This document shows, one piece after another, positions 1-64,000 of a stretch of DNA of 64,000 bases. The notes under the pieces are model-generated. The model saw only the letters and a program-made list of their open reading frames with translations, had not been told where the DNA came from and ran no database searches. Within the stretch, counting starts at the first letter, position 1. Every line of letters starts with the position of its first letter. The stretch is taken from NCBI GenBank assembly GCA_050246755.1, contig JBFWVL010000001.1:320001-384000 (forward strand), read 5' to 3'. This DNA is from Bacteriovoracia bacterium (lineage in GTDB: Bacteria > Bdellovibrionota > UBA1018 > CAIPTA01). The translations under genes and the position numbers were made by a program.

Positions 1-252
1 CCCAGCCGGACTGCCTTCGCTCTTCGCAATGCAGGTCACGTCGGCCTCGCCTTTTTTCTTGCCCATGAGGCAATCGCTCGCGGCTTTGCAGGATCCGCCA
101 GTCTGGGTGCCACGCACCACCTTGGCCGGGGATGCGGCCATACGCTCAGTGGTTTTCTTTTTCACCGCCGCCGACATATCCGAAAACGCTTCGCCCTCGG
201 CGAACGCATTTAGAGAGATCAGCGAGAACAGACAAAGGAGAACTAATTTCAT
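1..252 (-). CDS. secreted Cys-containing hypothetical protein (3' end runs off the window)
   Basis: Manual translation from ATG at 252 gives MKLVLLCLFSLISLNAFAEGE..., a signal peptide ending AFA. The frame is open to base 1, there is a GAGG RBS, and it follows sucD on the same strand. Confidence 0.7.
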   Translation of the reverse strand, partial: MKLVLLCLFSLISLNAFAEGEAFSDMSAAVKKKTTERMAASPAKVVRGTQTGGSCKAASDCLMGKKKGEADVTCIAKSEGSPAG

Positions 253-260
253 CTTCAACC

Positions 261-1136
261 TCACTTTCCAATTCGTTTTGCGATCGTGGCGCCGAGATCT
301 CCAGGGCTGCGGCAGATCATCACGCCCGCGGCCTCGAGCGCCTCGAACTTGGCTTTGGCCGTACCCTTACCGCCCGAGATAATCGCTCCGGCGTGGCCCA
401 TGCGGCGCCCGGGGGGAGCCGCCGAACCGGCGATGAAGGCCGCCACCGGCTTCTTCATATTCGCCTTGATCCAAGCGGCGGCATTCTCTTCGGCCGAGCC
501 GCCGATTTCGCCGATCATGATCACGGCTTCGGTTTTCGGATCCTTATTGAAGAGATCGAGCACGTCGATAAAGTTGGTGCCATTCACAGGATCTCCACCA
601 ATGCCCACGGCCGTGCTCTGGCCGATGCCGAGCTGGGTGAGCTGGTGCACGGCTTCGTACGTGAGGGTACCGGAGCGGGAAAGCACGCCCACGGAGCCAG
701 GCTTATGGATATGGCCGGGCATGATCCCGATTTTGCATTCGCCGGGAGTGATCACGCCGGGGCAATTTGGGCCGATGAGGCGGGTGCGCTTGCCCTTCAT
801 GAACTGCTTCACTTTGAGCATATCGTTCACGGGAATTCCTTCGGTGATCGCCACGATCAAATCGAGGTCGGCATCCACGCCCTCCGCGATGGCATCGGCC
901 GCGAAAGCCGGCGGCACGAAGAGCATCGAAACGGTGGCACCGGTCTGTTTTTTGGCTTCGGCCACCGAATCAAAGATCGGCACCTTATCCATGAACTTGG
1001 TGCCGCCTTTTCCGGGAGTAACGCCGGCCACGATTTTAGAGCCGTAGGCCAGGCACTGCTCGGCGTGGAAGGATCCGTGCTTGCCGGTGATTCCCTGCAC
1101 GAGGATCTTGGTATCTTTGTTAACGAAGATAGACAT
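261..1136 (-). CDS. sucD: succinyl-CoA synthetase alpha subunit
   Basis: [30 protein letters not shown] and the RRMGHAGA phospho-His motif. Confidence 0.98.
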
Positions 1137-2308
1137 TAGAGTTTCCCTTTCGCGGCCAGCACGGCTTTCTTAGCGGCGTCGTTGAGATCGTCGGCGGCGG
1201 TGATCTTGAGGCCTGAGCCCGCGAGCAGCTCCTTGCCCTTCTCCACGTTCGTGCCCTGAAGGCGCACCACCAGCGGCACGGTTAGTTTCATGTTTCTCGC
1301 GGCGGCGATGATGCCTTCCGCGATGATGTCGCACTTCATGATGCCGCCGAAAATATTCACGAGAATCGCCTTCACCTTTGGATCGGAGAGGATAATCTTG
1401 AAGGCCGCTTCCACTTTTTCCTTATCCGCGCCGCCGCCCACGTCGAGGAAATTCGCGGGCGAGCCGCCGGCGAGCTGGATGATGTCGAGGGTGGCCATCG
1501 CGAGGCCGGCGCCGTTCACCATGCAGCCGATATCGCCGTCGAGGGAGATATAGGCCAATTCATATTCGGAAGCGGCGATCTCGCCGGCCGTTTCCTCGTC
1601 GAGGTCGCGCATGGCCACCACTTCGGGGTGGCGGAAGAGCGCGTTGTCTTCGAAGTTCAGCTTGCCATCGAGGGGCATGATCTTCTGCTCTTTCGTGACG
1701 ATGAGGGGATTGATCTCCACCATCGAGCAATCGTATTTAAAATAAAACTTATAGAGTTTCTCGCCGATATCGGCCACTTGCTTGCGTAGCGCGGGATCTT
1801 TCAAGCCGAAGGCATCGCCGAGCTTGCGCCCGTGGAAGGGCATGAATCCCAGCGTAGGGTCTACGCTGATGGTATGAATTTTCTCGGGATGAGAGGCTGA
1901 AACCTCCTCGATATCCATACCGCCTTCAGTGGAAGCGATGAAGGCCACGGTGGAAGTATCCCGGTCCATGATGATCGATAGGTAAAACTCCTTCTCGATA
2001 TTGGAGCCTTCTTCCACGAGAACTTTTTTTACTTTTTTGCCTTCGGGGCCCGTCTGGTGGGTCACGAGCTGCATGCCGAGAATTTTCTGCGCATTGGTTT
2101 TTACCTCATCGAGGGATTTACAAACTTTTACTCCCCCGCCCTTCCCGCGCCCGCCCGCGTGGATCTGGGCCTTCACCACCGTTACGGCGGTGCCCAGCTC
2201 TTTGGCGGCGGCTACGGCTTCGTCTACCGTGAAGGCCACTTTCCCTTTGGGGGTAGGAATGCCTTCTTTGCGAAATAATTCTTTGGCCTGGTACTCATGA
2301 ACGTTCAT
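1136..2308 (-). CDS. sucC: succinyl-CoA synthetase beta subunit
   Basis: [41 protein letters not shown]; coupled to sucD. Confidence 0.98.
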
Positions 2309-2361
2309 TGAAAACCCTCTCTCTTAACTGCCAACGGAAAACAGCCCACCGCCAACTGCCG

Positions 2362-3297
2362 CTACTTATTCTTCGCCAGTACGTCCACGAGCTCCTGCAC
2401 AGATTTCGCGGATTTTTGGAAGCCGGCCTTTTCTTCCTCGGTCATCTCGAGGGGCATGATCTGCTCAATCCCGTTGCTGCCGATTTTCGCGAGCACGCCC
2501 ACGAAGAGGCCTTTCACGCCGAACTCGCCTTCGAGGTAGCAGGCGCAGGGAAGAACGCGTTTCTTGTCTTTGATGATCGCTTCGGCCATTTGCACGGCGG
2601 AAGAAGAAGGAGCGTAGAACGCGGAACCGGTCTTGAGGAGGCCCACGATCTCGGCGCCGCCCGAGGCCGTGCGCTTCACGAGAGCATCGATCTTATCTTT
2701 CGGAAGAAGCTGAGGGAGCGGAATACCACCCACGGTTACGTAACGGGGCATAGGCACCATAGTGTCGCCGTGGCCGCCGTATACGAAGGCATTCACGTCT
2801 TCCACGGAAACATTCAGTTCCCGCGCGATGAACGTGCGGAAGCGGGCGCCGTCGAGCACGCCGGCCATGCCGATCACGCGGCTCTTGGGGAAGCCCGAAG
2901 CTTCCATGGCCACGTGGCACATGGCATCGAGCGGGTTCGATACGATGATGAGCACGGCTTTGGGGGAAAATTTCGCGGCATTCGCGGCGCACTCTTTCAC
3001 GATCTTGGCGTTCGTGAGGAGCAAATCATCGCGGCTCATGCCGGGTTTGCGGGGAAGGCCGGCGGTGATGATCACCACGTCGGAATCAGCGGAAGCGGCG
3101 TAGTCGGATCCACCGGTCACGTTGGCATCGAAGCCTTCTACGGGGCCGGACTGCGCGAGGTCGAGGGCTTTACCCGCGGCCATCTCGCCATTGATGTCGA
3201 TCAGGCAAACATCGGCCAATTCTTTCGAAGCGATCCAGTGGGCCGCCGTGCTGCCAACGAACCCACCACCAACCACCGTAATTTTCGCGCGTTTCAT
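2362..3297 (-). CDS. mdh: malate dehydrogenase (LDH-like type)
   Basis: GGGFVG Rossmann motif, [21 protein letters not shown]; ATG at 3297 has an AGGAG RBS. Confidence 0.96.
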
Positions 3298-3480
3298 CGA
3301 TATCTCCTGCAAATGACTGAATTTTTTGGTTGATTCATCATACTGCTAGAGGAAATGTTCGCAATTGAATTCTCCTATGGCGGAATGCGCATCCGCTACC
3401 GTGGTGCGCAAAAGACGGAACTATCGCGCCATGACGGTTCCCTCTCCTGCACCGCCCCACAACTATGCTAAAATAAAAGC

Positions 3481-4323
3481 ATGAAAATCGGTCCCTACAC
3501 CCTCCATACCCTCGAACTCGGTTCCTTCGGCCTCGATGGCGGCGCCATGTTCGGCATCGTGCCCAAAGTTCTCTGGCAAAAAGAAAATCCCGCCGACGAG
3601 CAGAACCGCATCGATATGCGCACCCGCTGCCTCCTGATCCGGGGAGCGGGGAAAAATATCCTGGTGGACTGCGGCCTCGGCGACAAAGACGACGCGAAAT
3701 TCAAGGAGCGCTACAAAGTGGCTCCTTACGCCCTCGACCGGGAGCTGGCGCGCCTGGGGCTCCGGGCCGAAGACATCACCGACGTGATCGCCACCCACTT
3801 CCATTTCGATCACATGGGCGGGCTCACGAAATTTGATTCGGCGGGGCAATTGACTTCCCGCTTTCCGAACGCCCGCGTTTGGGCGCAAAAGCGCAACTGG
3901 GCTCACGCCTGGAAACCGAACGAAAAAGACAAAGCCTCCTATCTTTTAGACAACTACTCCATCTACCAGGGCGATTCCCGCTTGCGTCTCGTGGACGGCC
4001 CGGAAGAGATCCTGCCCGGCATCCGCATGGTGATCTCCGAGGGCCACACCGTCGGCATGCAGCATCCGCTGATCTCCGACGGCACGAGCTCGCTGATCTA
4101 CTGCGCCGACATCATCCCGATGAGCGCCCATGTGCGCACCGCCTGGGTGATGGGCTACGACTGCTTTCCCCTCACCACGATCGAAGAGAAGAAAAAAATC
4201 CTCGCCGAATGCGTGGCAAAGGAAACCGTGGTGTTCTTCGAGCACTGCCCGTATATGGACGGCGCCCGCATCCAATGGAACGGCAAGGATTTCGCGGTGA
4301 AGGAAAAGGTCATGCTCGGGTAG
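3481..4323 (+). CDS. MBL-fold metallo-hydrolase (YtnP-like)
   Basis: LDGGAMFG..PK, THFHFDHMGG (HxHxDH), GHT, and a C-terminal His. Confidence 0.9.
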   Translation: MKIGPYTLHTLELGSFGLDGGAMFGIVPKVLWQKENPADEQNRIDMRTRCLLIRGAGKNILVDCGLGDKDDAKFKERYKVAPYALDRELARLGLRAEDITDVIATHFHFDHMGGLTKFDSAGQLTSRFPNARVWAQKRNWAHAWKPNEKDKASYLLDNYSIYQGDSRLRLVDGPEEILPGIRMVISEGHTVGMQHPLISDGTSSLIYCADIIPMSAHVRTAWVMGYDCFPLTTIEEKKKILAECVAKETVVFFEHCPYMDGARIQWNGKDFAVKEKVMLG

Positions 4324-4329
4324 CCGCGC

Positions 4330-4839
4330 CTACTTTTTTTTGGTTCCGCCCTTGTTGCATGCGGGAGCGAGAGAGGCGTAGGGGGTTTCGCAGGGTTTTT
4401 TCACGGTGATATCCTGGCACACCAAATTGAGCTCGGCGCCATTGGCTCTGTCCCTCAGCTGAACCTCCAAGTCCGCGGGACCGGCTTCGAGAATGGAAAT
4501 CGTTCGGCTGGAATAAGCCGAGCTTTTATTGGCGGTATTGGTAATTTCCCCGTGCAGCCTCATTTGGGTACCGTCGCATTCCTCGCCGCATACGATTCCC
4601 AGCTCGGCTCTCGCGCGAAAAGCTCCCGCCTCAAACTCAACCCATTCCTCGCCCTTCAGGCCATCTCGATCCCCGTTCATATTGTTGAGGGAAGAGATTT
4701 CTACGGACGCAGAGCTTTTGGCATCCGGCTCCACGCCGGCCACATACAGGCGGCACTTGGCCTGGAATACCGTTCGGTGCGCCATGGCCGGCCCGCTGGA
4801 AAAAAGAGAAAAAAGCACTAAGAGAGTGATTCGCTTCAT
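4330..4839 (-). CDS. secreted hypothetical protein
   Basis: Signal peptide MKRITLLVLFSLFSSGPAMA, GAGGT RBS, several Cys; divergent from the LysR gene. Confidence 0.65.
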   Translation of the reverse strand: MKRITLLVLFSLFSSGPAMAHRTVFQAKCRLYVAGVEPDAKSSASVEISSLNNMNGDRDGLKGEEWVEFEAGAFRARAELGIVCGEECDGTQMRLHGEITNTANKSSAYSSRTISILEAGPADLEVQLRDRANGAELNLVCQDITVKKPCETPYASLAPACNKGGTKKK

Positions 4840-4925
4840 GATGTTTACCTCGCTTGATTTCCTCCATAATAGGCCAAAAACAACGCATTGCATAAGGAAT
4901 GGTTTTCATAGTATCATGCCTATAA

Positions 4926-5789
4926 GTGCTACTATTGAATCAAAACCTCCAAGCCTTCCTCGCCGTAGCCGAGCTTTCCTCGATCACGGCGGCGGCTAAG
5001 CGCCTGGGTTTGGGGCAAACCGGAGCCACGAAGCGCATCCGCCTATTGGAAACCGAGCTGGGAGTCTCGCTCTTCACCCGCTCCCGCAAAGGCATGAAGC
5101 TCACGGGCGAGGGCGGAGCCTTACTGCGCCACTGCCAAGATTCGCGGGCCCGCGAAGGACGGCTGTTGGCGGAGCTGAAGAAGGGCGGCGAGGAGCAGGA
5201 AGCCGATCTCACGCTCGTGGGCCCGGCCAGCCTGATCGCCGGCCGCTTCGCCCGCCAAAGCGGGCCAATCTTTAAGAAATGGCCCAAGCTGAATCTGCGC
5301 TTCGTGATCGACACCAATGCAAATCGTTTATCCCACCTCAAGCGCGGCACCGCCGATCTCGCTATCCTCCTGGCCCACGAAGTAACGAGCGAGCTCGATT
5401 CGAAACGCCTCCAGCCCCTCGAGTACCTCATGGTGGCCACCCCAAAATGGAAGAGCCGCCCTTTCCGGGAGATCCTCGAGCGCGAAAGGCTATTCGCTTA
5501 CCACCCCGGAGATTCCACGGGCCTCGATTACCTGAAGAGCTTCGATTGCCTGGCGCACCTGAAGCGGCCACGACTCTACGTAAACGAAAACCAAGCCCTG
5601 CAAAACTTCCTTACGCTGGGGGTGGGCTTCGGGCTTTTACCGCGAGAGCTGGCCGCCGATCTGATCCATGAAGAAAAATTGGTGGCCTTAAACCAGGGAC
5701 GCGCCTTCAAGATAGAGGTGGCGCTGGCTTGGTATCCCCGTGCGGAGCCTCCCGCCTATTTCCAGGCGTTGGTGAGCGCGATGCAATAG
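4926..5789 (+). CDS. LysR-family transcriptional regulator
   Basis: N-terminal HTH LQAFLAVAE.SSITAAAKRLG...RIRLLETELGVSLFTR; about 290 aa; GTG start. Confidence 0.93.
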   Translation: MLLLNQNLQAFLAVAELSSITAAAKRLGLGQTGATKRIRLLETELGVSLFTRSRKGMKLTGEGGALLRHCQDSRAREGRLLAELKKGGEEQEADLTLVGPASLIAGRFARQSGPIFKKWPKLNLRFVIDTNANRLSHLKRGTADLAILLAHEVTSELDSKRLQPLEYLMVATPKWKSRPFREILERERLFAYHPGDSTGLDYLKSFDCLAHLKRPRLYVNENQALQNFLTLGVGFGLLPRELAADLIHEEKLVALNQGRAFKIEVALAWYPRAEPPAYFQALVSAMQ

Positions 5790-5800
5790 TCCACCACTAG

Positions 5801-5946
5801 CTGGCCTACTACCGTGTGCCTGGAATGAAAATCCCCTTGGGATTTCGGGCACATGAAAGATTTCAACGCCTGCGCCTCACGCAATCCCTAAAAGGTGAGT
5901 CTGATGCATGAGGTTAGCGTGACTCAGGCACACGGTAGTAGGCCAG
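5801..5946. repeat. 146-bp element bounded by perfect 22-bp inverted repeats (MITE/REPIN-like element or structured RNA)
   Basis: CTGGCCTACTACCGTGTGCCTG at 5801-5822 and its exact reverse complement at 5925-5946; internal hairpins. Confidence 0.75.
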
Positions 5947-6078
5947 ATTACAGCGCCCACCTCGCGACATAGACCCATGGTGTCATAACCGTCTTTCCAT
6001 TAGCCTTTCATCAAGACAGCAATCTTCATTTGCAGTTCCCTGGGCGAACCCATAGATTCCGCGCTCAAGGGGGATCTC

Positions 6079-6909
6079 ATGAAAATCTTTTTCGCTCTTC
6101 TGGCCTTCGCTCTCAGCACCAATGCCTTCGCCGTGGACAGCACCATGCCGGCCTCCACCTCGCAGACCGAGGAATCGCGCTTCTGGCCCAAAGATCTCTA
6201 CTCAGATTTATTCTCGAACTACCACGGCTCAAGCCTCAAGAAATTCGACACCAGCCGCTCCCTGGATAATAAAGGAAGGCTTGGGAAGCCCGCCACCACC
6301 AACTTCGACAGCGAGCTGGCCCTCGGCTACCACGTGGGCGAAGCCGTGCGCGTAGGCGCCGTGGTTCCCTTCCTCGCCTTTCCGGCTCCCGGCGCCACTG
6401 GCGACGCTTTCTCCCTGGGCGACGTGGGCGTGAAAGTTTCCCACTCCGACACGATCAACTGGCGCGGCGTTCACGTCTCCACCAACCTCATCCTGCAGGC
6501 GCCCTCCAGCGACTATTCCCGCAACCGCGGGCAAAAGCTCGGCATCAAAACCACGCCTTCCCTACGCTACGAATTCGCGAATTCCGATTTCTCTCTCGGC
6601 GCCTTCAACGAGCTGAAATCCTACGTGGGCGTGAACAGCGGCAAGGCTTTCAAGGTGTGGACGCTTCCTTATGTGAAGTACCGCCTGAATAAGCGTGTGG
6701 CGTTCCATCTAGCCTACGAAGTGGAAGTGGATCATATGGCGCACTCTTCGGCGCGCCTCTCGCACTACCAGCACGACCTTCAGCCCGCCGTGATCTGGAA
6801 CGTGACCAAGCACTTCATGGTGCAGCCCTATATGCAATTTTTCAGCTTGAACTCGATCAGCACGGCGCATACCGGATTCGGTACCCTGATCAGCGCCGCG
6901 ATTCTTTAG
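6079..6909 (+). CDS. secreted hypothetical protein, probable outer-membrane beta-barrel
   Basis: Signal peptide ending AFA; aromatic-rich amphipathic beta-strand pattern throughout. Confidence 0.7.
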   Translation: MKIFFALLAFALSTNAFAVDSTMPASTSQTEESRFWPKDLYSDLFSNYHGSSLKKFDTSRSLDNKGRLGKPATTNFDSELALGYHVGEAVRVGAVVPFLAFPAPGATGDAFSLGDVGVKVSHSDTINWRGVHVSTNLILQAPSSDYSRNRGQKLGIKTTPSLRYEFANSDFSLGAFNELKSYVGVNSGKAFKVWTLPYVKYRLNKRVAFHLAYEVEVDHMAHSSARLSHYQHDLQPAVIWNVTKHFMVQPYMQFFSLNSISTAHTGFGTLISAAIL

Positions 6910-6910
6910 G

Positions 6911-7384
6911 CTAACGGACGATTTCCATCCGCGCGGTTTCCTGCCCAGGGCATTTAGGCCCGTCGGGGTATTCGGTTTTGTAGATCACGGCGGTGCGCTC
7001 TTCTTTAATAAAATCCTCTGGCGCTTCCACGCAATCTTTCAGGTCTTTCACGCCCAAAGAAATCTCCTCGATCCGGCTCTTGTCCATACGCTTCACCTTA
7101 ATCAGCACGCGATTTCCGGGAAGCCGTTCGAGGCGCACGATGGATGGAGCGTCGCGCATGGTTTTGCATTCCGAATATTTTTCTTTGCCTTCTACCGTAA
7201 CGCCTAAGCGAGCAGGGGTAGAATTCTTAAGATAAATCAGCACTTCTTCTTCGGGCAGCTTGAGCGAAGCCGGGCAATTCAATCCCTTATCGTCGGCCGG
7301 TTTTTTACTAGGATTGCCAAGAGTTTTGGGACCGCACGCACTAAGCAAGAGAGCGCCGGCGCCAAGAAGAAAAATATTTTTCAT
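6911..7384 (-). CDS. hypothetical lipoprotein
   Basis: Lipobox LSAC after a hydrophobic N-terminus. Confidence 0.75.
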   Translation of the reverse strand: MKNIFLLGAGALLLSACGPKTLGNPSKKPADDKGLNCPASLKLPEEEVLIYLKNSTPARLGVTVEGKEKYSECKTMRDAPSIVRLERLPGNRVLIKVKRMDKSRIEEISLGVKDLKDCVEAPEDFIKEERTAVIYKTEYPDGPKCPGQETARMEIVR

Positions 7385-7612
7385 GCTTCATTCGAACATT
7401 TCGTTTTTGGAAAGTAAATGCGGCCGCGAAATACCTCTGCCCCAAAACGGAAAATCAGCCTGATTTCACGGGCCTAGCGGCGCTGAAACCATCTGAAATT
7501 ACTATACTTTATTGCTTTCTTCATTGTTGCAACGCTCAGCGGACCTGTTGCAATCTTCCGCAATTTTTGACGTCGCTTTTGCCAAGGCCGTGAAATTCCT
7601 GCGTTCTTCTTC

Positions 7613-7628
7613 TGGCATCGCGCTTGCT
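7613..7628 (+). promoter_or_regulatory. sigma54 (-24/-12) promoter
   Basis: TGGCATCGCGCTTGCT matches TGGC-N-TTGC with exact GG-N10-GC spacing, about 40 bp upstream of ATG 7670. Confidence 0.7.
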
Positions 7629-7669
7629 CTTACTTACTGCAGAGAAACCGAAAACCTAAGGAGTCCAAC

Positions 7670-7966
7670 ATGAAAAATCAAATCTTTGCCGTACTAGTCC
7701 TCTCCCTTTCCGCCGCTTCGGCTTTTGCCGCCGGTGAAACCGCCCAAACCGCGGCGCCCGCTTCGCAAAACGAGAAAGTGGAGCTCAAAAAAACCGTGCA
7801 TGCTGATAAAGCTGCCGTAGTGGCCGACCGGAAAAAAATCAGGGACGACGTGAAGCAATACGGAAAAGGCTCCGAGCAAGTGAAGGCCGACCGCAAACAA
7901 ATCCGTGCCGACCGCATTAAGCTGAAAGAAGACCGCGCGAAGAAAAAAGCCGCGAAAAACGGTTAA
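7670..7966 (+). CDS. small secreted, basic, helical hypothetical protein
   Basis: AAGGAG RBS, signal peptide ending AFA, repeated ADR/EDR-K segments, followed by a terminator. Confidence 0.85.
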   Translation: MKNQIFAVLVLSLSAASAFAAGETAQTAAPASQNEKVELKKTVHADKAAVVADRKKIRDDVKQYGKGSEQVKADRKQIRADRIKLKEDRAKKKAAKNG

Positions 7967-7980
7967 TTCTTACCCTACCA

Positions 7981-8009
7981 AAGGCCCGCACTCGCGGGCC
8001 TTTTCTTTT
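7981..8009 (+). terminator. intrinsic terminator
   Basis: AAGGCCCGC-ACTC-GCGGGCCTT followed by a T-tract. Confidence 0.85.
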
Positions 8010-8028
8010 GTGCTAAGCTCCGAGCAAG

Positions 8029-8415
8029 ATGAAACAGCTAACGGCCCTACTTTTTTGTCTGCTTTTCTCCGGCTGCGTGGGCGGCTCCTTCGGCAATCAC
8101 CAGGATATCGAAGAGTACCCTCTGCGCGGAGCCACGGAAGCCGAGGGAAAACGCCTCAAGCGTTGCCTGCAGCGCGCGTATCGAGTGCAACAAGAGCATA
8201 AGAAAAAAACCGGAAAATTTTATCGCCATAGCTCGGAAATGCCCATAGACGACGCGTGCCAAGGATTCATCTTGGCGCAAAAGCGCACCGAAGAAGGCTA
8301 CGAAATCATGGCGCAATTTCACGAGCAAGAATCCACGGTGCGGTGGACCATCAATGATCAGGGCGTGATCGAAGAACACCTCGATCCCAATGCCGACGCC
8401 GATATCGATTTCTAG
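8029..8415 (+). CDS. hypothetical lipoprotein
   Basis: Lipobox FSGC; a Cys pair. Confidence 0.75.
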   Translation: MKQLTALLFCLLFSGCVGGSFGNHQDIEEYPLRGATEAEGKRLKRCLQRAYRVQQEHKKKTGKFYRHSSEMPIDDACQGFILAQKRTEEGYEIMAQFHEQESTVRWTINDQGVIEEHLDPNADADIDF

Positions 8416-8472
8416 GGATTGCCTTTTCCGAAAAACTCTTCTACCGATTATAGGAATAACCTTGGAGGGTTT

Positions 8473-9216
8473 ATGAAAAATCTATTTCTAGCGTTCGCTT
8501 TGGCCCTAAGTTCCATCGGCACTGCCCGGGCCGAGGCAAATTTGCCCAGCTCGGTTACCAAGATCTACGAATACTCCTGCCAGAAAAGATTCCTCGAAGG
8601 GGAAGGCGTGGGACCACAAATGCTCAGCTGCGTTCCCTACCAGCACCTCGGTTTTTATCTGGTGAACCAAACGTTTTATCTTTATCAAAACTCCAGCGGC
8701 AGCAACTTTGGGAGCCAGGGACGCGTAGCTCTCTATAATGGAGACATCTGCGGCATCGGCCAGCTCGACAGCTATACTTGCGAAGCGAATCCCCACCTAG
8801 CGTTCGGCGTGTCCGAATTCAATGAAGGCCCTTTCGTGGCGAAGATACATTTGACGGCTTCGCCCCAAGGCATCTCCGGCCCCGTTGGTTTCGTGGCGCT
8901 TCCGGATCGCGTGACCGGCGAGTGCGCCGAAGGCCTGGAAAAATCTTTCGTCTACGGCGCCAAATTCGGACTGATCCAAACTCGCTTCCCCACCAACCTG
9001 CCCCGCGCTGATTTTTTGGATAACTATACGATCCGCTCGGCAGCCCAGGAAAATACGGAAATGCATGACCTCACCCGCATTCCCGCGCTCACTCCTTGTG
9101 CCTCCACCGGCTTTTGCCGCTGGCCCGACGGACGGCCCTATACCGCCGCTTCTACGAGTTACGTGCCCGAAAGCGGCGCCTTCTGCGTGATTCCCGTGGA
9201 TCGCCTCGCCAAATAG
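8473..9216 (+). CDS. secreted Cys-rich hypothetical protein
   Basis: GGAGG RBS before ATG 8473; signal peptide MKNLFLAFALALSSIGTARA. Confidence 0.8.
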   Translation: MKNLFLAFALALSSIGTARAEANLPSSVTKIYEYSCQKRFLEGEGVGPQMLSCVPYQHLGFYLVNQTFYLYQNSSGSNFGSQGRVALYNGDICGIGQLDSYTCEANPHLAFGVSEFNEGPFVAKIHLTASPQGISGPVGFVALPDRVTGECAEGLEKSFVYGAKFGLIQTRFPTNLPRADFLDNYTIRSAAQENTEMHDLTRIPALTPCASTGFCRWPDGRPYTAASTSYVPESGAFCVIPVDRLAK

Positions 9217-9308
9217 GGAAAATCAGGCTGGCTTCGTTCTTCGGGGCCGGCCTAACGCTTTGCTTCCCTCTTCTTTACTAGCTCCATCTACTTTGGTAAT
9301 TACTCTGT

Positions 9309-9854
9309 ATGCAAAAATATTTCGCCTTAGCTTTCACGGCTCTATTGTCCATCAGCCTGCTCGCCTGCGGCCCTTCGAAAAAGAAGGATCCCCTAGCGGA
9401 AGATGAGCTTAGTTCCACGGGCAATAGGCAGAGAAACGGCAGGGGCGGAGGGGGTGCCGCTCCCCAGGAGCCGGAAACTTTCGAACAGTACTGCCAGCGC
9501 CTGGAAGGGCGGCTCGCCAACAATGTTTGCCAAATCAAAAAATTCGAATTCTCCGTGAGCGCGCCTAAACAAGAGGAGATGAAGGGCCCTTTTCAGAAGT
9601 TCATCGTCCAGGCCCACCGGGGAATGGTAATTAAAACTATCGGCGACCCTTCGGAAATCGCCTCTCTCTATTTCGCCGGCGGCAACAGCATGACCCACTT
9701 CATGTCCATCGGCGCCCATTTCCAATCGAAACTTCTGCCCCTCGACGTATCGCTCTTCGTGGTGGCGGATATTTGGTACGAAAAGCCCGCGCGCATCCTC
9801 GGCTACGAATGCGTCGATTCCTCGCACAATGTAACGGGCTGCCCGCAGATTTAA
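9309..9854 (+). CDS. hypothetical lipoprotein
   Basis: Lipobox LLAC. Confidence 0.75.
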   Translation: MQKYFALAFTALLSISLLACGPSKKKDPLAEDELSSTGNRQRNGRGGGGAAPQEPETFEQYCQRLEGRLANNVCQIKKFEFSVSAPKQEEMKGPFQKFIVQAHRGMVIKTIGDPSEIASLYFAGGNSMTHFMSIGAHFQSKLLPLDVSLFVVADIWYEKPARILGYECVDSSHNVTGCPQI

Positions 9855-11543
9855 TTATTTATTGGCGGTGAGGAGATTCTTCACGAGCCCGCTCGAAAAG
9901 AGCTTCTCTTCCGGCAGCTCCGTGGTGCCGTAGATCCTCGTGTATAGATAATCATTCCTCAGGATGGAAACTACGTAGTCGCGGGTTTCCATATAGGGAA
10001 TCAGATCATTCCAGAGCAGAGGATTGGTGTCGCGATTGGGATTTCGCTTGAGCCACTCCACCACTTTCAACGGGCCGGCATTGTAGGCGGCAAGCACGAG
10101 CTCGGCCTGCCCGTCGAATTGGCCCCCTAGCTGCAGCAAGTACTTCACGCCCATCTTCATATTCTCTTTTTCGTTCAGCAATTTGCGGTGTCCCTGGCTG
10201 GCCAAGCGGCGCGCGGTCTGGGGAATGATCTGCATTAAGCCTTTTGCCTTGGCACGGGAAATGGCCTGGGAATCGAAACCGCTCTCCTGACGGATAAGCC
10301 CGAGCACGAGGAAGGCGTCGATCTTCCCCCGGCTCGCCTCCTGCACCATAGTGTAGTACGGGCGAGGATAAAGCAGGCGCAGGCCTTCTTCATTGAGGGC
10401 GGTGGGATTTTTCCGGAAATAGGAAAAGAGCATCGAGATATTGCTGCGGTACATTCCCGAAGCGATTTTCAGCGTGGAAAGGTAGTGGAGCACGTCCACA
10501 TCGAGATTATCATTGGCGCGCACGATCCAGCTCGCCCACTTCGCCACGGCCGTGGGTTTTTTATGCACGTAGAGCGCCTCGAGCCAGCGGATCATGCGGC
10601 TGAGCTCTTTATCCTCGGCCACGTCGCGCTTAAGGGCACCTACTTTGCGCTCGGTGATCATCTTCAGCGGATCCTGCTTTAGCTTCACGGCCGCATCGAT
10701 GCTGTAGAAGGACAGCGGATACTCGGTCATCAAGTCGGACCATTCTTTATTGTCGCCAGCCTTCACGCCCTCTTCGTTGTTGAGGGCCCCAAGCCAATAA
10801 AGAACGCGGTAGCGCTCGGTGGAGTTTTTGGATTTGAGGGCAGTCTTGAGAAACTCGCGGGCCTTCACCTTGTCGCCGTCGTAATACGCGTAGAGGCCTT
10901 GGCGCAGGAAGAGGCGCTCGTACACCACGTCGTCTTCGCTGAGGCACTGGCGGGCATGCTCGAAAAGCTCCCGCGAAAGGGCACGGGCCTTAGGAAAAGG
11001 AAAGTATTCTTCCGCCTTGATCGCGAGGGCGGCCGATAGATTGCGTGGGCAGTCCGCCGTCTTGAGGCTCTTCTCCGCGAGGCTGAAAAGCCGGTACTCG
11101 TTCTCCACCTTGAGGCTGCCCACCAATACGGGAAACGCGAAATGCTGGGCCTGGGGAATATTGGCGTCGGTGATGCGGAAGCGCTTCACTTTCGGCTTGC
11201 GGTGCATGCGCTCACGTTTCGCATCGGAGGCTTGGTCGTGAAAATCGGTTACTAAGCGGCAACTCTCTTCGTCGCGGGCGCAAAGGCGCCGGAAAGCTTG
11301 GCCACGCGAGCCTTGGGAAAGTGAGGTGGCAAAATCTTCCACGGCCTGCTTGAATTCGGCAGGTTTATAGCCAAGATCCGCGGCCAAAGCCTCAGCGGGC
11401 GGAATATTTAAATCGGAAGGGGCAGGTAGTTCGGCGGAGTGCGCAACCAGTCCATGACCGAAAGCGCCCGCAAACGCGAGTGTTACAAAACCCAAAAAAC
11501 TTGGTACGATGATTCGCTGCAAAGCGACAGCCTCCTGCTGCAA
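9855..11543 (-). CDS. soluble lytic murein transglycosylase (SLT domain, helical N-terminal region); start uncertain
   Basis: IRQESGF (catalytic Glu), GLMQI, AYNAG, ETRDYV. Confidence 0.9.
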   Translation of the reverse strand: MQQEAVALQRIIVPSFLGFVTLAFAGAFGHGLVAHSAELPAPSDLNIPPAEALAADLGYKPAEFKQAVEDFATSLSQGSRGQAFRRLCARDEESCRLVTDFHDQASDAKRERMHRKPKVKRFRITDANIPQAQHFAFPVLVGSLKVENEYRLFSLAEKSLKTADCPRNLSAALAIKAEEYFPFPKARALSRELFEHARQCLSEDDVVYERLFLRQGLYAYYDGDKVKAREFLKTALKSKNSTERYRVLYWLGALNNEEGVKAGDNKEWSDLMTEYPLSFYSIDAAVKLKQDPLKMITERKVGALKRDVAEDKELSRMIRWLEALYVHKKPTAVAKWASWIVRANDNLDVDVLHYLSTLKIASGMYRSNISMLFSYFRKNPTALNEEGLRLLYPRPYYTMVQEASRGKIDAFLVLGLIRQESGFDSQAISRAKAKGLMQIIPQTARRLASQGHRKLLNEKENMKMGVKYLLQLGGQFDGQAELVLAAYNAGPLKVVEWLKRNPNRDTNPLLWNDLIPYMETRDYVVSILRNDYLYTRIYGTTELPEEKLFSSGLVKNLLTANK

Positions 11544-11601
11544 ATAGCCAAGCCCCCTTCAACCAAGGGGACTTAATAAAGTTTACGGTTTTGGAACAGA
11601 A

Positions 11602-12708
11602 ATGACAACGCAAAGAGCGGTGATTACATTGGGAAACGGCCAACTGGGCCTAATGCTTGGCAAAGCTGCCAAAAAACTTGGCATTCCTTTCTCTGCCCTC
11701 TCTTTAACCGACGCGTGGACCTGGTTAAACGATACCGTGCCCGGCGGGGACCTCGTCACCTTTGAACAGGAATTCGTAGACGAAACCCTGCTCGCGGCCG
11801 TGCAGGCTAAGGGCGTGGCGTCCTTTCCTTCCTGGAAAAACTTCCTGCTCCTGAAAAGCAAACGCGCACAAAAAAAGTTCCTCAGCGAGAGCAAGATCCC
11901 CACCGCTCCCTTCCTCCTCCTGGACGTCTGGACTCCCGAAGCCGACAAAATGGCCGCTAAAGGAGCCGTGCTGAAGGCGGGCCAAGGCGGATACGACGGA
12001 AAAGGCGTATGGGTACTCGATGCGCAAGGACGCACGAAGAGCGGAGAGCATGCCCGTGACCTACTGGCTAAGATTCGCGAGCCCTACCTCGAGGAACGTA
12101 TCGCATTCACCTGCGAGGCCGCTGCCGTGGTGTGCCGATCGACCACCGGCGAGATCGAGCTTTACCCCACGGTGCGCTCGATCCAGCAGGACGGAATCTG
12201 CTATCAGGTGGAATATACCCGGGAATTCGCCGCTTCTGCGGTAGGGCTCAAAGCCGGGGCAGTGGCCCGCAAAATCGCCGAAGAGCTCAATTACGTGGGC
12301 GTGCTCGCGGTGGAATGCTTCGTGAGAGGGGAAGAAGTTTTGGTGAACGAGATCGCGCCTCGGGTGCATAATTCCGGGCACTTCACCATCGACGTGTGCG
12401 CAGGATCGCAATTTGAAAACCACCTGCGCGCGGGGCTTGGCCTCAAACTCGAAGCCACGAAACCCACGCATCCGGCGGCGCTAATGGTGAACTTGCTCTG
12501 GCCGGCTGCCGAAAAAGAGTTCGCCCCACTTTTCACCCGCCTCACCTGCGGGCCAGACTGGCCGGAAAATGCCAAGCTGCATTGGTACGGAAAATTAGAG
12601 GCCCGCCCTAACCGTAAAATGGGCCATTTCACGGTATACGGAAACACGCTTAGCGAATGCCAAATTACGGCGGAGCAACTACTTGCTTCTCGCTGGTCCA
12701 AAGGGTAA
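11602..12708 (+). CDS. purK: N5-carboxyaminoimidazole ribonucleotide synthase
   Basis: GNGQLG.ML, GYDGKG, NEIAPRVHNSGH, RKMGH. Confidence 0.95.
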   Translation: MTTQRAVITLGNGQLGLMLGKAAKKLGIPFSALSLTDAWTWLNDTVPGGDLVTFEQEFVDETLLAAVQAKGVASFPSWKNFLLLKSKRAQKKFLSESKIPTAPFLLLDVWTPEADKMAAKGAVLKAGQGGYDGKGVWVLDAQGRTKSGEHARDLLAKIREPYLEERIAFTCEAAAVVCRSTTGEIELYPTVRSIQQDGICYQVEYTREFAASAVGLKAGAVARKIAEELNYVGVLAVECFVRGEEVLVNEIAPRVHNSGHFTIDVCAGSQFENHLRAGLGLKLEATKPTHPAALMVNLLWPAAEKEFAPLFTRLTCGPDWPENAKLHWYGKLEARPNRKMGHFTVYGNTLSECQITAEQLLASRWSKG

Positions 12709-12717
12709 GCAGTAGAA

Positions 12718-13203
12718 ATGAAACAGAATTTTCGCGTGGGCATCGCGATGGGCAGCGATTCCGACTGGCCAATTTTGAAGGCAGCCGCCGACCTACTAGA
12801 GGAATTCGGAGTAGGCTTCGAAAAGCGCGTGGTTTCCGCCCACCGCACCCCCGAAGATATGGCTGATTTCGGGCGCGAAGCCGCTTCTCGCGGGCTGAAA
12901 GTTTTGATCGCTGGCGCCGGTGGAGCGGCCCATCTTCCGGGAATGCTCGCCGCCTATACCTTGCTCCCCGTGATCGGCGTACCCGTTCCCAGCAAACACC
13001 TGCAGGGCCTCGATAGCTTACTCTCCATCGTGCAAATGCCCCCGGGTGTTCCCGTGGCCACGATGGCCATCGGCGGCGCGATGAACGCGGGGCTCCTCGC
13101 GGTGCAAATTCTCGCCCTGGAAGACGCGAGCCTCCGCAAAAAACTCGAAAGCTTTCGCACCAAACAAAGCAAAGCCAGCCGCGTGAAGAATAAAAATATA
13201 TGA
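12718..13203 (+). CDS. purE: N5-CAIR mutase
   Basis: [37 protein letters not shown]. Confidence 0.97.
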
Positions 13204-14066
13204 AGAGCTTCTTTCTTACCCTACTGCTGCTCGCGGGCGCTTCCGCCTTCGCCGAAGAACAATCCCTCTCCGATCTCTGCTTCGAGAGCATGAAGGCCCT
13301 TCCCGGCAAATCTAAGCTCGATGCGCTCAAAACCGCGTGCGCCTCCGTGGCCGTGCTTCCCGCTTGCCAGAGCGAAAAAGGCGTTAAAATATTTCATTAC
13401 GATCGCGCGGCTAAAGCGGGCGAAAAATCCCCAAAAAAAATCCTCGTGTTCTCGCTCATCCACGGCGACGAATTTCCCTCCGGTTCGGTGGCCCGCTCCT
13501 GGATGGAGCGCATGACCACCGTGGAGCCCCGGAATATCTGGCGCGTGGTTCCGATCCTGAACCCCGACGGCGTGAAAAATAAAACCCGTTATAACGCCAA
13601 CGGCGTGGACGTAAATCGGAATTTCCCCACCAAGGACTGGGACCCCGATGCGCTAAAATATTGGGAAAAGAATACGCATAAAGACAAACGCCGCTATCCC
13701 GGCCCTAAGCCCGCGAGCGAAAAAGAAACTCTCTGCGCGATCGCCCACATCGATGATTTCAATCCCGACCTGATCCTCTCGATCCACACTCCCTACGGAG
13801 TGCTTGATTTCGACGGGCCGAAAATTCCTCCTCCTTCTTTTCCCACCATCCCCTGGAGAAATTTGGGCAACTACCCGGGCAGCCTCGGCCGCTATATGTG
13901 GGTAGATCGCTCTAAGCCCATTCTCACGGTGGAACTGCACGGCAAAGGCGTGGTGGAAAAGTTAGATCGCTTCGACCGCCTACAGGACATTGGCGGCGAC
14001 ATCGCCATCAAAGCGGAAAAAACTCTCAAGGATAAAGAGCCGCCTAAACCGAAGAGCCAAAAATGA
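13200..14066 (+). CDS. secreted M14-family zinc carboxypeptidase (MpaA-like)
   Basis: [34 protein letters not shown]; signal peptide. Confidence 0.88.
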
Positions 14067-15106
14067 GCCGAGAGCCCGATCCGATTCCGGCCCCCTCCGC
14101 CGGGGCCGAGCTCGCCAAAAAAATTTCGCTCACTCTCGAGACCAAACGCCTCATCGGGGAGATCGAGAAAGAAGTGGAGGGCCTGAACTGGCAGGTGACC
14201 GATCGCTTCGGCGCCGCTCCCACCCTCGCGGCGCCCGCGCACCATTTGCTCTCGGCCGGCGGCAAACGCGTACGCCCTCTCCTCATCGCCCTCCTCACCC
14301 GCGCCCTCGACCAGGCCTTTGAACGCGTTGCCTCCTGCGCGGTGGCCGCCGAGCTCGTGCATACCGCCACCCTTCTCCACGACGATATCCTCGATGGCGC
14401 CACCACCCGTCGCAACCGCATCACGGCCCACCTGAAATACGGCGCGCATACCGCGATCCTTTCCGGCGATGCCCTGCTCGCGAAAGCCATCTCCGATATG
14501 GCCGAGCTCGGCGATCCTGAGATTCTCAAGCGCCTCGCCCAAACTGTGCGCGAGCTCGTGGAGGGCGAATGCCTCCAGGCCGACCTCATGGGAAAGGTGC
14601 ATGGCGACGTGGATGCCGTGCTCGAAATCGCGCGCCGGAAAACCGCCTCGCTCTTCGCCTGGAGCGGATGGGTAACTGGGCACCGCGCCGGCCGTTTCGC
14701 CGATGATCTTTTCCGTTTCGGAACCCACCTTGGGCTCGCTTTCCAGCTCCTCGACGATATCCTCGACTGGGAATCCAACCAGGCCGGCAAACCGCGTTAT
14801 GGTGACTTGCACGAGAGGAAACTCAACGCGCTCGGCGCCATGCTCGTGAAAAAATCCAAACGCGCGGGCAGCCTGATCGAAGGTTCGTTCTCGCAGGCCG
14901 ATGCGCAAGGTTATATTCCGAATCCCGAAGCCCTCGGGACCGCCTTGCAGGCCTGTGAAGAGTATCCGGAGGTGCTCAAGTGGGCCCGCAAAGAAGCGGC
15001 CGACCATAGCGCCTTCGCGCTCGCCCACCTCGATAAGCTTCCCGAGTCCGTATGGCGCAGCCTCACACGCCAGCTCACCGCTTCTTTGCTGGAGCGCATG
15101 AAATGA
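14063..15106 (+). CDS. polyprenyl diphosphate synthase
   Basis: GGKRVRP, LLHDDILD..RR, GLAFQLLDDILD (two DDxxD motifs). Confidence 0.93.
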   Translation: MSREPDPIPAPSAGAELAKKISLTLETKRLIGEIEKEVEGLNWQVTDRFGAAPTLAAPAHHLLSAGGKRVRPLLIALLTRALDQAFERVASCAVAAELVHTATLLHDDILDGATTRRNRITAHLKYGAHTAILSGDALLAKAISDMAELGDPEILKRLAQTVRELVEGECLQADLMGKVHGDVDAVLEIARRKTASLFAWSGWVTGHRAGRFADDLFRFGTHLGLAFQLLDDILDWESNQAGKPRYGDLHERKLNALGAMLVKKSKRAGSLIEGSFSQADAQGYIPNPEALGTALQACEEYPEVLKWARKEAADHSAFALAHLDKLPESVWRSLTRQLTASLLERMK

Positions 15107-16224
15107 GCGAGAGCCGCGTTCTTCCCGCCCGCGACAGCTTCGTGCGCCAGGTATTGCGGGATTTTCGCGTGGTGGAAAATGGGCGCCAGTGGATCGCGCG
15201 CCTCCGCGGCGAAGGCCGTTTCCCCTCGTCCGTTTTCCCCGAGCTCGCCAAGGACCGCCAAGTTTTAGTGGAGCTTATTCCGCTGGCGGAATGGGAAAGG
15301 CCGAATTTTTTCGCGCGCTGGACCCAGGCGCTCCGCCTCCCCTACCTACTCTTCAGCGTTCTTCCGCTCCTGCTCGTGCTGGCCGAGGCCGTTACGATTC
15401 AGCGAACTCCCTCCCTCCTTAATGCGGCCCTGCTTTCGGCCTCGCTGATCCTCATCCACCTCGGCTGCAACCTCTGGGGCGAGTATGAAGATCATCTCCG
15501 CGGCGTAGATTCTCCCGAACACCTCAGCGGCAGCGGCGTGATCCAAAAGCTCTGGATCCCGGCGATTCATTTGCGCAATGGCGGTGCCGCGCTGTTTCTG
15601 AGCGGCTGCCTGCTTGGAGTTTTTCTATTCCTGAACCTTCCCTGGTCTATCGTGGGCAGCCACCTAATCTGGATCGGGCTACTGGGCGCGCTGGGGGCCG
15701 CGAGCTATAGCGGCTGGCCATTCCACTATAAATATTTCGGTCTCGGGGAGCCGATCGTATTTTTTCTCAGCGGGCCGATCGTAACTTTAGGCGCCGCCCT
15801 GATCTGCACCTATGATACCAGCCGGATTCTTTGGTACGCTCTCACTTCGCTGCCCCTTTCTTTTCTAGCCGTGCTGCGCCTCCACGGCGGAAATATCCAG
15901 CGCGTGCCGGTAGACACTAGCGCCGGCGTGTTCACGATCGCCCGTTTTCTGGGATTCCGCTGGTCGAAATGGGCCTACGGCTTCCTCCTCCTCGCGCCCT
16001 TCGCCACGGTGGTATTGCTCGCCTTCTTCTGGCAGGCCCCGCGGGAATCTCTCCTGGTATTCGCCTCCTTTCCTCTCTCTGTGCTGGCCCTGCGGATTCT
16101 TCCCAAGGTAAAAGGCCCGCTCGATCCCGGCTTCCATGAGCTGCGCAACCTCGCCGTTCAGCTCCATTTTTCTTTTGGTCTCTTTTATAGCCTTGGTTTT
16201 TTGTTCCCCTTTTTTCTCGAATGA
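15103..16224 (+). CDS. UbiA-family prenyltransferase, MenA-like
   Basis: Multi-TM; GEYEDHLRGVD motif; YKYFGLGE; adjacent to the polyprenyl synthase; ATGA overlap. Confidence 0.8.
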   Translation: MSESRVLPARDSFVRQVLRDFRVVENGRQWIARLRGEGRFPSSVFPELAKDRQVLVELIPLAEWERPNFFARWTQALRLPYLLFSVLPLLLVLAEAVTIQRTPSLLNAALLSASLILIHLGCNLWGEYEDHLRGVDSPEHLSGSGVIQKLWIPAIHLRNGGAALFLSGCLLGVFLFLNLPWSIVGSHLIWIGLLGALGAASYSGWPFHYKYFGLGEPIVFFLSGPIVTLGAALICTYDTSRILWYALTSLPLSFLAVLRLHGGNIQRVPVDTSAGVFTIARFLGFRWSKWAYGFLLLAPFATVVLLAFFWQAPRESLLVFASFPLSVLALRILPKVKGPLDPGFHELRNLAVQLHFSFGLFYSLGFLFPFFLE

Positions 16225-17357
16225 AAGGATTCTCCATGAAACTGCTCGCGCTCCTGATCATTTGCCTCACCCTACCGGCCTGCCAAAAAGGCAGCACCAA
16301 GCAAGCCACACCCGACGACGCCGCCAACGCCTCGGCTCCAGCTTCCGCTGTGCCCACTCCCGCGAACCTCCTCTATCCCGGCGAAGAGAAACATCTGAAA
16401 AACGTGAAGCAGCTCACCTTCGGTGGGCAAAATGCGGAAGCCTACTTCTCGGCCGACGGCAAATGGCTCATTTTCCAGAGTGAGCGCGACGGCTACCCTT
16501 GCGATCAAATGTACGTGATGCGCACCGACGGCTCCCAGCTCCGTCGCGTCTCGAACGGCCAAGGCCGCGTGACCTGCGGCTATATCATCGGCGACGACCC
16601 CATCTCTCCCAACCCCGACCAGGTGATCTTCTCCTCCACCCACGATCACGGCGCCGAATGCCCCGCCAAACCCGACTACTCCAAAGGCTACGTGTGGCCG
16701 ATCTACGAAAGCTTCGAAATGTATACGGAGAAATTCGGTGGCGGAAAGCTCAACCGCCTCACCAATAATAAATTCTACGATGCCGAAGCCACCGTTTCCC
16801 CGGACCAAAAAGAAGTGGTGTTCACCAGCACCCGCGACGGCGACCTCGATCTCTACGTGATGAACGTGGACGGCTCGAAAGTACGCCGCGTGACCAAGGA
16901 ACTCGGTTACGACGGCGGCGCCTTCTTCTCGCACGACGGCGAAAAATTAATCTACCGCGCCTACCATCCCCAAACGGCCGCGGAGAAAAAATCCTACAAG
17001 GAAGACCTGAAAAATAATCTCTACCGCCCCACCTGGCTCGAGCTCTTCATCATCGGCAAAGACGGCAAGAATAAGCGCCAGATCACCAACCTCAAGGGCG
17101 GCACTTTCGCGCCCTTTTTGTTCCCCAACGACAAGCGCGTGATCTTCGCCTCGAACTACAAAAATCCCCGCGGACGCCAGTTCAATATCTACGCGATCGA
17201 TCTCGACGGGAAAAATCTCGAGCAGATCACCGATAGCGGCACCTTCGACTCCTTCCCCATGTTCTCGCCCGACGGCAAGAAGCTCGTGTGGGCTTCGAAC
17301 CGGAACGGCAAAGAGAAGCACGAGACGAATATCTTCATCGCGGACTGGATCGAATAG
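16221..17357 (+). CDS. TolB-like PD40 beta-propeller lipoprotein
   Basis: Lipobox LPAC; repeated FSPDGK/FSADGK/FSHDGE blades. Confidence 0.88.
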   Translation: MKGFSMKLLALLIICLTLPACQKGSTKQATPDDAANASAPASAVPTPANLLYPGEEKHLKNVKQLTFGGQNAEAYFSADGKWLIFQSERDGYPCDQMYVMRTDGSQLRRVSNGQGRVTCGYIIGDDPISPNPDQVIFSSTHDHGAECPAKPDYSKGYVWPIYESFEMYTEKFGGGKLNRLTNNKFYDAEATVSPDQKEVVFTSTRDGDLDLYVMNVDGSKVRRVTKELGYDGGAFFSHDGEKLIYRAYHPQTAAEKKSYKEDLKNNLYRPTWLELFIIGKDGKNKRQITNLKGGTFAPFLFPNDKRVIFASNYKNPRGRQFNIYAIDLDGKNLEQITDSGTFDSFPMFSPDGKKLVWASNRNGKEKHETNIFIADWIE

Positions 17358-17380
17358 AAATTTGCGGCGCCGCAAATTTC
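17357..17380. repeat. perfect 24-bp palindrome, with a related copy at 29795-29810
   Basis: GAAATTTGCGGCGCCGCAAATTTC. Confidence 0.7.
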
Positions 17381-17401
17381 GTTCGGAATCCGGACATTCC
17401 C

Positions 17402-17445
17402 AAAATAAAAAAGCCGCTCCCGAAAAGGGGCGGCTTTTTTATTTT
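17402..17445. terminator. bidirectional intrinsic terminator
   Basis: AAAATAAAAAAGCCGCTCC-loop-GGGGCGGCTTTTTTATTTT between convergent genes. Confidence 0.9.
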
Positions 17446-17462
17446 CACGGATTTAGGATCTT

Positions 17463-18614
17463 TTACATCTGACGAACGGGCTTCCATCCTGGACCGGAGG
17501 GCAAGCCGGGAGCGGCAGGTACCGGAGCGGAGGGAGAATTCGCAGAGGAGCCGGGACGACCACCGCCACCGCGGCGGTCGGGTTGTCCGTCGCCGTCACG
17601 GTCGCGTCCGCCACCGAAGTGGCCGCCGGGCGTGGACGCAGGGGCAGGAGCTACCACTACCGGGGCGGGAGAAGGAGCTACGTAAGGAGCGGGCGCAGCA
17701 GGAGCGGGACGGTTCCAGTTTCCGCGTCCACCGCCGATATTATTTCTGTCGTGACGGCCATCGCCATTGCGGTCGCGGCCGAAGCTAGGCACAGGAGACT
17801 GGTACGAAGGAGCGGAGGGAAAGTTTCGATCGTCGCGATTGAAACGGTTGTGATCGCGTCCGCCACTGCGGCGATCGTCTCTGCCTGGGCAGCTGGGAGT
17901 AGCATCGTAGGGAGAGCAGTCGTCGCTGTAGCTCGGAGAAGGAGTATAAGAAGGAGCGGGTTCTTCTTCCGTGTTACCGGAGGAACTGCCACTGAAAAAG
18001 TTATTGAGGAAACCGCGGAGGCCGGAGTTTTGCTGTTCATGGAGCTCGTCTAAGGCTTTCTGTAACTCAGCCTGATTTTCGATATCCGCGAGATCGAGGA
18101 TTATGACGGAATCGGAGAGTTTTTTGTCTTTGGCGGAGCTTACTTTCAGAGAAAGAGATTCCTTCTTCGCTTCCACGCCGGGAAGCCAGTCCAAACCGCT
18201 GAACATCTCATCGGTGAGGTGAAGAACAACGCCGGTTTTGGTCACTTCGAGGCCGCTGCCTTTGCAGCTGGCCGCGCGAGCGGGATCGCAATCGCGGTCG
18301 GTATTGGTCAAGCGCCATACGAAATCCTGGGGACTGGCTTTTTGCGCCACGAGCTTGCCGTTTTCCTTTACGAAGAGATCAGCGGCGAAAGAGATCTTCT
18401 TACCGGGGTAGCGCTTGATTTCTTTTTTGTGATTGGGATTGGCCACGCCGTCAATCGCGGAGATGCGAAGAATGGGAGTGGCGGGAGCGACAGACTTAGC
18501 GGCTTCCACTGGCTTGGCGGCCGCGGGTTTCGCCGGGGTAACGGGAGTAGCCGCGAAGGCGCTCACGCCCTGGAGTAAACAAACGGTATAGATGATTGGC
18601 TTGGAAAATTTCAC
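17463..18614 (-). CDS. secreted hypothetical protein with a low-complexity Pro/Gly/Arg/Asp-rich tail
   Basis: GTG start with GGAGG RBS; signal peptide ending AFA; PAPAP tracts and two DxD/NGDG motifs. Confidence 0.75.
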   Translation of the reverse strand: MKFSKPIIYTVCLLQGVSAFAATPVTPAKPAAAKPVEAAKSVAPATPILRISAIDGVANPNHKKEIKRYPGKKISFAADLFVKENGKLVAQKASPQDFVWRLTNTDRDCDPARAASCKGSGLEVTKTGVVLHLTDEMFSGLDWLPGVEAKKESLSLKVSSAKDKKLSDSVIILDLADIENQAELQKALDELHEQQNSGLRGFLNNFFSGSSSGNTEEEPAPSYTPSPSYSDDCSPYDATPSCPGRDDRRSGGRDHNRFNRDDRNFPSAPSYQSPVPSFGRDRNGDGRHDRNNIGGGRGNWNRPAPAAPAPYVAPSPAPVVVAPAPASTPGGHFGGGRDRDGDGQPDRRGGGGRPGSSANSPSAPVPAAPGLPSGPGWKPVRQM

Positions 18615-18734
18615 GGAGAACCTCCGCTGCTAAGCAGCTTGAACGTGGAGTCGCAGTCACTAATTGTTGAGCATATTAGTATGTTATTGAGGTGAGATCA
18701 AGAGGAAGCGCGAGCTACTTGTAACTATTTAAAA

Positions 18735-19577
18735 TCAAAAGATAATATTATCAATAAGACGCGTATTACCCAGGAAACCCGCCACGAAAAAGGCCGCAGG
18801 GCGGTCCAATTCACTGAGTTCCCGGAGATTCTCAAGATCGCGGATCTCGGCGTACTGGATTTGAAACTCGGGCACCCGGGCGAGGGTTTCCTTGGCCGCG
18901 TGCACGAGCTTGTCGGGATGCTTCTCCCCTTTTTGCTTCCAGCTCTTCACGGTTTGCAAAGCACGGAAAATCCCGATCGCCTTTTTGCGCTCTTCCGGAG
19001 AAAGATAACGGTTTCGCGAACTCATGGCTAAGCCGTCCGCTTCCCGTACCGTGGGACCAATTTCGATCGTCACAGGTAAATCAAGATCGCTCACCATCTT
19101 CTGGATCACGAGGCACTGCTGCAGGTCTTTTTGTCCGAAATAGGCAACGGTAGGCTCTACGATTTTCAGCAAGCGATAGACCACGGTGGCTACGCCGCGG
19201 AAATGCCCGGGACGAAACTTGCCGCAGAGCACGTCGGTGAGGCCCTGTACTTCGATGAAAGTGCTCCAGCCTTCGGGGTAAATCACTTCCGACGTGGGCG
19301 CAAACACGAAGCCCACGCCCGATTTTTTTGCGAGCTCGAGGTCGGATTCGAAGGTGCGGGGATACTTCGCCAAATCTTCATTCGGGCCGAACTGGGTGGG
19401 ATTCACGAAGATCGAAAGCACGGTATGGGAATTCTCCTGCACGGATTTTTTCAGCAGCGAAGCGTGTCCCTCGTGGAGCGCGCCCATGGTGGGCACGAAA
19501 CCGATTTTCTCCCCGGTGGCCCGTAAGGAAGATAGCGCGGACTTCACTTCTTCGAGGGTGCGGAGAACCTGGGTCAA
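18735..19577 (-). CDS. panC: pantoate--beta-alanine ligase
   Basis: GFVPTMGALHEGH, SIFVNPTQF, RPGHF.GV, FGQKD, GLAMSSRN, RLIDN. Confidence 0.98.
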   Translation of the reverse strand: MTQVLRTLEEVKSALSSLRATGEKIGFVPTMGALHEGHASLLKKSVQENSHTVLSIFVNPTQFGPNEDLAKYPRTFESDLELAKKSGVGFVFAPTSEVIYPEGWSTFIEVQGLTDVLCGKFRPGHFRGVATVVYRLLKIVEPTVAYFGQKDLQQCLVIQKMVSDLDLPVTIEIGPTVREADGLAMSSRNRYLSPEERKKAIGIFRALQTVKSWKQKGEKHPDKLVHAAKETLARVPEFQIQYAEIRDLENLRELSELDRPAAFFVAGFLGNTRLIDNIIF

Positions 19578-20800
19578 AGGTTAACTCCCGAAACCTGGAA
19601 AGCTGTGCGTACAAGGAAATCGGCGATCTCGGATTTTTTTGCCTTGGCGATGCGGTTAGGAGTTTTTCCGCCCTGGAATAAGAAAATCTCGTTATCTTCC
19701 GCATCGAAACCGATGTCTTTGCGGGAAATATTATTGAGGGCGAGGTAATCGAGCTTCTTCTTGAGGATTTTTTCGCGCGCCTTGGCGAATTCAGGCTCGC
19801 CCTCCCCCGCTTCGGCGGCAAACCCAAAGAATACCTGGCCGGCCCGTTTCTCTTTGCCGAGCTCCGCGAGCACGTCCACGGAAGGCTGCATCTCGAGCTT
19901 GAGGTTTCCTTCCCGGCGCAGTTTTCCGTCCACCACTTCGGGCATCTCGAAATCAGCCACGGCCGCCGTGGCGAAAACCGCGTGGGCCTTAGCCATCACC
20001 TTACGGCAAGCCGCGAGCATCTCGGCGCCCGTTTCCACTTCCACCACTTTTCCGCGCGCGAGGCGGGCAAAGCGCTCTTCCACCGGGCCGGTTACCAGCA
20101 CCACGGTTGCGCCCAGCTTCTCGGCGGCTTCGGCGATCGCGTGGCCCATGCGCCCGCTGGAGCGGTTGGTAATAAAGCGCACGCGGTCGATATAGGCGCG
20201 GGTAGGGCCGCTCGTGACCAAAATCGTTTTGCCAAGCAGAGGCTGGGAGGCGCCCAGCAGCTTTTCCGCGGCCGTGAAAATTTCCTGGGGCTCACTCATC
20301 TTCCCGGTGCCCACTTCCCCGCAAGCGAGATCTCCGGCGGCAGGCCCAATAAACTTCACTCCACGTTTTTTCAGCGTGGCTAAATTTTCCTGGGTGGCGG
20401 GTGCATCCCACATTCTCGTATTCATCGCGGGCGCGAGTAGAACCGGCCCCTGGAAAGCGAGCGCTTCGGTGAGGAGGGCGTCGTCCGCAATTCCCTGGGC
20501 GTGCTTCGCCATGAAGTTCGCGGTGGCGGGTGCCACCACCAGGAGTTCGCCCCACTGCGCAAGATCGATATGGGAAGTAGCGCTGAGGTCGCTCACGCCT
20601 TGCTGGAGCGAACGCAAAACGGGCTCACCCGAAAGGGAATGAAACGTAAGCGCCGAAACGAAGCTCTCGGCCGAAGCCGTCATCACCACGCGCACTTCGT
20701 GGCCGGCTTTTTTGAATAAGCGCACGAGCTCGCAGGCTTTGTAGGCCGCGATTCCCCCCGTTACGCCAACGATGATTTTAGATTTTCCGGGCAAGGGCAT
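19574..20800 (-). CDS. coaBC: bifunctional phosphopantothenoylcysteine decarboxylase/ligase
   Basis: GGIAAYK, APATAN, PAMN, LACGEVGTG, VRFITNRSSGRMG, GFAAE. Confidence 0.97.
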   Translation of the reverse strand: MPLPGKSKIIVGVTGGIAAYKACELVRLFKKAGHEVRVVMTASAESFVSALTFHSLSGEPVLRSLQQGVSDLSATSHIDLAQWGELLVVAPATANFMAKHAQGIADDALLTEALAFQGPVLLAPAMNTRMWDAPATQENLATLKKRGVKFIGPAAGDLACGEVGTGKMSEPQEIFTAAEKLLGASQPLLGKTILVTSGPTRAYIDRVRFITNRSSGRMGHAIAEAAEKLGATVVLVTGPVEERFARLARGKVVEVETGAEMLAACRKVMAKAHAVFATAAVADFEMPEVVDGKLRREGNLKLEMQPSVDVLAELGKEKRAGQVFFGFAAEAGEGEPEFAKAREKILKKKLDYLALNNISRKDIGFDAEDNEIFLFQGGKTPNRIAKAKKSEIADFLVRTAFQVSGVNL

Positions 20801-21515
20801 AAAGGCCTTCCAAGGTTAATCGGGGCCGCTGCTGCGTGATCAGGCGCGACCTACCAGTTAAAAATTTCGCGTTGCCCCCGGTGGCAATCACCGCCGCCAG
20901 AGAAGGCAACCTACGCTCTTCCACCATCCGCATCACCATGCCGTCTGCCTGGGCGGCAAACCCGTGGAGTACCCCGCTGCGGATGGCAGTTTCTGTGTTG
21001 TAGCCTACCACGGGAGAAAACTTATCGAGCTCAATCTTGTTTAGCTGAGCGGCATTATTAAGTAAGGCCTCATAGGAAATGGCCATTCCGGGGGCAATGG
21101 CGCCGCCCGGAAAGGAACGCTTCTCAACGCCCTCCAGCAAATCGAATTTCGTGGCCGTGCCGGCATCGATCACGAGCACCGCACCGGGAATATCGGATAC
21201 GGCCTCGAGGTTGGCGAGGCGATCGATGCCCACTTTCTCGGGGCTTTCCACCTCGATGGAAAAACTCCAGGGCGAAGCGTGGGAGGCGAAGTGGACGCTG
21301 GAAGCGCGCGCGGAGAAAAAAGCCTCCCAGGCCGCATTATGCGCGGGAACCACCGAGCCGATCACGGCCTTGGAAATTTTCTCTTCAAAGATGCCGGCGG
21401 CAGCGCCGGAGAAATCGTCGGCCGTGGAGAGCGTGCGCTCCGCCTTCAGCATTCCCTCATCGCCGTAGAGGGCGAGCTTGGTGCGGGTATTGCCGATGTC
21501 CACGATGGCGATCAC
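20778..21515 (-). CDS. coaX: type III pantothenate kinase
   Basis: VDIGNT, GIDR, IDAGTAT, GGAIAPG, ATGG, LTLEGL. Confidence 0.95.
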   Translation of the reverse strand: MIAIVDIGNTRTKLALYGDEGMLKAERTLSTADDFSGAAAGIFEEKISKAVIGSVVPAHNAAWEAFFSARASSVHFASHASPWSFSIEVESPEKVGIDRLANLEAVSDIPGAVLVIDAGTATKFDLLEGVEKRSFPGGAIAPGMAISYEALLNNAAQLNKIELDKFSPVVGYNTETAIRSGVLHGFAAQADGMVMRMVEERRLPSLAAVIATGGNAKFLTGRSRLITQQRPRLTLEGLYALARKI

Positions 21516-22327
21516 TGCGAGAGCTCCGCTCCAGGGGAAGAAACCGTTTTGGTCTCGCGCACGAAATCCTCGGCGGCTTCCTTCACCAGGGCCTTCAGAT
21601 CGAGGCGGGGCTTGGCGAACTTGGGGGCTTTACCCGGGCTGAATCCCAACACATCGTTGATCACGAGCACTTCTCCGTCGCAAACTTTACCGGAGCCGAT
21701 GCCGATCGTGAGGCAGGAAACGGATTCGGTGATCACCCGCGCGAGCTGCTCGGTGATGCACTCGAGCACGATCGCAAAACATCCGGCGGCCTCGAGGGCT
21801 TTGGCTTCGCGCACGAGGCGCTCGGCGTCGGATTCGGTTTTGCCGTGAGTATAGTAGCCGCCCATCTGGTGCACAGATTGGGGCGTGAGGCCGATATGCC
21901 CCATCACCGGAATGCCCGCGTTCACGAGGCGGCGGATGGTTTCGCAAACTTCGGGGTAAGCGCCCTCGAGCTTCACGCCCTGGGCGCCGGCTTCGGCCAG
22001 GCAGCGCCCGGCGTTGCGGAGGGCTTCGTCGCCGTTCACTTGGTAGGTCATGAAGGGCAGATCTGCGATCACGAAGGCTTTCTTCGAGCCGCGCACCACG
22101 GCGCCGGTATGGGCGAGCATCATGTCCATCGTTACGGGCAAGGTGCTCTCATAGCCGTAGACTACGTTGCCGAAGGAATCTCCCACGAGCAGGATCTCCA
22201 CGCCGGCCTCATCGAGGCACTGGGCGGTGACTACGTCGTAGGCCGTGAGCATGGCCACGCGCTCTTTATTTTTTTTCGCGCCGAGGGTGCGCAGGGTATG
22301 GCGGCGGATTTCGGTTTGTACGCTCAT
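21512..22327 (-). CDS. panB: 3-methyl-2-oxobutanoate hydroxymethyltransferase
   Basis: MLTAYD, LVGDS, ADLPF, VKLEG, GHIGLTPQS. Confidence 0.98.
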   Translation of the reverse strand: MSVQTEIRRHTLRTLGAKKNKERVAMLTAYDVVTAQCLDEAGVEILLVGDSFGNVVYGYESTLPVTMDMMLAHTGAVVRGSKKAFVIADLPFMTYQVNGDEALRNAGRCLAEAGAQGVKLEGAYPEVCETIRRLVNAGIPVMGHIGLTPQSVHQMGGYYTHGKTESDAERLVREAKALEAAGCFAIVLECITEQLARVITESVSCLTIGIGSGKVCDGEVLVINDVLGFSPGKAPKFAKPRLDLKALVKEAAEDFVRETKTVSSPGAELSQ

Positions 22328-23211
22328 GGCTGCACCTCGGAGAGAGATTGCACGAGATCGCGCTTGGCGATATGCGCGCCCAGGCGCTCGGCGAAACCGC
22401 CGTTCTCGATCTCACGCCATAGCGCTTCGGTGCGCACTTCGAGCTCGGCGGTGGGAAGGATCACTTCAGCGGCCTGCTGGCCTCCGTAGTAGGCGGCGGA
22501 GGAAACTTTCTTCAGCATTCCTTCCACGCCGTGCTCCACCATCATATCGGTGATTAGCTTCAGCTCGTTCAGGCATTCGTAGGTGGCCAACTCTTTATTG
22601 ATGCCTTTGCCCACCAGGAAATCGATGGTTTGCGTCACGAGCTTGGGCACCGCTCCGCAAAGGATCACTTGTTCGCTCAGTAAATCCGTTTTCGCTTCTT
22701 CCCCGAAGGTGGAGCGAATGAGCCCGATGCGGGAGAGGCCGAGCCCGTCGGCCACGTCTTTGGCGATTTCCCAGGCCTTGCCCGAGCCGTCTTGCTCCAC
22801 TCCAAGCACGCCCATCACCCCGGAACCAGCCACATACGTTTCCCGTAATTTTTGACCAATCCCCTTGGGAGCCACGAGCACGAGATCGTCGGAAGCGCTC
22901 ACCGGCAGCTTGCCAAAAGTAACGGCGAATCCATGAGCAAAGAGAAATTGTCTTCCACTCCCCCCCTCTAAATAACGGCGAAAAAAGCTGGGAATGGCTT
23001 CATCGGGGGTTAGGAGCGCAATTGGCCCCGAAATAGAACGTAGGTCTTCAGCGGAAACTACGTTGAATCCGTCTAACTTTGCTTGAGCGATTCCCTTACC
23101 TTCCAGCCTGCCGGAAACCACTACGTTCCACCCAGAATCCCGCAGGTTAGCCGCCCAGGCTCTGCCTTGATTTCCGTATCCCACTAGAGTAATTTGACGC
23201 TTGTTGGCCAT
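22324..23211 (-). CDS. ilvC: short ketol-acid reductoisomerase-like protein, probably acting as ketopantoate reductase
   Basis: GYGNQG, FAHGF, VAPKG, TDLLSEQ..LCG, YECLNELKLI; first gene of the pan/coa operon. Confidence 0.8.
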   Translation of the reverse strand: MANKRQITLVGYGNQGRAWAANLRDSGWNVVVSGRLEGKGIAQAKLDGFNVVSAEDLRSISGPIALLTPDEAIPSFFRRYLEGGSGRQFLFAHGFAVTFGKLPVSASDDLVLVAPKGIGQKLRETYVAGSGVMGVLGVEQDGSGKAWEIAKDVADGLGLSRIGLIRSTFGEEAKTDLLSEQVILCGAVPKLVTQTIDFLVGKGINKELATYECLNELKLITDMMVEHGVEGMLKKVSSAAYYGGQQAAEVILPTAELEVRTEALWREIENGGFAERLGAHIAKRDLVQSLSEVQP

Positions 23212-23253
23212 AAATAGAGCTCCGCGTAAGGACTGCTTGTACCAGGGAAAGTT

Positions 23254-23661
23254 ATGCTCCTCAACTTACTCAAAGCCAAGATCCATCGTGCCCAAATAAC
23301 CGAGGCTAACCTCGCTTATGAGGGTAGCATCACCATCGATAAAACGATCATGGAAGCGGCCGGCATTTATGCCCATGAGCAGGTGCATATCGTGGACGTG
23401 GACAACGGATCCCGCTTCGTGACTTACGTGATCGAAGGCACCCCTGGCTCGGGCGTAATGTGCGTAAACGGTGCCGCGGCCCGTTTGGTGAGCCCTGGCG
23501 ACAAAATCATCATCATTTCCTACGCCCAATTCACCAAAGAAGAGGCCCGCGAGCATCGCCCCCGGGTAGTTCTCATGGGCGAGAAAAACTCGGTAAAAGA
23601 CGCCTACGACCTCCGCCCCGGCGTTCCCATCGATCCAGGACAGCCCCTGTCCCGTGTCTAA
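23254..23661 (+). CDS. panD: aspartate 1-decarboxylase
   Basis: KAKIHRA, YEGSITID (G-S autocleavage site), NGAAAR. Confidence 0.97.
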   Translation: MLLNLLKAKIHRAQITEANLAYEGSITIDKTIMEAAGIYAHEQVHIVDVDNGSRFVTYVIEGTPGSGVMCVNGAAARLVSPGDKIIIISYAQFTKEEAREHRPRVVLMGEKNSVKDAYDLRPGVPIDPGQPLSRV

Positions 23662-25195
23662 ACCAATCCTTCCCTGGAATACGCTCCAGCTCGACGGGGA
23701 GCTTTCCCTCTTGGAGCAGGACCGCATATCCCATTCCGAAGACGCCTCCGTGCACCGCCTCGTGCCTGCCGCGGTAGCCTACCCCCGTACGAAACGAGAT
23801 CTCGAGCGTATCCTCGCCTTCTGCCGCCTCCATTCTCTCCCCCTCCACGGCTGGGGTGCCGGAACCAGCCGTGGAGGCCAGCCCCTGGGAAACGGCCTCA
23901 CGGTGGATTTCCGCAAATATTTCCACCATATCCTCGGCTTCGACGAAGCCTCGCAGGAGCTCACGGTGGAAAGCGGCGCCCTCTATTCCGAAGTGCAAAA
24001 ATACCTGCGCGCCCGCGGCCGGTCTTTCCCGCCCGATCCCTCCTACCACCAGTGCACGATCGGCGGCATGGTGGCCAATAATGCCGCCGGCATTCACTCC
24101 GTAAAATACGGCGGCACCGCCTCCTATATCGCGGCGATGGAATTTCTCACCAGCGACGGCGCCTGGCACCAAAGCGACCAGCCCGATGCGCTCACGGAAA
24201 AAGTGCAGGTTTTTCTCAAGAAAAATTCTTTTTCGGATTATCCGGCCGTGGAAAAAAATTCCGCGGGCTATGCCCTGAACCGCGGCCTCTCGGCGCAAGG
24301 CTACCTTGATCTAGCCCAGCTTCTCACCGGCAGCGAGGGGACGCTTGGCCTCTTTACGGAAATCCGCCTGCGCACGGTACCGCTCCCGACCGCCTCCTCC
24401 TTGGGCATCCTCTATTTTGAAAGCCTGGAATCCGCGTGCCGGGCCGCTATGGATCTACGAAGTTATGAAATTTCGGCCTGTGAGCTCGTGGATAAAGTGC
24501 TTTTGGACCTGCACGCGGCCGCCACTTCGGAACCAAAGCACGCGAAGAAAATTTCCGGAAATACCTTCCTCGATCTGTTCTACGAGAAAAAAGCGGAAGC
24601 GATTCTGGTGGTGGAAATAGAGGGAGGCTCTACTTCCGCAGCGGAAAAAACACTGCGTCAAGCGCTGGGTTCCGTGACTTCCCTCGATTCCCGCATCGCC
24701 CAGTCCCCCAAAGAATCCGCCCTGATCTGGGACCTGCGCCGCCATACCTCCCCCATTTTGAACCGCCTCGAAAATGGAAAGATCACCATCAAGCCTCTTT
24801 GGGCGGTAGAAGACGTTTCCTTGCCCAAGGAAAACTTCCTCCCTTACCTCACCGCGCAAAAGGCCCTCTTCACCAAACATGGCCTAACCTGCTCCTTCTT
24901 CGGCCACGCCGCGAGCTGCAATCTGCATATCGATCCCATTGGGATCGATCCGCGTTTGGCACTCCAAAACGAAGAACTGGCGGCGCTATTTGATTTGGTG
25001 GCAGAGGAAAGCTACGAGCTCGTGGTGCGCTTCGGGGGCAGCATCAGCGGTGAGCACGGCGATGGTATTGCCCGCACCCCTTTCCTCAAACTCCAGTATC
25101 CAAGCAGCCACCGCTTATTCGGCCCCTTCAAGGCGCTCTTCGATCCATCTGGTATACTGAATCCAGGCAAGATCGTGGAGGTTCCGCATGCATGA
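23654..25195 (+). CDS. FAD-linked oxidase (GlcD/D-lactate dehydrogenase family)
   Basis: GAGTS.GG, CTIGGMVANNAAG, GSEGTLG, GEHGDG, LNPGK. Confidence 0.88.
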   Translation: MSKPILPWNTLQLDGELSLLEQDRISHSEDASVHRLVPAAVAYPRTKRDLERILAFCRLHSLPLHGWGAGTSRGGQPLGNGLTVDFRKYFHHILGFDEASQELTVESGALYSEVQKYLRARGRSFPPDPSYHQCTIGGMVANNAAGIHSVKYGGTASYIAAMEFLTSDGAWHQSDQPDALTEKVQVFLKKNSFSDYPAVEKNSAGYALNRGLSAQGYLDLAQLLTGSEGTLGLFTEIRLRTVPLPTASSLGILYFESLESACRAAMDLRSYEISACELVDKVLLDLHAAATSEPKHAKKISGNTFLDLFYEKKAEAILVVEIEGGSTSAAEKTLRQALGSVTSLDSRIAQSPKESALIWDLRRHTSPILNRLENGKITIKPLWAVEDVSLPKENFLPYLTAQKALFTKHGLTCSFFGHAASCNLHIDPIGIDPRLALQNEELAALFDLVAEESYELVVRFGGSISGEHGDGIARTPFLKLQYPSSHRLFGPFKALFDPSGILNPGKIVEVPHA

Positions 25196-26261
25196 GTATT
25201 TTCCCTACGTGGCACTCGCCGTGATCGTGGGCACTCTCTGGGCATTCCGCCGTGGAAACGGCGTGCAGGCCGAGCTCCATCACCTGCGCGAAGAAGTGAG
25301 CCGCGCCCTCGCCGAGAATTCCCGGCAGAACCTCGAGCAGGTGGCCCTGCTCGCCACTCAGCTCAACGATCGAATGAAGGAAGCCAACGCTACCTTGCAG
25401 CATACCCAGAGCAACGTGGGCCATCGCCTCGATACCACCGCCCAGGTAGTGGGCCAGCTCCACCAGAAGCTCGGGCAACTCGAGGAGTCTTCCAAACAGA
25501 TTTTTCAGCTCGGCCAGGGCCTCCAGGACCTCAAAGATATTTTAAAAAACCCCAAGCTCCGCGGGAATATGGGCGAGTTCTTCCTCGAAGATTTGCTGCG
25601 TCAGATCCTCCCGCCCGACCACTATAAAATCCAGCATGCCTTCCGCAGCGGGGAGATCGTGGATGCCACCATTCGCCTGGGAGAAGCTTTTCTCTCCGTG
25701 GATTCCAAATTTCCCCTCGAAAGCTTCGTGCGCCTGGTGCAACTCCCCGACGGCGACGAAAATAAAAAACGCGAGCGCAAGGCCTTCGTGACCGCCATCA
25801 AGCGCCACGCCGACGCGATCGCCAAAAAATACATCCTGCCCGACGAGGGCACCTTCGATTTTGCCTTGATGTATATCCCGGCCGAAAATGTTTATTACGA
25901 AACCATCATCCGCGAGGAGCTGCTCGACGACGAAGGCTCGCTCTATTCTTATTTGCTCGGAAAAAAAGTGGTGCCGGTATCGCCCAATTCTCTCTACGCT
26001 TATTTACAAGTGATCGTGCTTGGGCTGCGCGGCCTGAAAGTGCAGGAACATGCCCAGCAAATGATGCTTGATCTGCAGCGCATCGAGGGAGACCTCGGAC
26101 GTTTCCGCGAAGATTACTCGGTGCTCGGCAAACATCTCAAAAATGCTGGGGGCACCTACGACGAAGGCGCCAAACGCCTGGACCGTTTTCAGGGAAAACT
26201 CGGCATGCTCACCGAAGTGGGCGGAGTTCCCAAAAAGGAGGAAATTCATGGATCTCTATAG
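25188..26261 (+). CDS. rmuC: DNA recombination protein RmuC
   Basis: N-terminal TM and coiled coil; RGNMGE, VDSKFP, KYI, DFALMYIPAE, VSP. Confidence 0.92.
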   Translation: MHEYFPYVALAVIVGTLWAFRRGNGVQAELHHLREEVSRALAENSRQNLEQVALLATQLNDRMKEANATLQHTQSNVGHRLDTTAQVVGQLHQKLGQLEESSKQIFQLGQGLQDLKDILKNPKLRGNMGEFFLEDLLRQILPPDHYKIQHAFRSGEIVDATIRLGEAFLSVDSKFPLESFVRLVQLPDGDENKKRERKAFVTAIKRHADAIAKKYILPDEGTFDFALMYIPAENVYYETIIREELLDDEGSLYSYLLGKKVVPVSPNSLYAYLQVIVLGLRGLKVQEHAQQMMLDLQRIEGDLGRFREDYSVLGKHLKNAGGTYDEGAKRLDRFQGKLGMLTEVGGVPKKEEIHGSL

Positions 26262-26649
26262 CCGCAACTGGTTCCGCGCCCTCTCCTGGCTCTTGGTGCT
26301 CGCCTATATGGGTCTCATCTTCTGGCTGAGCTCGCTCACGGTTCTTCCCGTGGCCATGCGTTTTCCCTACGAGGATAAATTCATCCACGCCGCCGCCTAC
26401 GCGGTAATGGGTTTTCTCGCGGCCAACGCGTTCAGCGAGGGCCCGCATAAAAAGCGTTTCTGGCTGGCCTTCATGGTGGCGTCTCTGTACGGAATCAGCG
26501 ATGAGATCCACCAGGCCTTCGTTCCCGGCCGCGACGCTTCCGTGTGGGACTGGTGCGCCGATACCACCGGCGCCTGGATGGGGGCCTACCTCTATTTAAA
26601 GAGCGAACCGGTATGGCGCAAAAGCAAGCGAAACCCGCTACCGCGTTAG
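26248..26649 (+). CDS. VanZ-family membrane protein
   Basis: DKFIHAAAY, YGISDEIHQAFVPGR, DW.AD; AGGAGG RBS before ATG 26248. Confidence 0.9.
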   Translation: MDLYSRNWFRALSWLLVLAYMGLIFWLSSLTVLPVAMRFPYEDKFIHAAAYAVMGFLAANAFSEGPHKKRFWLAFMVASLYGISDEIHQAFVPGRDASVWDWCADTTGAWMGAYLYLKSEPVWRKSKRNPLPR

Positions 26650-26680
26650 GCGCGCTAATCCTGCCAATATCTCAAATTCA

Positions 26681-26708
26681 TTAAGCTTCTTTAGCTTTTC
26701 ACCGAAGA
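26681..26708 (+). promoter_or_regulatory. candidate sigma28 (FliA-like) promoter
   Basis: TTAA-N16-ACCGAAGA upstream of 26728. Confidence 0.4.
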
Positions 26709-26727
26709 GAAAGCTGGAGGATTTTCC

Positions 26728-27069
26728 ATGCGTGCTCTCATCCTATTTTTGTTTTTGGTGATCGCCCTGCCGCTTCACGCGGAAGCCAAAACCGAAAAGA
26801 AAATCAATCTCAAGCCTCAGCACGGTAAATCGGAAGATCCCGGATCCGCCACTCACCTGATCTACGAAAGCCCGAAGAATTCCGAAAAAGCCTCCGAAGT
26901 GGACGGAAAAGGAAAAATCGTGGCCGGCCAAAACTGCACGGACCAGCTCGGGATGATTTATAAAAAAGGCGATAACGGCTACGAAGGCTGCCTCCGCACC
27001 ATGGACGCCGCGAGACCAGAATCCAGCGATCAGCGCCGCAAGAGCGTGGGCATCACCATCGGAAGATAA
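26728..27069 (+). CDS. small secreted hypothetical protein
   Basis: GGAGG RBS, signal peptide, a Cys pair. Confidence 0.75.
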   Translation: MRALILFLFLVIALPLHAEAKTEKKINLKPQHGKSEDPGSATHLIYESPKNSEKASEVDGKGKIVAGQNCTDQLGMIYKKGDNGYEGCLRTMDAARPESSDQRRKSVGITIGR

Positions 27070-27070
27070 A

Positions 27071-29035
27071 ATGAAACTCAAACCTCTCACCACCGCCGCG
27101 ATCTCTTCCTTCTTGCTTTCGGCCTCTGCCGGCACGACCTCCGCCGCCCCCGAAGCCGCAAAAAAAGCGGAATTCAATATCTGCTATTTTTCGCTGAATA
27201 AATCCGACGAGTACGATCTCACCAAGAGCTTCATGAACAAGCTCAACGCCAACTCGGCGGTGAAGATCAACGTGATCGAGTTCCAGCCCGATAAAGACAC
27301 CATCGCCAATAAAAAAGAAGCAATCCCCAATACCGCCTTCCGCAAGATGGTGGAGAGCGGAACGAAGTGCGAAGGCCTCGTGATCTCGGGCCACCATACC
27401 GGATCCTACGGAGGCAAGCGGGCCTACGATAAGCAGCGCCTCGAGATGGACGTGATGGAAGCTCTTTCCTGCGATCCCAAACACGCCGATTTTTTTCGCA
27501 ATATCAACGCCGTTTGGCTCGAAGGCTGCCGCACCTTAGGCGTGGGCACGATCGTGGCCGGGCAAGAAGGCGATGAGCGGTTCAATCCCGACCACCACAC
27601 GAACCGCGTGGGCGGAGTGCTCGACGACGATCAGCTCGGGCAAAACTACGCCCAGCTCAACAACGAATTCACCAATACCCTCGACCAGGATAATCCCCTC
27701 TCTTCGCGTTACCTTCGCCTCTTTCCCTCGGCCAAGCTTTTCGGCTGGACCCAGACCGCTCCCGGCGAAAAAGCCAATAGCCAGTACTCAATGCTTTTCC
27801 ACATCGCGCACATGTCGCGGATCCTAGACGCGCAAAACGATTTTCCTAAGGAATCCCCTTTGTCTCCCACGATCACCGCCGATTCCGCCGCCCGCTATAT
27901 GGATGGGGTGCTCCTCGCGCTCGCGCGCTTCGGCAAGGAAGAACAGAAATGCGAAGAGCTCTCCACCACCGCCTGGATCGCCCACGGCACTAAGGGAAAG
28001 CTCAACGACCGCTACGCCTTCGATAATCCAGACCTAACCGCCTTCACCCCTCTCAGCTCCTCGGGCAATGAGGCCGTGCAAACCATGAAGGGCCTCGACT
28101 GCCAGCTCAAAGCCGCCGGCCGCAGCGCGGACATGGGCAAGCTGAACGCCGTGCTCGACGTGCTCAATGCGCGCCCCGAGCTCTTGCCCTACGCGTTCAA
28201 TTCCCTCGTGGACCTGCGCAATCAGGCCCTCAAGCAAGCCGCCGTGGACAAAAGCGAGGACGGCCGCAAGAAGAAGAGCCAATTCGCCCAGGCCATTCTC
28301 GACCGAATGAAAACCCACCCCACGGTGAAAACTTTCCTCGAGACCAAAATCGCTTCCAAGCAGCTGGGCGTGATGCGCAAGATCGACTACTACAAATTCT
28401 ATAACAGCATGACCGGCAAAACCGTGCCGGCCGTGCAGACCGAAATCGAAGCCCGTATTCTCGACGAGCTCAAAAAGCCCCTGCCCCGCACTTCCCAGAC
28501 CTCGCGCATGCTCGCGCGCAGCTACCGTAGGATGATGCTGGAATCGGGTTTAAAAAATAAATTGCTCAGCCCCGGGATCGCCGAATCGATTCTCGCCCTG
28601 AATCCCGAATACGACGTGCTCGAAGCTATGGCAAAATTGATCAACTTCATCCCATCCGACGATAAAGTGGCTCTCTTGGCCCGCCTGGCTTCTTTTCCCC
28701 AGGCCAATAAGATCGTGGCGGGAGAAGTGCTGACGGCCATTCATAATATTCTCGGCGACACTTCTCGCTACCAGAGTTATTACAATTCGCTTTGGGTGCC
28801 GCTGAAGAACGTCGACGACTACTGGCACGGGGAAATTCACGAAGATAATGGCACCGTAACCCCCGCCACTCCCCTCACCGCCATCCCGCCCGCGGGATCT
28901 ATCGGGGGACCTCCCGGAGTATTGGGCGCCGCGCCGGTACCCGTGCCCCGTAAACCGGGCCAGCCGGCTCCTCCTCCCGCGCCGGTGGAAACTAATCCCG
29001 TGGAAGACTTCTTCCGCAATATCTTCGGCCGTTAA
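27071..29035 (+). CDS. large secreted protein with a possible caspase-like (clan CD) His/Cys dyad
   Basis: Signal peptide; LVISGHH...VWLEGC motifs; helical middle region; Pro-rich tail. Confidence 0.75.
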   Translation: MKLKPLTTAAISSFLLSASAGTTSAAPEAAKKAEFNICYFSLNKSDEYDLTKSFMNKLNANSAVKINVIEFQPDKDTIANKKEAIPNTAFRKMVESGTKCEGLVISGHHTGSYGGKRAYDKQRLEMDVMEALSCDPKHADFFRNINAVWLEGCRTLGVGTIVAGQEGDERFNPDHHTNRVGGVLDDDQLGQNYAQLNNEFTNTLDQDNPLSSRYLRLFPSAKLFGWTQTAPGEKANSQYSMLFHIAHMSRILDAQNDFPKESPLSPTITADSAARYMDGVLLALARFGKEEQKCEELSTTAWIAHGTKGKLNDRYAFDNPDLTAFTPLSSSGNEAVQTMKGLDCQLKAAGRSADMGKLNAVLDVLNARPELLPYAFNSLVDLRNQALKQAAVDKSEDGRKKKSQFAQAILDRMKTHPTVKTFLETKIASKQLGVMRKIDYYKFYNSMTGKTVPAVQTEIEARILDELKKPLPRTSQTSRMLARSYRRMMLESGLKNKLLSPGIAESILALNPEYDVLEAMAKLINFIPSDDKVALLARLASFPQANKIVAGEVLTAIHNILGDTSRYQSYYNSLWVPLKNVDDYWHGEIHEDNGTVTPATPLTAIPPAGSIGGPPGVLGAAPVPVPRKPGQPAPPPAPVETNPVEDFFRNIFGR

Positions 29036-29097
29036 CGCGGCCGTTTAACCTAGGCGCGTATTGATTTCATTTAGGCAGGCGCAGTATTGTCTCGGCC

Positions 29098-29793
29098 ATG
29101 ATTACCATTCGTAAATCCAATGAACGCGGCCACGCCAACCACGGCTGGCTGGACTCCCACCACACCTTTTCCTTCGCGGATTACTACGATCCCCAGCATA
29201 TGGGCTATAGCGTGCTCCGCGTGATCAACGAGGATCATATCGCCGCCGGGCAAGGCTTCGGCACCCACGGCCACCGCGATATGGAAATCATCACCTACGT
29301 GATCGAAGGCTCGCTCAAGCACAAGGACAGCATGGGTAATTCTGAAGTGATCCGCCCCGGAGAAGTGCAGCGCATGAGCGCGGGCACCGGCGTGCAGCAT
29401 TCCGAGCATAGCGACCCCAGCGTGAGCACCCACCTGCTCCAAATCTGGATCCTGCCCGAGAAACTCGGCGTGGCACCGAGCTACGAGCAAAAGCAATTCG
29501 CCAACGATTTTTCCTGCAGCGATATGATTCTCGTGGCTTCCCGTTCGGGCCGCGCCAATTCAGTTACGCTAAACCAAGACGTGGACCTATACGTGGCCAA
29601 GGCCCAGGCCGAAGGCGAGAAACATTTGAAAACCTTCCCCCACCGCCACTTGTGGATTCAAGTGGTGAGCGGAGAGGTGCGCGCGGAAGGCGCCACTCTG
29701 GGAAAAGGCGACGGCGCGGCGATCACGGGCGTGGAGATGCTCGTGATCCAGTGGACGAAGGGTTCCGAGTTTCTCGTGTTTGATATGCCGTAA
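29098..29793 (+). CDS. pirin-family protein (YhhW-like)
   Basis: GWLDSHHTFSFA.YYDP, GFGTHGHRDMEI, MSAGTGVQHSE, LQIW. Confidence 0.95.
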   Translation: MITIRKSNERGHANHGWLDSHHTFSFADYYDPQHMGYSVLRVINEDHIAAGQGFGTHGHRDMEIITYVIEGSLKHKDSMGNSEVIRPGEVQRMSAGTGVQHSEHSDPSVSTHLLQIWILPEKLGVAPSYEQKQFANDFSCSDMILVASRSGRANSVTLNQDVDLYVAKAQAEGEKHLKTFPHRHLWIQVVSGEVRAEGATLGKGDGAAITGVEMLVIQWTKGSEFLVFDMP

Positions 29794-29855
29794 ATTTGCG
29801 GCGCCGCAAAACTTGTTCGTTTTCCGAACGCTACCTCCGACGTCGGAGGTAAAAA

Positions 29856-31226
29856 CTACCCGGCTTTTTTCGCGGCCGCGGCTTTCGCGCGCTGCTGGGC
29901 CAGTAAATGCTGGTGGTACTGCGCGAGCGTCATCCCCGCTTTTACCGCCGCCGCCTGCAAAGCTTGCATCTGCGCCGGGGTTAAATGCGCGAGCCCAGGC
30001 GGAACGGCGGCCGGTGCCGGCTTCGCGGCATGCCCCTGATTCTGGGCCGCACTCAAGGCCAACGCATGGCCCGCGGCTTCCGGTGATCCCTTCAGGGGAA
30101 TTTCTCCACGGAAAGGATTGTAACGCCCGCCGGGGAGGGCAAATTTTTCGATGGGGAAATTGAATCCGTTCACGGCGATTTCGTCGAAGAAGGTAGGAAT
30201 ATTTCCGCAGGGCTGCATCCCGCCGAGGATCTTATGGTCTTCGGCGATCCCGGTCTGCTCGAAACGGAAAATATCCTGGGTCGTATATTTTCCATGCTCG
30301 TCTACGCCAAGAACTTCGGAGATATGGGAAAGCTTACGGGAACCATCGTGGTAGCGCTTCGCCTGGATCACGATGTGCACGGCGCCGGCAATCTGCCGGC
30401 GAAGGGCGGCCAACGGAATCGTGGTATCGCCCATCATCGCGAGGGTTTCCAAGCGAACGAGGCAATCCATCGGGCTGTTACTGTGGGTGGTGCCCATCGA
30501 GCCGCCGTGGCCGGTATTCATTACGGTGATCAAATCGAGAGCCTCGGGCCCGCGCACTTCCCCCACGATGATGCGGTCGGGGCGGAGCCGCATCGCGGAG
30601 CGCACGAGATCGCGGATCGTGAGCGCTCCTTTTCCTTCGTGGTTGGCGGCCTTGGTTTCGAAACATACCACGTGCTCGGCGGTGATCTGCAATTCGGAGG
30701 CGTCTTCCACGATCATCAGGCGCTCGTCTTTGGGCATGAGGCCGCCGAGCAAGTTGAGGATGGTGGTCTTACCAGAGCCGGTACCGCCCGAGACGATGAT
30801 ATTCTTGGCCAGCGAAATGCAAAGCTTGAGGAAGTCGGCGCCGTCGGCGCTCATGGTGCCGAAGGAAATAAATTTGTCGAAAGTGATCTCGGCGGCTTTG
30901 GAGAACTTACGAATGGCCACCGTGGTGCCGGCACGGGCGGCGGGCGGCAATACCGCGTGAATACGCGAGCCATCGGGCAAGCGCGCGTCGAGGGTTGGAT
31001 TTTCTGCGTCGATCTTCCGTTTCACGAACTGCGCGATATTGCGGACCGCGGCCTGCAGGGAAGTTTCGTCATGGAACTTGGCGCCTTCCATGAGCTCGAG
31101 CTTACCTTTACGCTCCACCCAGATTTCGGATGGGCCATTGATCAGCACCTCGCTCACCGTAGGGTCGGCGAGGAAGTCTTTAATCGGAGCGAGGAAGGTC
31201 GCTATACTCTGGTCGAAAACACTCAA
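29856..31226 (-). CDS. tadA: CpaF/TadA-family pilus assembly ATPase
   Basis: DARLPDGSR, GGTGSGKTT, RPDRIIVGEVRG, MNTGH..TTH; Ala/Gln-rich C-terminal tail; TTG start with GAGGTG RBS. Confidence 0.92.
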   Translation of the reverse strand: MSVFDQSIATFLAPIKDFLADPTVSEVLINGPSEIWVERKGKLELMEGAKFHDETSLQAAVRNIAQFVKRKIDAENPTLDARLPDGSRIHAVLPPAARAGTTVAIRKFSKAAEITFDKFISFGTMSADGADFLKLCISLAKNIIVSGGTGSGKTTILNLLGGLMPKDERLMIVEDASELQITAEHVVCFETKAANHEGKGALTIRDLVRSAMRLRPDRIIVGEVRGPEALDLITVMNTGHGGSMGTTHSNSPMDCLVRLETLAMMGDTTIPLAALRRQIAGAVHIVIQAKRYHDGSRKLSHISEVLGVDEHGKYTTQDIFRFEQTGIAEDHKILGGMQPCGNIPTFFDEIAVNGFNFPIEKFALPGGRYNPFRGEIPLKGSPEAAGHALALSAAQNQGHAAKPAPAAVPPGLAHLTPAQMQALQAAAVKAGMTLAQYHQHLLAQQRAKAAAAKKAG

Positions 31227-31256
31227 CGGTCACCTCTTTGGTCGCCTGGCGCTACG

Positions 31257-31685
31257 CTAATCGCGGACAATTACTTGCCCTTCGATTTCCTGCACGGGGC
31301 AGTAAAAACGGTATTGCCCCGGCTTGGTGGGCAGAAAGCTCATCTGCTCCACGGCCTGGTTGGAAATTCCTTTGCGGAGATTGAAATCGTCCATCATGAA
31401 GCAGAGCTTGCGCGCGGAAGCGCTGGTCACGAAAAGTTTCACGGGAATATTTCGGCGCACGAAAATTTTCGCGGGCAGGTAGCCGGTGTCGGTGGCGATG
31501 ATGCCCACTTCTTGCACGCCGTGCTTATACACTTCCTCGGGCTTCACGCTTTCTTCGCGTACGGGCTGCACTTCTTGGGTGGAACCGAGGGCTTCGCGCT
31601 TTTGCGGAACGCCGGAATAATTGCTCTTCGTGGGCGCCGCGCCGGTAAGCGAAACAAATGCGAGTACGGCCAATAAAATTCTCAT
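31257..31685 (-). CDS. secreted cupredoxin-domain protein
   Basis: Signal peptide; GYLP..I.V, PGQYRFYCP; AGGAGG RBS. Confidence 0.8.
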   Translation of the reverse strand: MRILLAVLAFVSLTGAAPTKSNYSGVPQKREALGSTQEVQPVREESVKPEEVYKHGVQEVGIIATDTGYLPAKIFVRRNIPVKLFVTSASARKLCFMMDDFNLRKGISNQAVEQMSFLPTKPGQYRFYCPVQEIEGQVIVRD

Positions 31686-31703
31686 GCGTCCCTCCTAAGC
31701 TAC

Positions 31704-31731
31704 TTATCGGGTTTTTCCTTAATCCTCTCGA
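31704..31731 (-). promoter_or_regulatory. candidate sigma28 promoter
   Basis: TCGA-N16-CCCGATAA on the minus strand. Confidence 0.5.
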
Positions 31732-31779
31732 GGGGTTTGACCGTTTTTCCCCTAGGGCGCAACTATTTGATATTATTGG

Positions 31780-32787
31780 CTAACGGCGCTCATAGCCGCT
31801 GGAGGGAGCCCCGCCATTGCCGATCTGCGACTGGCAGTCCGCCCCGGCCATCACGGCTTCCGTTTGGATCCACTGCCCTTCACTCTCGAATTGCGCGGGC
31901 TCCTTGCGGTTGCACTGAAAAATGAAGATGTCGTCGGCGGGGCAGCCATTCATCGCGGGCACCTTTACCTGGCCGCGGCCGGCCGAAATGAAATCCACCG
32001 GATAGTAATTTCCCTGCACCACGATCTGATTCGGGCAAATATACTGATCGGGTGAATCCGGCGTAATCGGCACGGGATTGGCGGCGGCCTCCGCCTGCGC
32101 GGTCGCAAAAGTGTCGGCGGCCACGCGAGGACTCCGCGAGGAAGCAATGCTCCGCGCCGAGGCTTGCTCGGGCGTGAGGCACTCGGTATTGGCCCAAACG
32201 CCGCCACCGCGCTCGCAGGTGACATTCTGCGAAAGCTGAATGGGCGGACTAAATAAACCTACTTTTTCCCATTCGAGCGGCGCCTTGGTGGCCCCGTCGT
32301 TGAACGTAACCCTCACCTTCACGTGCATGCTCTTGGTATTTTCGCAGCGCCCGCCGGCCGCGCAAACCGGCTCCCAGCTGGCTTCCACGCGCAGCGGACA
32401 AGCGGCGCTCGGAAATCCGCGGCAGCCGAATCCATCCGCGGTCAGCCCCGAATCCAGACCGATTTGGCTGAGCGGCTGGGCCGAAGCCTCGCCCGTTTCA
32501 TAGAGTAAAAAGTTCGTTCCTTTGCCGGAACAATCGCCGAGCGCGGAGAAGAGACAAGAAAAAGAGTTTCCGTTGCGCGGCACGCTCACGCTCACTGCTT
32601 CCGGAGTGCTGAGCGCCTTCTCCGCCTGCTCACGCAGGCGATCAAACATTTCCTCCGGACGAACCGCCGCCACTTTGGGCCCCGAAGCACTCGAAGCAAT
32701 ATAATAGAGCCCGCCTATCAGGGCGCAGGCGCCTAAAGCCAGTACGGCCAGAATCGCAAAACTGCCGTTTTCACGACGAGAAGTCAT
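31780..32787 (-). CDS. Cys-rich membrane-anchored protein with a pilin-like N-terminus
   Basis: MTSRRENG/SFAILAVLALG (basic leader, Gly, hydrophobic helix); about 12 Cys. Confidence 0.75.
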   Translation of the reverse strand: MTSRRENGSFAILAVLALGACALIGGLYYIASSASGPKVAAVRPEEMFDRLREQAEKALSTPEAVSVSVPRNGNSFSCLFSALGDCSGKGTNFLLYETGEASAQPLSQIGLDSGLTADGFGCRGFPSAACPLRVEASWEPVCAAGGRCENTKSMHVKVRVTFNDGATKAPLEWEKVGLFSPPIQLSQNVTCERGGGVWANTECLTPEQASARSIASSRSPRVAADTFATAQAEAAANPVPITPDSPDQYICPNQIVVQGNYYPVDFISAGRGQVKVPAMNGCPADDIFIFQCNRKEPAQFESEGQWIQTEAVMAGADCQSQIGNGGAPSSGYERR

Positions 32788-32794
32788 GCCTAAC

Positions 32795-32822
32795 TCATCG
32801 GAAGCGTTTAAGGGAAAATTTA
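32795..32822 (-). promoter_or_regulatory. candidate sigma28 promoter (leaderless)
   Basis: TAAA-N16-TCCGATGA, then 7 nt to the ATG. Confidence 0.55.
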
Positions 32823-33395
32823 GGGTTGTTGCACTGGGAAGACGGTCTCGAAAATCCCGAACGGGCCGGGAGGCGGCTTATCGCCCGACTCTACGGGCAA
32901 CGGGATAGGAGGAATGGGGGCAATAGGACCGATAGACTCGGGATTTGCGGGAACAGCGGTATCAGGCGCTTCCACCGGAGCATCCTCATTATAGATCTTC
33001 GAAGCGTTTTGGTCGATGCAGGTGGCGAGCGAAACGAAATACTTATTGGAAACGTAGATACGGTATGGACTCAAAACATCCCGGAGGCGGCGTACCGGCG
33101 CAAAGGTGCAGGTAACCGGGTGGTGCTTGCCCGACTGCAGATCCGGGTGCCCGTTCGCGTCGTATTTAGTGTAGGTGAGCATGTCTAAATCGAGCGTGCA
33201 GGTTTTATTTTCGCAGTGAAATTTTTTGAAATCGTAGCCAATATCCCCTTCGCACCAAGTATTATTGCAAGCCTCTTGGATGCCTTCAAGCACGCGGCGC
33301 TCCTGGGCGGGCGTGAATAGAGAGCGAGTGCGGGCCGCGCCGGCTTCCGCCATCCCACCTACCGCGAGAGCAAAAAGGAAAATACTGATTCTCAT
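32820..33395 (-). CDS. secreted Cys-containing hypothetical protein with a Pro-rich tail
   Basis: Signal peptide; C.NTWCEGD motif. Confidence 0.75.
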   Translation of the reverse strand: MRISIFLFALAVGGMAEAGAARTRSLFTPAQERRVLEGIQEACNNTWCEGDIGYDFKKFHCENKTCTLDLDMLTYTKYDANGHPDLQSGKHHPVTCTFAPVRRLRDVLSPYRIYVSNKYFVSLATCIDQNASKIYNEDAPVEAPDTAVPANPESIGPIAPIPPIPLPVESGDKPPPGPFGIFETVFPVQQP

Positions 33396-33402
33396 TACCG
33401 TC

Positions 33403-33430
33403 CTATCGACACCTAAAGCCCCGAACTTTA
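33403..33430 (-). promoter_or_regulatory. candidate sigma28 promoter (leaderless)
   Basis: TAAA-N16-GTCGATAG (the -35 extends as TAAAGTT), then 7 nt to the ATG. Confidence 0.6.
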
Positions 33431-33505
33431 CAGAGAGGAAATAGGCGGTTTTTTAAACGGTAGAGGGTGGAGAATGACGCACCTCTTAACTAAAGGTGCC
33501 TGACA

Positions 33506-34276
33506 CTATTTAGCGAGAAACTCCACCTTACCCAATTGATCGAACGTGGCACTCACCGTATCGCCCGCACGAAAAGCCACGGCCGCGGTGGCGCCGCCCG
33601 CGAGCACGATGGATCCGGCCGGCAAAGATTCGCCCATGGCGCCCAGTAGCTTCACGAGCTCCAGCAGCGAAAGCAGGGGATTCCCCAGAATGGCGGCCGA
33701 AGACCCCTTTTGCGCGGCCGCTCCATTTTTTTCGAGCGTGATACCGATATTTTTTAGTTCGAGTTCCCCCGGTTTTTTCCTTACCGTACCGAGCACGAAG
33801 GCCGAGGAGGAGCAGTTGTCGGCCACCACGTCGGGCAGGGCGAAATCAAAATTCTCGAAACGAGAATCAATCACTTCGATCGCCCCGCATACGCTCTCGA
33901 TCGCCGCAATGGCTTCGGCTTCGGAAGGATTGCCATGCAGCTCTTTACCCATCACGAAGGCAATCTCGGGTTCGGCCTTAGGATGAATTCTTCTTCCGAG
34001 CGTGAGCGTCGCGCCGCTCGCTATTTGCATGCGGTCGGTGAGGAAGCCGTGGATAGGGCTATCAATTCCCATTTGCTCCATCTTGGGCTTGGAGGTCATT
34101 CCCATCTTGCGGCCAACGATCCGCGCGCCGCCTTTGAGGTGAAGGGCCATGAGCAAGCGCTGCACTTCGTAGCCCTGACCGAGCGAAAAACTCGGCTCTT
34201 CCACCGTAAACTTAATTACGGACTTTCCCGTTTGCTCCGCCGCGAACAATATTCCCGCGATTTCTTGCGCCTTCAT
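33506..34276 (-). CDS. dmpH: 4-oxalocrotonate (2-oxo-3-hexenedioate) decarboxylase
   Basis: FAH family; KMGMTSKPKMEQMG, IHPKAEPEIAF, EVIDSRF, DVVADNCSS. Confidence 0.85.
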   Translation of the reverse strand: MKAQEIAGILFAAEQTGKSVIKFTVEEPSFSLGQGYEVQRLLMALHLKGGARIVGRKMGMTSKPKMEQMGIDSPIHGFLTDRMQIASGATLTLGRRIHPKAEPEIAFVMGKELHGNPSEAEAIAAIESVCGAIEVIDSRFENFDFALPDVVADNCSSSAFVLGTVRKKPGELELKNIGITLEKNGAAAQKGSSAAILGNPLLSLLELVKLLGAMGESLPAGSIVLAGGATAAVAFRAGDTVSATFDQLGKVEFLAK

Positions 34277-34277
34277 T

Positions 34278-35057
34278 CTATTCTCCAAAAAAACAGTGCA
34301 CGTTTCCGAGACCAGCGATTTCCACGTCTACCCTATCGCCCGCCTTCACCGGCATCACCGGCCCAAAGGCGCCGGAAAGAATCACTTCACCGGCTTTCAG
34401 TGCCACCCCGAATTTTCCGAGCGCATTCGCAAGCCAGGCCACCGCCAGGCAAGGGTGATCGAGGCAAGCCGCGCCGGTGCCGGTGGAAAGAATTTCCCCG
34501 TTAATTTTCAGGCTCATCTTGGCGAGGGTTAAATCCAGGGAGGAAAGCGAATGCTTTTCCGTGCCCAGCACAAAGTGCGAAGAAGAGGCGTTGTCGGCGA
34601 TCGTGTCCTGGATCTTGATTTTCCAGTCGCGCACGCGGGAATCAATGATCTCGATCGAGGGAAGAATATAGTCCGTTGCGTGGATCACATCCTGCATCGT
34701 TATGCCGGGGCCTATCAAGTCGCTCTTGAGCACGAAGGCCACCTCGCCCTCCACCCGGGGCAAAAGGAGCTTGGCGCGGGAAAGGCTTCCGCCCGAGGAA
34801 ATCTTCATGTCGGAAGTGAGGTAGCCGAAATCGGGCTCTTCCACGCCCAATTGTTTCTGCACTGCCCTAGAAGTAAGGCCGATTTTCTTCCCCACGAGGG
34901 TCAGGCCTTCTTGCTCGAGGCGGCGCTTGAGGTTAATCTCGGACACGGAGTAGGCGTTGCCGATCGTGATTCCGGGAAACTGGGCGGTGAGCGGTTCCAC
35001 CGGCGAGGCCGAGAGGCGGGCCTGAAAAAGGGCGTCAGCTAAGGAAGTAAGATTCAT
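34278..35057 (-). CDS. mhpD: 2-oxopent-4-enoate (2-keto-4-pentenoate) hydratase
   Basis: GKKIGLTS.AVQKQLGV.EPDFG, EIIDSR, DTIADNAS, AVAWLAN. Confidence 0.9.
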   Translation of the reverse strand: MNLTSLADALFQARLSASPVEPLTAQFPGITIGNAYSVSEINLKRRLEQEGLTLVGKKIGLTSRAVQKQLGVEEPDFGYLTSDMKISSGGSLSRAKLLLPRVEGEVAFVLKSDLIGPGITMQDVIHATDYILPSIEIIDSRVRDWKIKIQDTIADNASSSHFVLGTEKHSLSSLDLTLAKMSLKINGEILSTGTGAACLDHPCLAVAWLANALGKFGVALKAGEVILSGAFGPVMPVKAGDRVDVEIAGLGNVHCFFGE

Positions 35058-35107
35058 CTTCCCCCACTCTAGTGTCAGGCCAGCGTGATTTCAAGAAGGG
35101 ATACTCG

Positions 35108-35977
35108 ATGTCGAAATACGACAACTTGGAGCTGAAAGAACTGAACTATAACTCCTACCTCAAGGTGCCCGAATTGCTCGGCCTCCAAAAAGAGCTTTCC
35201 GACCCCGCCCACCACGACGAAATGTTCTTCATCATCATCCACCAGGCCGCCGAGCTCTGGTTCAAGCAAATGCGCCACGAAACGGCTGGCCTCATCGAGG
35301 ATTTCCGCGCCAATTCCGTTTCCCGGGCCTTGAAAAAATTCCGTCGCCTCGTGGGCATTATGGATCTGATGGTGAAGCAGATCAATTTGCTAAACACCCT
35401 CACACCCGTGGAGTTCGCGGGCTTCCGCGATAACCTCCGCCCCGCTTCCGGCTTCCAGTCCATCCAGTTCCGCGTGATCGAGTTCGCCTATGGCATCCGC
35501 GAAGCTTTTTTCCTGGAATTTTTCGCCAAAGAAAAATCCATGCAGAGCCAGCTGCAAGACCTACTCAAAGAACCGAGCGTGCACGATGAGTTCGTGCGCC
35601 TGCTAAGCCGCTCCGGCTTCAAGATTCCGGAGTCCCTACTGAATCGCGACGTGAGCCTGCCGTGGACCGAATCTCCCGAGCTCATCGCCACGATCAAGAC
35701 GATCTACGAGAATCCCCAGGAAAATTACCATTGGGTTCTGCTCTTCGAGACCATGCTCGACTTCGACGAAAAATTCGCCGTCTGGCGCTCCGTGCATATG
35801 CTCATGGTGGCGCGCACGATCGGCATGAAGGCCGGCACCGGCGGCAGCTCGGGCCACGCCTTCCTCGCAGGCCGCGCTGGCCTGAGATTCTTCCCCGAGC
35901 TCTGGAGCGTGCGCACGGAAGTGGGCGGCGGATACGGGAATGCCGGGGCGGCCACTCCCGGGAAATGCCCGGTTTAA
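35108..35977 (+). CDS. kynA: tryptophan 2,3-dioxygenase
   Basis: Y.SYL, HDEMFFIIIHQAAELWFKQ, FR..L.PASGFQS.QFR, GTGGSSG. Confidence 0.96.
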   Translation: MSKYDNLELKELNYNSYLKVPELLGLQKELSDPAHHDEMFFIIIHQAAELWFKQMRHETAGLIEDFRANSVSRALKKFRRLVGIMDLMVKQINLLNTLTPVEFAGFRDNLRPASGFQSIQFRVIEFAYGIREAFFLEFFAKEKSMQSQLQDLLKEPSVHDEFVRLLSRSGFKIPESLLNRDVSLPWTESPELIATIKTIYENPQENYHWVLLFETMLDFDEKFAVWRSVHMLMVARTIGMKAGTGGSSGHAFLAGRAGLRFFPELWSVRTEVGGGYGNAGAATPGKCPV

Positions 35978-35981
35978 TAGC

Positions 35982-37166
35982 ATGCGCTTCGACGTTTTCT
36001 TCTCCATCTGCCAAACTCCCGTGAACGGCTATACGCCCTCGGAACGCGTGATGTTCGAGAATTTTTTCTCCCAGGCCGAGCTCGCCGATCAACTCGGCGT
36101 GGGCACCGCCTGGGTGGCCGAAACCCACCTCTCCTGCCAGACCCAAAAAGAAAATCCCGGCGCGGTGGTGCCCCACTTCGAGGGCGAGATCGGCCTCAAT
36201 ACCGACGTGCTCCAGGTGGCGCACCGCTTATTCGCGCGCACGAAAAAAATCCATATCGGCTCCGCCATCCGCAATATCCAGTGCAATGGCGGCCCTATCG
36301 CCCACGCCGAAGCGATCCGCATGTTTCTCTCGCTCCACGCGCTCAATCCCGGCGAGAAACGCCTTCTCGATATCGGCTTCGCTTCCGGCCGCTTTCCTTT
36401 TTCCAATACGCCCTACGGCATCCGCCCCCGCAATGAACTGGAGAAAGCCGCCTGGCCCGTGCTCAAGGGAAAGATCTTCCAGGAAGCCACCGAAATTTTC
36501 CTGCGTCTCCTCAAGGGAGAGAAGCTCGCCTCGAAGGATATTTCACCTAAAATCCTCGAGCGCAAAAATTTCCGCAGTGAGGAGGAATGGGAAAAAATCG
36601 CCAAGCTCGCCGGCGGTGCCGACAAAATCGAAGTCCCCGCTTTCTGGAATTTCGATAAAGTGGGCGTGATTCCCTTCGAAGCCCCCATGGATCTGCTGAA
36701 GCTCACCATCGGTTGCCACGATCTCGAAACCCAGATCTTCGCCAATAAATTCCTGCCCTGCGGAGTATTCAACCTCTCGATCACCCCCGCTCCCCAGATC
36801 GAAGCCACGCACCAGGCGATGCAAAAAAGCTTTCACCCCGCGGGTGGCCGTTGGACCCGCGCCCATATGCCCCGCACGGTGCTCGTATTCCTGGATAAAA
36901 ATCGCGAGAAGGCCCGTGCACGTGCCCAGGGCGCGATGGAGAATTACTGGAAAGCCATCGAGGGAACCCTTGATCCCGAGAAGATTCGCAATGCCGTGGA
37001 CAATGCCCTCGTGGGCGACGCGGCCGAAATCAAGGCGGAGCTGGAAACGCGCTTCCACCGCGACGATCGCCTCATGCTCTGGTTCGATTTCAATAACCAC
37101 GACAACGAGGAAGTGCGCTCTTCCATGCGGGAATTCATGGAAAAAGTGGCGCCGAGCCTACAGTAA
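35982..37166 (+). CDS. luciferase-like (LLM-class) flavin-dependent monooxygenase
   Basis: MRFDVF, QAELADQLG..TAWVAETH, TKKIHIGSAI, RLLDIGFASG, C-terminal M..F.EKVAP; starts 4 bp after kynA. Confidence 0.85.
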   Translation: MRFDVFFSICQTPVNGYTPSERVMFENFFSQAELADQLGVGTAWVAETHLSCQTQKENPGAVVPHFEGEIGLNTDVLQVAHRLFARTKKIHIGSAIRNIQCNGGPIAHAEAIRMFLSLHALNPGEKRLLDIGFASGRFPFSNTPYGIRPRNELEKAAWPVLKGKIFQEATEIFLRLLKGEKLASKDISPKILERKNFRSEEEWEKIAKLAGGADKIEVPAFWNFDKVGVIPFEAPMDLLKLTIGCHDLETQIFANKFLPCGVFNLSITPAPQIEATHQAMQKSFHPAGGRWTRAHMPRTVLVFLDKNREKARARAQGAMENYWKAIEGTLDPEKIRNAVDNALVGDAAEIKAELETRFHRDDRLMLWFDFNNHDNEEVRSSMREFMEKVAPSLQ

Positions 37167-37456
37167 TTTTTATTTATATCAAACAAGCATAACTCCTCTC
37201 ACTCACCCTCAAAAAAATCGCTTTCATTGCCTGACATTTCCTGAAATTTAAATGGGAACTTTTTCTCATGCGGCGCGGCAGTGTTGATTTTATAGAGAAA
37301 TTTTCCACGCACTTCGAAGGAGATCCCGCTCTAAATTCATTTTATGAATAGTAACTTTCATCCAGCGCGTCACATCTAAATGGAATCCTAACCGAATTTT
37401 TCTTCACAAAAAGATCGCGCTCGCAGAGGATTACTTCATTCCAGGGGGGAATATTC

Positions 37457-38155
37457 ATGACGAAAAATTGGATCTACTCGCTAAGTCTAGTTCTAGCTCT
37501 CACCGCAAACCTTGCTCTAGCCGGCGGCGCTGCCGTATCGGACCGCCTCAAATGCAATAAGGCGACCGAACTTCCCGTCAACGCAAGCGTAGACCGCGTG
37601 GTAGACGGCGACACCGTGATCATCCGCGTCCCCACCGGCACCTACTCGGTGCGCATGATGGGCATCGATACCCCCGAAACTCACTTCATGGGCAAGAGCC
37701 AGGGCGAATGGGGCGATAAAGCCGCCGAACTCCTCTCCGACCTACTCCCCGTAGGCACCAAGGTTCGCCTCGAGTACACCGCGGAATCCTGCGATGCGCA
37801 CGGGCGCCTGCTCGCCCACGTATTCAAAGGCAAGCTGCACACGAATGCCGAAATGGTGAAGCAAGGCCTCGCCGCCAACTATTGCGTAGCCCCCAGCTTC
37901 GAGTATTGCCGCGAAATCGGAAACCACGTGGCCAACGCCATTAAATACCGCCTGGGTATGTTCGCCGACTCCAACGCCGAGCTTCCCTATGATTTCCGCC
38001 GCCGCATTGGTGGCAACGAGCAGCGCTCTTTCGTGGGCAATCTCTCCACGAAAGAAGTTCTTACTCCCGGCCACCAAGATGACGTTCCGGTTGCCGAACG
38101 CGTATTCTTCTATCGCCAGAGCGACGTGAAGGCCCCCTACTTCATCGCGAAATAA
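37457..38155 (+). CDS. secreted thermonuclease (SNase family)
   Basis: Signal peptide; VVDGDT, VRMMGIDTPE, DAHGRLLA, N.EMV..GLA. Confidence 0.92.
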   Translation: MTKNWIYSLSLVLALTANLALAGGAAVSDRLKCNKATELPVNASVDRVVDGDTVIIRVPTGTYSVRMMGIDTPETHFMGKSQGEWGDKAAELLSDLLPVGTKVRLEYTAESCDAHGRLLAHVFKGKLHTNAEMVKQGLAANYCVAPSFEYCREIGNHVANAIKYRLGMFADSNAELPYDFRRRIGGNEQRSFVGNLSTKEVLTPGHQDDVPVAERVFFYRQSDVKAPYFIAK

Positions 38156-38172
38156 ATCCTTGGGTTTCTTAC

Positions 38173-38201
38173 GCCTCTGCCTTCACGGGCAGGGGCTTTT
38201 T
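38173..38201 (+). terminator. intrinsic terminator
   Basis: GCCTCTGCC-TTCACG-GGCAGGGGC followed by TTTTT. Confidence 0.8.
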
Positions 38202-38247
38202 CATTTTATGCATCTCGTCATGCCTCGCTCCATGGAATAGTGCCTCC

Positions 38248-39279
38248 ATGAGCGACCACGCTTACTCGCAAAACCAATGGGTGCCTCTCGTGGACTACCG
38301 TCGCAATGGAGTGGCTGAATGCACCATCCACGGCTCCATTGCCTGGGTTTCGGGAACCAAGCTCGTGCACGCCTTTGGCGGGGAAGTGCTCTGCTATGGC
38401 CGCTCGATGATGAAGCCCTATATGGTGAAGGTTTTCGCCAAAGAGCTCGAGGATATGAGCTGGGAACAGAAAGCCATCTCGGTGGCCTCCCATAACGGCG
38501 ACACCGAACATATCCGCGTAGTCAGCTCCGTACTTTCCGAAAGCGAGCTCGGCCTCGTGCAAACCCCGCTCGCGCTGCCGCTGATGCAATTCGGCCAGCA
38601 GCGCCGCCGCCCGCGCCGCCTCTATCATTCCTGCTCCGGCGAACACGCCGCCATCCTCCGTGGCTGCCGCGTGAAGGGCTGGAGCCGCGTTGGCTATGTG
38701 TGGCCTCACCACGAATTTTTCCTCGCCTACCTCGCCCAGGTTCGCACCGTGCTCGGCGCCGATTGGGAACCCAAAGTGATCGCCAAAGACGGTTGCGGAT
38801 TACCCACGATTTCCATGACTACCGTGGAGATGGCGCGACTTATGGCCGATCTCGTAACGAAGAGAAACGACGATTGGGTTTGGGACGCGATGGTGAAGCA
38901 CCCGGATCTCGTGGGCGGCTTCAACCGCCTCGATTCCACGATCATGAAATCCTGCGAAGGCCGCGTGATTGCCAAAGAAGGCGCCGACGGCTTGCTCGGG
39001 CTCGCAATCGAGCACCCGGACTATCCTGATGGCCTCGGGGTAGTGATCAAGATCGCCCACGGCTGGGACATGCGCGCCACCTGGTACGTAGCCCGCTACG
39101 TGCTCGGCGTTTTGGGTTTTGATTTCCGCAATCCCTACCCGCTCGAGCGGCAAAAAGCTTTTCTGGTAGAGGATTGCATCCCGCCGGCGCTAAGGCCCAA
39201 GATGGATTCGATTCAGCCCTGGGACGACTGGGATCCGGATAGAGACCGCTGGAATTTTGATTACCGGGAGTTCACTTGA
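38248..39279 (+). CDS. asparaginase II (Rhizobium AnsA-type) family amidohydrolase, variant
   Basis: RSMMKP, ASHNG, SCSGEH (canonical NCSGKH), DGCGLP, AKEGADG. Confidence 0.85.
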   Translation: MSDHAYSQNQWVPLVDYRRNGVAECTIHGSIAWVSGTKLVHAFGGEVLCYGRSMMKPYMVKVFAKELEDMSWEQKAISVASHNGDTEHIRVVSSVLSESELGLVQTPLALPLMQFGQQRRRPRRLYHSCSGEHAAILRGCRVKGWSRVGYVWPHHEFFLAYLAQVRTVLGADWEPKVIAKDGCGLPTISMTTVEMARLMADLVTKRNDDWVWDAMVKHPDLVGGFNRLDSTIMKSCEGRVIAKEGADGLLGLAIEHPDYPDGLGVVIKIAHGWDMRATWYVARYVLGVLGFDFRNPYPLERQKAFLVEDCIPPALRPKMDSIQPWDDWDPDRDRWNFDYREFT

Positions 39280-40718
39280 AATTAGCTAACTATATCGACG
39301 GCCACGAGCAGGCCCCGCTTTCGGGAAAGTATTTGCCCAACTACGCGCCCGCTACCGGCGAGATCTATTCCGAGATCCCCGATTCCAGCGCGGCAGACGT
39401 AGACCTCGCCGTGAAGGCCGCACAGAAAATTTTCCCTTGGTGGAGCCAACGCACCCCCGAGCAAAGATCCCAGGTTTTACTCTCGATTGCCGATCGAATG
39501 GAAAAATCCGTCGACGATCTCGTGAACGCCGAGAGCCGCGACCAGGGAAAACCCGTGCACCTCGCGCGCGAAATCGAAATCCCCCGCGCCATCCAAAATT
39601 TCCGCTACTTCGCCACCAAGATTTTGCACACCGAAGAAACCGCGAGGCCCTCGCAGGCCCTGAGCTCCCTCTCCTACACCTACCGCATGCCCGTGGGCGT
39701 GGCCGGATTGATCTCGCCATGGAATCTCCCGCTCTATTTGCTCACCTGGAAAATCGCGCCGGCCATCGCCGCCGGGAACACGGTGGTTTGCAAGCCCTCC
39801 GAGCTCACGCCGATGACGGCCTACCTCATGGGCGAAATCTTCAACGAGGCGGGCGTTCCCCACGGAGTGGTGAACATGGTATTCGGCCTCGGCGTCACCG
39901 CGGGCGCCGCACTCGCCGCTCACCCCGATGTGCCACTCATTTCTTTTACCGGCGGTACCGCCACCGGCCGCAAGATCCTCGAGGCCTCGATTCCGCGTTT
40001 CAAGAAAACCAGCCTCGAGCTCGGCGGAAAAAATGCGGCGCTGGTTTTTGCCGACTGCGATCTCGCCGAAGCTGTGATCACGAGCGTGCGCTCATCCTTC
40101 CAGAACCAAGGCGAAATCTGCCTCTGCAATTCCCGCATCCTGGTGGAAGAAGGCATCTACGAGAAATTCGTGGAAAAATTCGCGCGCACGGCGAGCCTCA
40201 TCCGCGTGGGCGATCCCACCCTGAAAGAAACCCAGATGGGCCCGCTCGTGAGCAAGGAGCATAAAGAAAAAGTTCTCTCCTATATCAAGCTCGCCACCGA
40301 AGAAGGCGGCACTATTCTAGGCGGCGGCACCGTCCCCCACCTCGAAGCGCCCTTCGATCAAGGCTATTTCGTAAATCCCACGATCATCACGGGCCTCGGC
40401 CCCAACTGCCGTGTGAACCAGGAAGAGATTTTTGGCCCCGTGGCCAGTATCATTCCCTTCAAAACTGAGGAGGAAGCGATTGCGATCGCGAACGGCGTGG
40501 AATACGGACTATCCGCCTCCGTTTGGACCCGCGATATTTCTCGCGCCCACCGCGTAGCCCAGGCCCTGCACGTGGGCACCACCTGGGTAAACTCCTGGAT
40601 GGTCCGCGATCTCGGCATGCCTTTCGGCGGCATGAAGCATTCCGGCCTCGGCCGCGAAGGCGGAGATCACTCGCTGAATTTTTTCAGCGAAACGAAAACC
40701 ATCAGCGTGAAGATATGA
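39276..40718 (+). CDS. amnC: 2-aminomuconic 6-semialdehyde dehydrogenase (ALDH8A1/HMSADH-like)
   Basis: ISPWNLP, KPSE, FTGGT, LELGGKN, NQGEICLC, EEIFGP, RDL..PFGG; TTG start overlapping the upstream stop. Confidence 0.85.
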   Translation: MKLANYIDGHEQAPLSGKYLPNYAPATGEIYSEIPDSSAADVDLAVKAAQKIFPWWSQRTPEQRSQVLLSIADRMEKSVDDLVNAESRDQGKPVHLAREIEIPRAIQNFRYFATKILHTEETARPSQALSSLSYTYRMPVGVAGLISPWNLPLYLLTWKIAPAIAAGNTVVCKPSELTPMTAYLMGEIFNEAGVPHGVVNMVFGLGVTAGAALAAHPDVPLISFTGGTATGRKILEASIPRFKKTSLELGGKNAALVFADCDLAEAVITSVRSSFQNQGEICLCNSRILVEEGIYEKFVEKFARTASLIRVGDPTLKETQMGPLVSKEHKEKVLSYIKLATEEGGTILGGGTVPHLEAPFDQGYFVNPTIITGLGPNCRVNQEEIFGPVASIIPFKTEEEAIAIANGVEYGLSASVWTRDISRAHRVAQALHVGTTWVNSWMVRDLGMPFGGMKHSGLGREGGDHSLNFFSETKTISVKI

Positions 40719-41233
40719 AGCTCTTCCTGCTTTTCTTAATTCCTCTTTTTGCCTTCGCCAAGCCCGCGGCACGCAAATCCAAGGCGCCGCCCAAACGCGT
40801 AGCCACGAAGATCACTTCGGGCAAACAGGTTTGCGATATGGTGAAAAAATTCACCACCGCCGGGTTTCCCGCCCAGACCAATATCGATTTCGCCGTGGGG
40901 AAAAAGTTCGTGGCCGAAGGAAAGCTCGGCGCCATCGACAAAAATATCGGCACCTTCCATTTAGCCAATCTCTACCTGCGCGCCATCGCCAAGGGCGAGG
41001 AGGGCCTCACCTATAAAGAGGGCTGCCTAAAAATCAATTTCCCCGACCTCGATAAGGATGGGATTAAGGACCTCGAGCTCTCCGTGACGATGGAGCGACT
41101 CGACCCCAAAGCGAATCCTAAAGTGGTGAGCACCGTGAACTACGAACGCACGTTCATCTACCATCCGGAACAGAAAATCTACGAGCCCATGACCGGCTCC
41201 CCTCACCCCTTCGTGGAGCTCGTGATCAAGTGA
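40715..41233 (+). CDS. secreted hypothetical protein
   Basis: ATGA overlap with the dehydrogenase; signal peptide MKLFLLFLIPLFAFA; DLDKDG motif. Confidence 0.7.
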   Translation: MKLFLLFLIPLFAFAKPAARKSKAPPKRVATKITSGKQVCDMVKKFTTAGFPAQTNIDFAVGKKFVAEGKLGAIDKNIGTFHLANLYLRAIAKGEEGLTYKEGCLKINFPDLDKDGIKDLELSVTMERLDPKANPKVVSTVNYERTFIYHPEQKIYEPMTGSPHPFVELVIK

Positions 41234-41610
41234 AACAGGTGATCCTGATCCGCCGCGATCTCAATATGCGCCGGGGAAAAGAAATCGCGCAGGGGTCACA
41301 CGCCTCGATGGGATTTCTGATCGAGCAATTGCGGGCGCAGATGCCTTCTTCGGAGGCTTCGGTCACTCTCGACGCGGCCACGCAGGAATGGATTCAGTTC
41401 GGCATGGGAAAGATTTGCCTGCAGGTTACGAGCGAAGCGGATTTGCTTAGCTTCCACGCGAAGGCGAAGGCCGCCGGAGTGTATAGTTTTTTGGTGAGGG
41501 ATAGTGGCCGCACGGAATTTCACGGCGAACCTACCTATACCGCCTGCGCGATCGGGCCCGATACGGCCGAGAGAATCGATGCAATCACGGGTGAGCTGAA
41601 CTTGTATTGA
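41230..41610 (+). CDS. pth2: peptidyl-tRNA hydrolase, PTH2 family
   Basis: KQVILIRRDLNMRRGKEIAQGSHAS, DSGRTE, T.CAIGP, ID.ITG.L.L. Confidence 0.9.
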   Translation: MKQVILIRRDLNMRRGKEIAQGSHASMGFLIEQLRAQMPSSEASVTLDAATQEWIQFGMGKICLQVTSEADLLSFHAKAKAAGVYSFLVRDSGRTEFHGEPTYTACAIGPDTAERIDAITGELNLY

Positions 41611-41704
41611 AGCGCGGTAAATCTCGCGCATGGAAAATTTTCTTCTGCGAACTCACTTACTTAGTATTTAACGCAAGGCTTCTACAGCGCTGCAAGTAAT
41701 CTAG

Positions 41705-43913
<2,209 letters not shown>

Positions 43914-43917
<4 letters not shown>

Positions 43918-44549
43918 AGATTTGGGACATCAGCCCGGTGATTTCCGAGAAGACGGCCGTATTTCCCGGCGACGTGCCTTTTTCCCGCGAAGTTTCGATG
44001 GACACGAAAAAAGGCCACCACCTCACCCTCTCGGCCATTCGTTCCACGCTGCATATCGGCGCGCACGCCGACGCCGGCAATCATTATCATAAAGAGGGAA
44101 AAGGCGTGGAGGCGCGGCCCCTCGAATCCTACCTGGGCGACTGTGAAGTGATCGCCGTAAAGCTTCCCCGTGGTGCCCGTATCGGAATCGAGCATTTGAA
44201 CGGAAGAATCCCGCTCGCCCCCCGCGTGCTCTTCAAAACAAATTCTTTTCCCGATCCCGATCAATGGAACAATGATTTCAATTCTCTCTCGCCCGAGCTG
44301 ATCGAGTTCCTCGCCGACCGCGGCGCTATGCTCGTGGGTATCGACACTCCGAGCGTAGATCCCGTGGATTCCAAAGCCCTCGAAAGCCACCAGGCGCTGC
44401 ACCGCAGAAATCTCGCCGTGCTCGAGGGAATCACGCTGGAACAGGTAACGGAAGGCGTGTACACCCTGGTCGCTTTGCCGCTGCGAATGAAAGACGCTGA
44501 CGCTTCGCCGGTTCGTGCTATCCTTATAAACAAAGAAACGTTGTTGTGA
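43914..44549 (+). CDS. kynB: kynurenine formamidase (cyclase family)
   Basis: WDISP...VFPGD, HIGAHADA..H, GIDTPSVD, LEG, DASPVRA. Confidence 0.93.
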
Positions 44550-44576
44550 ACTATCAGCCGGACCAAGGGGATCCCC

Positions 44577-44966
44577 ATGCGCGCGCTATTGCTTCTTTCT
44601 CTTTTTTTTCTCACCGCCTGTGCCGGATCAAAATCAAGTAACGACGCCCAAGAGCCCAGCACCGACGAGTGCCTCTCCAATTCCGCCGCCGGCGACGCCT
44701 GGGGCGAGTGCAACGTGAAGAAAACCATTTACCAAAATATGGATAAGCTCGTGGCCTGCCAAGAAAAAAATCCCACCAAGGGCGGTACCATGATGCTGAA
44801 GATCAGCCTAAAGACGAACGGCGTGGTAAAAAAAGTGAGACCGGAAGCCGGCACGGTTCGTAATCGCCCGCTCGAGGCCTGCCTTTCAAAAGCATTCGCG
44901 CGCGTGAAATTCGCGGCTCCTCCCGAGGGAGTGAAGCCAGTTATCTATTTTCCCTTGTCGCTTTAG
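44577..44966 (+). CDS. lipoprotein with an AgmX/PglI (TonB-C-like) C-terminal domain
   Basis: Lipobox LTAC; C.E...GG...LKI.L...G.V, LEACL......KF..P..G...IYFP. Confidence 0.75.
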   Translation: MRALLLLSLFFLTACAGSKSSNDAQEPSTDECLSNSAAGDAWGECNVKKTIYQNMDKLVACQEKNPTKGGTMMLKISLKTNGVVKKVRPEAGTVRNRPLEACLSKAFARVKFAAPPEGVKPVIYFPLSL

Positions 44967-46480
44967 GGCACAATATTGGGGTAAGCAGCCGGTGAAACTT
45001 CCGGCACTTTACCCGGCGCCGGCAGTGGTTTCTCCACCGATGGCTTAGTCCCTTTTTCCCAGCTATCTAGTTTCGTTATCCAGGGTTCCATCGTAGCGGC
45101 CAGTTTTTTACGGAAATTTTCCATGTCCATGATGCGCACGTAATCGTCGTACATTCGGCCATATTCTTTTTCCATCACGGGATCGAGCTTTTCCTTGCCC
45201 ACGTGCAGACGATAGAATTGCCATTGCACGAGCGCGTCCGAAATTTCGTTTTCCGACTCCGCGAGCTTCGCCGCCCAGAAAGCTATTTTGTCGAGGTCGT
45301 CACCAGTAGGCGGAGTTCCGCTTTTTTCCGTTAGGGCGGTAAGCACGTCGAGCGTTTGCCGTTTCGCATCGTAGCTGGAGCGCAGGGAAGGAATGGTCAG
45401 CACCTTCTCCTTCAGGGCGGCCACCCATTTTTCGTCGAAATTCTTTTCGATGCTGAGAACCACGTTATGGAAATCGGGAAGATTGGCGAGATAGCCTTTT
45501 TCGATGTCGTCCATTCTTTCGCGAACCTTTGCCCGCGAGAGGCCTTTCCATTTTTCATCCAATATTTCTTTCTGCAGCGCTTGCAGGGCGGCAATTTTTT
45601 CGGTGGCCTTTTCAGGGCGCGAGGTGGTCAACTTCGAAACTTGTTCCTGAACGAACTCGCCGGCCTCTTTGGTCTTATCGGTACCCACTTTTTTCACTGG
45701 ATTAACCAGCGGCGCGATGAAAGAGGTACCCATTTCATAAAGGGGAACGGCGGTGCCGAACGCGATCACCGGCTTAGCCCAGCCATAGAGAAACTTGCCG
45801 ATTTTTTCGCCCTTGGCGACGGCCAAGCTCTTGATCCGGCTATAAAGCCCTGGGTATTCCGAAGCAAGGTAGTGGGGAAGGTTGGAAATCGTGATCCCCT
45901 TTCCTTCCACTACATAGAGCCGCACGAACTGCTGGTCGAAGTATTCGGCGAGAAATTCATTTCCCCGGATTCCCTTAAGGATCTGATCGCTGTCGATCTT
46001 GGGATAGGCATTTCCGTTATACATTTCCCTTAGCCATTTGCGGTAGGCCACTAATTCTTGGCGAGGAAAAAGCCCGGCTGCCACCCGCCGCTCCATCAGC
46101 TCGTCGAAGGCTTCGCGGTATTTTTTCAAAATCACTTTATTGCTCTTGGGCATCGCTTTCATGGCCCGGAATCCATCGGGCACTTCGGTTTCGGCAGGAA
46201 AGATGTCTTTTACTTTTATCTGCTCGAGTTCCACTACCCGGGCGTTTGCCTTTTCCACAAATCCCGGAATGTATTTCCGCACCACGGAAAAATTCTGCTT
46301 ATAGCTGATCCGGGAATACAAGCGACGGCAGCCGGCTTCCCCGGCGGCCGGGCTTTCCGCCGGAGCCGCGGCGTGCTCCACGGGGGCGACGGCGGCGCTA
46401 GGAGCTTCCTGCGCGTGCGCACTCACCGCGCTCAAGAGCAACGCTACGGCGCTAAATTTGGCAAAAAACTTCAGGGGCAT
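44963..46480 (-). CDS. large secreted helical hypothetical protein
   Basis: Signal peptide ending AHA, GGAG RBS, central hydrophobic segment. Confidence 0.8.
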   Translation of the reverse strand: MPLKFFAKFSAVALLLSAVSAHAQEAPSAAVAPVEHAAAPAESPAAGEAGCRRLYSRISYKQNFSVVRKYIPGFVEKANARVVELEQIKVKDIFPAETEVPDGFRAMKAMPKSNKVILKKYREAFDELMERRVAAGLFPRQELVAYRKWLREMYNGNAYPKIDSDQILKGIRGNEFLAEYFDQQFVRLYVVEGKGITISNLPHYLASEYPGLYSRIKSLAVAKGEKIGKFLYGWAKPVIAFGTAVPLYEMGTSFIAPLVNPVKKVGTDKTKEAGEFVQEQVSKLTTSRPEKATEKIAALQALQKEILDEKWKGLSRAKVRERMDDIEKGYLANLPDFHNVVLSIEKNFDEKWVAALKEKVLTIPSLRSSYDAKRQTLDVLTALTEKSGTPPTGDDLDKIAFWAAKLAESENEISDALVQWQFYRLHVGKEKLDPVMEKEYGRMYDDYVRIMDMENFRKKLAATMEPWITKLDSWEKGTKPSVEKPLPAPGKVPEVSPAAYPNIVP

Positions 46481-46504
46481 TCGTTCTCCAGGGGGCCTAG
46501 CTAT

Positions 46505-46532
46505 TTATCGGCGCTTCTCCGGTGAAACTTGA
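46505..46532 (-). promoter_or_regulatory. sigma28 (FliA-like) promoter
   Basis: TCAAGTTT-N12-GCCGATAA, with a perfect -10 box. Confidence 0.75.
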
Positions 46533-46669
46533 GCGGGCGCCCCTCGGGCATGACACGTAAATAATTGAATTTATTAACTTTATTTTACCTTATCGGACCT
46601 GCCCCACCTAGCCCGCCCTCGACGCGGTGCTCGCTTCCTTCCTACACTATTTCGCCTATCGTTATCGGC

Positions 46670-48217
46670 ATGTCGAAAACCCAACAGCAGGCCTTCGCGG
46701 CCCTTGAAGCCAAACTTGCGCAGAGCGAATTTCCCGCCGGCAAAGAACGCGTGGAAAAACAGCATAAAGACGGAAAGCTTTCCGCCCGGGAACGCATCGA
46801 GCTGCTCCTCGACAAAAATTCTTTTCAGGAATTGGACCGCTTCGTTACCCACCGGTGCACGAATTTCGAGCTCGAAAAAAATACTCCGCTCGGCGACGGG
46901 GTGGTTACCGGATTCGGCAAGATCGATGGCCGTATCGTGTACGTTTATTCCCAGGATTTTTCGGTATTCGGCGGCTCGCTTTCGGGCGCGCATGCGGCCA
47001 AGATCTGCAAGCTCATGGACCTCGCCCTGAAAAACGGAGCCCCGGTGATCGGACTCAACGATTCGGGCGGCGCGCGGATTCAAGAAGGCGTGGAAGCCCT
47101 CGGCGGATATGCCGAGATTTTCTGGCGTAATGTGCAGGCATCCGGCGTGGTGCCGCAGATTTCCGTGGTGATGGGCCCCTGCGCGGGCGGCGCGGTCTAT
47201 TCTCCGGCGATCACAGATTTTATTTATATGGTGGAACGCACGAGCTTCATGTTCGTGACCGGCCCCGACGTGATCAAGACCGTGACCCACGAAGAAGTGA
47301 CGAAAGAAACCCTCGGCGGCGCGCACACCCACTCCGAAACCAGCGGCGTATCGCACTTCGTGGCCCCCGACGACGCCACCGCCCTCCGCCAGGTGAGAAA
47401 GCTCATTTCCTATTTACCCCTGAACAACGGCGATTTGCCGCCCGCGATCCCGAACGCGGAACCGAGCGACCGCGACACGAACCGCATCCTCGCCGCCCTC
47501 CCCGATACTTCGCAAAAACCCTACGACGTGAAGACGTTTATCGACGATATCGTGGACGAAGGGAGCTTCTACGAAGTGCACGCGGCCTACGCCCGCAATA
47601 TCGTGGTAGGCTTTGCCCGCATCAACGGCCGCCCGCTCGGCGTGGTGGCCAACCAGCCCATGCACTTGGCTGGCTGCCTAAATATCGATGCTTCGCGGAA
47701 GGCCGCCCGTTTCGTCCGCTTCTGCGACTCCTTCAATATACCCCTCGTTTCCCTCGTGGATGTTCCCGGCTTTCTCCCCGGCACCGACCAGGAATACGGT
47801 GGAATCATTACCCACGGCGCGAAGCTCCTCTACGCCTACGCCGAAGCCACCGTGCCAAAAATCACGGTGATCACGCGCAAGGCCTACGGTGGCGCCTACG
47901 ACGTGATGGCCTCCAAGCATATCCGCGCCGATTTTAATTTCTCTTTCCCCAATGCCGAGATCGCGGTGATGGGCCCCGAAGGCGCGATCTCCATCCTCCA
48001 CCGCGAGAAGATCGCCAAGGATCCCGCCTCGGCGCCGAGATTGGTGGAAGAATACCGCGATACCTTCGCCAACCCCTACCGCGCCGCCGGCCTCGGGTAC
48101 CTCGACGAAGTGATTCATCCCAAGGATACGCGCCGGAAAATCGCCGCCGCGCTGGAAGCTACCCGGGGAAAACGCGAAGCGCGGCCGGTTCGCAAACACG
48201 GAAATATTCCACTGTGA
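46670..48217 (+). CDS. pccB: propionyl-CoA carboxylase carboxyltransferase subunit
   Basis: [56 protein letters not shown]. Confidence 0.93.
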
Positions 48218-49722
48218 GTACAACCGTGAAGATGCCGTTCAAAAAAATTCTGATCGCGAACCGGGGCGAGATCGCCATCCGCGTGATCCGCGCCGCCAAA
48301 GAACTGGGATTGAAAACGGTGGCCGTTTATTCCGATGCCGACCGCGATTCGCCCCACGTGCTCCTCGCCCACGAGGCCGTGCCTATCGGTGCAAGCGAAG
48401 CGAAGCAAAGTTATCTCGTGCCCGAAAAAATTCTCGCCGCCGCCGCGGCCACTAAGGCCGATGCCCTGCATCCCGGATTCGGATTTCTCTCCGAAAACGC
48501 CGATTTCGCCCGCGCTTGCGCCAAGGCCGGAATTAAATTCATCGGCCCCAACCCCGACGCGATCGACCTCATGGGCGACAAGCTCCGCGCCCGCGCCGCG
48601 ATGAAGGCCGCCGGCGTGCCCATCGTGCCCGGCAGCGACGGCGCGATCGAAACCCTGGCCGAGGCGAAAAAAATCGCCAAGACGATCGGCTTCCCCGTGA
48701 TCCTCAAAGCCGCGGCCGGCGGGGGCGGCAAGGGCATGCGCGTGGCCAACTCCGACAAAGAGCTCGAGAATTTTTTCGAATCCGTGCGCAGCGAGGCCCT
48801 CAATTATTTCAACGACGGCTCGGTATTCCTCGAGCGCTACGCCAAGGATCCCCACCATATCGAAGTACAGATCATCGCCGACGAGCACGGCAACGTGGCT
48901 CACCTCTTCGAGCGCGAATGCTCCGTGCAGCGCCGCCACCAAAAAGTGATCGAGGAAGCGCCCTCTCCGTTCCTCGTGGGGCACGACGATATCCGCGAGA
49001 AATTATTTGCCGTGGCCGTTCAGGGTGCCCAGCGCATCGGCTATACCAATGCCGGCACCATGGAATTCGTGATGGACGGCGACCGGAACTTTTATTTCCT
49101 CGAGATGAATACGCGCATCCAAGTGGAGCATCCCGTAACGGAGATGATCACCGGCATTGACCTCGTAAAAGAACAGATCCTGGTGGCCGCGGGAAATAAG
49201 CTTTCCTTCGACCCCAAAGAGCTGAAGCTCAACGGCGCGGCCATCGAGTGCCGGCTCTACGCCGAAAATCCCTTCACTTTCCTCCCTTCGCCAGGCCCCG
49301 TGAAAGAGCTCGTGCTCCCGGGAGGCCCCTTCGTGCGCGTAGACGCGGCGATGCACGCCGGGCAAACCATTCCCCTCGAATACGATCCGATGATTGCGAA
49401 ACTTTGCGCCTGGGGCCGCACCCGCGGGGAATCCGTGAGCCGCATGGCCCGCGTGCTCGGCGAAACGGGCGTGGCCGGCTGCTTAACCAACCTAGCTTTC
49501 CTTCGCCGCGTGATGGAAAATAAAATTTTCCGGAGCGGAATCTATACTACCGGCTTTATCGCCCAAGAAACCGAGCAGCTCGCGAATCCGAAAGAGCTTC
49601 CGCCCGGAATCGAATCGGAAGCCGAGCTCAGGGAACTATTGGCCTTGCTCGCGAGCACCGAAGAAAAAGTTCCCGCGCAACCCGAAGCTTCGGCCTGGTG
49701 GAGGATGACTCATGTCCGATAA
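48214..49722 (+). CDS. accC: biotin carboxylase subunit
   Basis: [52 protein letters not shown]. Confidence 0.95.
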
Positions 49723-50227
49723 AGCCTATACTCTTCCCGGCGGACAGCAGTTCGAGCTGAAGAACGGTCCGGGCGGTGAATATCTCGTAAAGCGCGAAGG
49801 CAGCGAGGAGACCGCTTCCCGCATCTCCGCCGACTCTCACGTAATCGATCACGAAACCAAACGTCTCTACCTCGGCTCCGCCAAAGCCCGGCAGCTCTTC
49901 TGGGTATACGCCGTTCGTAATAAACGCATTCTCTCCTGGCCGGGCGGCTCGATGGAGATCGACGCCGTGGATCTCTCGGAAGGCGCCGCCTCCGCCGGCG
50001 GCACGATCAAGCCGCTGCGCCTCACCATGCCGGGAAAAGTGCTCAGCATCAAAGTGAAGGAAGGCGATACCGTGGAGGCTGGCCAGGGTCTCGTGGTGGT
50101 AGAGGCCATGAAAATGGAAAATCTTTTGCTTGCGCCCGCCGCCGCGAAAGTGGCGAAAGTACACGTGCAAACGGGCGACCGCCTCGAATCCGGCACCACC
50201 CTCATCACCTTCGAGGCCCTTTCATGA
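49712..50227 (+). CDS. biotin carboxyl carrier protein
   Basis: MPGKV and the EAMKMEN biotinylation motif. Confidence 0.93.
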   Translation: MSDKAYTLPGGQQFELKNGPGGEYLVKREGSEETASRISADSHVIDHETKRLYLGSAKARQLFWVYAVRNKRILSWPGGSMEIDAVDLSEGAASAGGTIKPLRLTMPGKVLSIKVKEGDTVEAGQGLVVVEAMKMENLLLAPAAAKVAKVHVQTGDRLESGTTLITFEALS

Positions 50228-50892
50228 TTCGCTTGCTCGCCGCCCTCTTGCTGGCGTTCTCGCTCCTTTCGGCCAAGGCCGTAACCTATAAAGCGTATGT
50301 ACTGATGCCGGTAGACGAGGCCGCGAAGGAAAAATCGTTCCTGGATTTCCGCACCAAGCTCCTGAAGGCCATCGAAGCCAAAGACGCGGCCTACCTTTCT
50401 TCGATCCTCGCGAAAAATATCGCCTTCAGCTTCGGCGGGGAAGGCGATGGTGATGGGCCAGCCGGCTTCCGCCGCATGTGGAATCTCAACAAGCACCCGG
50501 AAAGAAGCAAGGTTTGGGCGGAACTAAAAGCCGTCGTAGCCCGCGGCGGAAAATTCAATGAAGACCTCACTTCCTTCGACGCCCCTTACGTGTCCGCGGC
50601 TTGGCCCAGCGCCTACGATTCCTTCGACTACTCCGCCGTGGTGGAGAAAGACGCAATCGTGCGCGAACGGGCCCGGCTGGACGCGCCCGTTCTGCAAAAA
50701 GTTTCTTATGAGATCCTGCGCGTTACCAGCGACTGGTCCAATAAACCCAATGCCTGGAGCACCGTGATTCTTCCCAACGGAAAAAAAGGGCATATCCAGA
50801 ATCGCTTCCTCCAGTCTCCGGTGGGCTACCGCGCCCGTTTCGAAAAAGTGGGCAAGGATTGGAAAATGGCCACATTCATTGCGGGAGACTGA
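50224..50892 (+). CDS. secreted protein with an SH3-like C-terminal domain
   Basis: Signal peptide; VRE......APV...W..V....GKKG.I, SPVGYRA.F.K....W. Confidence 0.7.
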
Positions 50893-52454
50893 TGAAGGAC
50901 CTCTCGAAATCCAATAATCGCACGCCTTCCGGCCTCGACCTCCGTACTTTCTACGGCGAACCTCCTCCAGGAGAGTTTCCCTTCACCCGCGGCGTGCACA
51001 AAGACATGTACCGTGGCCGCCTGTGGACCATGCGCCAGTACGCGGGATTCGGCACCGCCGAAGAGAGCAACAAGCGCTACCGTTACCTTCTCTCGAAGGG
51101 TACCACCGGCCTCAGCGTGGCCTTCGATCTTCCCACCCAGATGGGCTTCGACTCCGATCACCCCATGGCCATAGGAGAAGTGGGCCGCGTGGGCGTGGCC
51201 ATCGATTCCATCGCCGATATGCGCACCCTCTTCCGCGGCATCGATCTGGCGCGCGTGACCACCTCGATGACGATCAACTCCACCGCCTCTATCCTGCTAG
51301 CGCTCTATATCGCGGTGGCCGAAGAGCAAGGCGCCGACCTCAGCAAAATTTCCGGCACCATCCAGAATGATCTCCTCAAGGAATATATCGCGCGCGGCAC
51401 TTATATTTTCCCCCCCAAAGCCTCACTCCGGATCATCACCGATATTTTCGACTACTGCCGCAAGCAGGTGCCCAAATGGAATCCCATTTCGATCTCGGGC
51501 TACCATATCCGCGAAGCCGGCTCCACCGCCGCCCAGGAAATCGCTTTTACGCTGGCCAATGGATTTACCTACGTAGACGCAGCGCTGGCCGCCGGCCTCA
51601 CCATCGACGAATTCGCGCCCCGGCTCAGTTTCTTCTTCAACGCTCACAACCATCTCTTCGAAGAGGTGGCCAAGTTCCGCATCGCTCGGAAAATCTGGGC
51701 TGAAACGCTCCGCGAGACCTACGGCGCCCGTGATCCTAATTCGCTTAAATTAAGGTTCCACGCCCAAACCGCGGGCTCCATGCTCACCGCGCAGCAGCCC
51801 CGCAATAACCTTATTCGCGTTACGGTGCAGGCCATGGCGGCCGTGCTCGGCGGCGCGCAGAGCTTGCACACCAACGGCTACGACGAAGCCCTCTCCCTCC
51901 CCACCGAAGAGAGCGCCTCGCTCGCCCTGCGCACCCAGCAGATCCTCGCCTTCGAATCCGGAGCCGCCGACGTGGCCGATCCTTTAGGCGGCTCTTACTT
52001 TGTGGAGGAGCTCGGGCGCGAGCTCGAAGAGAAGGCGCGCTGGTACCTAAAAGAAATTCATACCCGCGGCGGCATGATCGCCTGCATCGAGGCAGGCTAC
52101 GTGCAGAGGGAAATCCAGGAAGCGGCCTATAAAACGCAATTGGCCACCGACCAGGCCGAGCAAGTGCAGGTGGGCGTGAATTCCTTCCAGGCCGACGAGC
52201 AGTCCGAGACGGATCTCCTGAAAATCGACCGCTCCTTGGAAGCCAAGCAGATCAAAAAAACCAAGAAATTTAAAAAGGACCGAGACCAAAAAAAGGTTCA
52301 CGAGGCTCTGGCACGATTGCAAACCGCGGCTAAGGGAGCAGAAAACCTCATGCCTTTTATCCTGGCGGCCGTAAAGAACGAGGCCTCTCTCGGCGAAGTC
52401 AGCGACTCCCTCCGATCGGTATTCGGCGCTCACCGCGAGATATTGACGGTTTGA
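50892..52454 (+). CDS. methylmalonyl-CoA mutase, substrate-binding (large) subunit without a B12-binding domain
   Basis: [57 protein letters not shown]; no DxHxxG domain. Confidence 0.93.
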
Positions 52455-52522
52455 GGCCAGTTATTACCATTATATAACAGCTGGTTTATCGATTTTCGCG
52501 CTTGGCCGTCGATACTGGATAC

Positions 52523-53107
52523 ATGAGCAACCTCAAACCGGCCCGTATCCTCCTCCTCGACGACGAAAACGAAATCGTAGACCTCTGCGCCCGCGTGCTC
52601 CGCGCCAGCTACCTCGTGGTCAAAACCAGCTCCCCGTTCGAAGCCGTGTCTTTCATGGACTGCGGCCGCACCAAGATCGACCTCGTGGTCTGCGACTACA
52701 ATATGCCAGGGATGAACGGGGCGGAATTCGTGAGCCAGATCCGCCGCCTGGGCATCAAGACCCCCGTGATGCTCTATACCGGAATGGTGCTGGAGCAAAA
52801 GGAACACCAACTAGAAAAGTTTACCCGGGTGCTCATGAAGCCTTTCGATGCCCACCAGCTGCGCGAGGAAGTGTCCGCCAGCCTAAGTTCCGCGGCCCAC
52901 GAGGCCCAGGTGTACCACCAATATAGCGGAATCAAGCCTCACCTCGAGATGGCCACCGAGAACCTGATCAGCTTCCTGAAGAACCGGGGCATCTGCGATC
53001 CCTCCATGCTGGACCCCGAGAAAGCGCTGCAGATCCTTGGGCCTGGCCAGGAGTATAAGATTTTTCTATCTTGGTTTTATCTCAATGAGCTGAGCTCGCG
53101 GATCTAG
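52523..53107 (+). CDS. response regulator receiver protein with a short C-terminal extension
   Basis: ILLLDDE, DLVVCDYNMPGMNG, YTG, KPF. Confidence 0.88.
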   Translation: MSNLKPARILLLDDENEIVDLCARVLRASYLVVKTSSPFEAVSFMDCGRTKIDLVVCDYNMPGMNGAEFVSQIRRLGIKTPVMLYTGMVLEQKEHQLEKFTRVLMKPFDAHQLREEVSASLSSAAHEAQVYHQYSGIKPHLEMATENLISFLKNRGICDPSMLDPEKALQILGPGQEYKIFLSWFYLNELSSRI

Positions 53108-54066
53108 TACTTACGCTTGCCCAAGCCGATTTCACGCAATCGCTGTTCGAGGTACTGCCCCGAGGTAATATGCGGGTAGAGCTCTTTGCCGCCGGTTTTG
53201 GCCACGCAGCCAGGGAGCGGAGAAAGGTCCACCTCGGAGCGAGGGTGCACGAAGTACGGCATCGAGAAGCGGCGCTCCCGCGAATTATCGGGGTTCACCA
53301 CGCGATGAGTGGTGCTCTTCAGCAAGCCGTTCGTGAGATTCTGGAGCATATCGCCCGTGTCCACGATGATCTGGCCTTTGAGCGCGTGGATCGGGAGCCA
53401 AGAGCCATCGCGTTTCAAGAGCTCGAGGCCCCCGGCGGTGGCTTCGCAGAGTAAGGTAATAAAATTGATGTCCTCGTGAGCCCCCGCACGAATGCTGGCA
53501 GGATCACGGCTTTCCGGAACTTCGGGGTAATTGATGATGCGGAGGATGGTATTCCCGTCTTTCGCCATGTCGGAAAGCAGCGTGGGTTTTTCTCCGATAT
53601 AGATCGAGCAGGCATCGAGCAAATGCATCGAACATACGTCGAGCTGGCGGTAGAGCTCGATCATCACTTCTTTGAATTCGGGGATCTCGGTGGGCCAGAG
53701 ATTGCGGGGATACTCTTGGTTGAATTTAGAGCTCTCGGGAAGCTCGCGTCCCACGTGCCAAAACTCTTTTAGGTCGGCGGCGGTGCTGCCCTTGGCGTGC
53801 TCGCGGCCGAAGCTCGTGAATCCACGCTGCCCCTTGATCTCGAGGTCTTCGTAGCTACGCTTGGTATTTTCGGGAAGATCGAAGAAATCAGCCGAGATTT
53901 GGTAGGCTTTTTCGATGAGCCGGTAATCCACCCCGTGATTCTGGAGAGCCACGAAGCCCGTGTCTTTGAGCGAATCGCCAAGTGCGGAGATGAATCTTTC
54001 TTTGCCGCCTTGTGAGCCGCGAAGAAAATCCTGAAGGTCTACTACGGGTATTGTTTGCAACGGCAT
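53104..54066 (-). CDS. 2OG-Fe(II) oxygenase, isopenicillin N synthase-like family
   Basis: IPVVDL, GFV.L.NHGV, HED, GDML, HRV, RFS. Confidence 0.92.
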   Translation of the reverse strand: MPLQTIPVVDLQDFLRGSQGGKERFISALGDSLKDTGFVALQNHGVDYRLIEKAYQISADFFDLPENTKRSYEDLEIKGQRGFTSFGREHAKGSTAADLKEFWHVGRELPESSKFNQEYPRNLWPTEIPEFKEVMIELYRQLDVCSMHLLDACSIYIGEKPTLLSDMAKDGNTILRIINYPEVPESRDPASIRAGAHEDINFITLLCEATAGGLELLKRDGSWLPIHALKGQIIVDTGDMLQNLTNGLLKSTTHRVVNPDNSRERRFSMPYFVHPRSEVDLSPLPGCVAKTGGKELYPHITSGQYLEQRLREIGLGKRKY

Positions 54067-54219
54067 ACGAAAAATCCCTTTCCCGTTTAAGAAAGTTACC
54101 CGAACGCGACACACCGGGCAAGAACGAACATTTAACGCATGATAAGCGCCTTTCGATGCATAACGAGATTAATGCGGCGCTTCTCCTTAGGGCCGAGAAC
54201 TTCGCGTAGAATGCTTCCT

Positions 54220-54768
54220 ATGAGCAAATCCCGCTGCCACTGGGCCGATACCCACGAACTCTTCCCCGCCTATCACGATGAGGAATGGGGGAAACCCGTC
54301 CATGACGACCGGCTCCTCTTCGAGATGATTAACCTTGAGGGCGCCCAGGCCGGCCTGAGCTGGCTCACGATCCTCAAAAAGCGCGCAAGCTACAAAAAGG
54401 CCTTCGATAATTTCGACGCCAAAAAAATCGCCAAGTATACCGCGGCCAGGCAGGCGGTTCTCCTGAAGAACGAAGGCATCGTGCGCAATCGCCTGAAGGT
54501 GAAAGCCACGATCGAAAACGCGAAGGCATTTTTAGCCGCGCAGAAAGAATTCGGCAGCTTCGACAAATATATCTGGAGCTTCGTGGAAGGAAAAACCATT
54601 CCCCACTCCCAGCGCAAAAAGGCCCTCGCGATCAGCGAGGTGATGAGCAAGGAACTGAAGAAGCGGGGTTTTCGTTTCGTGGGCGCCACGATCTGTTTCG
54701 CGTTCATGCAGGCCGTGGGCCTGGTAAACGATCATGCACCGGAATGTTTTTTACATAAGAAGAAATAG
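54220..54768 (+). CDS. tag: DNA-3-methyladenine glycosylase I
   Basis: RC.W, YHDEEWG.P, LEGAQAGLSW, IVRNRLK, GFRFVG, MQAVGLVNDH..C. Confidence 0.96.
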   Translation: MSKSRCHWADTHELFPAYHDEEWGKPVHDDRLLFEMINLEGAQAGLSWLTILKKRASYKKAFDNFDAKKIAKYTAARQAVLLKNEGIVRNRLKVKATIENAKAFLAAQKEFGSFDKYIWSFVEGKTIPHSQRKKALAISEVMSKELKKRGFRFVGATICFAFMQAVGLVNDHAPECFLHKKK

Positions 54769-55989
54769 CTAATCGTCGTAACGAATGACTCTCTGGTTTT
54801 CTGATTTGCGCTGCTCCCGGAATTTTTTGTCCTGCTCCCGCGCATAGACGATCCCGTACCCCGCCGCTCCCACCGGCGCCGCGGCGGCACCCACTACGGC
54901 CGCGCCCTCCGCGTGCACCACCAGCCCTTGCCAGATTTTCTCTCCCTTTTTGTAGGAAAAATCTCCGGCACGGCTTAAACCGTTAACTCCTTCGATCCGG
55001 AACATTTCGGTTTTCATCCCGTGCACGGCGCTTTCCTTCTCGATAAAATCCGCGCCCTTGCGCTCGCCTTTATCGATAAGAGTCTTCCTGAGGGAGCTGA
55101 GAAAATAACCGTAGTTCCACGTGTCGGTGCCTACTTCATTGAGGCCGAGCCTCTTCACGGCCGAAGCATGGTGGAGGTTTAGATCGTCGATGATGGGTTT
55201 GATCAAGGCCTGCATTTTTTCTTTTCCGATCGCTTCCTTCAATCGCCAGAGCGTGCGCGAGAAAAGCATGGAATTATCGTGGTAACGCCCGCCAAAATTC
55301 TCCGGGCTTACCACCCACTTTCCGCCTCCGCTCACGCCCGTGGCGATGTCCCTAATCGGCAGGTCGGGGTGAAGCGCGCCCATCCCCATCGCGGGGTCAT
55401 CGAGGTTCATGGCCGCCATAAAATCAGCGAGCGCTTCCTGGATGGTATTGTCCTTATTGATGAAGGCTTTTTTATCGTAGGTGGCGTGGAGAATGCCGTG
55501 GGTGCGCTCGTGGAGAAGCACCGACTTCGACGTGGCGGCGAGTCGGTTGGTGAGAAACGGATTCATCGCGATCGTATTTTCGGGGAGCCGAAAATCGCGA
55601 ATATTCAGAATAGGAGCGCTCACTGAGAAGGGACCGATGGAGGAATGATAGGAATTTTCCGCCATCACGAGGCGGGTGCTGGCCGGAGTGCGGAATCCCA
55701 ACTGCCCCATGGCGTGGTCGTAGGCCACTAGGTTCGCCAGCGCTTCCTCGGCCGCCGCTTTTCCGGAGCCTATCTTTCCCATCACCCGGATGGTGCCGGC
55801 CTTCGCCAGGGAACGATAAGGGTACGTCATCAGTCCGGCAGCCACCTTCGCCGCCGTTAGATTTTCGCGTAAATCGGATTTCCGCTCGAACCGGGAAAGC
55901 GCCGCGAAGCGCTCGCCGCACGAGGCTTCGGCGGCAAGTGCCGCGGGCGTCGTGAAGGCTAAAGTGAGAATAGCGAGCAGGGTATACAT
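54769..55989 (-). CDS. secreted gluzincin-type zinc metallopeptidase (M4/M36-like)
   Basis: Signal peptide; HERTH (HExxH), IQEALADF third ligand, YH.NS...S..LW. Confidence 0.75.
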   Translation of the reverse strand: MYTLLAILTLAFTTPAALAAEASCGERFAALSRFERKSDLRENLTAAKVAAGLMTYPYRSLAKAGTIRVMGKIGSGKAAAEEALANLVAYDHAMGQLGFRTPASTRLVMAENSYHSSIGPFSVSAPILNIRDFRLPENTIAMNPFLTNRLAATSKSVLLHERTHGILHATYDKKAFINKDNTIQEALADFMAAMNLDDPAMGMGALHPDLPIRDIATGVSGGGKWVVSPENFGGRYHDNSMLFSRTLWRLKEAIGKEKMQALIKPIIDDLNLHHASAVKRLGLNEVGTDTWNYGYFLSSLRKTLIDKGERKGADFIEKESAVHGMKTEMFRIEGVNGLSRAGDFSYKKGEKIWQGLVVHAEGAAVVGAAAAPVGAAGYGIVYAREQDKKFREQRKSENQRVIRYDD

Positions 55990-56103
55990 CCCAGCCGTAT
56001 CGGTTTTTTCCGGGGAGCGGTAAAGAATTTCCGGTAGCAGGTAGCGTGGCGCTAAATAAAATCAGTTCGGGCTCGAGCCGGCCTGGTTTGCTAAATTAGA
56101 AGG

Positions 56104-56563
56104 ATGAAATCTCTTCTCTGTTTGCTCATGGCTTTTTTTGCTGCCCTCTCACGCCTACGCGGCGGAATCTAAAGTAATGCTCACCCAATGCGATGAATAC
56201 GCGAAAAAGTTCACGTCCGTGGCCGAAACCAAAAAACTCGCCGAAGGTTACGAGCAGTTCGTGACCAAGGCCATCGCCTCCGCCGATAACTTCAATCAGA
56301 AGTGCAAAGCCCTGGGCGCGAACGTAACCCAGAAAGCCGCGGCCCGTATCACCACCGACCGTGCCGATTATATGATCGCCGTTACCAAGCTGAAAAATTC
56401 CGCCTCGCGCGTGGCGCATTCCCTCGACGACCTCAACCGCTTGCTGGCCCAGCTCGGCGATAGCTCGGAATGCAAAAAGAATATCGATCAGTCGCTCCGG
56501 GTGATGACGAGCGGCTACCCCCGCAAAGAAGTGATCGTGGCGATCAACGATTGCAACAAGTAA
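56104..56563 (+). pseudogene. secreted helical protein frameshifted in a T7 run within its signal peptide (phase-variable, pseudogene or sequencing error)
   Basis: The frame from ATG 56104 stops after 22 codons. Removing one T at 56133-56139 gives MKSLLCLLMAFLLPSHAYA joined to the 56138-56563 ORF. Confidence 0.65.
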
Positions 56564-56723
56564 CGCACTCCACCTGTCGGCGCCGCAAGTTCGTTAAATC
56601 CTCTTAACACCCCCCGGATCCATCAACCGCCGTATGCCCATCCCTAGCTACGGCCTTTTAGCCGTTGCCCCCCTCCCAACCCCGGCCTATAAAAGCTTTC
56701 TCAAACTCAACCAGAGGAAACCC

Positions 56724-57161
56724 ATGAAAAACTTTCTATTCGCCCTAGTCCTTTGCGCCGCCCCCGCCTTCGCTTCCACCCCCTCCGAAAACGTGGATAA
56801 AATTGATACCGCCCGCGAAGGCAATCTCAAGCAACTGACCGTGAAGTACTTTCAGGACAATCTGAAAATCGCCTGCGAAGAAGGACAAGTGGCGAAATTC
56901 GACGCTTTCAAAATCACCAGCGAGTCCGCGAACCAAGAAAAATCGCCCCATACCCCCTACGACTATTCGGCTACTTATCTCGTGGTGCAGAAATGTCTCT
57001 ACGGCTCCACTTACGTGGGCGCCTATGCCGACACCATGAAATCGGTTCTCGTGAAAGGCAGTTTCCACTCCAAATACAATAGCAAGAATGGCCCCGCGAA
57101 AATGGAAGGCCTCGCCTTTGAATACATTAAAGACGTAGACGTTTCGGTTCCCGCGAACTAA
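56724..57161 (+). CDS. secreted hypothetical protein
   Basis: GAGG RBS; signal peptide MKNFLFALVLCAAPAFA; followed by a terminator. Confidence 0.8.
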   Translation: MKNFLFALVLCAAPAFASTPSENVDKIDTAREGNLKQLTVKYFQDNLKIACEEGQVAKFDAFKITSESANQEKSPHTPYDYSATYLVVQKCLYGSTYVGAYADTMKSVLVKGSFHSKYNSKNGPAKMEGLAFEYIKDVDVSVPAN

Positions 57162-57176
57162 CCGTTTCTGAATAAA

Positions 57177-57219
57177 AGAAATGCCGGTGAAGCTTAGCTT
57201 TACTGGCATTTCTGTTTTT
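57177..57219 (+). terminator. intrinsic terminator
   Basis: AGAAATGCCGGTGAAGC-TTA-GCTTTACTGGCATTTCT followed by GTTTTT. Confidence 0.75.
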
Positions 57220-57236
57220 GTGATAGGTAGGAGCCC

Positions 57237-58346
57237 ATGAGTTCCTTCAACGACTTCGACCTCCTAGAAACCCTACGGGAAACCCTCGCCGAAAAAGGCT
57301 TTACCGAGCCCACCGAGATCCAGTCCCTCACCATCCCCCGTCTCCTCAACGGCAAGTCCGTGGCCGGCGTGGCCGAAACCGGCAGCGGGAAAACCCTCGC
57401 CTACGCCCTTCCCCTCCTCCACCTAGTGAAAAGCCTGGAGCTAGGCGGAGACAAGATCGAAGACGATTCCCGCCCCCGCGCCCTCGTGCTGGTTCCCACC
57501 CGCGAGCTCGGCGAGCAAGTGGCCAAAGCCTTCAAACCTTTCACCCATACCACCCGCGTGCGCGTGCGCTCCCTGCTCGGCGGCACTTCTTCCGAAATGG
57601 GTCGCCGGAACGTGGGCGCGCCCTTTGAAATTCTCGTGGCCACCCCCGGCCGCCTCGTGCAATTCCTCCAGCGCCGCCTCATCGACCTCAGCGACGTGCG
57701 CTCCCTCGTATTCGATGAAGCCGACCAAATGCTCGACCAGGGCTTCCTCCCCGACGCGAATAAGATCGCCGCGGCCTGCCCCGAAGAACGCCAGATGGTT
57801 CTCTTCTCGGCCACCGTTTCTTCCCAGGTGCAGGAACTCATCAACCAGCTCTTCGGCGACACGAAAATAATCCGCTCCGAGGGCAGCGGCAATACCGTGG
57901 CCAGCCTCACCACCCAGAACCGTACGGTGGAAAACGGCAAGCGCTTTCCCCTGCTGAAGAGCGTGGTGGCGGAAGTGGTGAAGGGTGGCACTATCCTGTT
58001 CACGAATACCCGCGAGCAATGCGATATTCTCGCCGAAGAATTGCAAAGCCTCGGAGCCGAGTGCGTGATCTACCGCGGAGAGATGGACAAGCAGGACCGC
58101 CGGAAGAACCTCAAGGCCTTCCGCGAAGGCAAAGTGCAATTCCTCGTGTCTACCGACCTCGCCTCCCGCGGGCTCGACGTAGACCACGTGGGCCGCGTAG
58201 TGAACTACCACCTGCCCCAGCAACTAGAAAACTACCTCCACCGCGTGGGCCGCACCGCCCGCGCCGGACGCGCCGGTTTGGTAATCAACTTTGTTACCGA
58301 GCGGGACCTGCCGCTGCTCAGGCAGCTGGATAAGATGGAAAAGTAA
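57237..58346 (+). CDS. DEAD-box RNA helicase (core only)
   Basis: PTEIQ, AETGSGKT, PTREL, TPGR, DEAD, SAT, SRGLD, HRVGRTAR. Confidence 0.95.
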   Translation: MSSFNDFDLLETLRETLAEKGFTEPTEIQSLTIPRLLNGKSVAGVAETGSGKTLAYALPLLHLVKSLELGGDKIEDDSRPRALVLVPTRELGEQVAKAFKPFTHTTRVRVRSLLGGTSSEMGRRNVGAPFEILVATPGRLVQFLQRRLIDLSDVRSLVFDEADQMLDQGFLPDANKIAAACPEERQMVLFSATVSSQVQELINQLFGDTKIIRSEGSGNTVASLTTQNRTVENGKRFPLLKSVVAEVVKGGTILFTNTREQCDILAEELQSLGAECVIYRGEMDKQDRRKNLKAFREGKVQFLVSTDLASRGLDVDHVGRVVNYHLPQQLENYLHRVGRTARAGRAGLVINFVTERDLPLLRQLDKMEK

Positions 58347-58371
58347 AACCGCGGGATGGCGTCCGCGGTTT
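58346..58371. terminator. hairpin between convergent genes
   Basis: AAACCGCGG-N8-CCGCGGTTT. Confidence 0.55.
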
Positions 58372-58381
58372 AGGCCTCGAA

Positions 58382-59503
58382 CTAAGCCTCCGCCAGCTGC
58401 CCGGCCGGTGGACGTTTCTCCTGCACCATGCGCAGCACTTCCTGGTGGGCCTCGCAGCCGATGATCTTGGAAGTATCCTCGATGGGCGGAATCTTATAGG
58501 GCATCAGCATCCGGTCCTTCACTTCGTAGATACGCGCGTAGGCGGCTTCCACTTGCTCGGCGGTGATGCGGCCGGTTTCGAGGAACTTGAAGGCGATGTC
58601 CATGGCCTTGCGGCCCCGCTCTTCGTGGCGGTAGCAGAGCAGGTCGCAGCCGGCGTTGATGGCGAGGGCGATCATGTCCTCTTCGCCGAAGTGCTTCACC
58701 ACCGCATCCATCTGCATATCGTCAGTGATCACCAGCTTATTGTAACGGAGCTCTTTACGGAGAAGGTTCGTGATCGTCGTATAGGAAAGCGTGGCGGGAT
58801 AGATGGGATCGAGCGCCTTGTTCAGGATATGGGCGGTCATGATCATGTCCACGCGGCTGCGGATCACGCGGATGAAGGGCTTGAGTTCGCGCTTCATCAA
58901 ATCTTCCCAAGAAACATCCACCATCGGCAAGTCGTAGTGGGAATCCACGGTGGTATCGCCGTGGCCGGGAAAGTGCTTCGCGCAGGCGATCACTTTGTTG
59001 GCCACGAAGCCGCGCACCATGGCGCTGGCGATGCGGGAAACCAATTCGTCATCCGAGCCGAAAGAGCGGCGGCCAATTACGGGATTCGAAGGACGGGTGT
59101 GGATATCGCAGAGCGGGTGAAAATCTAAGTTCACGCCCACCGACCGTAATTCCTTGGCCATCACTTCGGCCACGAGGAAGGCTAATTTCGGGGAGGCGAT
59201 ATCGCCGATCTCGGCGGGCTCGGGAAAATGCGTGAAAGGCTTGCGGAAGCGCTGCACGCGCCCGCCTTCGTGATCCACCGAAATAAAGAGCGGAAGGTTG
59301 CGGCCCTTATCGCGGGTGCTCTGGATATTTTCCGACATTTCGTGCAGGAGCGCGGGCGTTTCGTAGTTGGGCGCAAAATAAATGATGCCGCCCGGCTGGT
59401 AGTCTTCGAGGAACTCCTTCGAGGCGGGCGCGAGCTCGGTGCCCGGCACTCCCACGATGAACATCTGCGCCAGTTTGTATTCAATCTCAGATCGTTTCGC
59501 CAT
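58382..59503 (-). CDS. nagZ: beta-N-acetylhexosaminidase (GH3)
   Basis: SVDHEGGRVQR, KHFPGHG.T.VDSH, MTAH, ITDDMQM. Confidence 0.93.
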   Translation of the reverse strand: MAKRSEIEYKLAQMFIVGVPGTELAPASKEFLEDYQPGGIIYFAPNYETPALLHEMSENIQSTRDKGRNLPLFISVDHEGGRVQRFRKPFTHFPEPAEIGDIASPKLAFLVAEVMAKELRSVGVNLDFHPLCDIHTRPSNPVIGRRSFGSDDELVSRIASAMVRGFVANKVIACAKHFPGHGDTTVDSHYDLPMVDVSWEDLMKRELKPFIRVIRSRVDMIMTAHILNKALDPIYPATLSYTTITNLLRKELRYNKLVITDDMQMDAVVKHFGEEDMIALAINAGCDLLCYRHEERGRKAMDIAFKFLETGRITAEQVEAAYARIYEVKDRMLMPYKIPPIEDTSKIIGCEAHQEVLRMVQEKRPPAGQLAEA

Positions 59504-60891
59504 TAGCTTCCCTGCTTAATCCCTAGTTCCTTCATCTTCAGCTGCAAACCCTTGCGCGAAATACCGAGATGCTCGGCGGTGCGGGTAATATTGCCGTCCA
59601 TTTCCTCAAGGGCCTTCTCAATCAGATCTTTCTCGAGATTCTGGGTTTGGCGGCGCACGATCTCGCGAAAGGAGGCGCCCTCGCTTCCCGCGGAAAGATC
59701 GATCTCCGAGCGAAGGTCGCCGGGAATCTCGGAGGCTTTTAGTTCCGCCCCGGTAGCCAGCAAGCACATTCTCTCGAGCACATGCTCGAGCTGGCGCAAA
59801 TTACCCGGCCAGGAAACCGCGCGAAAAACTTCCATGCAGCCCGGCTCGACGCCGCGCACGTTGCGGTTCAGTTTTTTATTCAGGCGGCGGAGAAAAAACT
59901 CCGTGAGCTCGGGCAAGTCCTCCTTGCGCTCGCGGAGCGGCGGCAAGGTAATCGGCACCACGTTGAGCTTATAAAAAAGATCTTCCTGGAAACGCCCTTC
60001 CTTTACCTCGCGCTGCAAATCCTTGCGGCTGGCGGCGATCACGCGCACGTCGGCGGTATGCTTTTCGCCGGTGCGGGGATCCTCAAATTGGCCCGTTTCC
60101 AGGAATTGGAAAAACTGCTGCTGCACCTCGGAATTCATCTCGGAAATTTCGTCGATAAACAGGGTTCCCTTGTTAGCCAGCTCGAGCCGGCCGGGCTTCG
60201 AGCCTCCGCCGAAGAGCTCGGTCTCGAGCGTCATCGAAGAAACCGCCACGCAGTTCACCTTGATGAGGGGCTGAAAAGAGCGATCCGAAAGGCGGTGGAT
60301 TTCCTCGGCCAGCAATTCTTTACCGCAACCCGTTTCGCCCAAGAGCAAAAGAGTGCTGGGGCTCGGGGCCACTTTGCGGATTACTTCTTTTACCGACTGA
60401 ATCACCCGTGATTTTCCGCTGAGCACGGCGAATACGCTCATCTCTTCCGCGTTGGCGGTGCCCTCGGTATTCTCGAGGGAAAGCTGCTTAAGGCGCGCGG
60501 TGTTCACGGCTTTCTGCACCACCGAAACGATCTCGCTCTGTTCAAAGGGTTTCGTAATATAATCAAAGGCGCCCTTTTTAATCGCGTCCACGGCGGAATC
60601 CACCGTGCCGAACGCGGTGATCATCACTACCGGCATGCTGGGATAAAGGCGCTTGCTCTCCTCGAGGAAAGCCATGCCGTCGATATCGGGCATGTATAAA
60701 TCAGTGATCGCGGCATCGAAATGCTGGGTGCGAAGGGCATTGAGCGCCTCGCGGGGATCGGTGAAGCCCTCCACGCGGAATTCTCGTTTTTCCAAAATGG
60801 CTTTCAGCACCGTCACGATATTGCGCTCGTCGTCGAGCACGAGCACCGAGGGTGCCTGGCCATCCGGGGTTTGCGAAGCGAACATACTCAC
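59503..60891 (-). CDS. NtrC-like response regulator (REC-AAA-HTH) lacking the GAFTGA loop
   Basis: LDDE, TDLYMP, KPF, GETGCGKE, ELFGGGSKPG (no GAFTGA), FIDEI, WPGNLRQL, Fis-type HTH. Confidence 0.9.
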   Translation of the reverse strand: MSMFASQTPDGQAPSVLVLDDERNIVTVLKAILEKREFRVEGFTDPREALNALRTQHFDAAITDLYMPDIDGMAFLEESKRLYPSMPVVMITAFGTVDSAVDAIKKGAFDYITKPFEQSEIVSVVQKAVNTARLKQLSLENTEGTANAEEMSVFAVLSGKSRVIQSVKEVIRKVAPSPSTLLLLGETGCGKELLAEEIHRLSDRSFQPLIKVNCVAVSSMTLETELFGGGSKPGRLELANKGTLFIDEISEMNSEVQQQFFQFLETGQFEDPRTGEKHTADVRVIAASRKDLQREVKEGRFQEDLFYKLNVVPITLPPLRERKEDLPELTEFFLRRLNKKLNRNVRGVEPGCMEVFRAVSWPGNLRQLEHVLERMCLLATGAELKASEIPGDLRSEIDLSAGSEGASFREIVRRQTQNLEKDLIEKALEEMDGNITRTAEHLGISRKGLQLKMKELGIKQGS

Positions 60892-63005
60892 TCCTTCTTC
60901 TCAGTGGTGAATCGCAGCGTCATCAGCGTGCCTTCTCCGGGCACGCTAGAGGCTTCCATTCTCCCGCCGTGAGCCTCGGCGATTTTCTGGCAAATCGAAA
61001 GTCCTAAGCCCGTGCCCTGCGGGCTTTGGGTAAAGAAGGGAATGAAAATTTTATCCAAAACCTCATTCGTCATCCCCGGCCCGTTGTCTTCCACGCCGAG
61101 ACTGATTTCGATATTACCATCGCGTATTGTATGGGCCAACCGGAGGGAGATGGTAGGCCTTTTTTGACCTTTTTTCCCGTTTAACGCACGGTAAGAATTC
61201 TCTAAAAGATTCGCGAGCACGAGCCCGATCAACGCAGGCTGGCACTTCACCTGCGGCATCGCATCAGGAATCACCACAAAGAATTCGATGTTTTCTTCGG
61301 CAAAGCGGCGGCGAAAACGGCTCGCGGCTTTTTCCACCACTTCGCGCAAATCGGCGAAGGTAGGCTCGCCGCGAAACGGCTTGGCGTAGTTCAAGAACTG
61401 CGTCACCACTTCATTGAGGCGATTCACTTCCTCCACGATGATTTTTAAAAATGGTTCTTGCGGATCGCCGGGCTTGGGCTCCAGCACCTGCGCCGCCCCC
61501 TTGATAGCCCCGAGGGGATTGCGAATTTCGTGCGCGAGGCCGGCCGCCATTTCACCGATCGTGGCCAGGCGATCCCGCTCCCGCAAGCGGGCATAGATAT
61601 CCAGCTCATGGAGTGCTTCCCCAGCCCGCTCGAAGTACGGGGCGAAGAGCGGCAAGGCTCCCCAGCTCTCATCCCAATGGACGGGCGGCTCGGGAAGATC
61701 CAAAGTGGCGAATCCCAGCACGATATGATTGTGCACGAGCGGGAACGCCAGGGTCGAACGCAGCGACTGCAAAGCCTGCAGCGCCAGCTGCACTTGAGCC
61801 AAGCGAGAGGGAATGGTCTCGCGCGCGCTCACCTGTTCGAGCTCCACACCGAGCACGGGCATCCAGGTCTTTCCCTTTTTCCACTGGTGAATCAGCGGAA
61901 AACTCGCGGGCAAAGATTCGGGAAGCGACTGGCCGGCGGTGGTATCGTGCAGCTTACGAAACTGTTTCCCCTCCGCGTCTAGCGCATAAAACGAAAGCAT
62001 GGAAGTTCCCAATGCACGCGTAAGAAATTTATCGGTGGCCGCCGCGATGGCCTGGCCATGGAAAGCGCCCGCGATTTCTTTGCTCGCCTCCTGGATGAGG
62101 CGGTGGATGGCGGAAGCTTCTTTGAAAAAGAAGGATTGGAAGAGCACGGAGGCAATGCTGCGCACGGGGTCTAAGCTAACCACCGCGATGAAGGCGGCAA
62201 AGAAAGCATTGATCAGGTAGAGCGCGAGATTATTTTTCACCCAGGTGGTGATCAGAATAAAAAGCAGGAAGCAGCTCAGGCCACCCACGATATTCACGAG
62301 CAAGCGGCCGAGAATACGGCGGGAACTTACGAGTGACTGGTGGAGCACGGCGTCCTTGATGAAATAGAAATACAGCGCCAGCAGAAGGTTTCCCACCGCG
62401 GGCAATACCCTTCCCATCCAGGGCACTCGGTCCATCACGCAGAGGAGCGTTACGCATACGCCGCCTAGGTAGAGCCAAAAGTTCCGGCGGCGCAGAGCCG
62501 AGCGCATGTCGAGGGCCGCAAGCCGCGCAAAATCACCCCAGCCTCCCCGGGGCTTCACGGCACCAAAAGCCTCGGAGAGTAGGAGGTAGAGATTCGCGAT
62601 CACGATGAGAGTAGGCCAGTAATAGCTCAAGGCCCGAATGGCGGGCGTGCGATCCAGGCCGAACACAACGGGGGGAATTAAAACGAAAGACCCCACCACC
62701 GAAAGCCGCAGGAGCCAGCGAAATACCCAGCCTTCAGGCCGAAGAAGGATATTCAGAAATACCAGGCTGAGCGGGGCGAGAAGTAAGGTGGTCAAGATAT
62801 GGACTGTCTCAAAAAGGCGCCAGTCCAGCACATTGGCCACAAAAAAGGCAAAAGCCCAAGCGCTGATGCAAAGGGTAAGGGCTGAATATGCCAGGTTAAG
62901 CTTATTCCCGAGCCCCCTGGATAGAACGTAGATGCCTAGGCTGAAGCACACGGCAGCGAGTAGGAGCACCGACTCAAATAAAAGGTCTATTTTGGCCGCG
63001 TACAT
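60888..63005 (-). CDS. membrane sensor histidine kinase (multi-TM N-terminus, GAF-like region, HisKA, HATPase)
   Basis: GLAHEIRNPL, NLLEN, DNGPG, PFFT, GTGLGL. Confidence 0.93.
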   Translation of the reverse strand: MYAAKIDLLFESVLLLAAVCFSLGIYVLSRGLGNKLNLAYSALTLCISAWAFAFFVANVLDWRLFETVHILTTLLLAPLSLVFLNILLRPEGWVFRWLLRLSVVGSFVLIPPVVFGLDRTPAIRALSYYWPTLIVIANLYLLLSEAFGAVKPRGGWGDFARLAALDMRSALRRRNFWLYLGGVCVTLLCVMDRVPWMGRVLPAVGNLLLALYFYFIKDAVLHQSLVSSRRILGRLLVNIVGGLSCFLLFILITTWVKNNLALYLINAFFAAFIAVVSLDPVRSIASVLFQSFFFKEASAIHRLIQEASKEIAGAFHGQAIAAATDKFLTRALGTSMLSFYALDAEGKQFRKLHDTTAGQSLPESLPASFPLIHQWKKGKTWMPVLGVELEQVSARETIPSRLAQVQLALQALQSLRSTLAFPLVHNHIVLGFATLDLPEPPVHWDESWGALPLFAPYFERAGEALHELDIYARLRERDRLATIGEMAAGLAHEIRNPLGAIKGAAQVLEPKPGDPQEPFLKIIVEEVNRLNEVVTQFLNYAKPFRGEPTFADLREVVEKAASRFRRRFAEENIEFFVVIPDAMPQVKCQPALIGLVLANLLENSYRALNGKKGQKRPTISLRLAHTIRDGNIEISLGVEDNGPGMTNEVLDKIFIPFFTQSPQGTGLGLSICQKIAEAHGGRMEASSVPGEGTLMTLRFTTEKKE

Positions 63006-63055
63006 AAGAATCCTTCAGCAGTTCCTCATAAGTTCCGAGAAGTTAATCGGACAAT

Positions 63056-63580
63056 ATGAGCTCACCAATACGAAAAAAAGATACACAGTCAGCCTGGTTC
63101 GACATAGCTGTTTTTGCGGTGATCGCCGCCTTTTTCCTCTTCTCGGCCCGCAGCTTGACGCGTAGTCAGGCTCGACCGGCCTCCGCCGAGGCCGCAGCGC
63201 AGCTTCCGGAGCGCAGCCTGGCTTCTTCTCAGCAGGCCGCTCCCACCCCGGCCACCGCCGACCAATCCATCCAAGTTTTCCGCCTGGACTGCCTCTTTAA
63301 CGCATCCCTGAAGCCCATCACCACCGAAGCCAGCATGGTGCGCATCATGGCGAATATCTGCAGCAGCAAAAAACCGCTCGCCAAAAATACTCTCTTCGTC
63401 GGGAAAAATTTAAGCTCCGGCGAAGACATCGTGCCCTTCGTGCAGGACGGGAAGTCCATGTCGACGAACTACTTTTCGCTCCGCGAGGGCTCCAATAAAA
63501 TCTCTTTCCGGCTCAACCTCGCCAAGGGCCAGGAAATCCAGCAAGAGCTGGAATTCGTAAAGACCCCTAAGCCCGAATAA
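63056..63580 (+). CDS. membrane-anchored hypothetical protein
   Basis: Single N-terminal TM; Ig-like C-terminus (L.EGSN.I). Confidence 0.75.
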   Translation: MSSPIRKKDTQSAWFDIAVFAVIAAFFLFSARSLTRSQARPASAEAAAQLPERSLASSQQAAPTPATADQSIQVFRLDCLFNASLKPITTEASMVRIMANICSSKKPLAKNTLFVGKNLSSGEDIVPFVQDGKSMSTNYFSLREGSNKISFRLNLAKGQEIQQELEFVKTPKPE

Positions 63581-63594
63581 ATTCAGGAGAAGCC

Positions 63595-63945
63595 ATGAAA
63601 ACCTCCATCTCCCTATTTCTCTTACTTGCCTTCTCGCTAGCCGGCTGTTCATCCGCTCCGCCCGCGAACGAAAGAAAGGTGGCATCGAAGAAAGAAGCGT
63701 CTCCGGTGGAACCCGCGGAAATCCGGGGCGTGATCCAGGCGCAAGGCGGAGAGTCCGATAATTATTTCATCAAGGATAAAAAACTCGGCAAGATCGAGCT
63801 CTACCACTACGGCAAAGAAGCCTACTGGGCGATCCGCAATAACGAAGGCAAGACGGCGGTGCTTTGGGGCAGCTGGGACGAATCGCAGGATCGCCAGCTC
63901 GTATTCGTGGTGTACAAAGTGACCGTACTAGACGCCGCTAAGTAA
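63595..63945 (+). CDS. hypothetical lipoprotein
   Basis: AGGAG RBS; lipobox LAGC. Confidence 0.8.
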   Translation: MKTSISLFLLLAFSLAGCSSAPPANERKVASKKEASPVEPAEIRGVIQAQGGESDNYFIKDKKLGKIELYHYGKEAYWAIRNNEGKTAVLWGSWDESQDRQLVFVVYKVTVLDAAK

Positions 63946-64000
63946 AGATTGATGGGCTAGAAGCCAACGGAATAGAGAAGCTTAGCGGTCTCGCTAGCCT

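Follow-up and report, generated by a model that had tools for sequence, protein, structure and literature searches.

A luciferase-like gene beside kynA in a Bdellovibrionota genome: a candidate Baeyer-Villiger route from kynurenine to aspartate and 2-aminophenol

Gene cluster around the luciferase-like gene

What does a luciferase-like flavin oxygenase do directly downstream of the gene for tryptophan 2,3-dioxygenase (TDO), in a genome in which no kynureninase was found? The question is raised by a stop-free open reading frame (ORF; 35982 to 37166, forward strand; 394 amino acids) in the 64,000-nucleotide stretch of DNA that was analyzed as a whole (i.e., the window). We annotate its product as a divergent luciferase-like monooxygenase (LLM) and a candidate kynurenine/N-formylkynurenine Baeyer-Villiger monooxygenase (BVMO). 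Judging from the sequence and its genomic context, the gene most likely starts an undescribed breakdown of tryptophan, in which kynurenine would be split into aspartate and 2-aminophenol rather than cut by kynureninase.

The TDO gene kynA (35072 to 35977, forward strand; Pfam Trp_dioxygenase, 1.7e-52; TIGR03036, 274 bits, below the cutoff of 390.7) may start at GTG 35072 or at an ATG 36 nt further downstream. Its TAA stop (35975 to 35977) is followed by "tagc" and then by the LLM start codon, ATG 35982, i.e., the 4-bp spacer reported by the first-pass annotation. An alternative in-frame ATG at 35940 yields a 408-amino-acid ORF and is used by one database gene call; all 39 aligned LLM homologs start at the position of 35982. 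A scan for promoters and terminators returned nothing decisive for the LLM gene. The same scan detected a strong hairpin 3' of a nuclease gene.

The cluster comprises nine genes within 11 kb (i.e., kynA, the LLM gene, and seven others). Downstream on the forward strand are genes for an Asparaginase_II-family (class 3 asparaginase-like) serine hydrolase (38248 to 39279; Pfam, 4.8e-49; PDB 8cly, 1.3e-15), an AmnC-like homolog of 2-aminomuconate 6-semialdehyde dehydrogenase (39276 to 40718; PDB 4npi, 7e-137), a homolog of the 2-aminophenol 1,6-dioxygenase beta subunit (AmnB; 41738 to 42646; PDB 3vsg_B, 1e-123, 415 bits over 293 residues), and a fusion of an AmnA homolog (the 2-aminophenol dioxygenase alpha subunit) with a RidA-type 2-aminomuconate deaminase (42643 to 43917; Pfam LigB and Ribonuc_L-PSP). 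In the fusion, residues 2 to 268 match PDB 7txy_A (2.7e-57) and residues 296 to 422 match 6izh (5.2e-23). Homologs of AmnB, AmnA, AmnC, and AmnD are thus encoded together between 39276 and 43917, all with ortholog-level matches to solved enzymes. They are followed by kynB, encoding an arylformamidase/kynurenine formamidase (43914 to 44549, forward strand; TIGR03035, 3.4e-61, 206.8 bits against a cutoff of 223; Pfam Cyclase). A divergent pair on the reverse strand encodes a 2-oxopent-4-enoate hydratase-like protein of the lower meta-cleavage pathway (34278 to 35057; TIGR03220, 1.1e-96, below cutoff) and a 4-oxalocrotonate (2-oxo-3-hexenedioate) decarboxylase-like protein (33506 to 34288; TIGR03218, 1.4e-72, below cutoff).

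Neither kynureninase nor 3-HAO was found in the genome (95.7% complete); the search for 3-HAO was validated by 40 matches in relatives. The cluster contains kynA and kynB but no kynureninase, and it therefore falls outside the definition of a kynurenine pathway gene cluster. The absence of kynureninase, the Amn ring-cleavage genes, and the conserved Asparaginase_II homolog are the strongest clues beyond the first-pass annotation. No DmpG-type aldolase scored above the cutoff in the genome, which counts against the Baeyer-Villiger reading developed below.

Fold, family membership, and flavin supply

At the sequence level, the LLM is very divergent. Its match to Pfam PF00296 (Bac_luciferase) is weak (32.4 bits; cutoff, 27.9) and covers only the N-terminal half (residues 1 to 181), no NCBIfam model matches it or the Asparaginase_II homolog, and phmmer returned no PDB chain at an E value of ≤1. 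These weak and missing matches (i.e., Pfam and phmmer) count against the Baeyer-Villiger reading. A family profile retrieved only luciferase-like PDB chains, at marginal E values (6e-4 or worse), and the functional subclass is not readable from the sequence. The AlphaFold model (pLDDT, 90.7; pTM, 0.90) has its best Foldseek match in 7bip (E = 2.5e-15), and all 30 matches listed are LLMs or F420-dependent enzymes of the LLM fold. On the basis of the model, we are nevertheless confident that the gene product folds into an LLM-type (beta/alpha)8 barrel. The Rossmann-type FAD domain of kynurenine 3-monooxygenase (KMO; FAD_binding_3) is absent; Bac_luciferase is the sole Pfam match, and the modeled structure is that of a TIM barrel. 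The conserved motifs G-S-A and G-G-P-x-x-x-A-E, together with R127, have aligned counterparts among the motifs of solved LLMs, at positions that would be flavin contacts. The enzyme is predicted to depend on flavin. A search of the ESM Atlas returned only LLM look-alikes, some of them archaeal, which we treat as a lead and not as evidence.

The first-pass annotation had noticed an AETH motif followed by an insertion, and both features hold. The stretch WVAETHLSCQTQKENPGAVVPHFEGEIGLN comprises residues 44 to 73 of the translation, and the segment between AETH and GEIGL falls opposite a 15-residue gap in the alignment with the solved LLM 8k74; it is therefore a real insertion. An alignment of 24 family members, with identities as low as 35%, shows residues H49, S51, Q55, K56, P64, G68, E69, N73, and D75 to be either invariant or conserved in at least 90% of the sequences. 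Thus, by alignment, the insertion is a signature of the whole family and is not peculiar to this gene.

A two-component oxygenase would need a source of reduced flavin. None of the 64 ORF translations scanned in the window (14 plus 50) has a Pfam match to a flavin-reductase family, consistent with the earlier statement that the window contains no such gene. PF01613 has no match in the whole genome; outside the window there are one gene of the FMN_red family and three of the nitroreductase family. The lack of a reductase in the cluster and of PF01613 in the genome also counts against the Baeyer-Villiger reading. An SDR gene lies directly 5' of the LLM gene in 48 of 80 related loci. It was considered as the missing reductase and set aside, given that the genome studied here has no ortholog and that the SDR gene alternates with the decarboxylase/hydratase pair. 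This alternation points to, but does not settle, a lower-pathway role for the SDR.

Gene neighborhoods and phyletic distribution

We compared 80 related LLM loci from Bdellovibrionota, Acidobacteriota, Myxococcota, and Oligoflexus. Cultured bacteria that carry the LLM include Sulfidibacter corallicola M133 and Acanthopleuribacter pedis KCTC 12899. The most frequent neighbors are aminomuconate-semialdehyde dehydrogenase (ALDH; 65/80), Asparaginase_II (52/80), AmnB (46/80), and AmnA/RidA (45/80, including 5 cross-matches at contig ends). KynB (11/80) and TDO (10/80) seldom adjoin the LLM gene, and this low direct adjacency counts against our reading. In all five tested genomes whose LLM locus lacks the AmnB, AmnA, and Asparaginase_II genes, these genes are clustered elsewhere. 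Linkage is retained at 37 to 42% LLM identity, where Asparaginase_II is fused to KynB: two loci contain a full operon (AmnB-AmnA-RidA-ALDH-hydratase-decarboxylase-LLM-Asparaginase_II::KynB), and three others have the order TDO, Asparaginase_II::KynB, LLM. The first-pass annotation had held that its proposal would fall if close homologs lay mostly outside tryptophan clusters; when applied, that test did not overturn it. One clade, with AQHH and 42% identity to the LLM, has tryptophan-linked neighbors in neither of its two loci, and this counts against the reading as well; as a clue to LLM function, its context proved uninformative.

The triplet of TDO, asparaginase-like, and LLM genes recurs at 33 to 41% LLM identity in Gordonia and in a Bdellovibrionota genus that lacks a LigB dioxygenase. 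The LLM of Gordonia sp. VNK21 is 33% identical; its gene follows the TDO and Asparaginase_II genes with overlapping stops and starts, and no AmnBA genes were found within 8 kb. A LigB-family gene is absent from five module-bearing genomes (i.e., four of that Bdellovibrionota genus and one 99%-complete single-contig genome), all of which carry TDO, the LLM, and the Asparaginase_II homolog (as a fusion with KynB wherever the locus was read). Therefore, the module appears to be meaningful alone, for example by yielding aspartate.

In a sample of 201 Bdellovibrionota genomes, the LLM is present in 31. TDO accompanies it in all 31 (compared with 127 of the 201 overall) and the asparaginase homolog in 30, while AmnB is found in 23 genomes, every one of them within the LLM-bearing set. 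Kynureninase (45/201) and 3-HAO (40/201) do not occur in any of these 31 LLM genomes. About 6.9 overlaps were expected compared with the 0 observed (hypergeometric P = 2e-4 by genome and 2e-3 by genus, with the caveat that kin are not independent). The LLM and the canonical genes are thus complementary in their distribution within the phylum. One LLM genome outside it, an Oligoflexus metagenome-assembled genome, carries kynureninase, which counts against the reading.

The hydrolase follows the LLM closely, its ortholog being present in exactly the 14 tier-1 LLM genomes. It retains the catalytic R-S-x-x-K, S, and K residues, i.e., the Ser-Lys tandems of the Rhizobium etli enzyme ReAV, and the Arg that binds the alpha-carboxylate of the substrate; a zinc-ligand Lys is replaced by Glu. 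These features fit a beta-aspartyl substrate, and kynurenine shares the skeleton of asparagine, the amide NH2 being replaced by an aryl group. However, seven genomes without the LLM, all using kynureninase and 3-HAO, carry an Asparaginase_II::KynB fusion, in one case (locus L099) within a canonical 3-HAO/ACMSD/kynureninase operon. An eighth LLM-less genome has the asparaginase homolog and no kynureninase. The catalytic and zinc residues of the seven fusions are all intact, so the domain cannot be regarded as a decayed relic, and it has or had a role independent of the LLM. The Baeyer-Villiger/hydrolase reading does not explain these fusions, and they count against it.

Proposed route, alternatives, and known systems

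Both the action on a kynurenine-pathway intermediate and the kynurenine BVMO favored by the first-pass annotation are supported as the best fit to the comparative evidence (i.e., the cluster, the neighborhoods, and the phyletic pattern). We consider that the LLM is probably an FMNH2-dependent type II Baeyer-Villiger oxygenase acting on kynurenine or N-formylkynurenine, the product of which would be hydrolyzed to aspartate and 2-aminophenol and enter the Amn pathway. The LLM would be the oxygenase component of a two-component FMNH2-dependent system, in which the flavin C4a-peroxide would attack the side-chain carbonyl (an aryl ketone) of L-kynurenine or N-formylkynurenine; the present data do not distinguish between these substrates. 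Migration of the electron-rich aminophenyl group to oxygen would give a 2-amino(or formamido)phenyl ester of the aspartate beta-carboxyl, and the free-amine ester could rearrange to N4-(2-hydroxyphenyl)asparagine. The Asparaginase_II homolog would hydrolyze this asparagine-like compound to L-aspartate and 2-aminophenol, and ring opening by AmnBA would yield 2-aminomuconate semialdehyde, to be processed further by the dehydrogenase, the RidA deaminase, the decarboxylase, and the hydratase. The LLM, the hydrolase, and AmnBA may thereby stand in for KMO, kynureninase, 3-HAO, and ACMSD.

The most viable alternative, although an unlikely one, is that the LLM alone forms 2-aminophenol and aspartate by oxidative ipso-substitution (deacylation) of kynurenine, i.e., by hydroxylation at the ring carbon bearing the side chain, with the Asparaginase_II homolog in another role tied to KynB or TDO. 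The context evidence is the same as for the Baeyer-Villiger reading, and the intact fusions in kynureninase genomes without the LLM would be accounted for. However, the hydrolase is retained, mostly adjacent, in all but one of the 31 LLM genomes, and the triplet is conserved out to Gordonia. Moreover, LLM peroxyflavins are usually nucleophiles on carbonyls and yield an ester that needs hydrolysis.

The non-homologous kynurenine 3-hydroxylase raised by the first-pass annotation survives only in modified form and is, in our view, quite improbable. AmnBA would cleave 3-hydroxykynurenine (an o-aminophenol), and C-C hydrolysis by the Asparaginase_II homolog would then detach the beta-aspartyl group of the ring-fission product, releasing aspartate and 2-aminomuconate semialdehyde. 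This scheme has a use for each gene of the cluster and agrees both with the tight AmnB-AmnA-Asparaginase_II linkage and with the finding that the module and kynureninase, 3-HAO, and (by implication) ACMSD exclude each other. It is disfavored by the module-bearing genomes without a LigB-family gene and by the Gordonia triplet without nearby AmnBA. The AmnB score of 415 bits over 293 residues was obtained against enzymes taking plain 2-aminophenol, and aromatic hydroxylation is unusual for LLMs.

We regard it as very improbable that the LLM acts outside tryptophan catabolism, supplying or processing another Amn-pathway substrate or serving as a reductase, with an incidental kynA adjacency. The scarcity of adjoining TDO genes and the clade without pathway neighbors would fit such a role, and flavin use by the LLM is predicted rather than observed. 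Nevertheless, TDO accompanies the LLM in every LLM genome of the phylum sample, with neither kynureninase nor 3-HAO; triplets of TDO, Asparaginase_II (or its KynB fusion), and the LLM exist without Amn genes; and the partner hydrolase, through its fusion to KynB, links the module to the kynurenine pathway. An anthranilate decarboxylative hydroxylase, the remaining earlier option, would likewise feed 2-aminophenol to AmnBA but is extremely improbable, because anthranilate requires a kynureninase, which was found neither in this genome nor in any of the 31 LLM genomes of the phylum sample, and the asparaginase homolog would be left without a role.

Returning to the Baeyer-Villiger reading, we lean slightly toward the broader view, drawn from comparative genomics, that an undescribed aerobic tryptophan route via the LLM and the asparaginase-like hydrolase operates in at least Bdellovibrionota, Acidobacteriota, and Myxococcota, and that the TDO/hydrolase/LLM cassette also serves by itself to form aspartate and 2-aminophenol, among other places in an actinomycete cluster of biosynthetic appearance. 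A literature search found no account of a kynurenine BVMO or of a tryptophan-to-2-aminophenol route, although most subscription journals lay outside its coverage and absence is unproven. The textbook fates of kynurenine are those initiated by kynureninase, KMO, and aminotransferase; Baeyer-Villiger cleavage to aspartate and 2-aminophenol would be a new branch of its metabolism. If correct, this would explain tryptophan use by the many predatory and soil bacteria in which TDO occurs without kynureninase, give a class 3 asparaginase-like enzyme its first physiological role beyond asparagine hydrolysis, and extend the substrates of the few LLM-fold BVMOs to an amino acid. It would also offer an easy enzymatic supply of 2-aminophenol, from which phenoxazinones and benzoxazoles are built. 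Two recombinant proteins and commercially available substrates would suffice for a direct test.

The proposed route shares its start (TDO and KynB) and its end (aminomuconate semialdehyde dehydrogenase, RidA deaminase, decarboxylase, and hydratase) with the canonical kynurenine pathway, which occupies the same genomic neighborhoods in related genomes (L099 and L103 to L107). Across the 201 genomes the two routes exclude each other, and the side chain would be shed as aspartate instead of as alanine and CO2. The amn/cnb clusters of nitrobenzene and chloronitrobenzene degraders (3vsg, 8ihg, 7txy, and 6izh) contain the ortholog-level counterparts of the Amn proteins; there, 2-aminophenol arises by nitroarene reduction, whereas the present cluster includes kynA, kynB, the LLM gene, and the asparaginase homolog, and its AmnA is fused to the deaminase. 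The same catabolic logic is found in Pseudomonas fluorescens ACB, where 4-hydroxyacetophenone monooxygenase (HAPMO) and an aryl-ester hydrolase convert an aryl ketone to an aryl ester and then to a phenol and an acid, followed by ring cleavage. However, HAPMO belongs to the single-component class B enzymes that use FAD and NADPH, and its fold is unrelated to that of LLMs; the proposed route would release aspartate as the acid and relies on an asparaginase-like hydrolase.

The Rhizobium etli class 3 L-asparaginases ReAV and ReAIV share PF06089, Arg47, Ser48-Lys51, and Ser80-Lys263 with the hydrolase. Their zinc ligands Cys135/Lys138/Cys189 correspond to Cys/Glu/Cys in the window homolog and to Ser/His/Asp in six other aligned tier-1 orthologs, and the proposed leaving group is aminophenol instead of ammonia. 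For the LLM itself, the best structural match, RslO1 of Streptomyces bottropensis (7bip; TM, 0.68/0.80), presumably a polyketide-tailoring enzyme, shares the fold at only 19% identity and in an unrelated context. The 2,5- and 3,6-diketocamphane monooxygenases of Pseudomonas putida (PDB 4uwm and 5aec) have the same TIM-barrel fold (Foldseek E = 2e-12 for 3,6-DKCMO, 4uwm). This likeness is structural only: phmmer found no sequence kinship with them, and the LLM family has AE(T/S)H and the conserved 15-residue insertion. As described in PMC8706424, type II BVMOs of the LLM fold exist, and the diketocamphane monooxygenases convert a ketone to an ester using FMNH2 supplied by a distinct reductase, the gene of which does not adjoin theirs. 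Their substrate is a bicyclic terpene ketone, whereas that proposed for the LLM is an amino-acid aryl ketone.

Gene cluster around the LLM gene

The gene for the luciferase-like monooxygenase-fold (LLM) protein (35982 to 37166) lies on the plus strand in the order kynA (tryptophan 2,3-dioxygenase [TDO]; 35072 to 35977), LLM, a secreted staphylococcal-nuclease homolog, an Asparaginase_II-family gene (38248 to 39279), an aldehyde dehydrogenase gene, two unrelated small genes, a LigB-type beta-subunit gene (AmnB; 41738 to 42646), a LigB-type alpha-subunit gene fused to a RidA domain, and kynB (arylformamidase; 43914 to 44549). Genes resembling those for 4-oxalocrotonate decarboxylase and 2-oxopent-4-enoate hydratase lie upstream of kynA on the minus strand. 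Against solved structures, the beta subunit matched 2-aminophenol 1,6-dioxygenase beta (1e-123; 415 bits over 293 residues), the alpha part of the fusion matched the alpha subunit of the same enzyme (2.7e-57), its RidA part matched 2-aminomuconate deaminase (5.2e-23), and the aldehyde dehydrogenase matched 2-aminomuconate 6-semialdehyde dehydrogenase (7e-137). By these sequence matches, the cluster encodes the two opening steps of the kynurenine pathway together with a full set of enzymes for 2-aminophenol ring cleavage; nothing known in it joins kynurenine to 2-aminophenol. Neither kynureninase nor 3-hydroxyanthranilate dioxygenase (3-HAO) was found in the source genome (95.7% complete), and the 3-HAO search works, since the same model detects the enzyme in the genomes of 40 relatives. 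No DmpG-type aldolase scored above the cut-off in this genome.

The AmnA-like alpha subunit and the RidA-type 2-aminomuconate deaminase domain share one ORF (42643 to 43917); RidA is encoded separately in three related loci (L014, L035, and L096). The nuclease gene (37457 to 38196), between LLM and the asparaginase homolog, occupies this position in just 3 of the 80 related loci and has the appearance of an operon insertion; the region's strongest terminator-like hairpin (38173 to 38196) follows it. Two genes (40715 to 41610) break the amn series between the dehydrogenase and AmnB, one encoding a 172-aa protein with a signal-like N terminus and no family match and the other a PTH2 peptidyl-tRNA hydrolase. 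Genes for a carboxyltransferase (propionyl-CoA carboxylase-like), a biotin carboxylase, and a methylmalonyl-CoA mutase lie 3' of the cluster (46565 to 52454), and a pirin/quercetinase-like cupin gene (29098 to 29793) lies a few kilobases upstream.

The LLM ORF is open and encodes 394 aa. The first-pass annotation had placed it 4 bp after kynA, and four bases do separate the kynA stop codon (TAA; 35975 to 35977) from the ATG at 35982. An in-frame ATG upstream (35940), adopted by one database gene call (P0002), would give 408 aa; all 39 aligned homologs start at the position of 35982. The AETH motif followed by LSCQTQKENPGAVVPHFEGEIGLN was likewise confirmed in the translation, as was the insertion (the stretch from AETH to GEIGL corresponds to a 15-residue gap relative to the solved luciferase-like protein 8k74), which is no local oddity and represents a signature of the whole family, kept down to 35% identity. 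No flavin reductase is clustered with LLM, in agreement with the earlier remark that the window has none; FMN_red and nitroreductase-family genes occur elsewhere in the genome.

Neighbors and phyletic distribution

A one-genome-per-species scan yielded 236 relatives, and 80 loci were kept, from Bdellovibrionota, Acidobacteriota (Thermoanaerobaculia, Sulfidibacter, and Acanthopleuribacter), one Myxococcota MAG, and one Oligoflexus MAG. Searches with the window proteins (tblastn; E up to 1e-10; at least half of the query aligned) detected the dehydrogenase in 65 of the 80 loci, the Asparaginase_II homolog in 52, AmnB in 46, AmnA/RidA in 45 (including 5 cross-matches to AmnB at contig ends), KynB in 11, TDO in 10, and the decarboxylase/hydratase pair in 7, all of which are lower bounds because contig ends truncate many loci. 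An AmnB-AmnA-Asparaginase_II cluster was present elsewhere in all five genomes whose LLM locus is without AmnB and the asparaginase homolog.

In 48 of the 80 loci (among L003 to L079; e.g., L020:9189-10004), a short-chain dehydrogenase (SDR) gene runs up to, or into, the start of LLM, and its best Pfam match is adh_short_C2 (enoyl-reductase type). None of these 48 loci carries the decarboxylase/hydratase pair, none of the seven loci with the pair carries the SDR, and hydratase/decarboxylase homologs are absent genome-wide from four of five SDR-type genomes. No SDR ortholog was found in the source genome of the window. This SDR may act in the lower pathway as an alternative enzyme (for reduction towards 2-oxoadipate), or it may be the flavin reductase.

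We searched one set of 201 phylum genomes, including the source genome, with six queries and compared the match sets. LLM was detected in 31 genomes (14 at 52 to 100% identity and 17 at 37 to 42%), all of which are among the 127 with TDO. The asparaginase homolog occurred in 38 genomes, including 30 of the 31 with LLM (the exception is 73% complete), and the genomes with orthologs at ≥52% identity are precisely the 14 that carry a high-identity LLM. All 23 genomes with AmnB lie within the LLM set. Kynureninase (45 genomes) and 3-HAO (40 genomes, all inside the 45) showed no overlap with LLM; about 6.9 genomes shared by LLM and kynureninase were expected and 0 were observed (hypergeometric P = 2e-4 by genome and 2e-3 by genus, values made too strong by the non-independence of relatives). 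Both types occur inside single families (e.g., 13 LLM and 14 kynureninase genomes among the 32 of family f15). Outside the phylum, four of five LLM genomes, including the complete Sulfidibacter corallicola genome, are without kynureninase, and one Oligoflexus MAG carries both genes.

Proposed route from kynurenine to 2-aminophenol

For kynurenine to become a substrate of 2-aminophenol dioxygenase, oxygen would have to replace the acyl side chain at the ring carbon, and a Baeyer-Villiger oxidation of the aryl ketone by LLM, with aryl migration, would achieve exactly that replacement. Chemistry of this kind is performed by type II Baeyer-Villiger monooxygenases (BVMOs), which have the LLM fold and use a flavin peroxide as the nucleophile (PMC8706424). 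The substrate would be kynurenine or N-formylkynurenine, and the product would be the beta-aspartyl ester of 2-aminophenol. A free ortho-amine would allow rearrangement of this ester to N4-(2-hydroxyphenyl)asparagine; ester or amide, either would be an asparagine analog for the partner hydrolase (i.e., the Asparaginase_II homolog).

In the 37 to 42% tier of LLM proteins, the asparaginase homolog carries a fused KynB (Cyclase) domain and mostly adjoins LLM directly. Hydrolysis and then deformylation would match the arrangement of the domains (Asparaginase_II first, KynB second); the kynB of the window, however, is a separate and distant gene. Such fusions (L095:7582-9117, L096:10134-11732, L097:14906-16525, L099:8214-9815, and L103 to L107) were found in two Bdellovibrionota families, in both LLM-type and kynureninase/3-HAO-type genomes, with catalytic and zinc residues intact in both alike. 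Seven LLM-less genomes having kynureninase and 3-HAO carry fusions with every such residue intact; in two loci (L099 and L106), the fusion comes immediately behind the genes for 3-HAO, ACMSD, and kynureninase. The asparaginase homolog also occurs in an eighth genome without LLM (G011), which is without kynureninase. The LLM-less fusions are the one clear anomaly, which the proposed pathway does not explain. They mean that the hydrolase domain serves some LLM-independent role, which raises the odds that LLM alone completes the cleavage.

The two-enzyme route is consistent with the three-gene modules. Three genomes of one genus (L095, L101, and L102) contain only TDO, Asparaginase_II::KynB, and LLM together; no LigB-family gene was found in four genomes of this genus (95 to 97% complete) or in one 99%-complete single-contig genome. 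Modules without a ring-cleavage enzyme make sense if they yield aspartate, and they do not make sense if LLM is a 3-hydroxylase whose product first needs ring opening. Two other genomes (L096 and L098) have the order AmnB-AmnA-RidA-ALDH-hydratase-decarboxylase-LLM-Asparaginase_II::KynB, with TDO close by.

A family member at 35% identity (P0144) led to Gordonia sp. VNK21, in which TDO, an Asparaginase_II gene, and LLM are consecutive with overlapping ends. The surrounding cluster (L112:1-12938) encodes an alpha/beta hydrolase, an adenylating (AMP-binding) enzyme, a PLP enzyme, a DUF1611 protein, an enolase-superfamily protein, an acyl-CoA-dehydrogenase-like protein, an MFS transporter, and a second LLM, with transposases on its flanks; in this biosynthetic-looking setting, the triplet may act as a cassette that makes 2-aminophenol for a natural product. 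A 42%-identical clade from Silvanigrellaceae and an unclassified MAG (L114:8001-9215 and L115:3593-4807) has AQHH instead of AE(T/S)H and is missing several signature residues; neither of the two loci examined has tryptophan-pathway neighbors, and trypsin-like peptidase genes lie nearby.

Strong comparative evidence backs the reading favored by the first-pass annotation, that LLM is a candidate kynurenine BVMO, with the flavin use and the Baeyer-Villiger chemistry proposed. A literature search, with subscription journals largely outside its scope, found no described kynurenine Baeyer-Villiger enzyme or tryptophan-to-2-aminophenol route.

Comparison with known enzymes

In the class 3 L-asparaginase ReAV of Rhizobium etli, an Arg holds the substrate alpha-carboxylate, and Ser48-Lys51 and Ser80-Lys263 form tandems (PMC12292245). 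By alignment, the partner hydrolase retains this Arg and both tandems. The zinc ligands of ReAV are Cys135/Lys138/Cys189, whereas the window hydrolase reads Cys/Glu/Cys and the six other high-identity orthologs aligned (L085 to L089 and L100) read Ser/His/Asp; we speculate that the altered ligands suit a bulkier leaving group.

In sequence searches, the LLM family is compact and isolated. Matches were found in 296 of 1.84 billion representative clusters (E up to 0.001), many of the 150 listed being short and partial, and the best 120 of 3245 relatives at 90% clustering are all ≥64% identical. In the ESM Atlas, the nearest feature-based clusters of P0001 include LLM clusters labeled mostly archaeal (Methanobacteriota and Thermoplasmatota; scores, 0.97), a lead pointing to a possible extension of the family into Archaea.

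The protein matched Pfam Bac_luciferase weakly, in its N-terminal half only (32.4 bits; cut-off, 27.9), no NCBIfam model, and no solved chain by phmmer at E up to 1. The fold was predicted with high confidence by AlphaFold from 40 sequences (pLDDT, 90.7; pTM, 0.90), and every Foldseek match listed is an LLM-fold enzyme, including RslO1 (7bip; 2.5e-15), bacterial luciferases, and a type II Baeyer-Villiger enzyme, 3,6-diketocamphane monooxygenase (4uwm; 2e-12). By fold and this marginal profile match, the protein belongs to the LLM superfamily. Since it has no sequence kinship with the diketocamphane monooxygenases, we describe it as probably working like a type II BVMO, rather than as belonging to that group.

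Follow-up and report, generated by a model that had tools for sequence, protein, structure and literature searches.

Kynureninase (KynU; TIGR01814), which has the PLP-dependent aminotransferase class V fold, takes the amino-acid side chain off the kynurenine ring to give alanine and anthranilate. In Pseudomonas fluorescens ACB, 4-hydroxyacetophenone monooxygenase (a type I FAD/NADPH enzyme) and 4-hydroxyphenyl acetate esterase (an alpha/beta-hydrolase) take an aryl ketone through an aryl ester to a phenol and an acid, followed by ring cleavage. In the known 2-aminophenol meta-cleavage pathways (amn, cnb, and nbz; PDB 3vsg, 8ihg, and 7txy), the 2-aminophenol is either formed from nitrobenzene or provided directly, and we know of no amn, cnb, or nbz cluster that carries the hydrolase or the luciferase-like oxygenase described below. 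Glycosylasparaginase and the plant-type (class 2) asparaginases, with an Ntn-hydrolase fold and a Thr nucleophile, cleave N4-substituted asparagine or beta-aspartyl peptides.

The class 3 asparaginases are represented by ReAV and ReAIV of Rhizobium etli (PF06089; PDB 7os3, 8cly, and 9g66). The available text of PMC12292245 and PMC12951835 describes the nucleophile, the Ser-Lys tandems, and the alpha-carboxylate clamp of ReAV, and that of PMC12951835 has the zinc site holding the alpha-amino and alpha-carboxy groups of the substrate, not the leaving group. According to the available part of PMC11024299, the lysine of the zinc site is 97% conserved among ReAV orthologues and its replacement (K138A) removes about 99% of kcat (4.8 versus 416 per second). 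According to PMC13451416, the known class 3 enzymes did not act as beta-aspartyl peptidases, glutaminases, or lactamases.

The window analyzed here (the whole 64,000-nucleotide stretch of Bacteriovoracia DNA) encodes a hydrolase of the same Pfam family and fold as ReAV and ReAIV, but with only 21 to 24% identity to them. Unlike ReAV, it is partnered with a luciferase-like (LLM) oxygenase and with kynurenine and aminophenol genes, and we predict that it acts not on asparagine but on an N4-aryl asparagine or a beta-aspartyl aryl ester. We consider it moderately probable that the hydrolase and the LLM together replace kynureninase, by a Baeyer-Villiger oxidation and then a hydrolysis to aspartate and 2-aminophenol. 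The hydrolase would thus take the pathway place of kynureninase with an unrelated fold and chemistry (PF06089 rather than aminotransferase class V), would need prior oxygenation of its substrate, and would release aspartate and 2-aminophenol, not alanine and anthranilate. Such a route would share the Baeyer-Villiger and esterase logic of P. fluorescens ACB with different proteins, the LLM being of the luciferase-like, two-component type and the hydrolase of an asparaginase/beta-lactamase-like fold, and with an amino acid as the substrate. The downstream genes of the window closely match the amn/cnb/nbz pathway, although here the 2-aminophenol would come from tryptophan. In being a bulky N4-substituted beta-aspartyl amide, the predicted substrate resembles those of glycosylasparaginase and the class 2 enzymes, to which the hydrolase is unrelated in sequence.

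A PF06089 hydrolase encoded among kynurenine and 2-aminophenol genes

The following features were identified in the window.

33506-34288, minus strand: 2-oxo-3-hexenedioate decarboxylase (TIGR03218, E 1.4e-72, below cut-off)
34278-35057, minus strand: 2-oxopent-4-enoate hydratase (TIGR03220, E 1.1e-96, below cut-off)
35072..35977, plus strand: tryptophan 2,3-dioxygenase (PF03301, E 1.7e-52; TIGR03036, E 9.6e-82, below cut-off)
35982..37166, plus strand: luciferase-like (LLM) flavin-dependent oxygenase (PF00296, E 9.6e-8)
38173..38196, plus strand: terminator-like hairpin behind an inserted nuclease gene (10 pairs, 7 of them G-C, then a T run)
38248..39279, plus strand: PF06089 hydrolase gene, class 3 asparaginase fold, 343 aa (ATG start, from the ORF list)
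39276..40718, plus strand: 2-aminomuconate 6-semialdehyde dehydrogenase, ALDH (PDB 4npi, E 7e-137)
41738..42646, plus strand: 2-aminophenol 1,6-dioxygenase beta subunit, AmnB-like (3vsg_B, E 1e-123; 8ihg_A, E 8.2e-123)
42412..43917, plus strand: AmnA-like alpha subunit fused to a RidA-type 2-aminomuconate deaminase
43914..44549, plus strand: kynurenine (aryl)formamidase, KynB type (PF04199, E 1e-15; TIGR03035, E 3.4e-61)

In the fusion protein, residues 76-345 match the alpha subunit 7txy_A (E 1.3e-57) and residues 373-499 match the RidA protein 6izh (E 6.8e-23). Two minus-strand ORFs, 31780-32787 and 32820-33395, had no Pfam, NCBIfam, or PDB match. Since the AmnB, AmnA, semialdehyde dehydrogenase, and deaminase matches to solved enzymes are strong, some reaction must turn kynurenine into 2-aminophenol.

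The hydrolase ORF and all the motifs quoted for it in the initial annotation were recovered at their positions. The protein matches PF06089 (Asparaginase_II) over residues 15-293, scoring 167.5 bits where the cut-off is 25 (E 4.8e-49), and no NCBIfam model was matched in an NCBIfam scan. The predicted structure has the two-domain alpha/beta fold of ReAV and ReAIV: the AF2 model has a pLDDT of 93.9 and matches these structures in Foldseek at E 1.6e-19 to 3.1e-18 (TM 0.73-0.77), the next-best matches being beta-lactamases and NylB at E about 2e-3. With phmmer, the hydrolase aligned to ReAIV (8cly) at E 1.3e-15, with LYHSCSGEHAAI in the query opposite LHNNCSGKHAGF. At E<=1e-3 there were 1729 homologues; the best 120 of these come from several phyla and are 65-86% identical to the hydrolase, and within its clade conservation across phyla reaches 90% or more at 152 of the 343 positions. 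The ORF is a real feature, far beyond chance. It is also not the cell's ordinary asparaginase, given that a canonical paralogue (G000 C6:129678-130556) lies elsewhere in the genome, scoring 338 bits against PF06089 where the hydrolase scores 167, and carrying LHNNCSGKHAG, IDGCGIP, and AKVGAEG.

Catalytic residues are kept and the zinc lysine is replaced

The residues that correspond to the ReAV active site, together with the C-terminal tail, are encoded as follows.

38401..38418, plus strand: RSMMKP, residues 52-57 (R52, S53, K56), equivalent to ReAV Arg47, Ser48 (nucleophile), and Lys51
38485..38499, plus strand: ASHNG (ASH, residues 80-82; S81), equivalent to ReAV Ser80 of the second Ser-Lys tandem
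38626..38646, plus strand: HSCSGEH, residues 127-133 (C129, E132, H133), aligned to ReAV Asn134-Cys135-x-x-Lys138-His139
38785..38799, plus strand: KDGCG, residues 180-184 (D181, C183), equivalent to ReAV Asp187 and Cys189
38971..38991, plus strand: AKEGADG, residues 242-248 (K243, equivalent to ReAV Lys263)
39217..39264, plus strand: C-terminal Trp/Asp tail PWDDWDPDRDRWNFDY, residues 324-339 (model pLDDT 85-91)

The motifs that had been called retained (RSxxKP, ASH, DGC, and KxGADG) are thus present as RSMMKP, ASH, KDGCG, and AKEGADG. Both Ser-Lys tandems of ReAV (Ser48-Lys51 and Ser80-Lys263), the substrate-carboxylate Arg47, His139, Tyr156, Asp187, and the two zinc cysteines are kept. Among 79 aligned sequences, S53, K56, S81, K243, D181, Y150, C129, and C183 were invariant and R52 nearly so. 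The site itself differs from the ReAV zinc site Cys135/Lys138/Cys189: C129 and C183 are present and position 132 is Glu, with K, H, or V in orthologues. A zinc site of the Cys/Lys/Cys type beside the Ser-Lys tandems, as the initial annotation had described it, agrees with the available text of PMC8602277 and PMC11024299. Further differences from ReAV are an Arg-rich loop (114-124), an insertion (256-260), many conserved Trp residues, and the tail.

As the equivalents of the ReAV catalytic residues, carboxylate clamp, and zinc cysteines are kept, an aspartyl-type substrate is to be expected. The Lys-to-Glu change says little about the aryl part of that substrate, since the ReAV zinc site anchors the alpha groups and not the leaving group.

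A tail-bearing clade with variable residues at the zinc-site positions

The initial annotation had treated the Trp/Asp tail as an oddity and NCSGKH as the family hallmark. The tail is present as quoted; rather than being peculiar to one protein, its pattern W-D-x-W-D-P-D-x-D-x-W is conserved in all of the best 120 homologues (112 by pattern, 8 as near variants) and is absent from all 86 more distant family representatives. NCSGKH is characteristic of the canonical clade but not of the family as a whole, NC[ST]GKH being found in only 36 of 86 full-length representatives.

The tail-bearing proteins formed a clade with a support of 98 (FastTree, 154 rows), and this clade is linked to the LLM, kyn, and amn genes, as the proposed phylogeny had been meant to probe for SCSGEH proteins. 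SCSGEH itself is not its marker: the exact motif occurs in 9 of the best 120 homologues, and within the orthologous clade the zinc triad is C/E/C, C/K/C, or S/H/D (motif variants CSGEH, CSGKH, CAGKH, SSGHH, and SSGVH). Across 72 rows, residue 132 varies between E, K, H, and V and has changed at least 3 times; the S/H/D branch also has neither zinc cysteine, with Asp at the C183 position. The view of SCSGEH as a sign of new function therefore had to be given up, and Lys-to-Glu was rejected as a clade-defining change because residue 132 varies inside one tail-bearing clade. We likewise rejected the K-state proteins as a separate, ordinary group; they form one 15-row clade nested among E-state proteins, and the K-state locus L038 sits in the same LLM-hydrolase-ALDH-AmnB cluster.

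A signature common to all the kynurenine-linked relatives is instead E244 and D247 of AKEGADG, where canonical proteins read AKVGAEG. AKEGA[DE]G was found in the query, in its S/H/D and C/K/C orthologues, in L035 (as AKEGAEG), and in proteins fused to KynB; it occurs in 47 of 86 representatives, and 33 canonical NC..K proteins lack it. The tail-bearing orthologous clade is marked by its partner genes, not by the zinc-lysine change.

Linkage to the LLM and exclusion of kynureninase

Among 20 loci from other species, the ALDH gene lies directly 3' of the hydrolase gene in 14 and the LLM gene upstream of it in 10. The same genes are rearranged in 9 further loci, in the order LLM-ALDH-AmnB-AmnA-hydrolase. 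We then considered 301 genomes of the phylum, 28 of which carry the hydrolase's clade and 273 do not. An LLM orthologue and a tryptophan 2,3-dioxygenase were each present in 28/28 carriers, AmnB in 26/28, and kynureninase (TIGR01814) in 0/28 versus 72/273 of the other genomes, counts that overstate their statistical weight because related genomes are not independent. Kynureninase was also missing from all 47 genomes of this sample with an LLM of the same type, and families f17, f20, f24, and f30 each contain LLM-type and kynureninase-type genomes, with no genome having both. It was not found in the window's own genome (95.7% complete). A search of that genome with PF06052 (3-hydroxyanthranilate dioxygenase) gave no match, in a scan where the positive control matched no genome either.

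The kynureninase-free carriers, and the fact that the hydrolase always has an oxygenase partner, would also be explained if the hydrolase split kynurenine directly, without PLP, into anthranilate and alanine, and the LLM then oxidatively decarboxylated anthranilate to 2-aminophenol. A PLP-independent C-C hydrolase had been one of the two functions suggested in the initial annotation, and in that form it leaves no role for the obligatory LLM. We regard direct cleavage as the least likely of all the explanations considered. If a serine attacked the aryl ketone, a carbanion at the alanine beta-carbon would have to leave with nothing to stabilise it, which is what kynureninase uses PLP for. Such a reaction would release alanine, whereas the hydrolase retains every element that holds a four-carbon aspartyl substrate in place. 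Nor do we know of a decarboxylating hydroxylation by an LLM.

In a closed, 2.2-Mb, 99% complete genome (G110), the LLM and hydrolase genes are adjacent, tryptophan 2,3-dioxygenase is present, and AmnB is absent, which indicates that the LLM-hydrolase pair works as a unit of its own. This bears on a scheme in which the LLM is a kynurenine 3-hydroxylase, AmnBA opens the ring of 3-hydroxykynurenine, and the hydrolase cleaves a C-C bond to give aspartate and 2-aminomuconate or its semialdehyde. The scheme would also explain why the hydrolase binds an aspartyl group, why kynureninase is missing, and why amn genes are present; 3-hydroxykynurenine is itself a 2-aminophenol, hydroxylation is allowed by the LLM fold, and the hydrolase is the last gene, behind amnBA, in the 9 rearranged loci. 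Against it, G110 and also G213 have no AmnB, and the AmnB of the window matches solved 2-aminophenol dioxygenases, whose known substrates are small aminophenols, at E about 1e-123. C-C hydrolysis is, to our knowledge, without precedent in the class 3 asparaginase fold, and we judge this scheme improbable.

Outside the phylum, the hydrolase was found in 7 of 151 Acidobacteriota genomes and the LLM in 6, all of them among the 7. Two genomes count against the proposed replacement of kynureninase: G361 (Acidobacteriota), with the hydrolase and no detectable LLM, and G005, a very large genome in which kynureninase is present as well. In five loci from other phyla, the hydrolase lies in unrelated local contexts, and the LLM is encoded elsewhere in 4 of those 5 genomes.

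These five loci, and the presence of every ReAV residue essential for asparagine hydrolysis except Lys138, could be taken to mean that the hydrolase is an ordinary L-asparaginase or a general nitrogen-salvage amidase merely travelling with the cluster. This is very unlikely in view of the canonical paralogue in the same genome, the high identity across phyla, the strict co-occurrence with the LLM (28/28 and 6/7), the survival of the gene set through a change of gene order, the relatives fused to KynB, and the near-complete loss of kcat in ReAV K138A given in the available part of PMC11024299. The hydrolase most likely does not act on asparagine, and gene context argues against asparagine as its physiological substrate.

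A proposed route from kynurenine to aspartate and 2-aminophenol

The LLM sequence had no match in the PDB at E<=1. Its model (pLDDT 91.1) was matched in Foldseek by RslO1 (best), luciferases, a PKS OX domain, and 3,6-diketocamphane monooxygenase (26th), placing it in the bacterial-luciferase fold, to which type II Baeyer-Villiger enzymes and PKS OX domains also belong. This fold does not tell Baeyer-Villiger oxidation from hydroxylation or other chemistry, which counts against the replacement of kynureninase by the pair. A further point against it is that no flavin reductase turned up in the cluster, nor a PF01613 protein anywhere in the window's genome. A complex prediction for LLM and hydrolase (score 0.00) makes no call either way on binding.

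Baeyer-Villiger chemistry, the substrate, and what is released from it are all inferred, the substrate from gene context alone. In the route that we favor, tryptophan 2,3-dioxygenase and the KynB formamidase would produce L-kynurenine, and the LLM would insert oxygen into the bond that links the aryl ring to the ketone carbon, giving the 2-aminophenyl ester of the aspartate beta-carboxyl. A shift of the acyl group from O to the ortho-amine could then yield N4-(2-hydroxyphenyl)-L-asparagine, a candidate substrate already listed in the initial annotation and reached here from context. The hydrolase would grip the alpha-amino-acid end as ReAV grips asparagine, through Arg52 and the metal site, and Ser53 would attack the beta-carbonyl to release L-aspartate and 2-aminophenol. 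The latter would be degraded by the AmnBA-like dioxygenase, aminomuconate-semialdehyde dehydrogenase, RidA deaminase, decarboxylase, and hydratase of the cluster. The earlier suggestion of a neofunctionalised beta-aspartyl-aryl amidase/esterase is very probably right on the strength of the kynA/kynB/amnAB context, although the motif argument behind it fell away. Because the known class 3 enzymes are without beta-aspartyl peptidase, glutaminase, or lactamase activity, the proposed activity would be unprecedented for the fold, and our literature searches found no paper describing a tryptophan route through kynurenine to aspartate and 2-aminophenol.

Fusions to KynB in more distant relatives

The f17 and f27 genomes encode a KynB formamidase fused to a PF06089 domain that is 27-34% identical to the hydrolase; the fusion genes adjoin, or lie within a few kb of, the gene for a 35-38% identical LLM, inside an amn/TDO cluster. 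The same fusion was seen in four database representatives, and the family shows it in two distinct branches (P0129; P0238, P0246, and P0254 with loci L043 and L047). Fusions often unite consecutive pathway steps; if they do so here, the fusion fits a formamidase acting after the hydrolase better.

The steps may accordingly run in another order, with the LLM oxidising N-formylkynurenine, the hydrolase cleaving the beta-aspartyl 2-formamidophenyl ester, and KynB deformylating 2-formamidophenol to 2-aminophenol. That ester would be stable, the O-to-N shift being impossible, and kynB is the last gene of the window's cluster, behind the amn genes. On the other hand, KynB matches the arylformamidase model TIGR03035 at an E value that fits the usual substrate, and an anilide would suit an amide-hydrolase ancestor better than an ester. 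We consider this order unlikely, if the most credible of the alternatives; nothing computed separates it from a kynurenine-first order.

Extending the replacement of kynureninase by the LLM and the hydrolase to the family, we tentatively suggest that about half of PF06089 (the AKEGADG-type clades) may be non-asparaginases. They would serve a widespread tryptophan pathway that needs no kynureninase: an LLM would carry out a Baeyer-Villiger oxidation of kynurenine or N-formylkynurenine, and these hydrolases would release aspartate and 2-aminophenol. The metal ligands would have been swapped several times (C/K/C, C/E/C, and S/H/D) with the function unchanged, and the Trp/Asp tail, replacing the fused KynB domain of other lineages, might serve to dock a partner from the pathway.

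If the proposed activity is correct, the hydrolase provides the missing step of a so far undescribed path that leads from tryptophan into central metabolism and is found in environmental bacteria of several phyla. This path would form aspartate directly, with no need for kynurenine 3-monooxygenase, kynureninase, 3-hydroxyanthranilate dioxygenase, or ACMSD. The proposed activity would be the first second one for the class 3 asparaginase fold, hitherto studied only as an asparaginase and leukaemia drug candidate, and a large share of "asparaginase" annotations would have to be corrected. Within a single orthologous enzyme, the clade would provide naturally occurring variants of the metal site, and biocatalysis would gain an amino-acid Baeyer-Villiger reaction.

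Gene boundaries in the window

The LLM probably starts at M15 of its 408-aa ORF, as orthologous sequences begin M.FD..FSICQT, and the true start of the AmnA-RidA fusion is probably near 42640. The TTG start of the ALDH gene overlaps the hydrolase stop codon by 4 bases. The terminator-like hairpin at 38173..38196 lies 52 bases 5' of the hydrolase ATG.

Gene context of the asparaginase homologue

The asparaginase homologue (hereafter the hydrolase) lies in a cluster with a luciferase-like flavin oxygenase (LLM), a 2-aminomuconate 6-semialdehyde dehydrogenase (ALDH), and a tryptophan 2,3-dioxygenase (TDO).

Features of the gene cluster (window coordinates, strand where assigned)
33506-35057 (-): decarboxylase and hydratase
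35072-35977: TDO
35982-37166: LLM
37457-38155 (+): staphylococcal-nuclease-like gene, hydrophobic N-terminus, inserted between LLM and hydrolase
38173-38196: strong terminator-like hairpin after the nuclease gene
38248-39279 (+): hydrolase
39276-40718: ALDH (E 7e-137 to solved enzymes), TTGA start/stop overlap with the hydrolase
40715-41233 (+): 172-aa protein, signal-peptide-like start, no family match, inserted between ALDH and amnB
41230-41610 (+): PTH2 peptidyl-tRNA hydrolase (PF01981, E 3.3e-29), inserted between ALDH and amnB
41738-42646: AmnB (E 1e-123)
42412-43917 (+): AmnA-like alpha subunit fused to a RidA-type 2-aminomuconate deaminase (halves match PDB 7txy_A and 6izh)
43914-44549: KynB formamidase

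No kynureninase was found in the window's own genome, which is 95.7% complete. From these genes and the missing kynureninase we therefore conclude that the cluster produces kynurenine and breaks down 2-aminophenol; the only genes left to join the two are those of the LLM and the hydrolase. The 172-aa and PTH2 genes have no obvious pathway link. The nuclease-like protein is probably secreted, and its gene occupies the same place in three other loci (L002, L003, and L005; 51-60% identity) and is absent from clusters that are further removed; the operon seems to have been split by a lineage-specific insertion.

A proposed route from kynurenine to 2-aminophenol

Kynurenine is an aryl ketone, Ar-CO-CH2-CH(NH2)-COOH, and the most economical chemistry leading from it to 2-aminophenol is a two-step Baeyer-Villiger oxidation and hydrolysis. 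Oxygen insertion beside the ring would first give the 2-aminophenyl ester of the aspartate beta-carboxyl, and this ester would then be hydrolyzed. The free ortho-amine would readily accept the acyl group, yielding N4-(2-hydroxyphenyl)-L-asparagine; both the aryl migration preference and the O-to-N acyl shift are general organic chemistry. An N4-substituted asparagine would be a natural substrate for an asparaginase-descended enzyme. We put Baeyer-Villiger oxidation of kynurenine, followed by hydrolysis by the asparaginase homologue, at slightly better than even. The LLM has a bacterial-luciferase fold, with RslO1, luciferases, a PKS OX domain, and 3,6-diketocamphane monooxygenase as structural neighbors, and a fold of this kind would permit, without proving, nucleophilic peroxyflavin attack on a carbonyl. 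Aryl ketones are degraded elsewhere by a Baeyer-Villiger enzyme and an esterase, the same pathway logic as in the proposed LLM-hydrolase route. A full-text literature search, with subscription-only papers outside its scope, found no description of a kynurenine-to-2-aminophenol route of this kind. In one study, known class 3 asparaginases are reported to be without glutaminase, beta-aspartyl peptidase, urease, or lactamase activity (PMC13451416), which would make the activity predicted here a new one for this fold.

Family membership and active site

Every feature that the initial annotation quoted for the hydrolase was recovered in the 38248-39279 ORF, which encodes 343 residues.

Sequence features of the hydrolase (residues)
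52-57: RSMMKP
80-82: ASH
127-133: HSCSGEH
180-184: KDGCG
242-248: AKEGADG
324-339: C-terminal Trp/Asp tail, PWDDWDPDRDRWNFDY

The protein matched PF06089 in Pfam (E 4.8e-49), and an NCBIfam scan matched no model. Searched by sequence against solved structures, its top match was the Rhizobium etli class 3 L-asparaginase ReAIV (8cly, E 1.3e-15), followed by ReAV (7os3, E 1.6e-11), with LYHSCSGEHAAI aligned opposite LHNNCSGKHAGF of ReAIV. An AlphaFold model from a 79-sequence alignment (mean pLDDT 93.9) retrieved only ReAV and ReAIV in Foldseek at E ~1e-19 (TM 0.73-0.77, 21-24% identity), the next tier being beta-lactamases and NylB at E ~2e-3. Profile, fold, and catalytic residues all assign the hydrolase to PF06089.

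Published work on ReAV describes two Ser-Lys tandems and zinc held by Cys135, Lys138, Cys189, and water (PMC8602277; PMC11024299), Ser48 as the nucleophile and a non-catalytic zinc that anchors L-asparagine via its alpha-amino and alpha-carboxy groups (PMC12951835), and an alpha-carboxylate held by Arg47 (PMC12292245). Lys138 is given there as 97% conserved across ReAV orthologues, and the K138A exchange lowered kcat from 416 to 4.8 per second and weakened zinc binding from 3.3 to 25.6 uM (PMC11024299). The hydrolase has all the ReAV-equivalent residues R52, S53, K56, S81, C129, H133, Y150, D181, C183, and K243, which were invariant or nearly so in the 79-sequence alignment, and because they are kept, the apparatus for positioning an alpha-amino acid and attacking its beta-carbonyl is intact. 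At the zinc-ligand positions 129/132/183 it reads Cys/Glu/Cys, not the strict Cys/Lys/Cys of ReAV-type enzymes. The changed residue lies where the site binds the amino-acid end, away from the leaving-group end. That this protein hydrolyzes kynurenine directly at a C-C bond is, in our judgment, the least credible reading considered here.

Motif variation within a tail-bearing clade

The SCSGEH motif had been taken as the marker of a new function, a view that did not hold up: the residue at position 132 varies within one tail-bearing clade, and SCSGEH occurs in 9 of the best 120 homologues. These were 65-86% identical, came from Bdellovibrionota, Acidobacteriota, Thermoanaerobaculia, Sericytochromatia, and Planctomycetota, and all carried the tail; the remaining motifs were CCSGEH (29), PCSGKH (26), TCSGEH (24), PCSGEH (21), PCAGKH (6), SCSGKH (2), and PCSGEY, GCSGEH, and NSSGVH (1 each). 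Judged from these sequences, the motif does not define the protein. The tail-bearing database protein P0107, nested among Glu-state proteins, reads NNSSGVH and appears to have lost the first cysteine independently, with Val at position 132.

Elsewhere in the window's phylum, orthologues from other families have NNSSGHH as the motif and RDGDGLP at the second cysteine site, so that the triad goes from Cys/Glu/Cys to Ser/His/Asp with RSMMKP, AKEGADG, and the tail unchanged. Here the neighboring His132 and His133 could, with Asp183, still hold a metal. The AmnA gene of such clusters (loci L031-L042) is without the RidA half.

A FastTree phylogeny of 154 PF06089 members, a quick tree with long branches in which only starred groupings are trustworthy, grouped every tail-bearing protein into a single clade (76 rows, support 98), with Ser/His/Asp forms basal, Glu forms the majority, and Lys forms in one nested clade of 15 rows. 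Position 132 changed at least 3 times among 72 tail-bearing rows. Among 86 full-length representatives (50% clustering), Glu at this position was seen in 6 of 47 non-canonical AKEGADG-type proteins versus 0 of 33 canonical proteins without that signature. The canonical NCSGKH proteins formed a separate clade of 35 rows, including a second copy from the window's genome; that the hydrolase, for all its kept catalytic residues, is itself an ordinary asparaginase seems very improbable. When 70 tail-bearing proteins were compared with 35 canonical ones, the former showed at least 90% conservation at 152 of 343 positions.

Features of the tail-bearing clade (hydrolase numbering)
Q114-R124: Arg-rich loop, this clade only
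N83, E244, D247: this clade only
H256-P260: insertion, this clade only
H271: Asp in canonical proteins
11, 33, 173, 210, 212, 273, 279, 328, 335: many Trp, this clade only
Tail: this clade only

Roles for these, such as an aryl pocket, a dimer contact, or partner docking, are guesses.

Linkage in other genomes

Of 20 loci in other species, 14 had the ALDH after the hydrolase and 10 had the LLM before it, several of the remaining loci ending at contig edges. The hydrolase had unrelated neighbors in five loci (Sericytochromatia, Cyanobacteriota, and one Acidobacteriota); an LLM orthologue (63-66% identity) lay elsewhere in four of these five genomes, and AmnB (72-78% identity) was present in three of the four tested. 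A further nine loci, belonging to other families of Bdellovibrionota, had the same gene set reordered as LLM-ALDH-AmnB-AmnA-hydrolase.

The hydrolase (E<=1e-60) was found in 28 of 301 genomes sampled evenly across the phylum. As a pattern of co-occurrence and not a statistical test, since related genomes are non-independent, all 28 had the LLM (at least 48% identity) and a tryptophan dioxygenase, 26 had AmnB, and none had a kynureninase, versus 72 of the 273 other genomes. An LLM of the same type occurred in 19 further genomes, close in G237 and G270 and 35-42% identical in 17 from families f17 and f27; kynureninase was found in none of the 47 LLM carriers of the sample. Four families contain both LLM carriers and kynureninase genomes, never overlapping.

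Seven of 151 Acidobacteriota genomes carried the hydrolase, and six of these seven, but no other genome, carried the LLM. No kynureninase above the family cut-off was found in five Acidobacteriota carriers tested; the very large genome G005 has one. One of the six LLM genes was split: in G375 (C32:80605-81702) it was read as two overlapping pieces (residues 2-193 and 214-391), with the hydrolase kept, which may reflect a frameshift or an assembly error.

Fusions and a minimal LLM-hydrolase module

In the five f17/f27 genomes examined, the LLM lay in an AmnB-AmnA-ALDH-hydratase-decarboxylase-LLM cluster, adjoining a PF06089 domain of 27-34% identity. This domain was fused to KynB formamidase in the three loci where the stretch examined contained the whole ORF, and a Pfam scan of two ORFs confirmed the fusion in both. 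Such fusions occur in two separate family branches (P0129; P0238/P0246/P0254).

Fusion proteins of PF06089 and PF04199 (kynurenine-formamidase), 498-540 aa
L043:14134-15729, L047:14906-16522, P0129, P0238, P0246, P0254

Most read C-F-S-K-H instead of C-S-G-K-H; P0129 reads PCSGKHS. The fusions favor an order in which the LLM would oxidize N-formylkynurenine and KynB would act last, which we rate as rather unlikely. Oxidation of kynurenine itself remains our preferred reading.

In G110, a closed genome of 2.2 Mb, the LLM and hydrolase genes are adjacent and a tryptophan dioxygenase is present; genome G213 has a distant pair in the order LLM-hydrolase-KynB-TDO. AmnB is absent from both, which marks the LLM-hydrolase pair as a unit linked to the formation of kynurenine that does not require ring cleavage. 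An alternative in which the ring of 3-hydroxykynurenine is cleaved first and C-C hydrolysis comes afterwards is improbable.

Flanking genes

Beside the decarboxylase, ORFs at 31780-33395 (-) and 30234-31676 (+), of 335, 191, and 480 aa, had no Pfam, NCBIfam, or PDB match; they could be an unrecognized pathway component, e.g., a missing flavin reductase or transporter. The 335-aa and 480-aa ORFs were found again in L002 (42% and 37% identity). The cluster is flanked upstream by a pirin/quercetinase-like cupin (29098-29793, +) and downstream by an acyl-CoA carboxylase pair (carboxyltransferase and biotin carboxylase; 46565-49722, +), which adjoins the cluster in L004 and L005 too.
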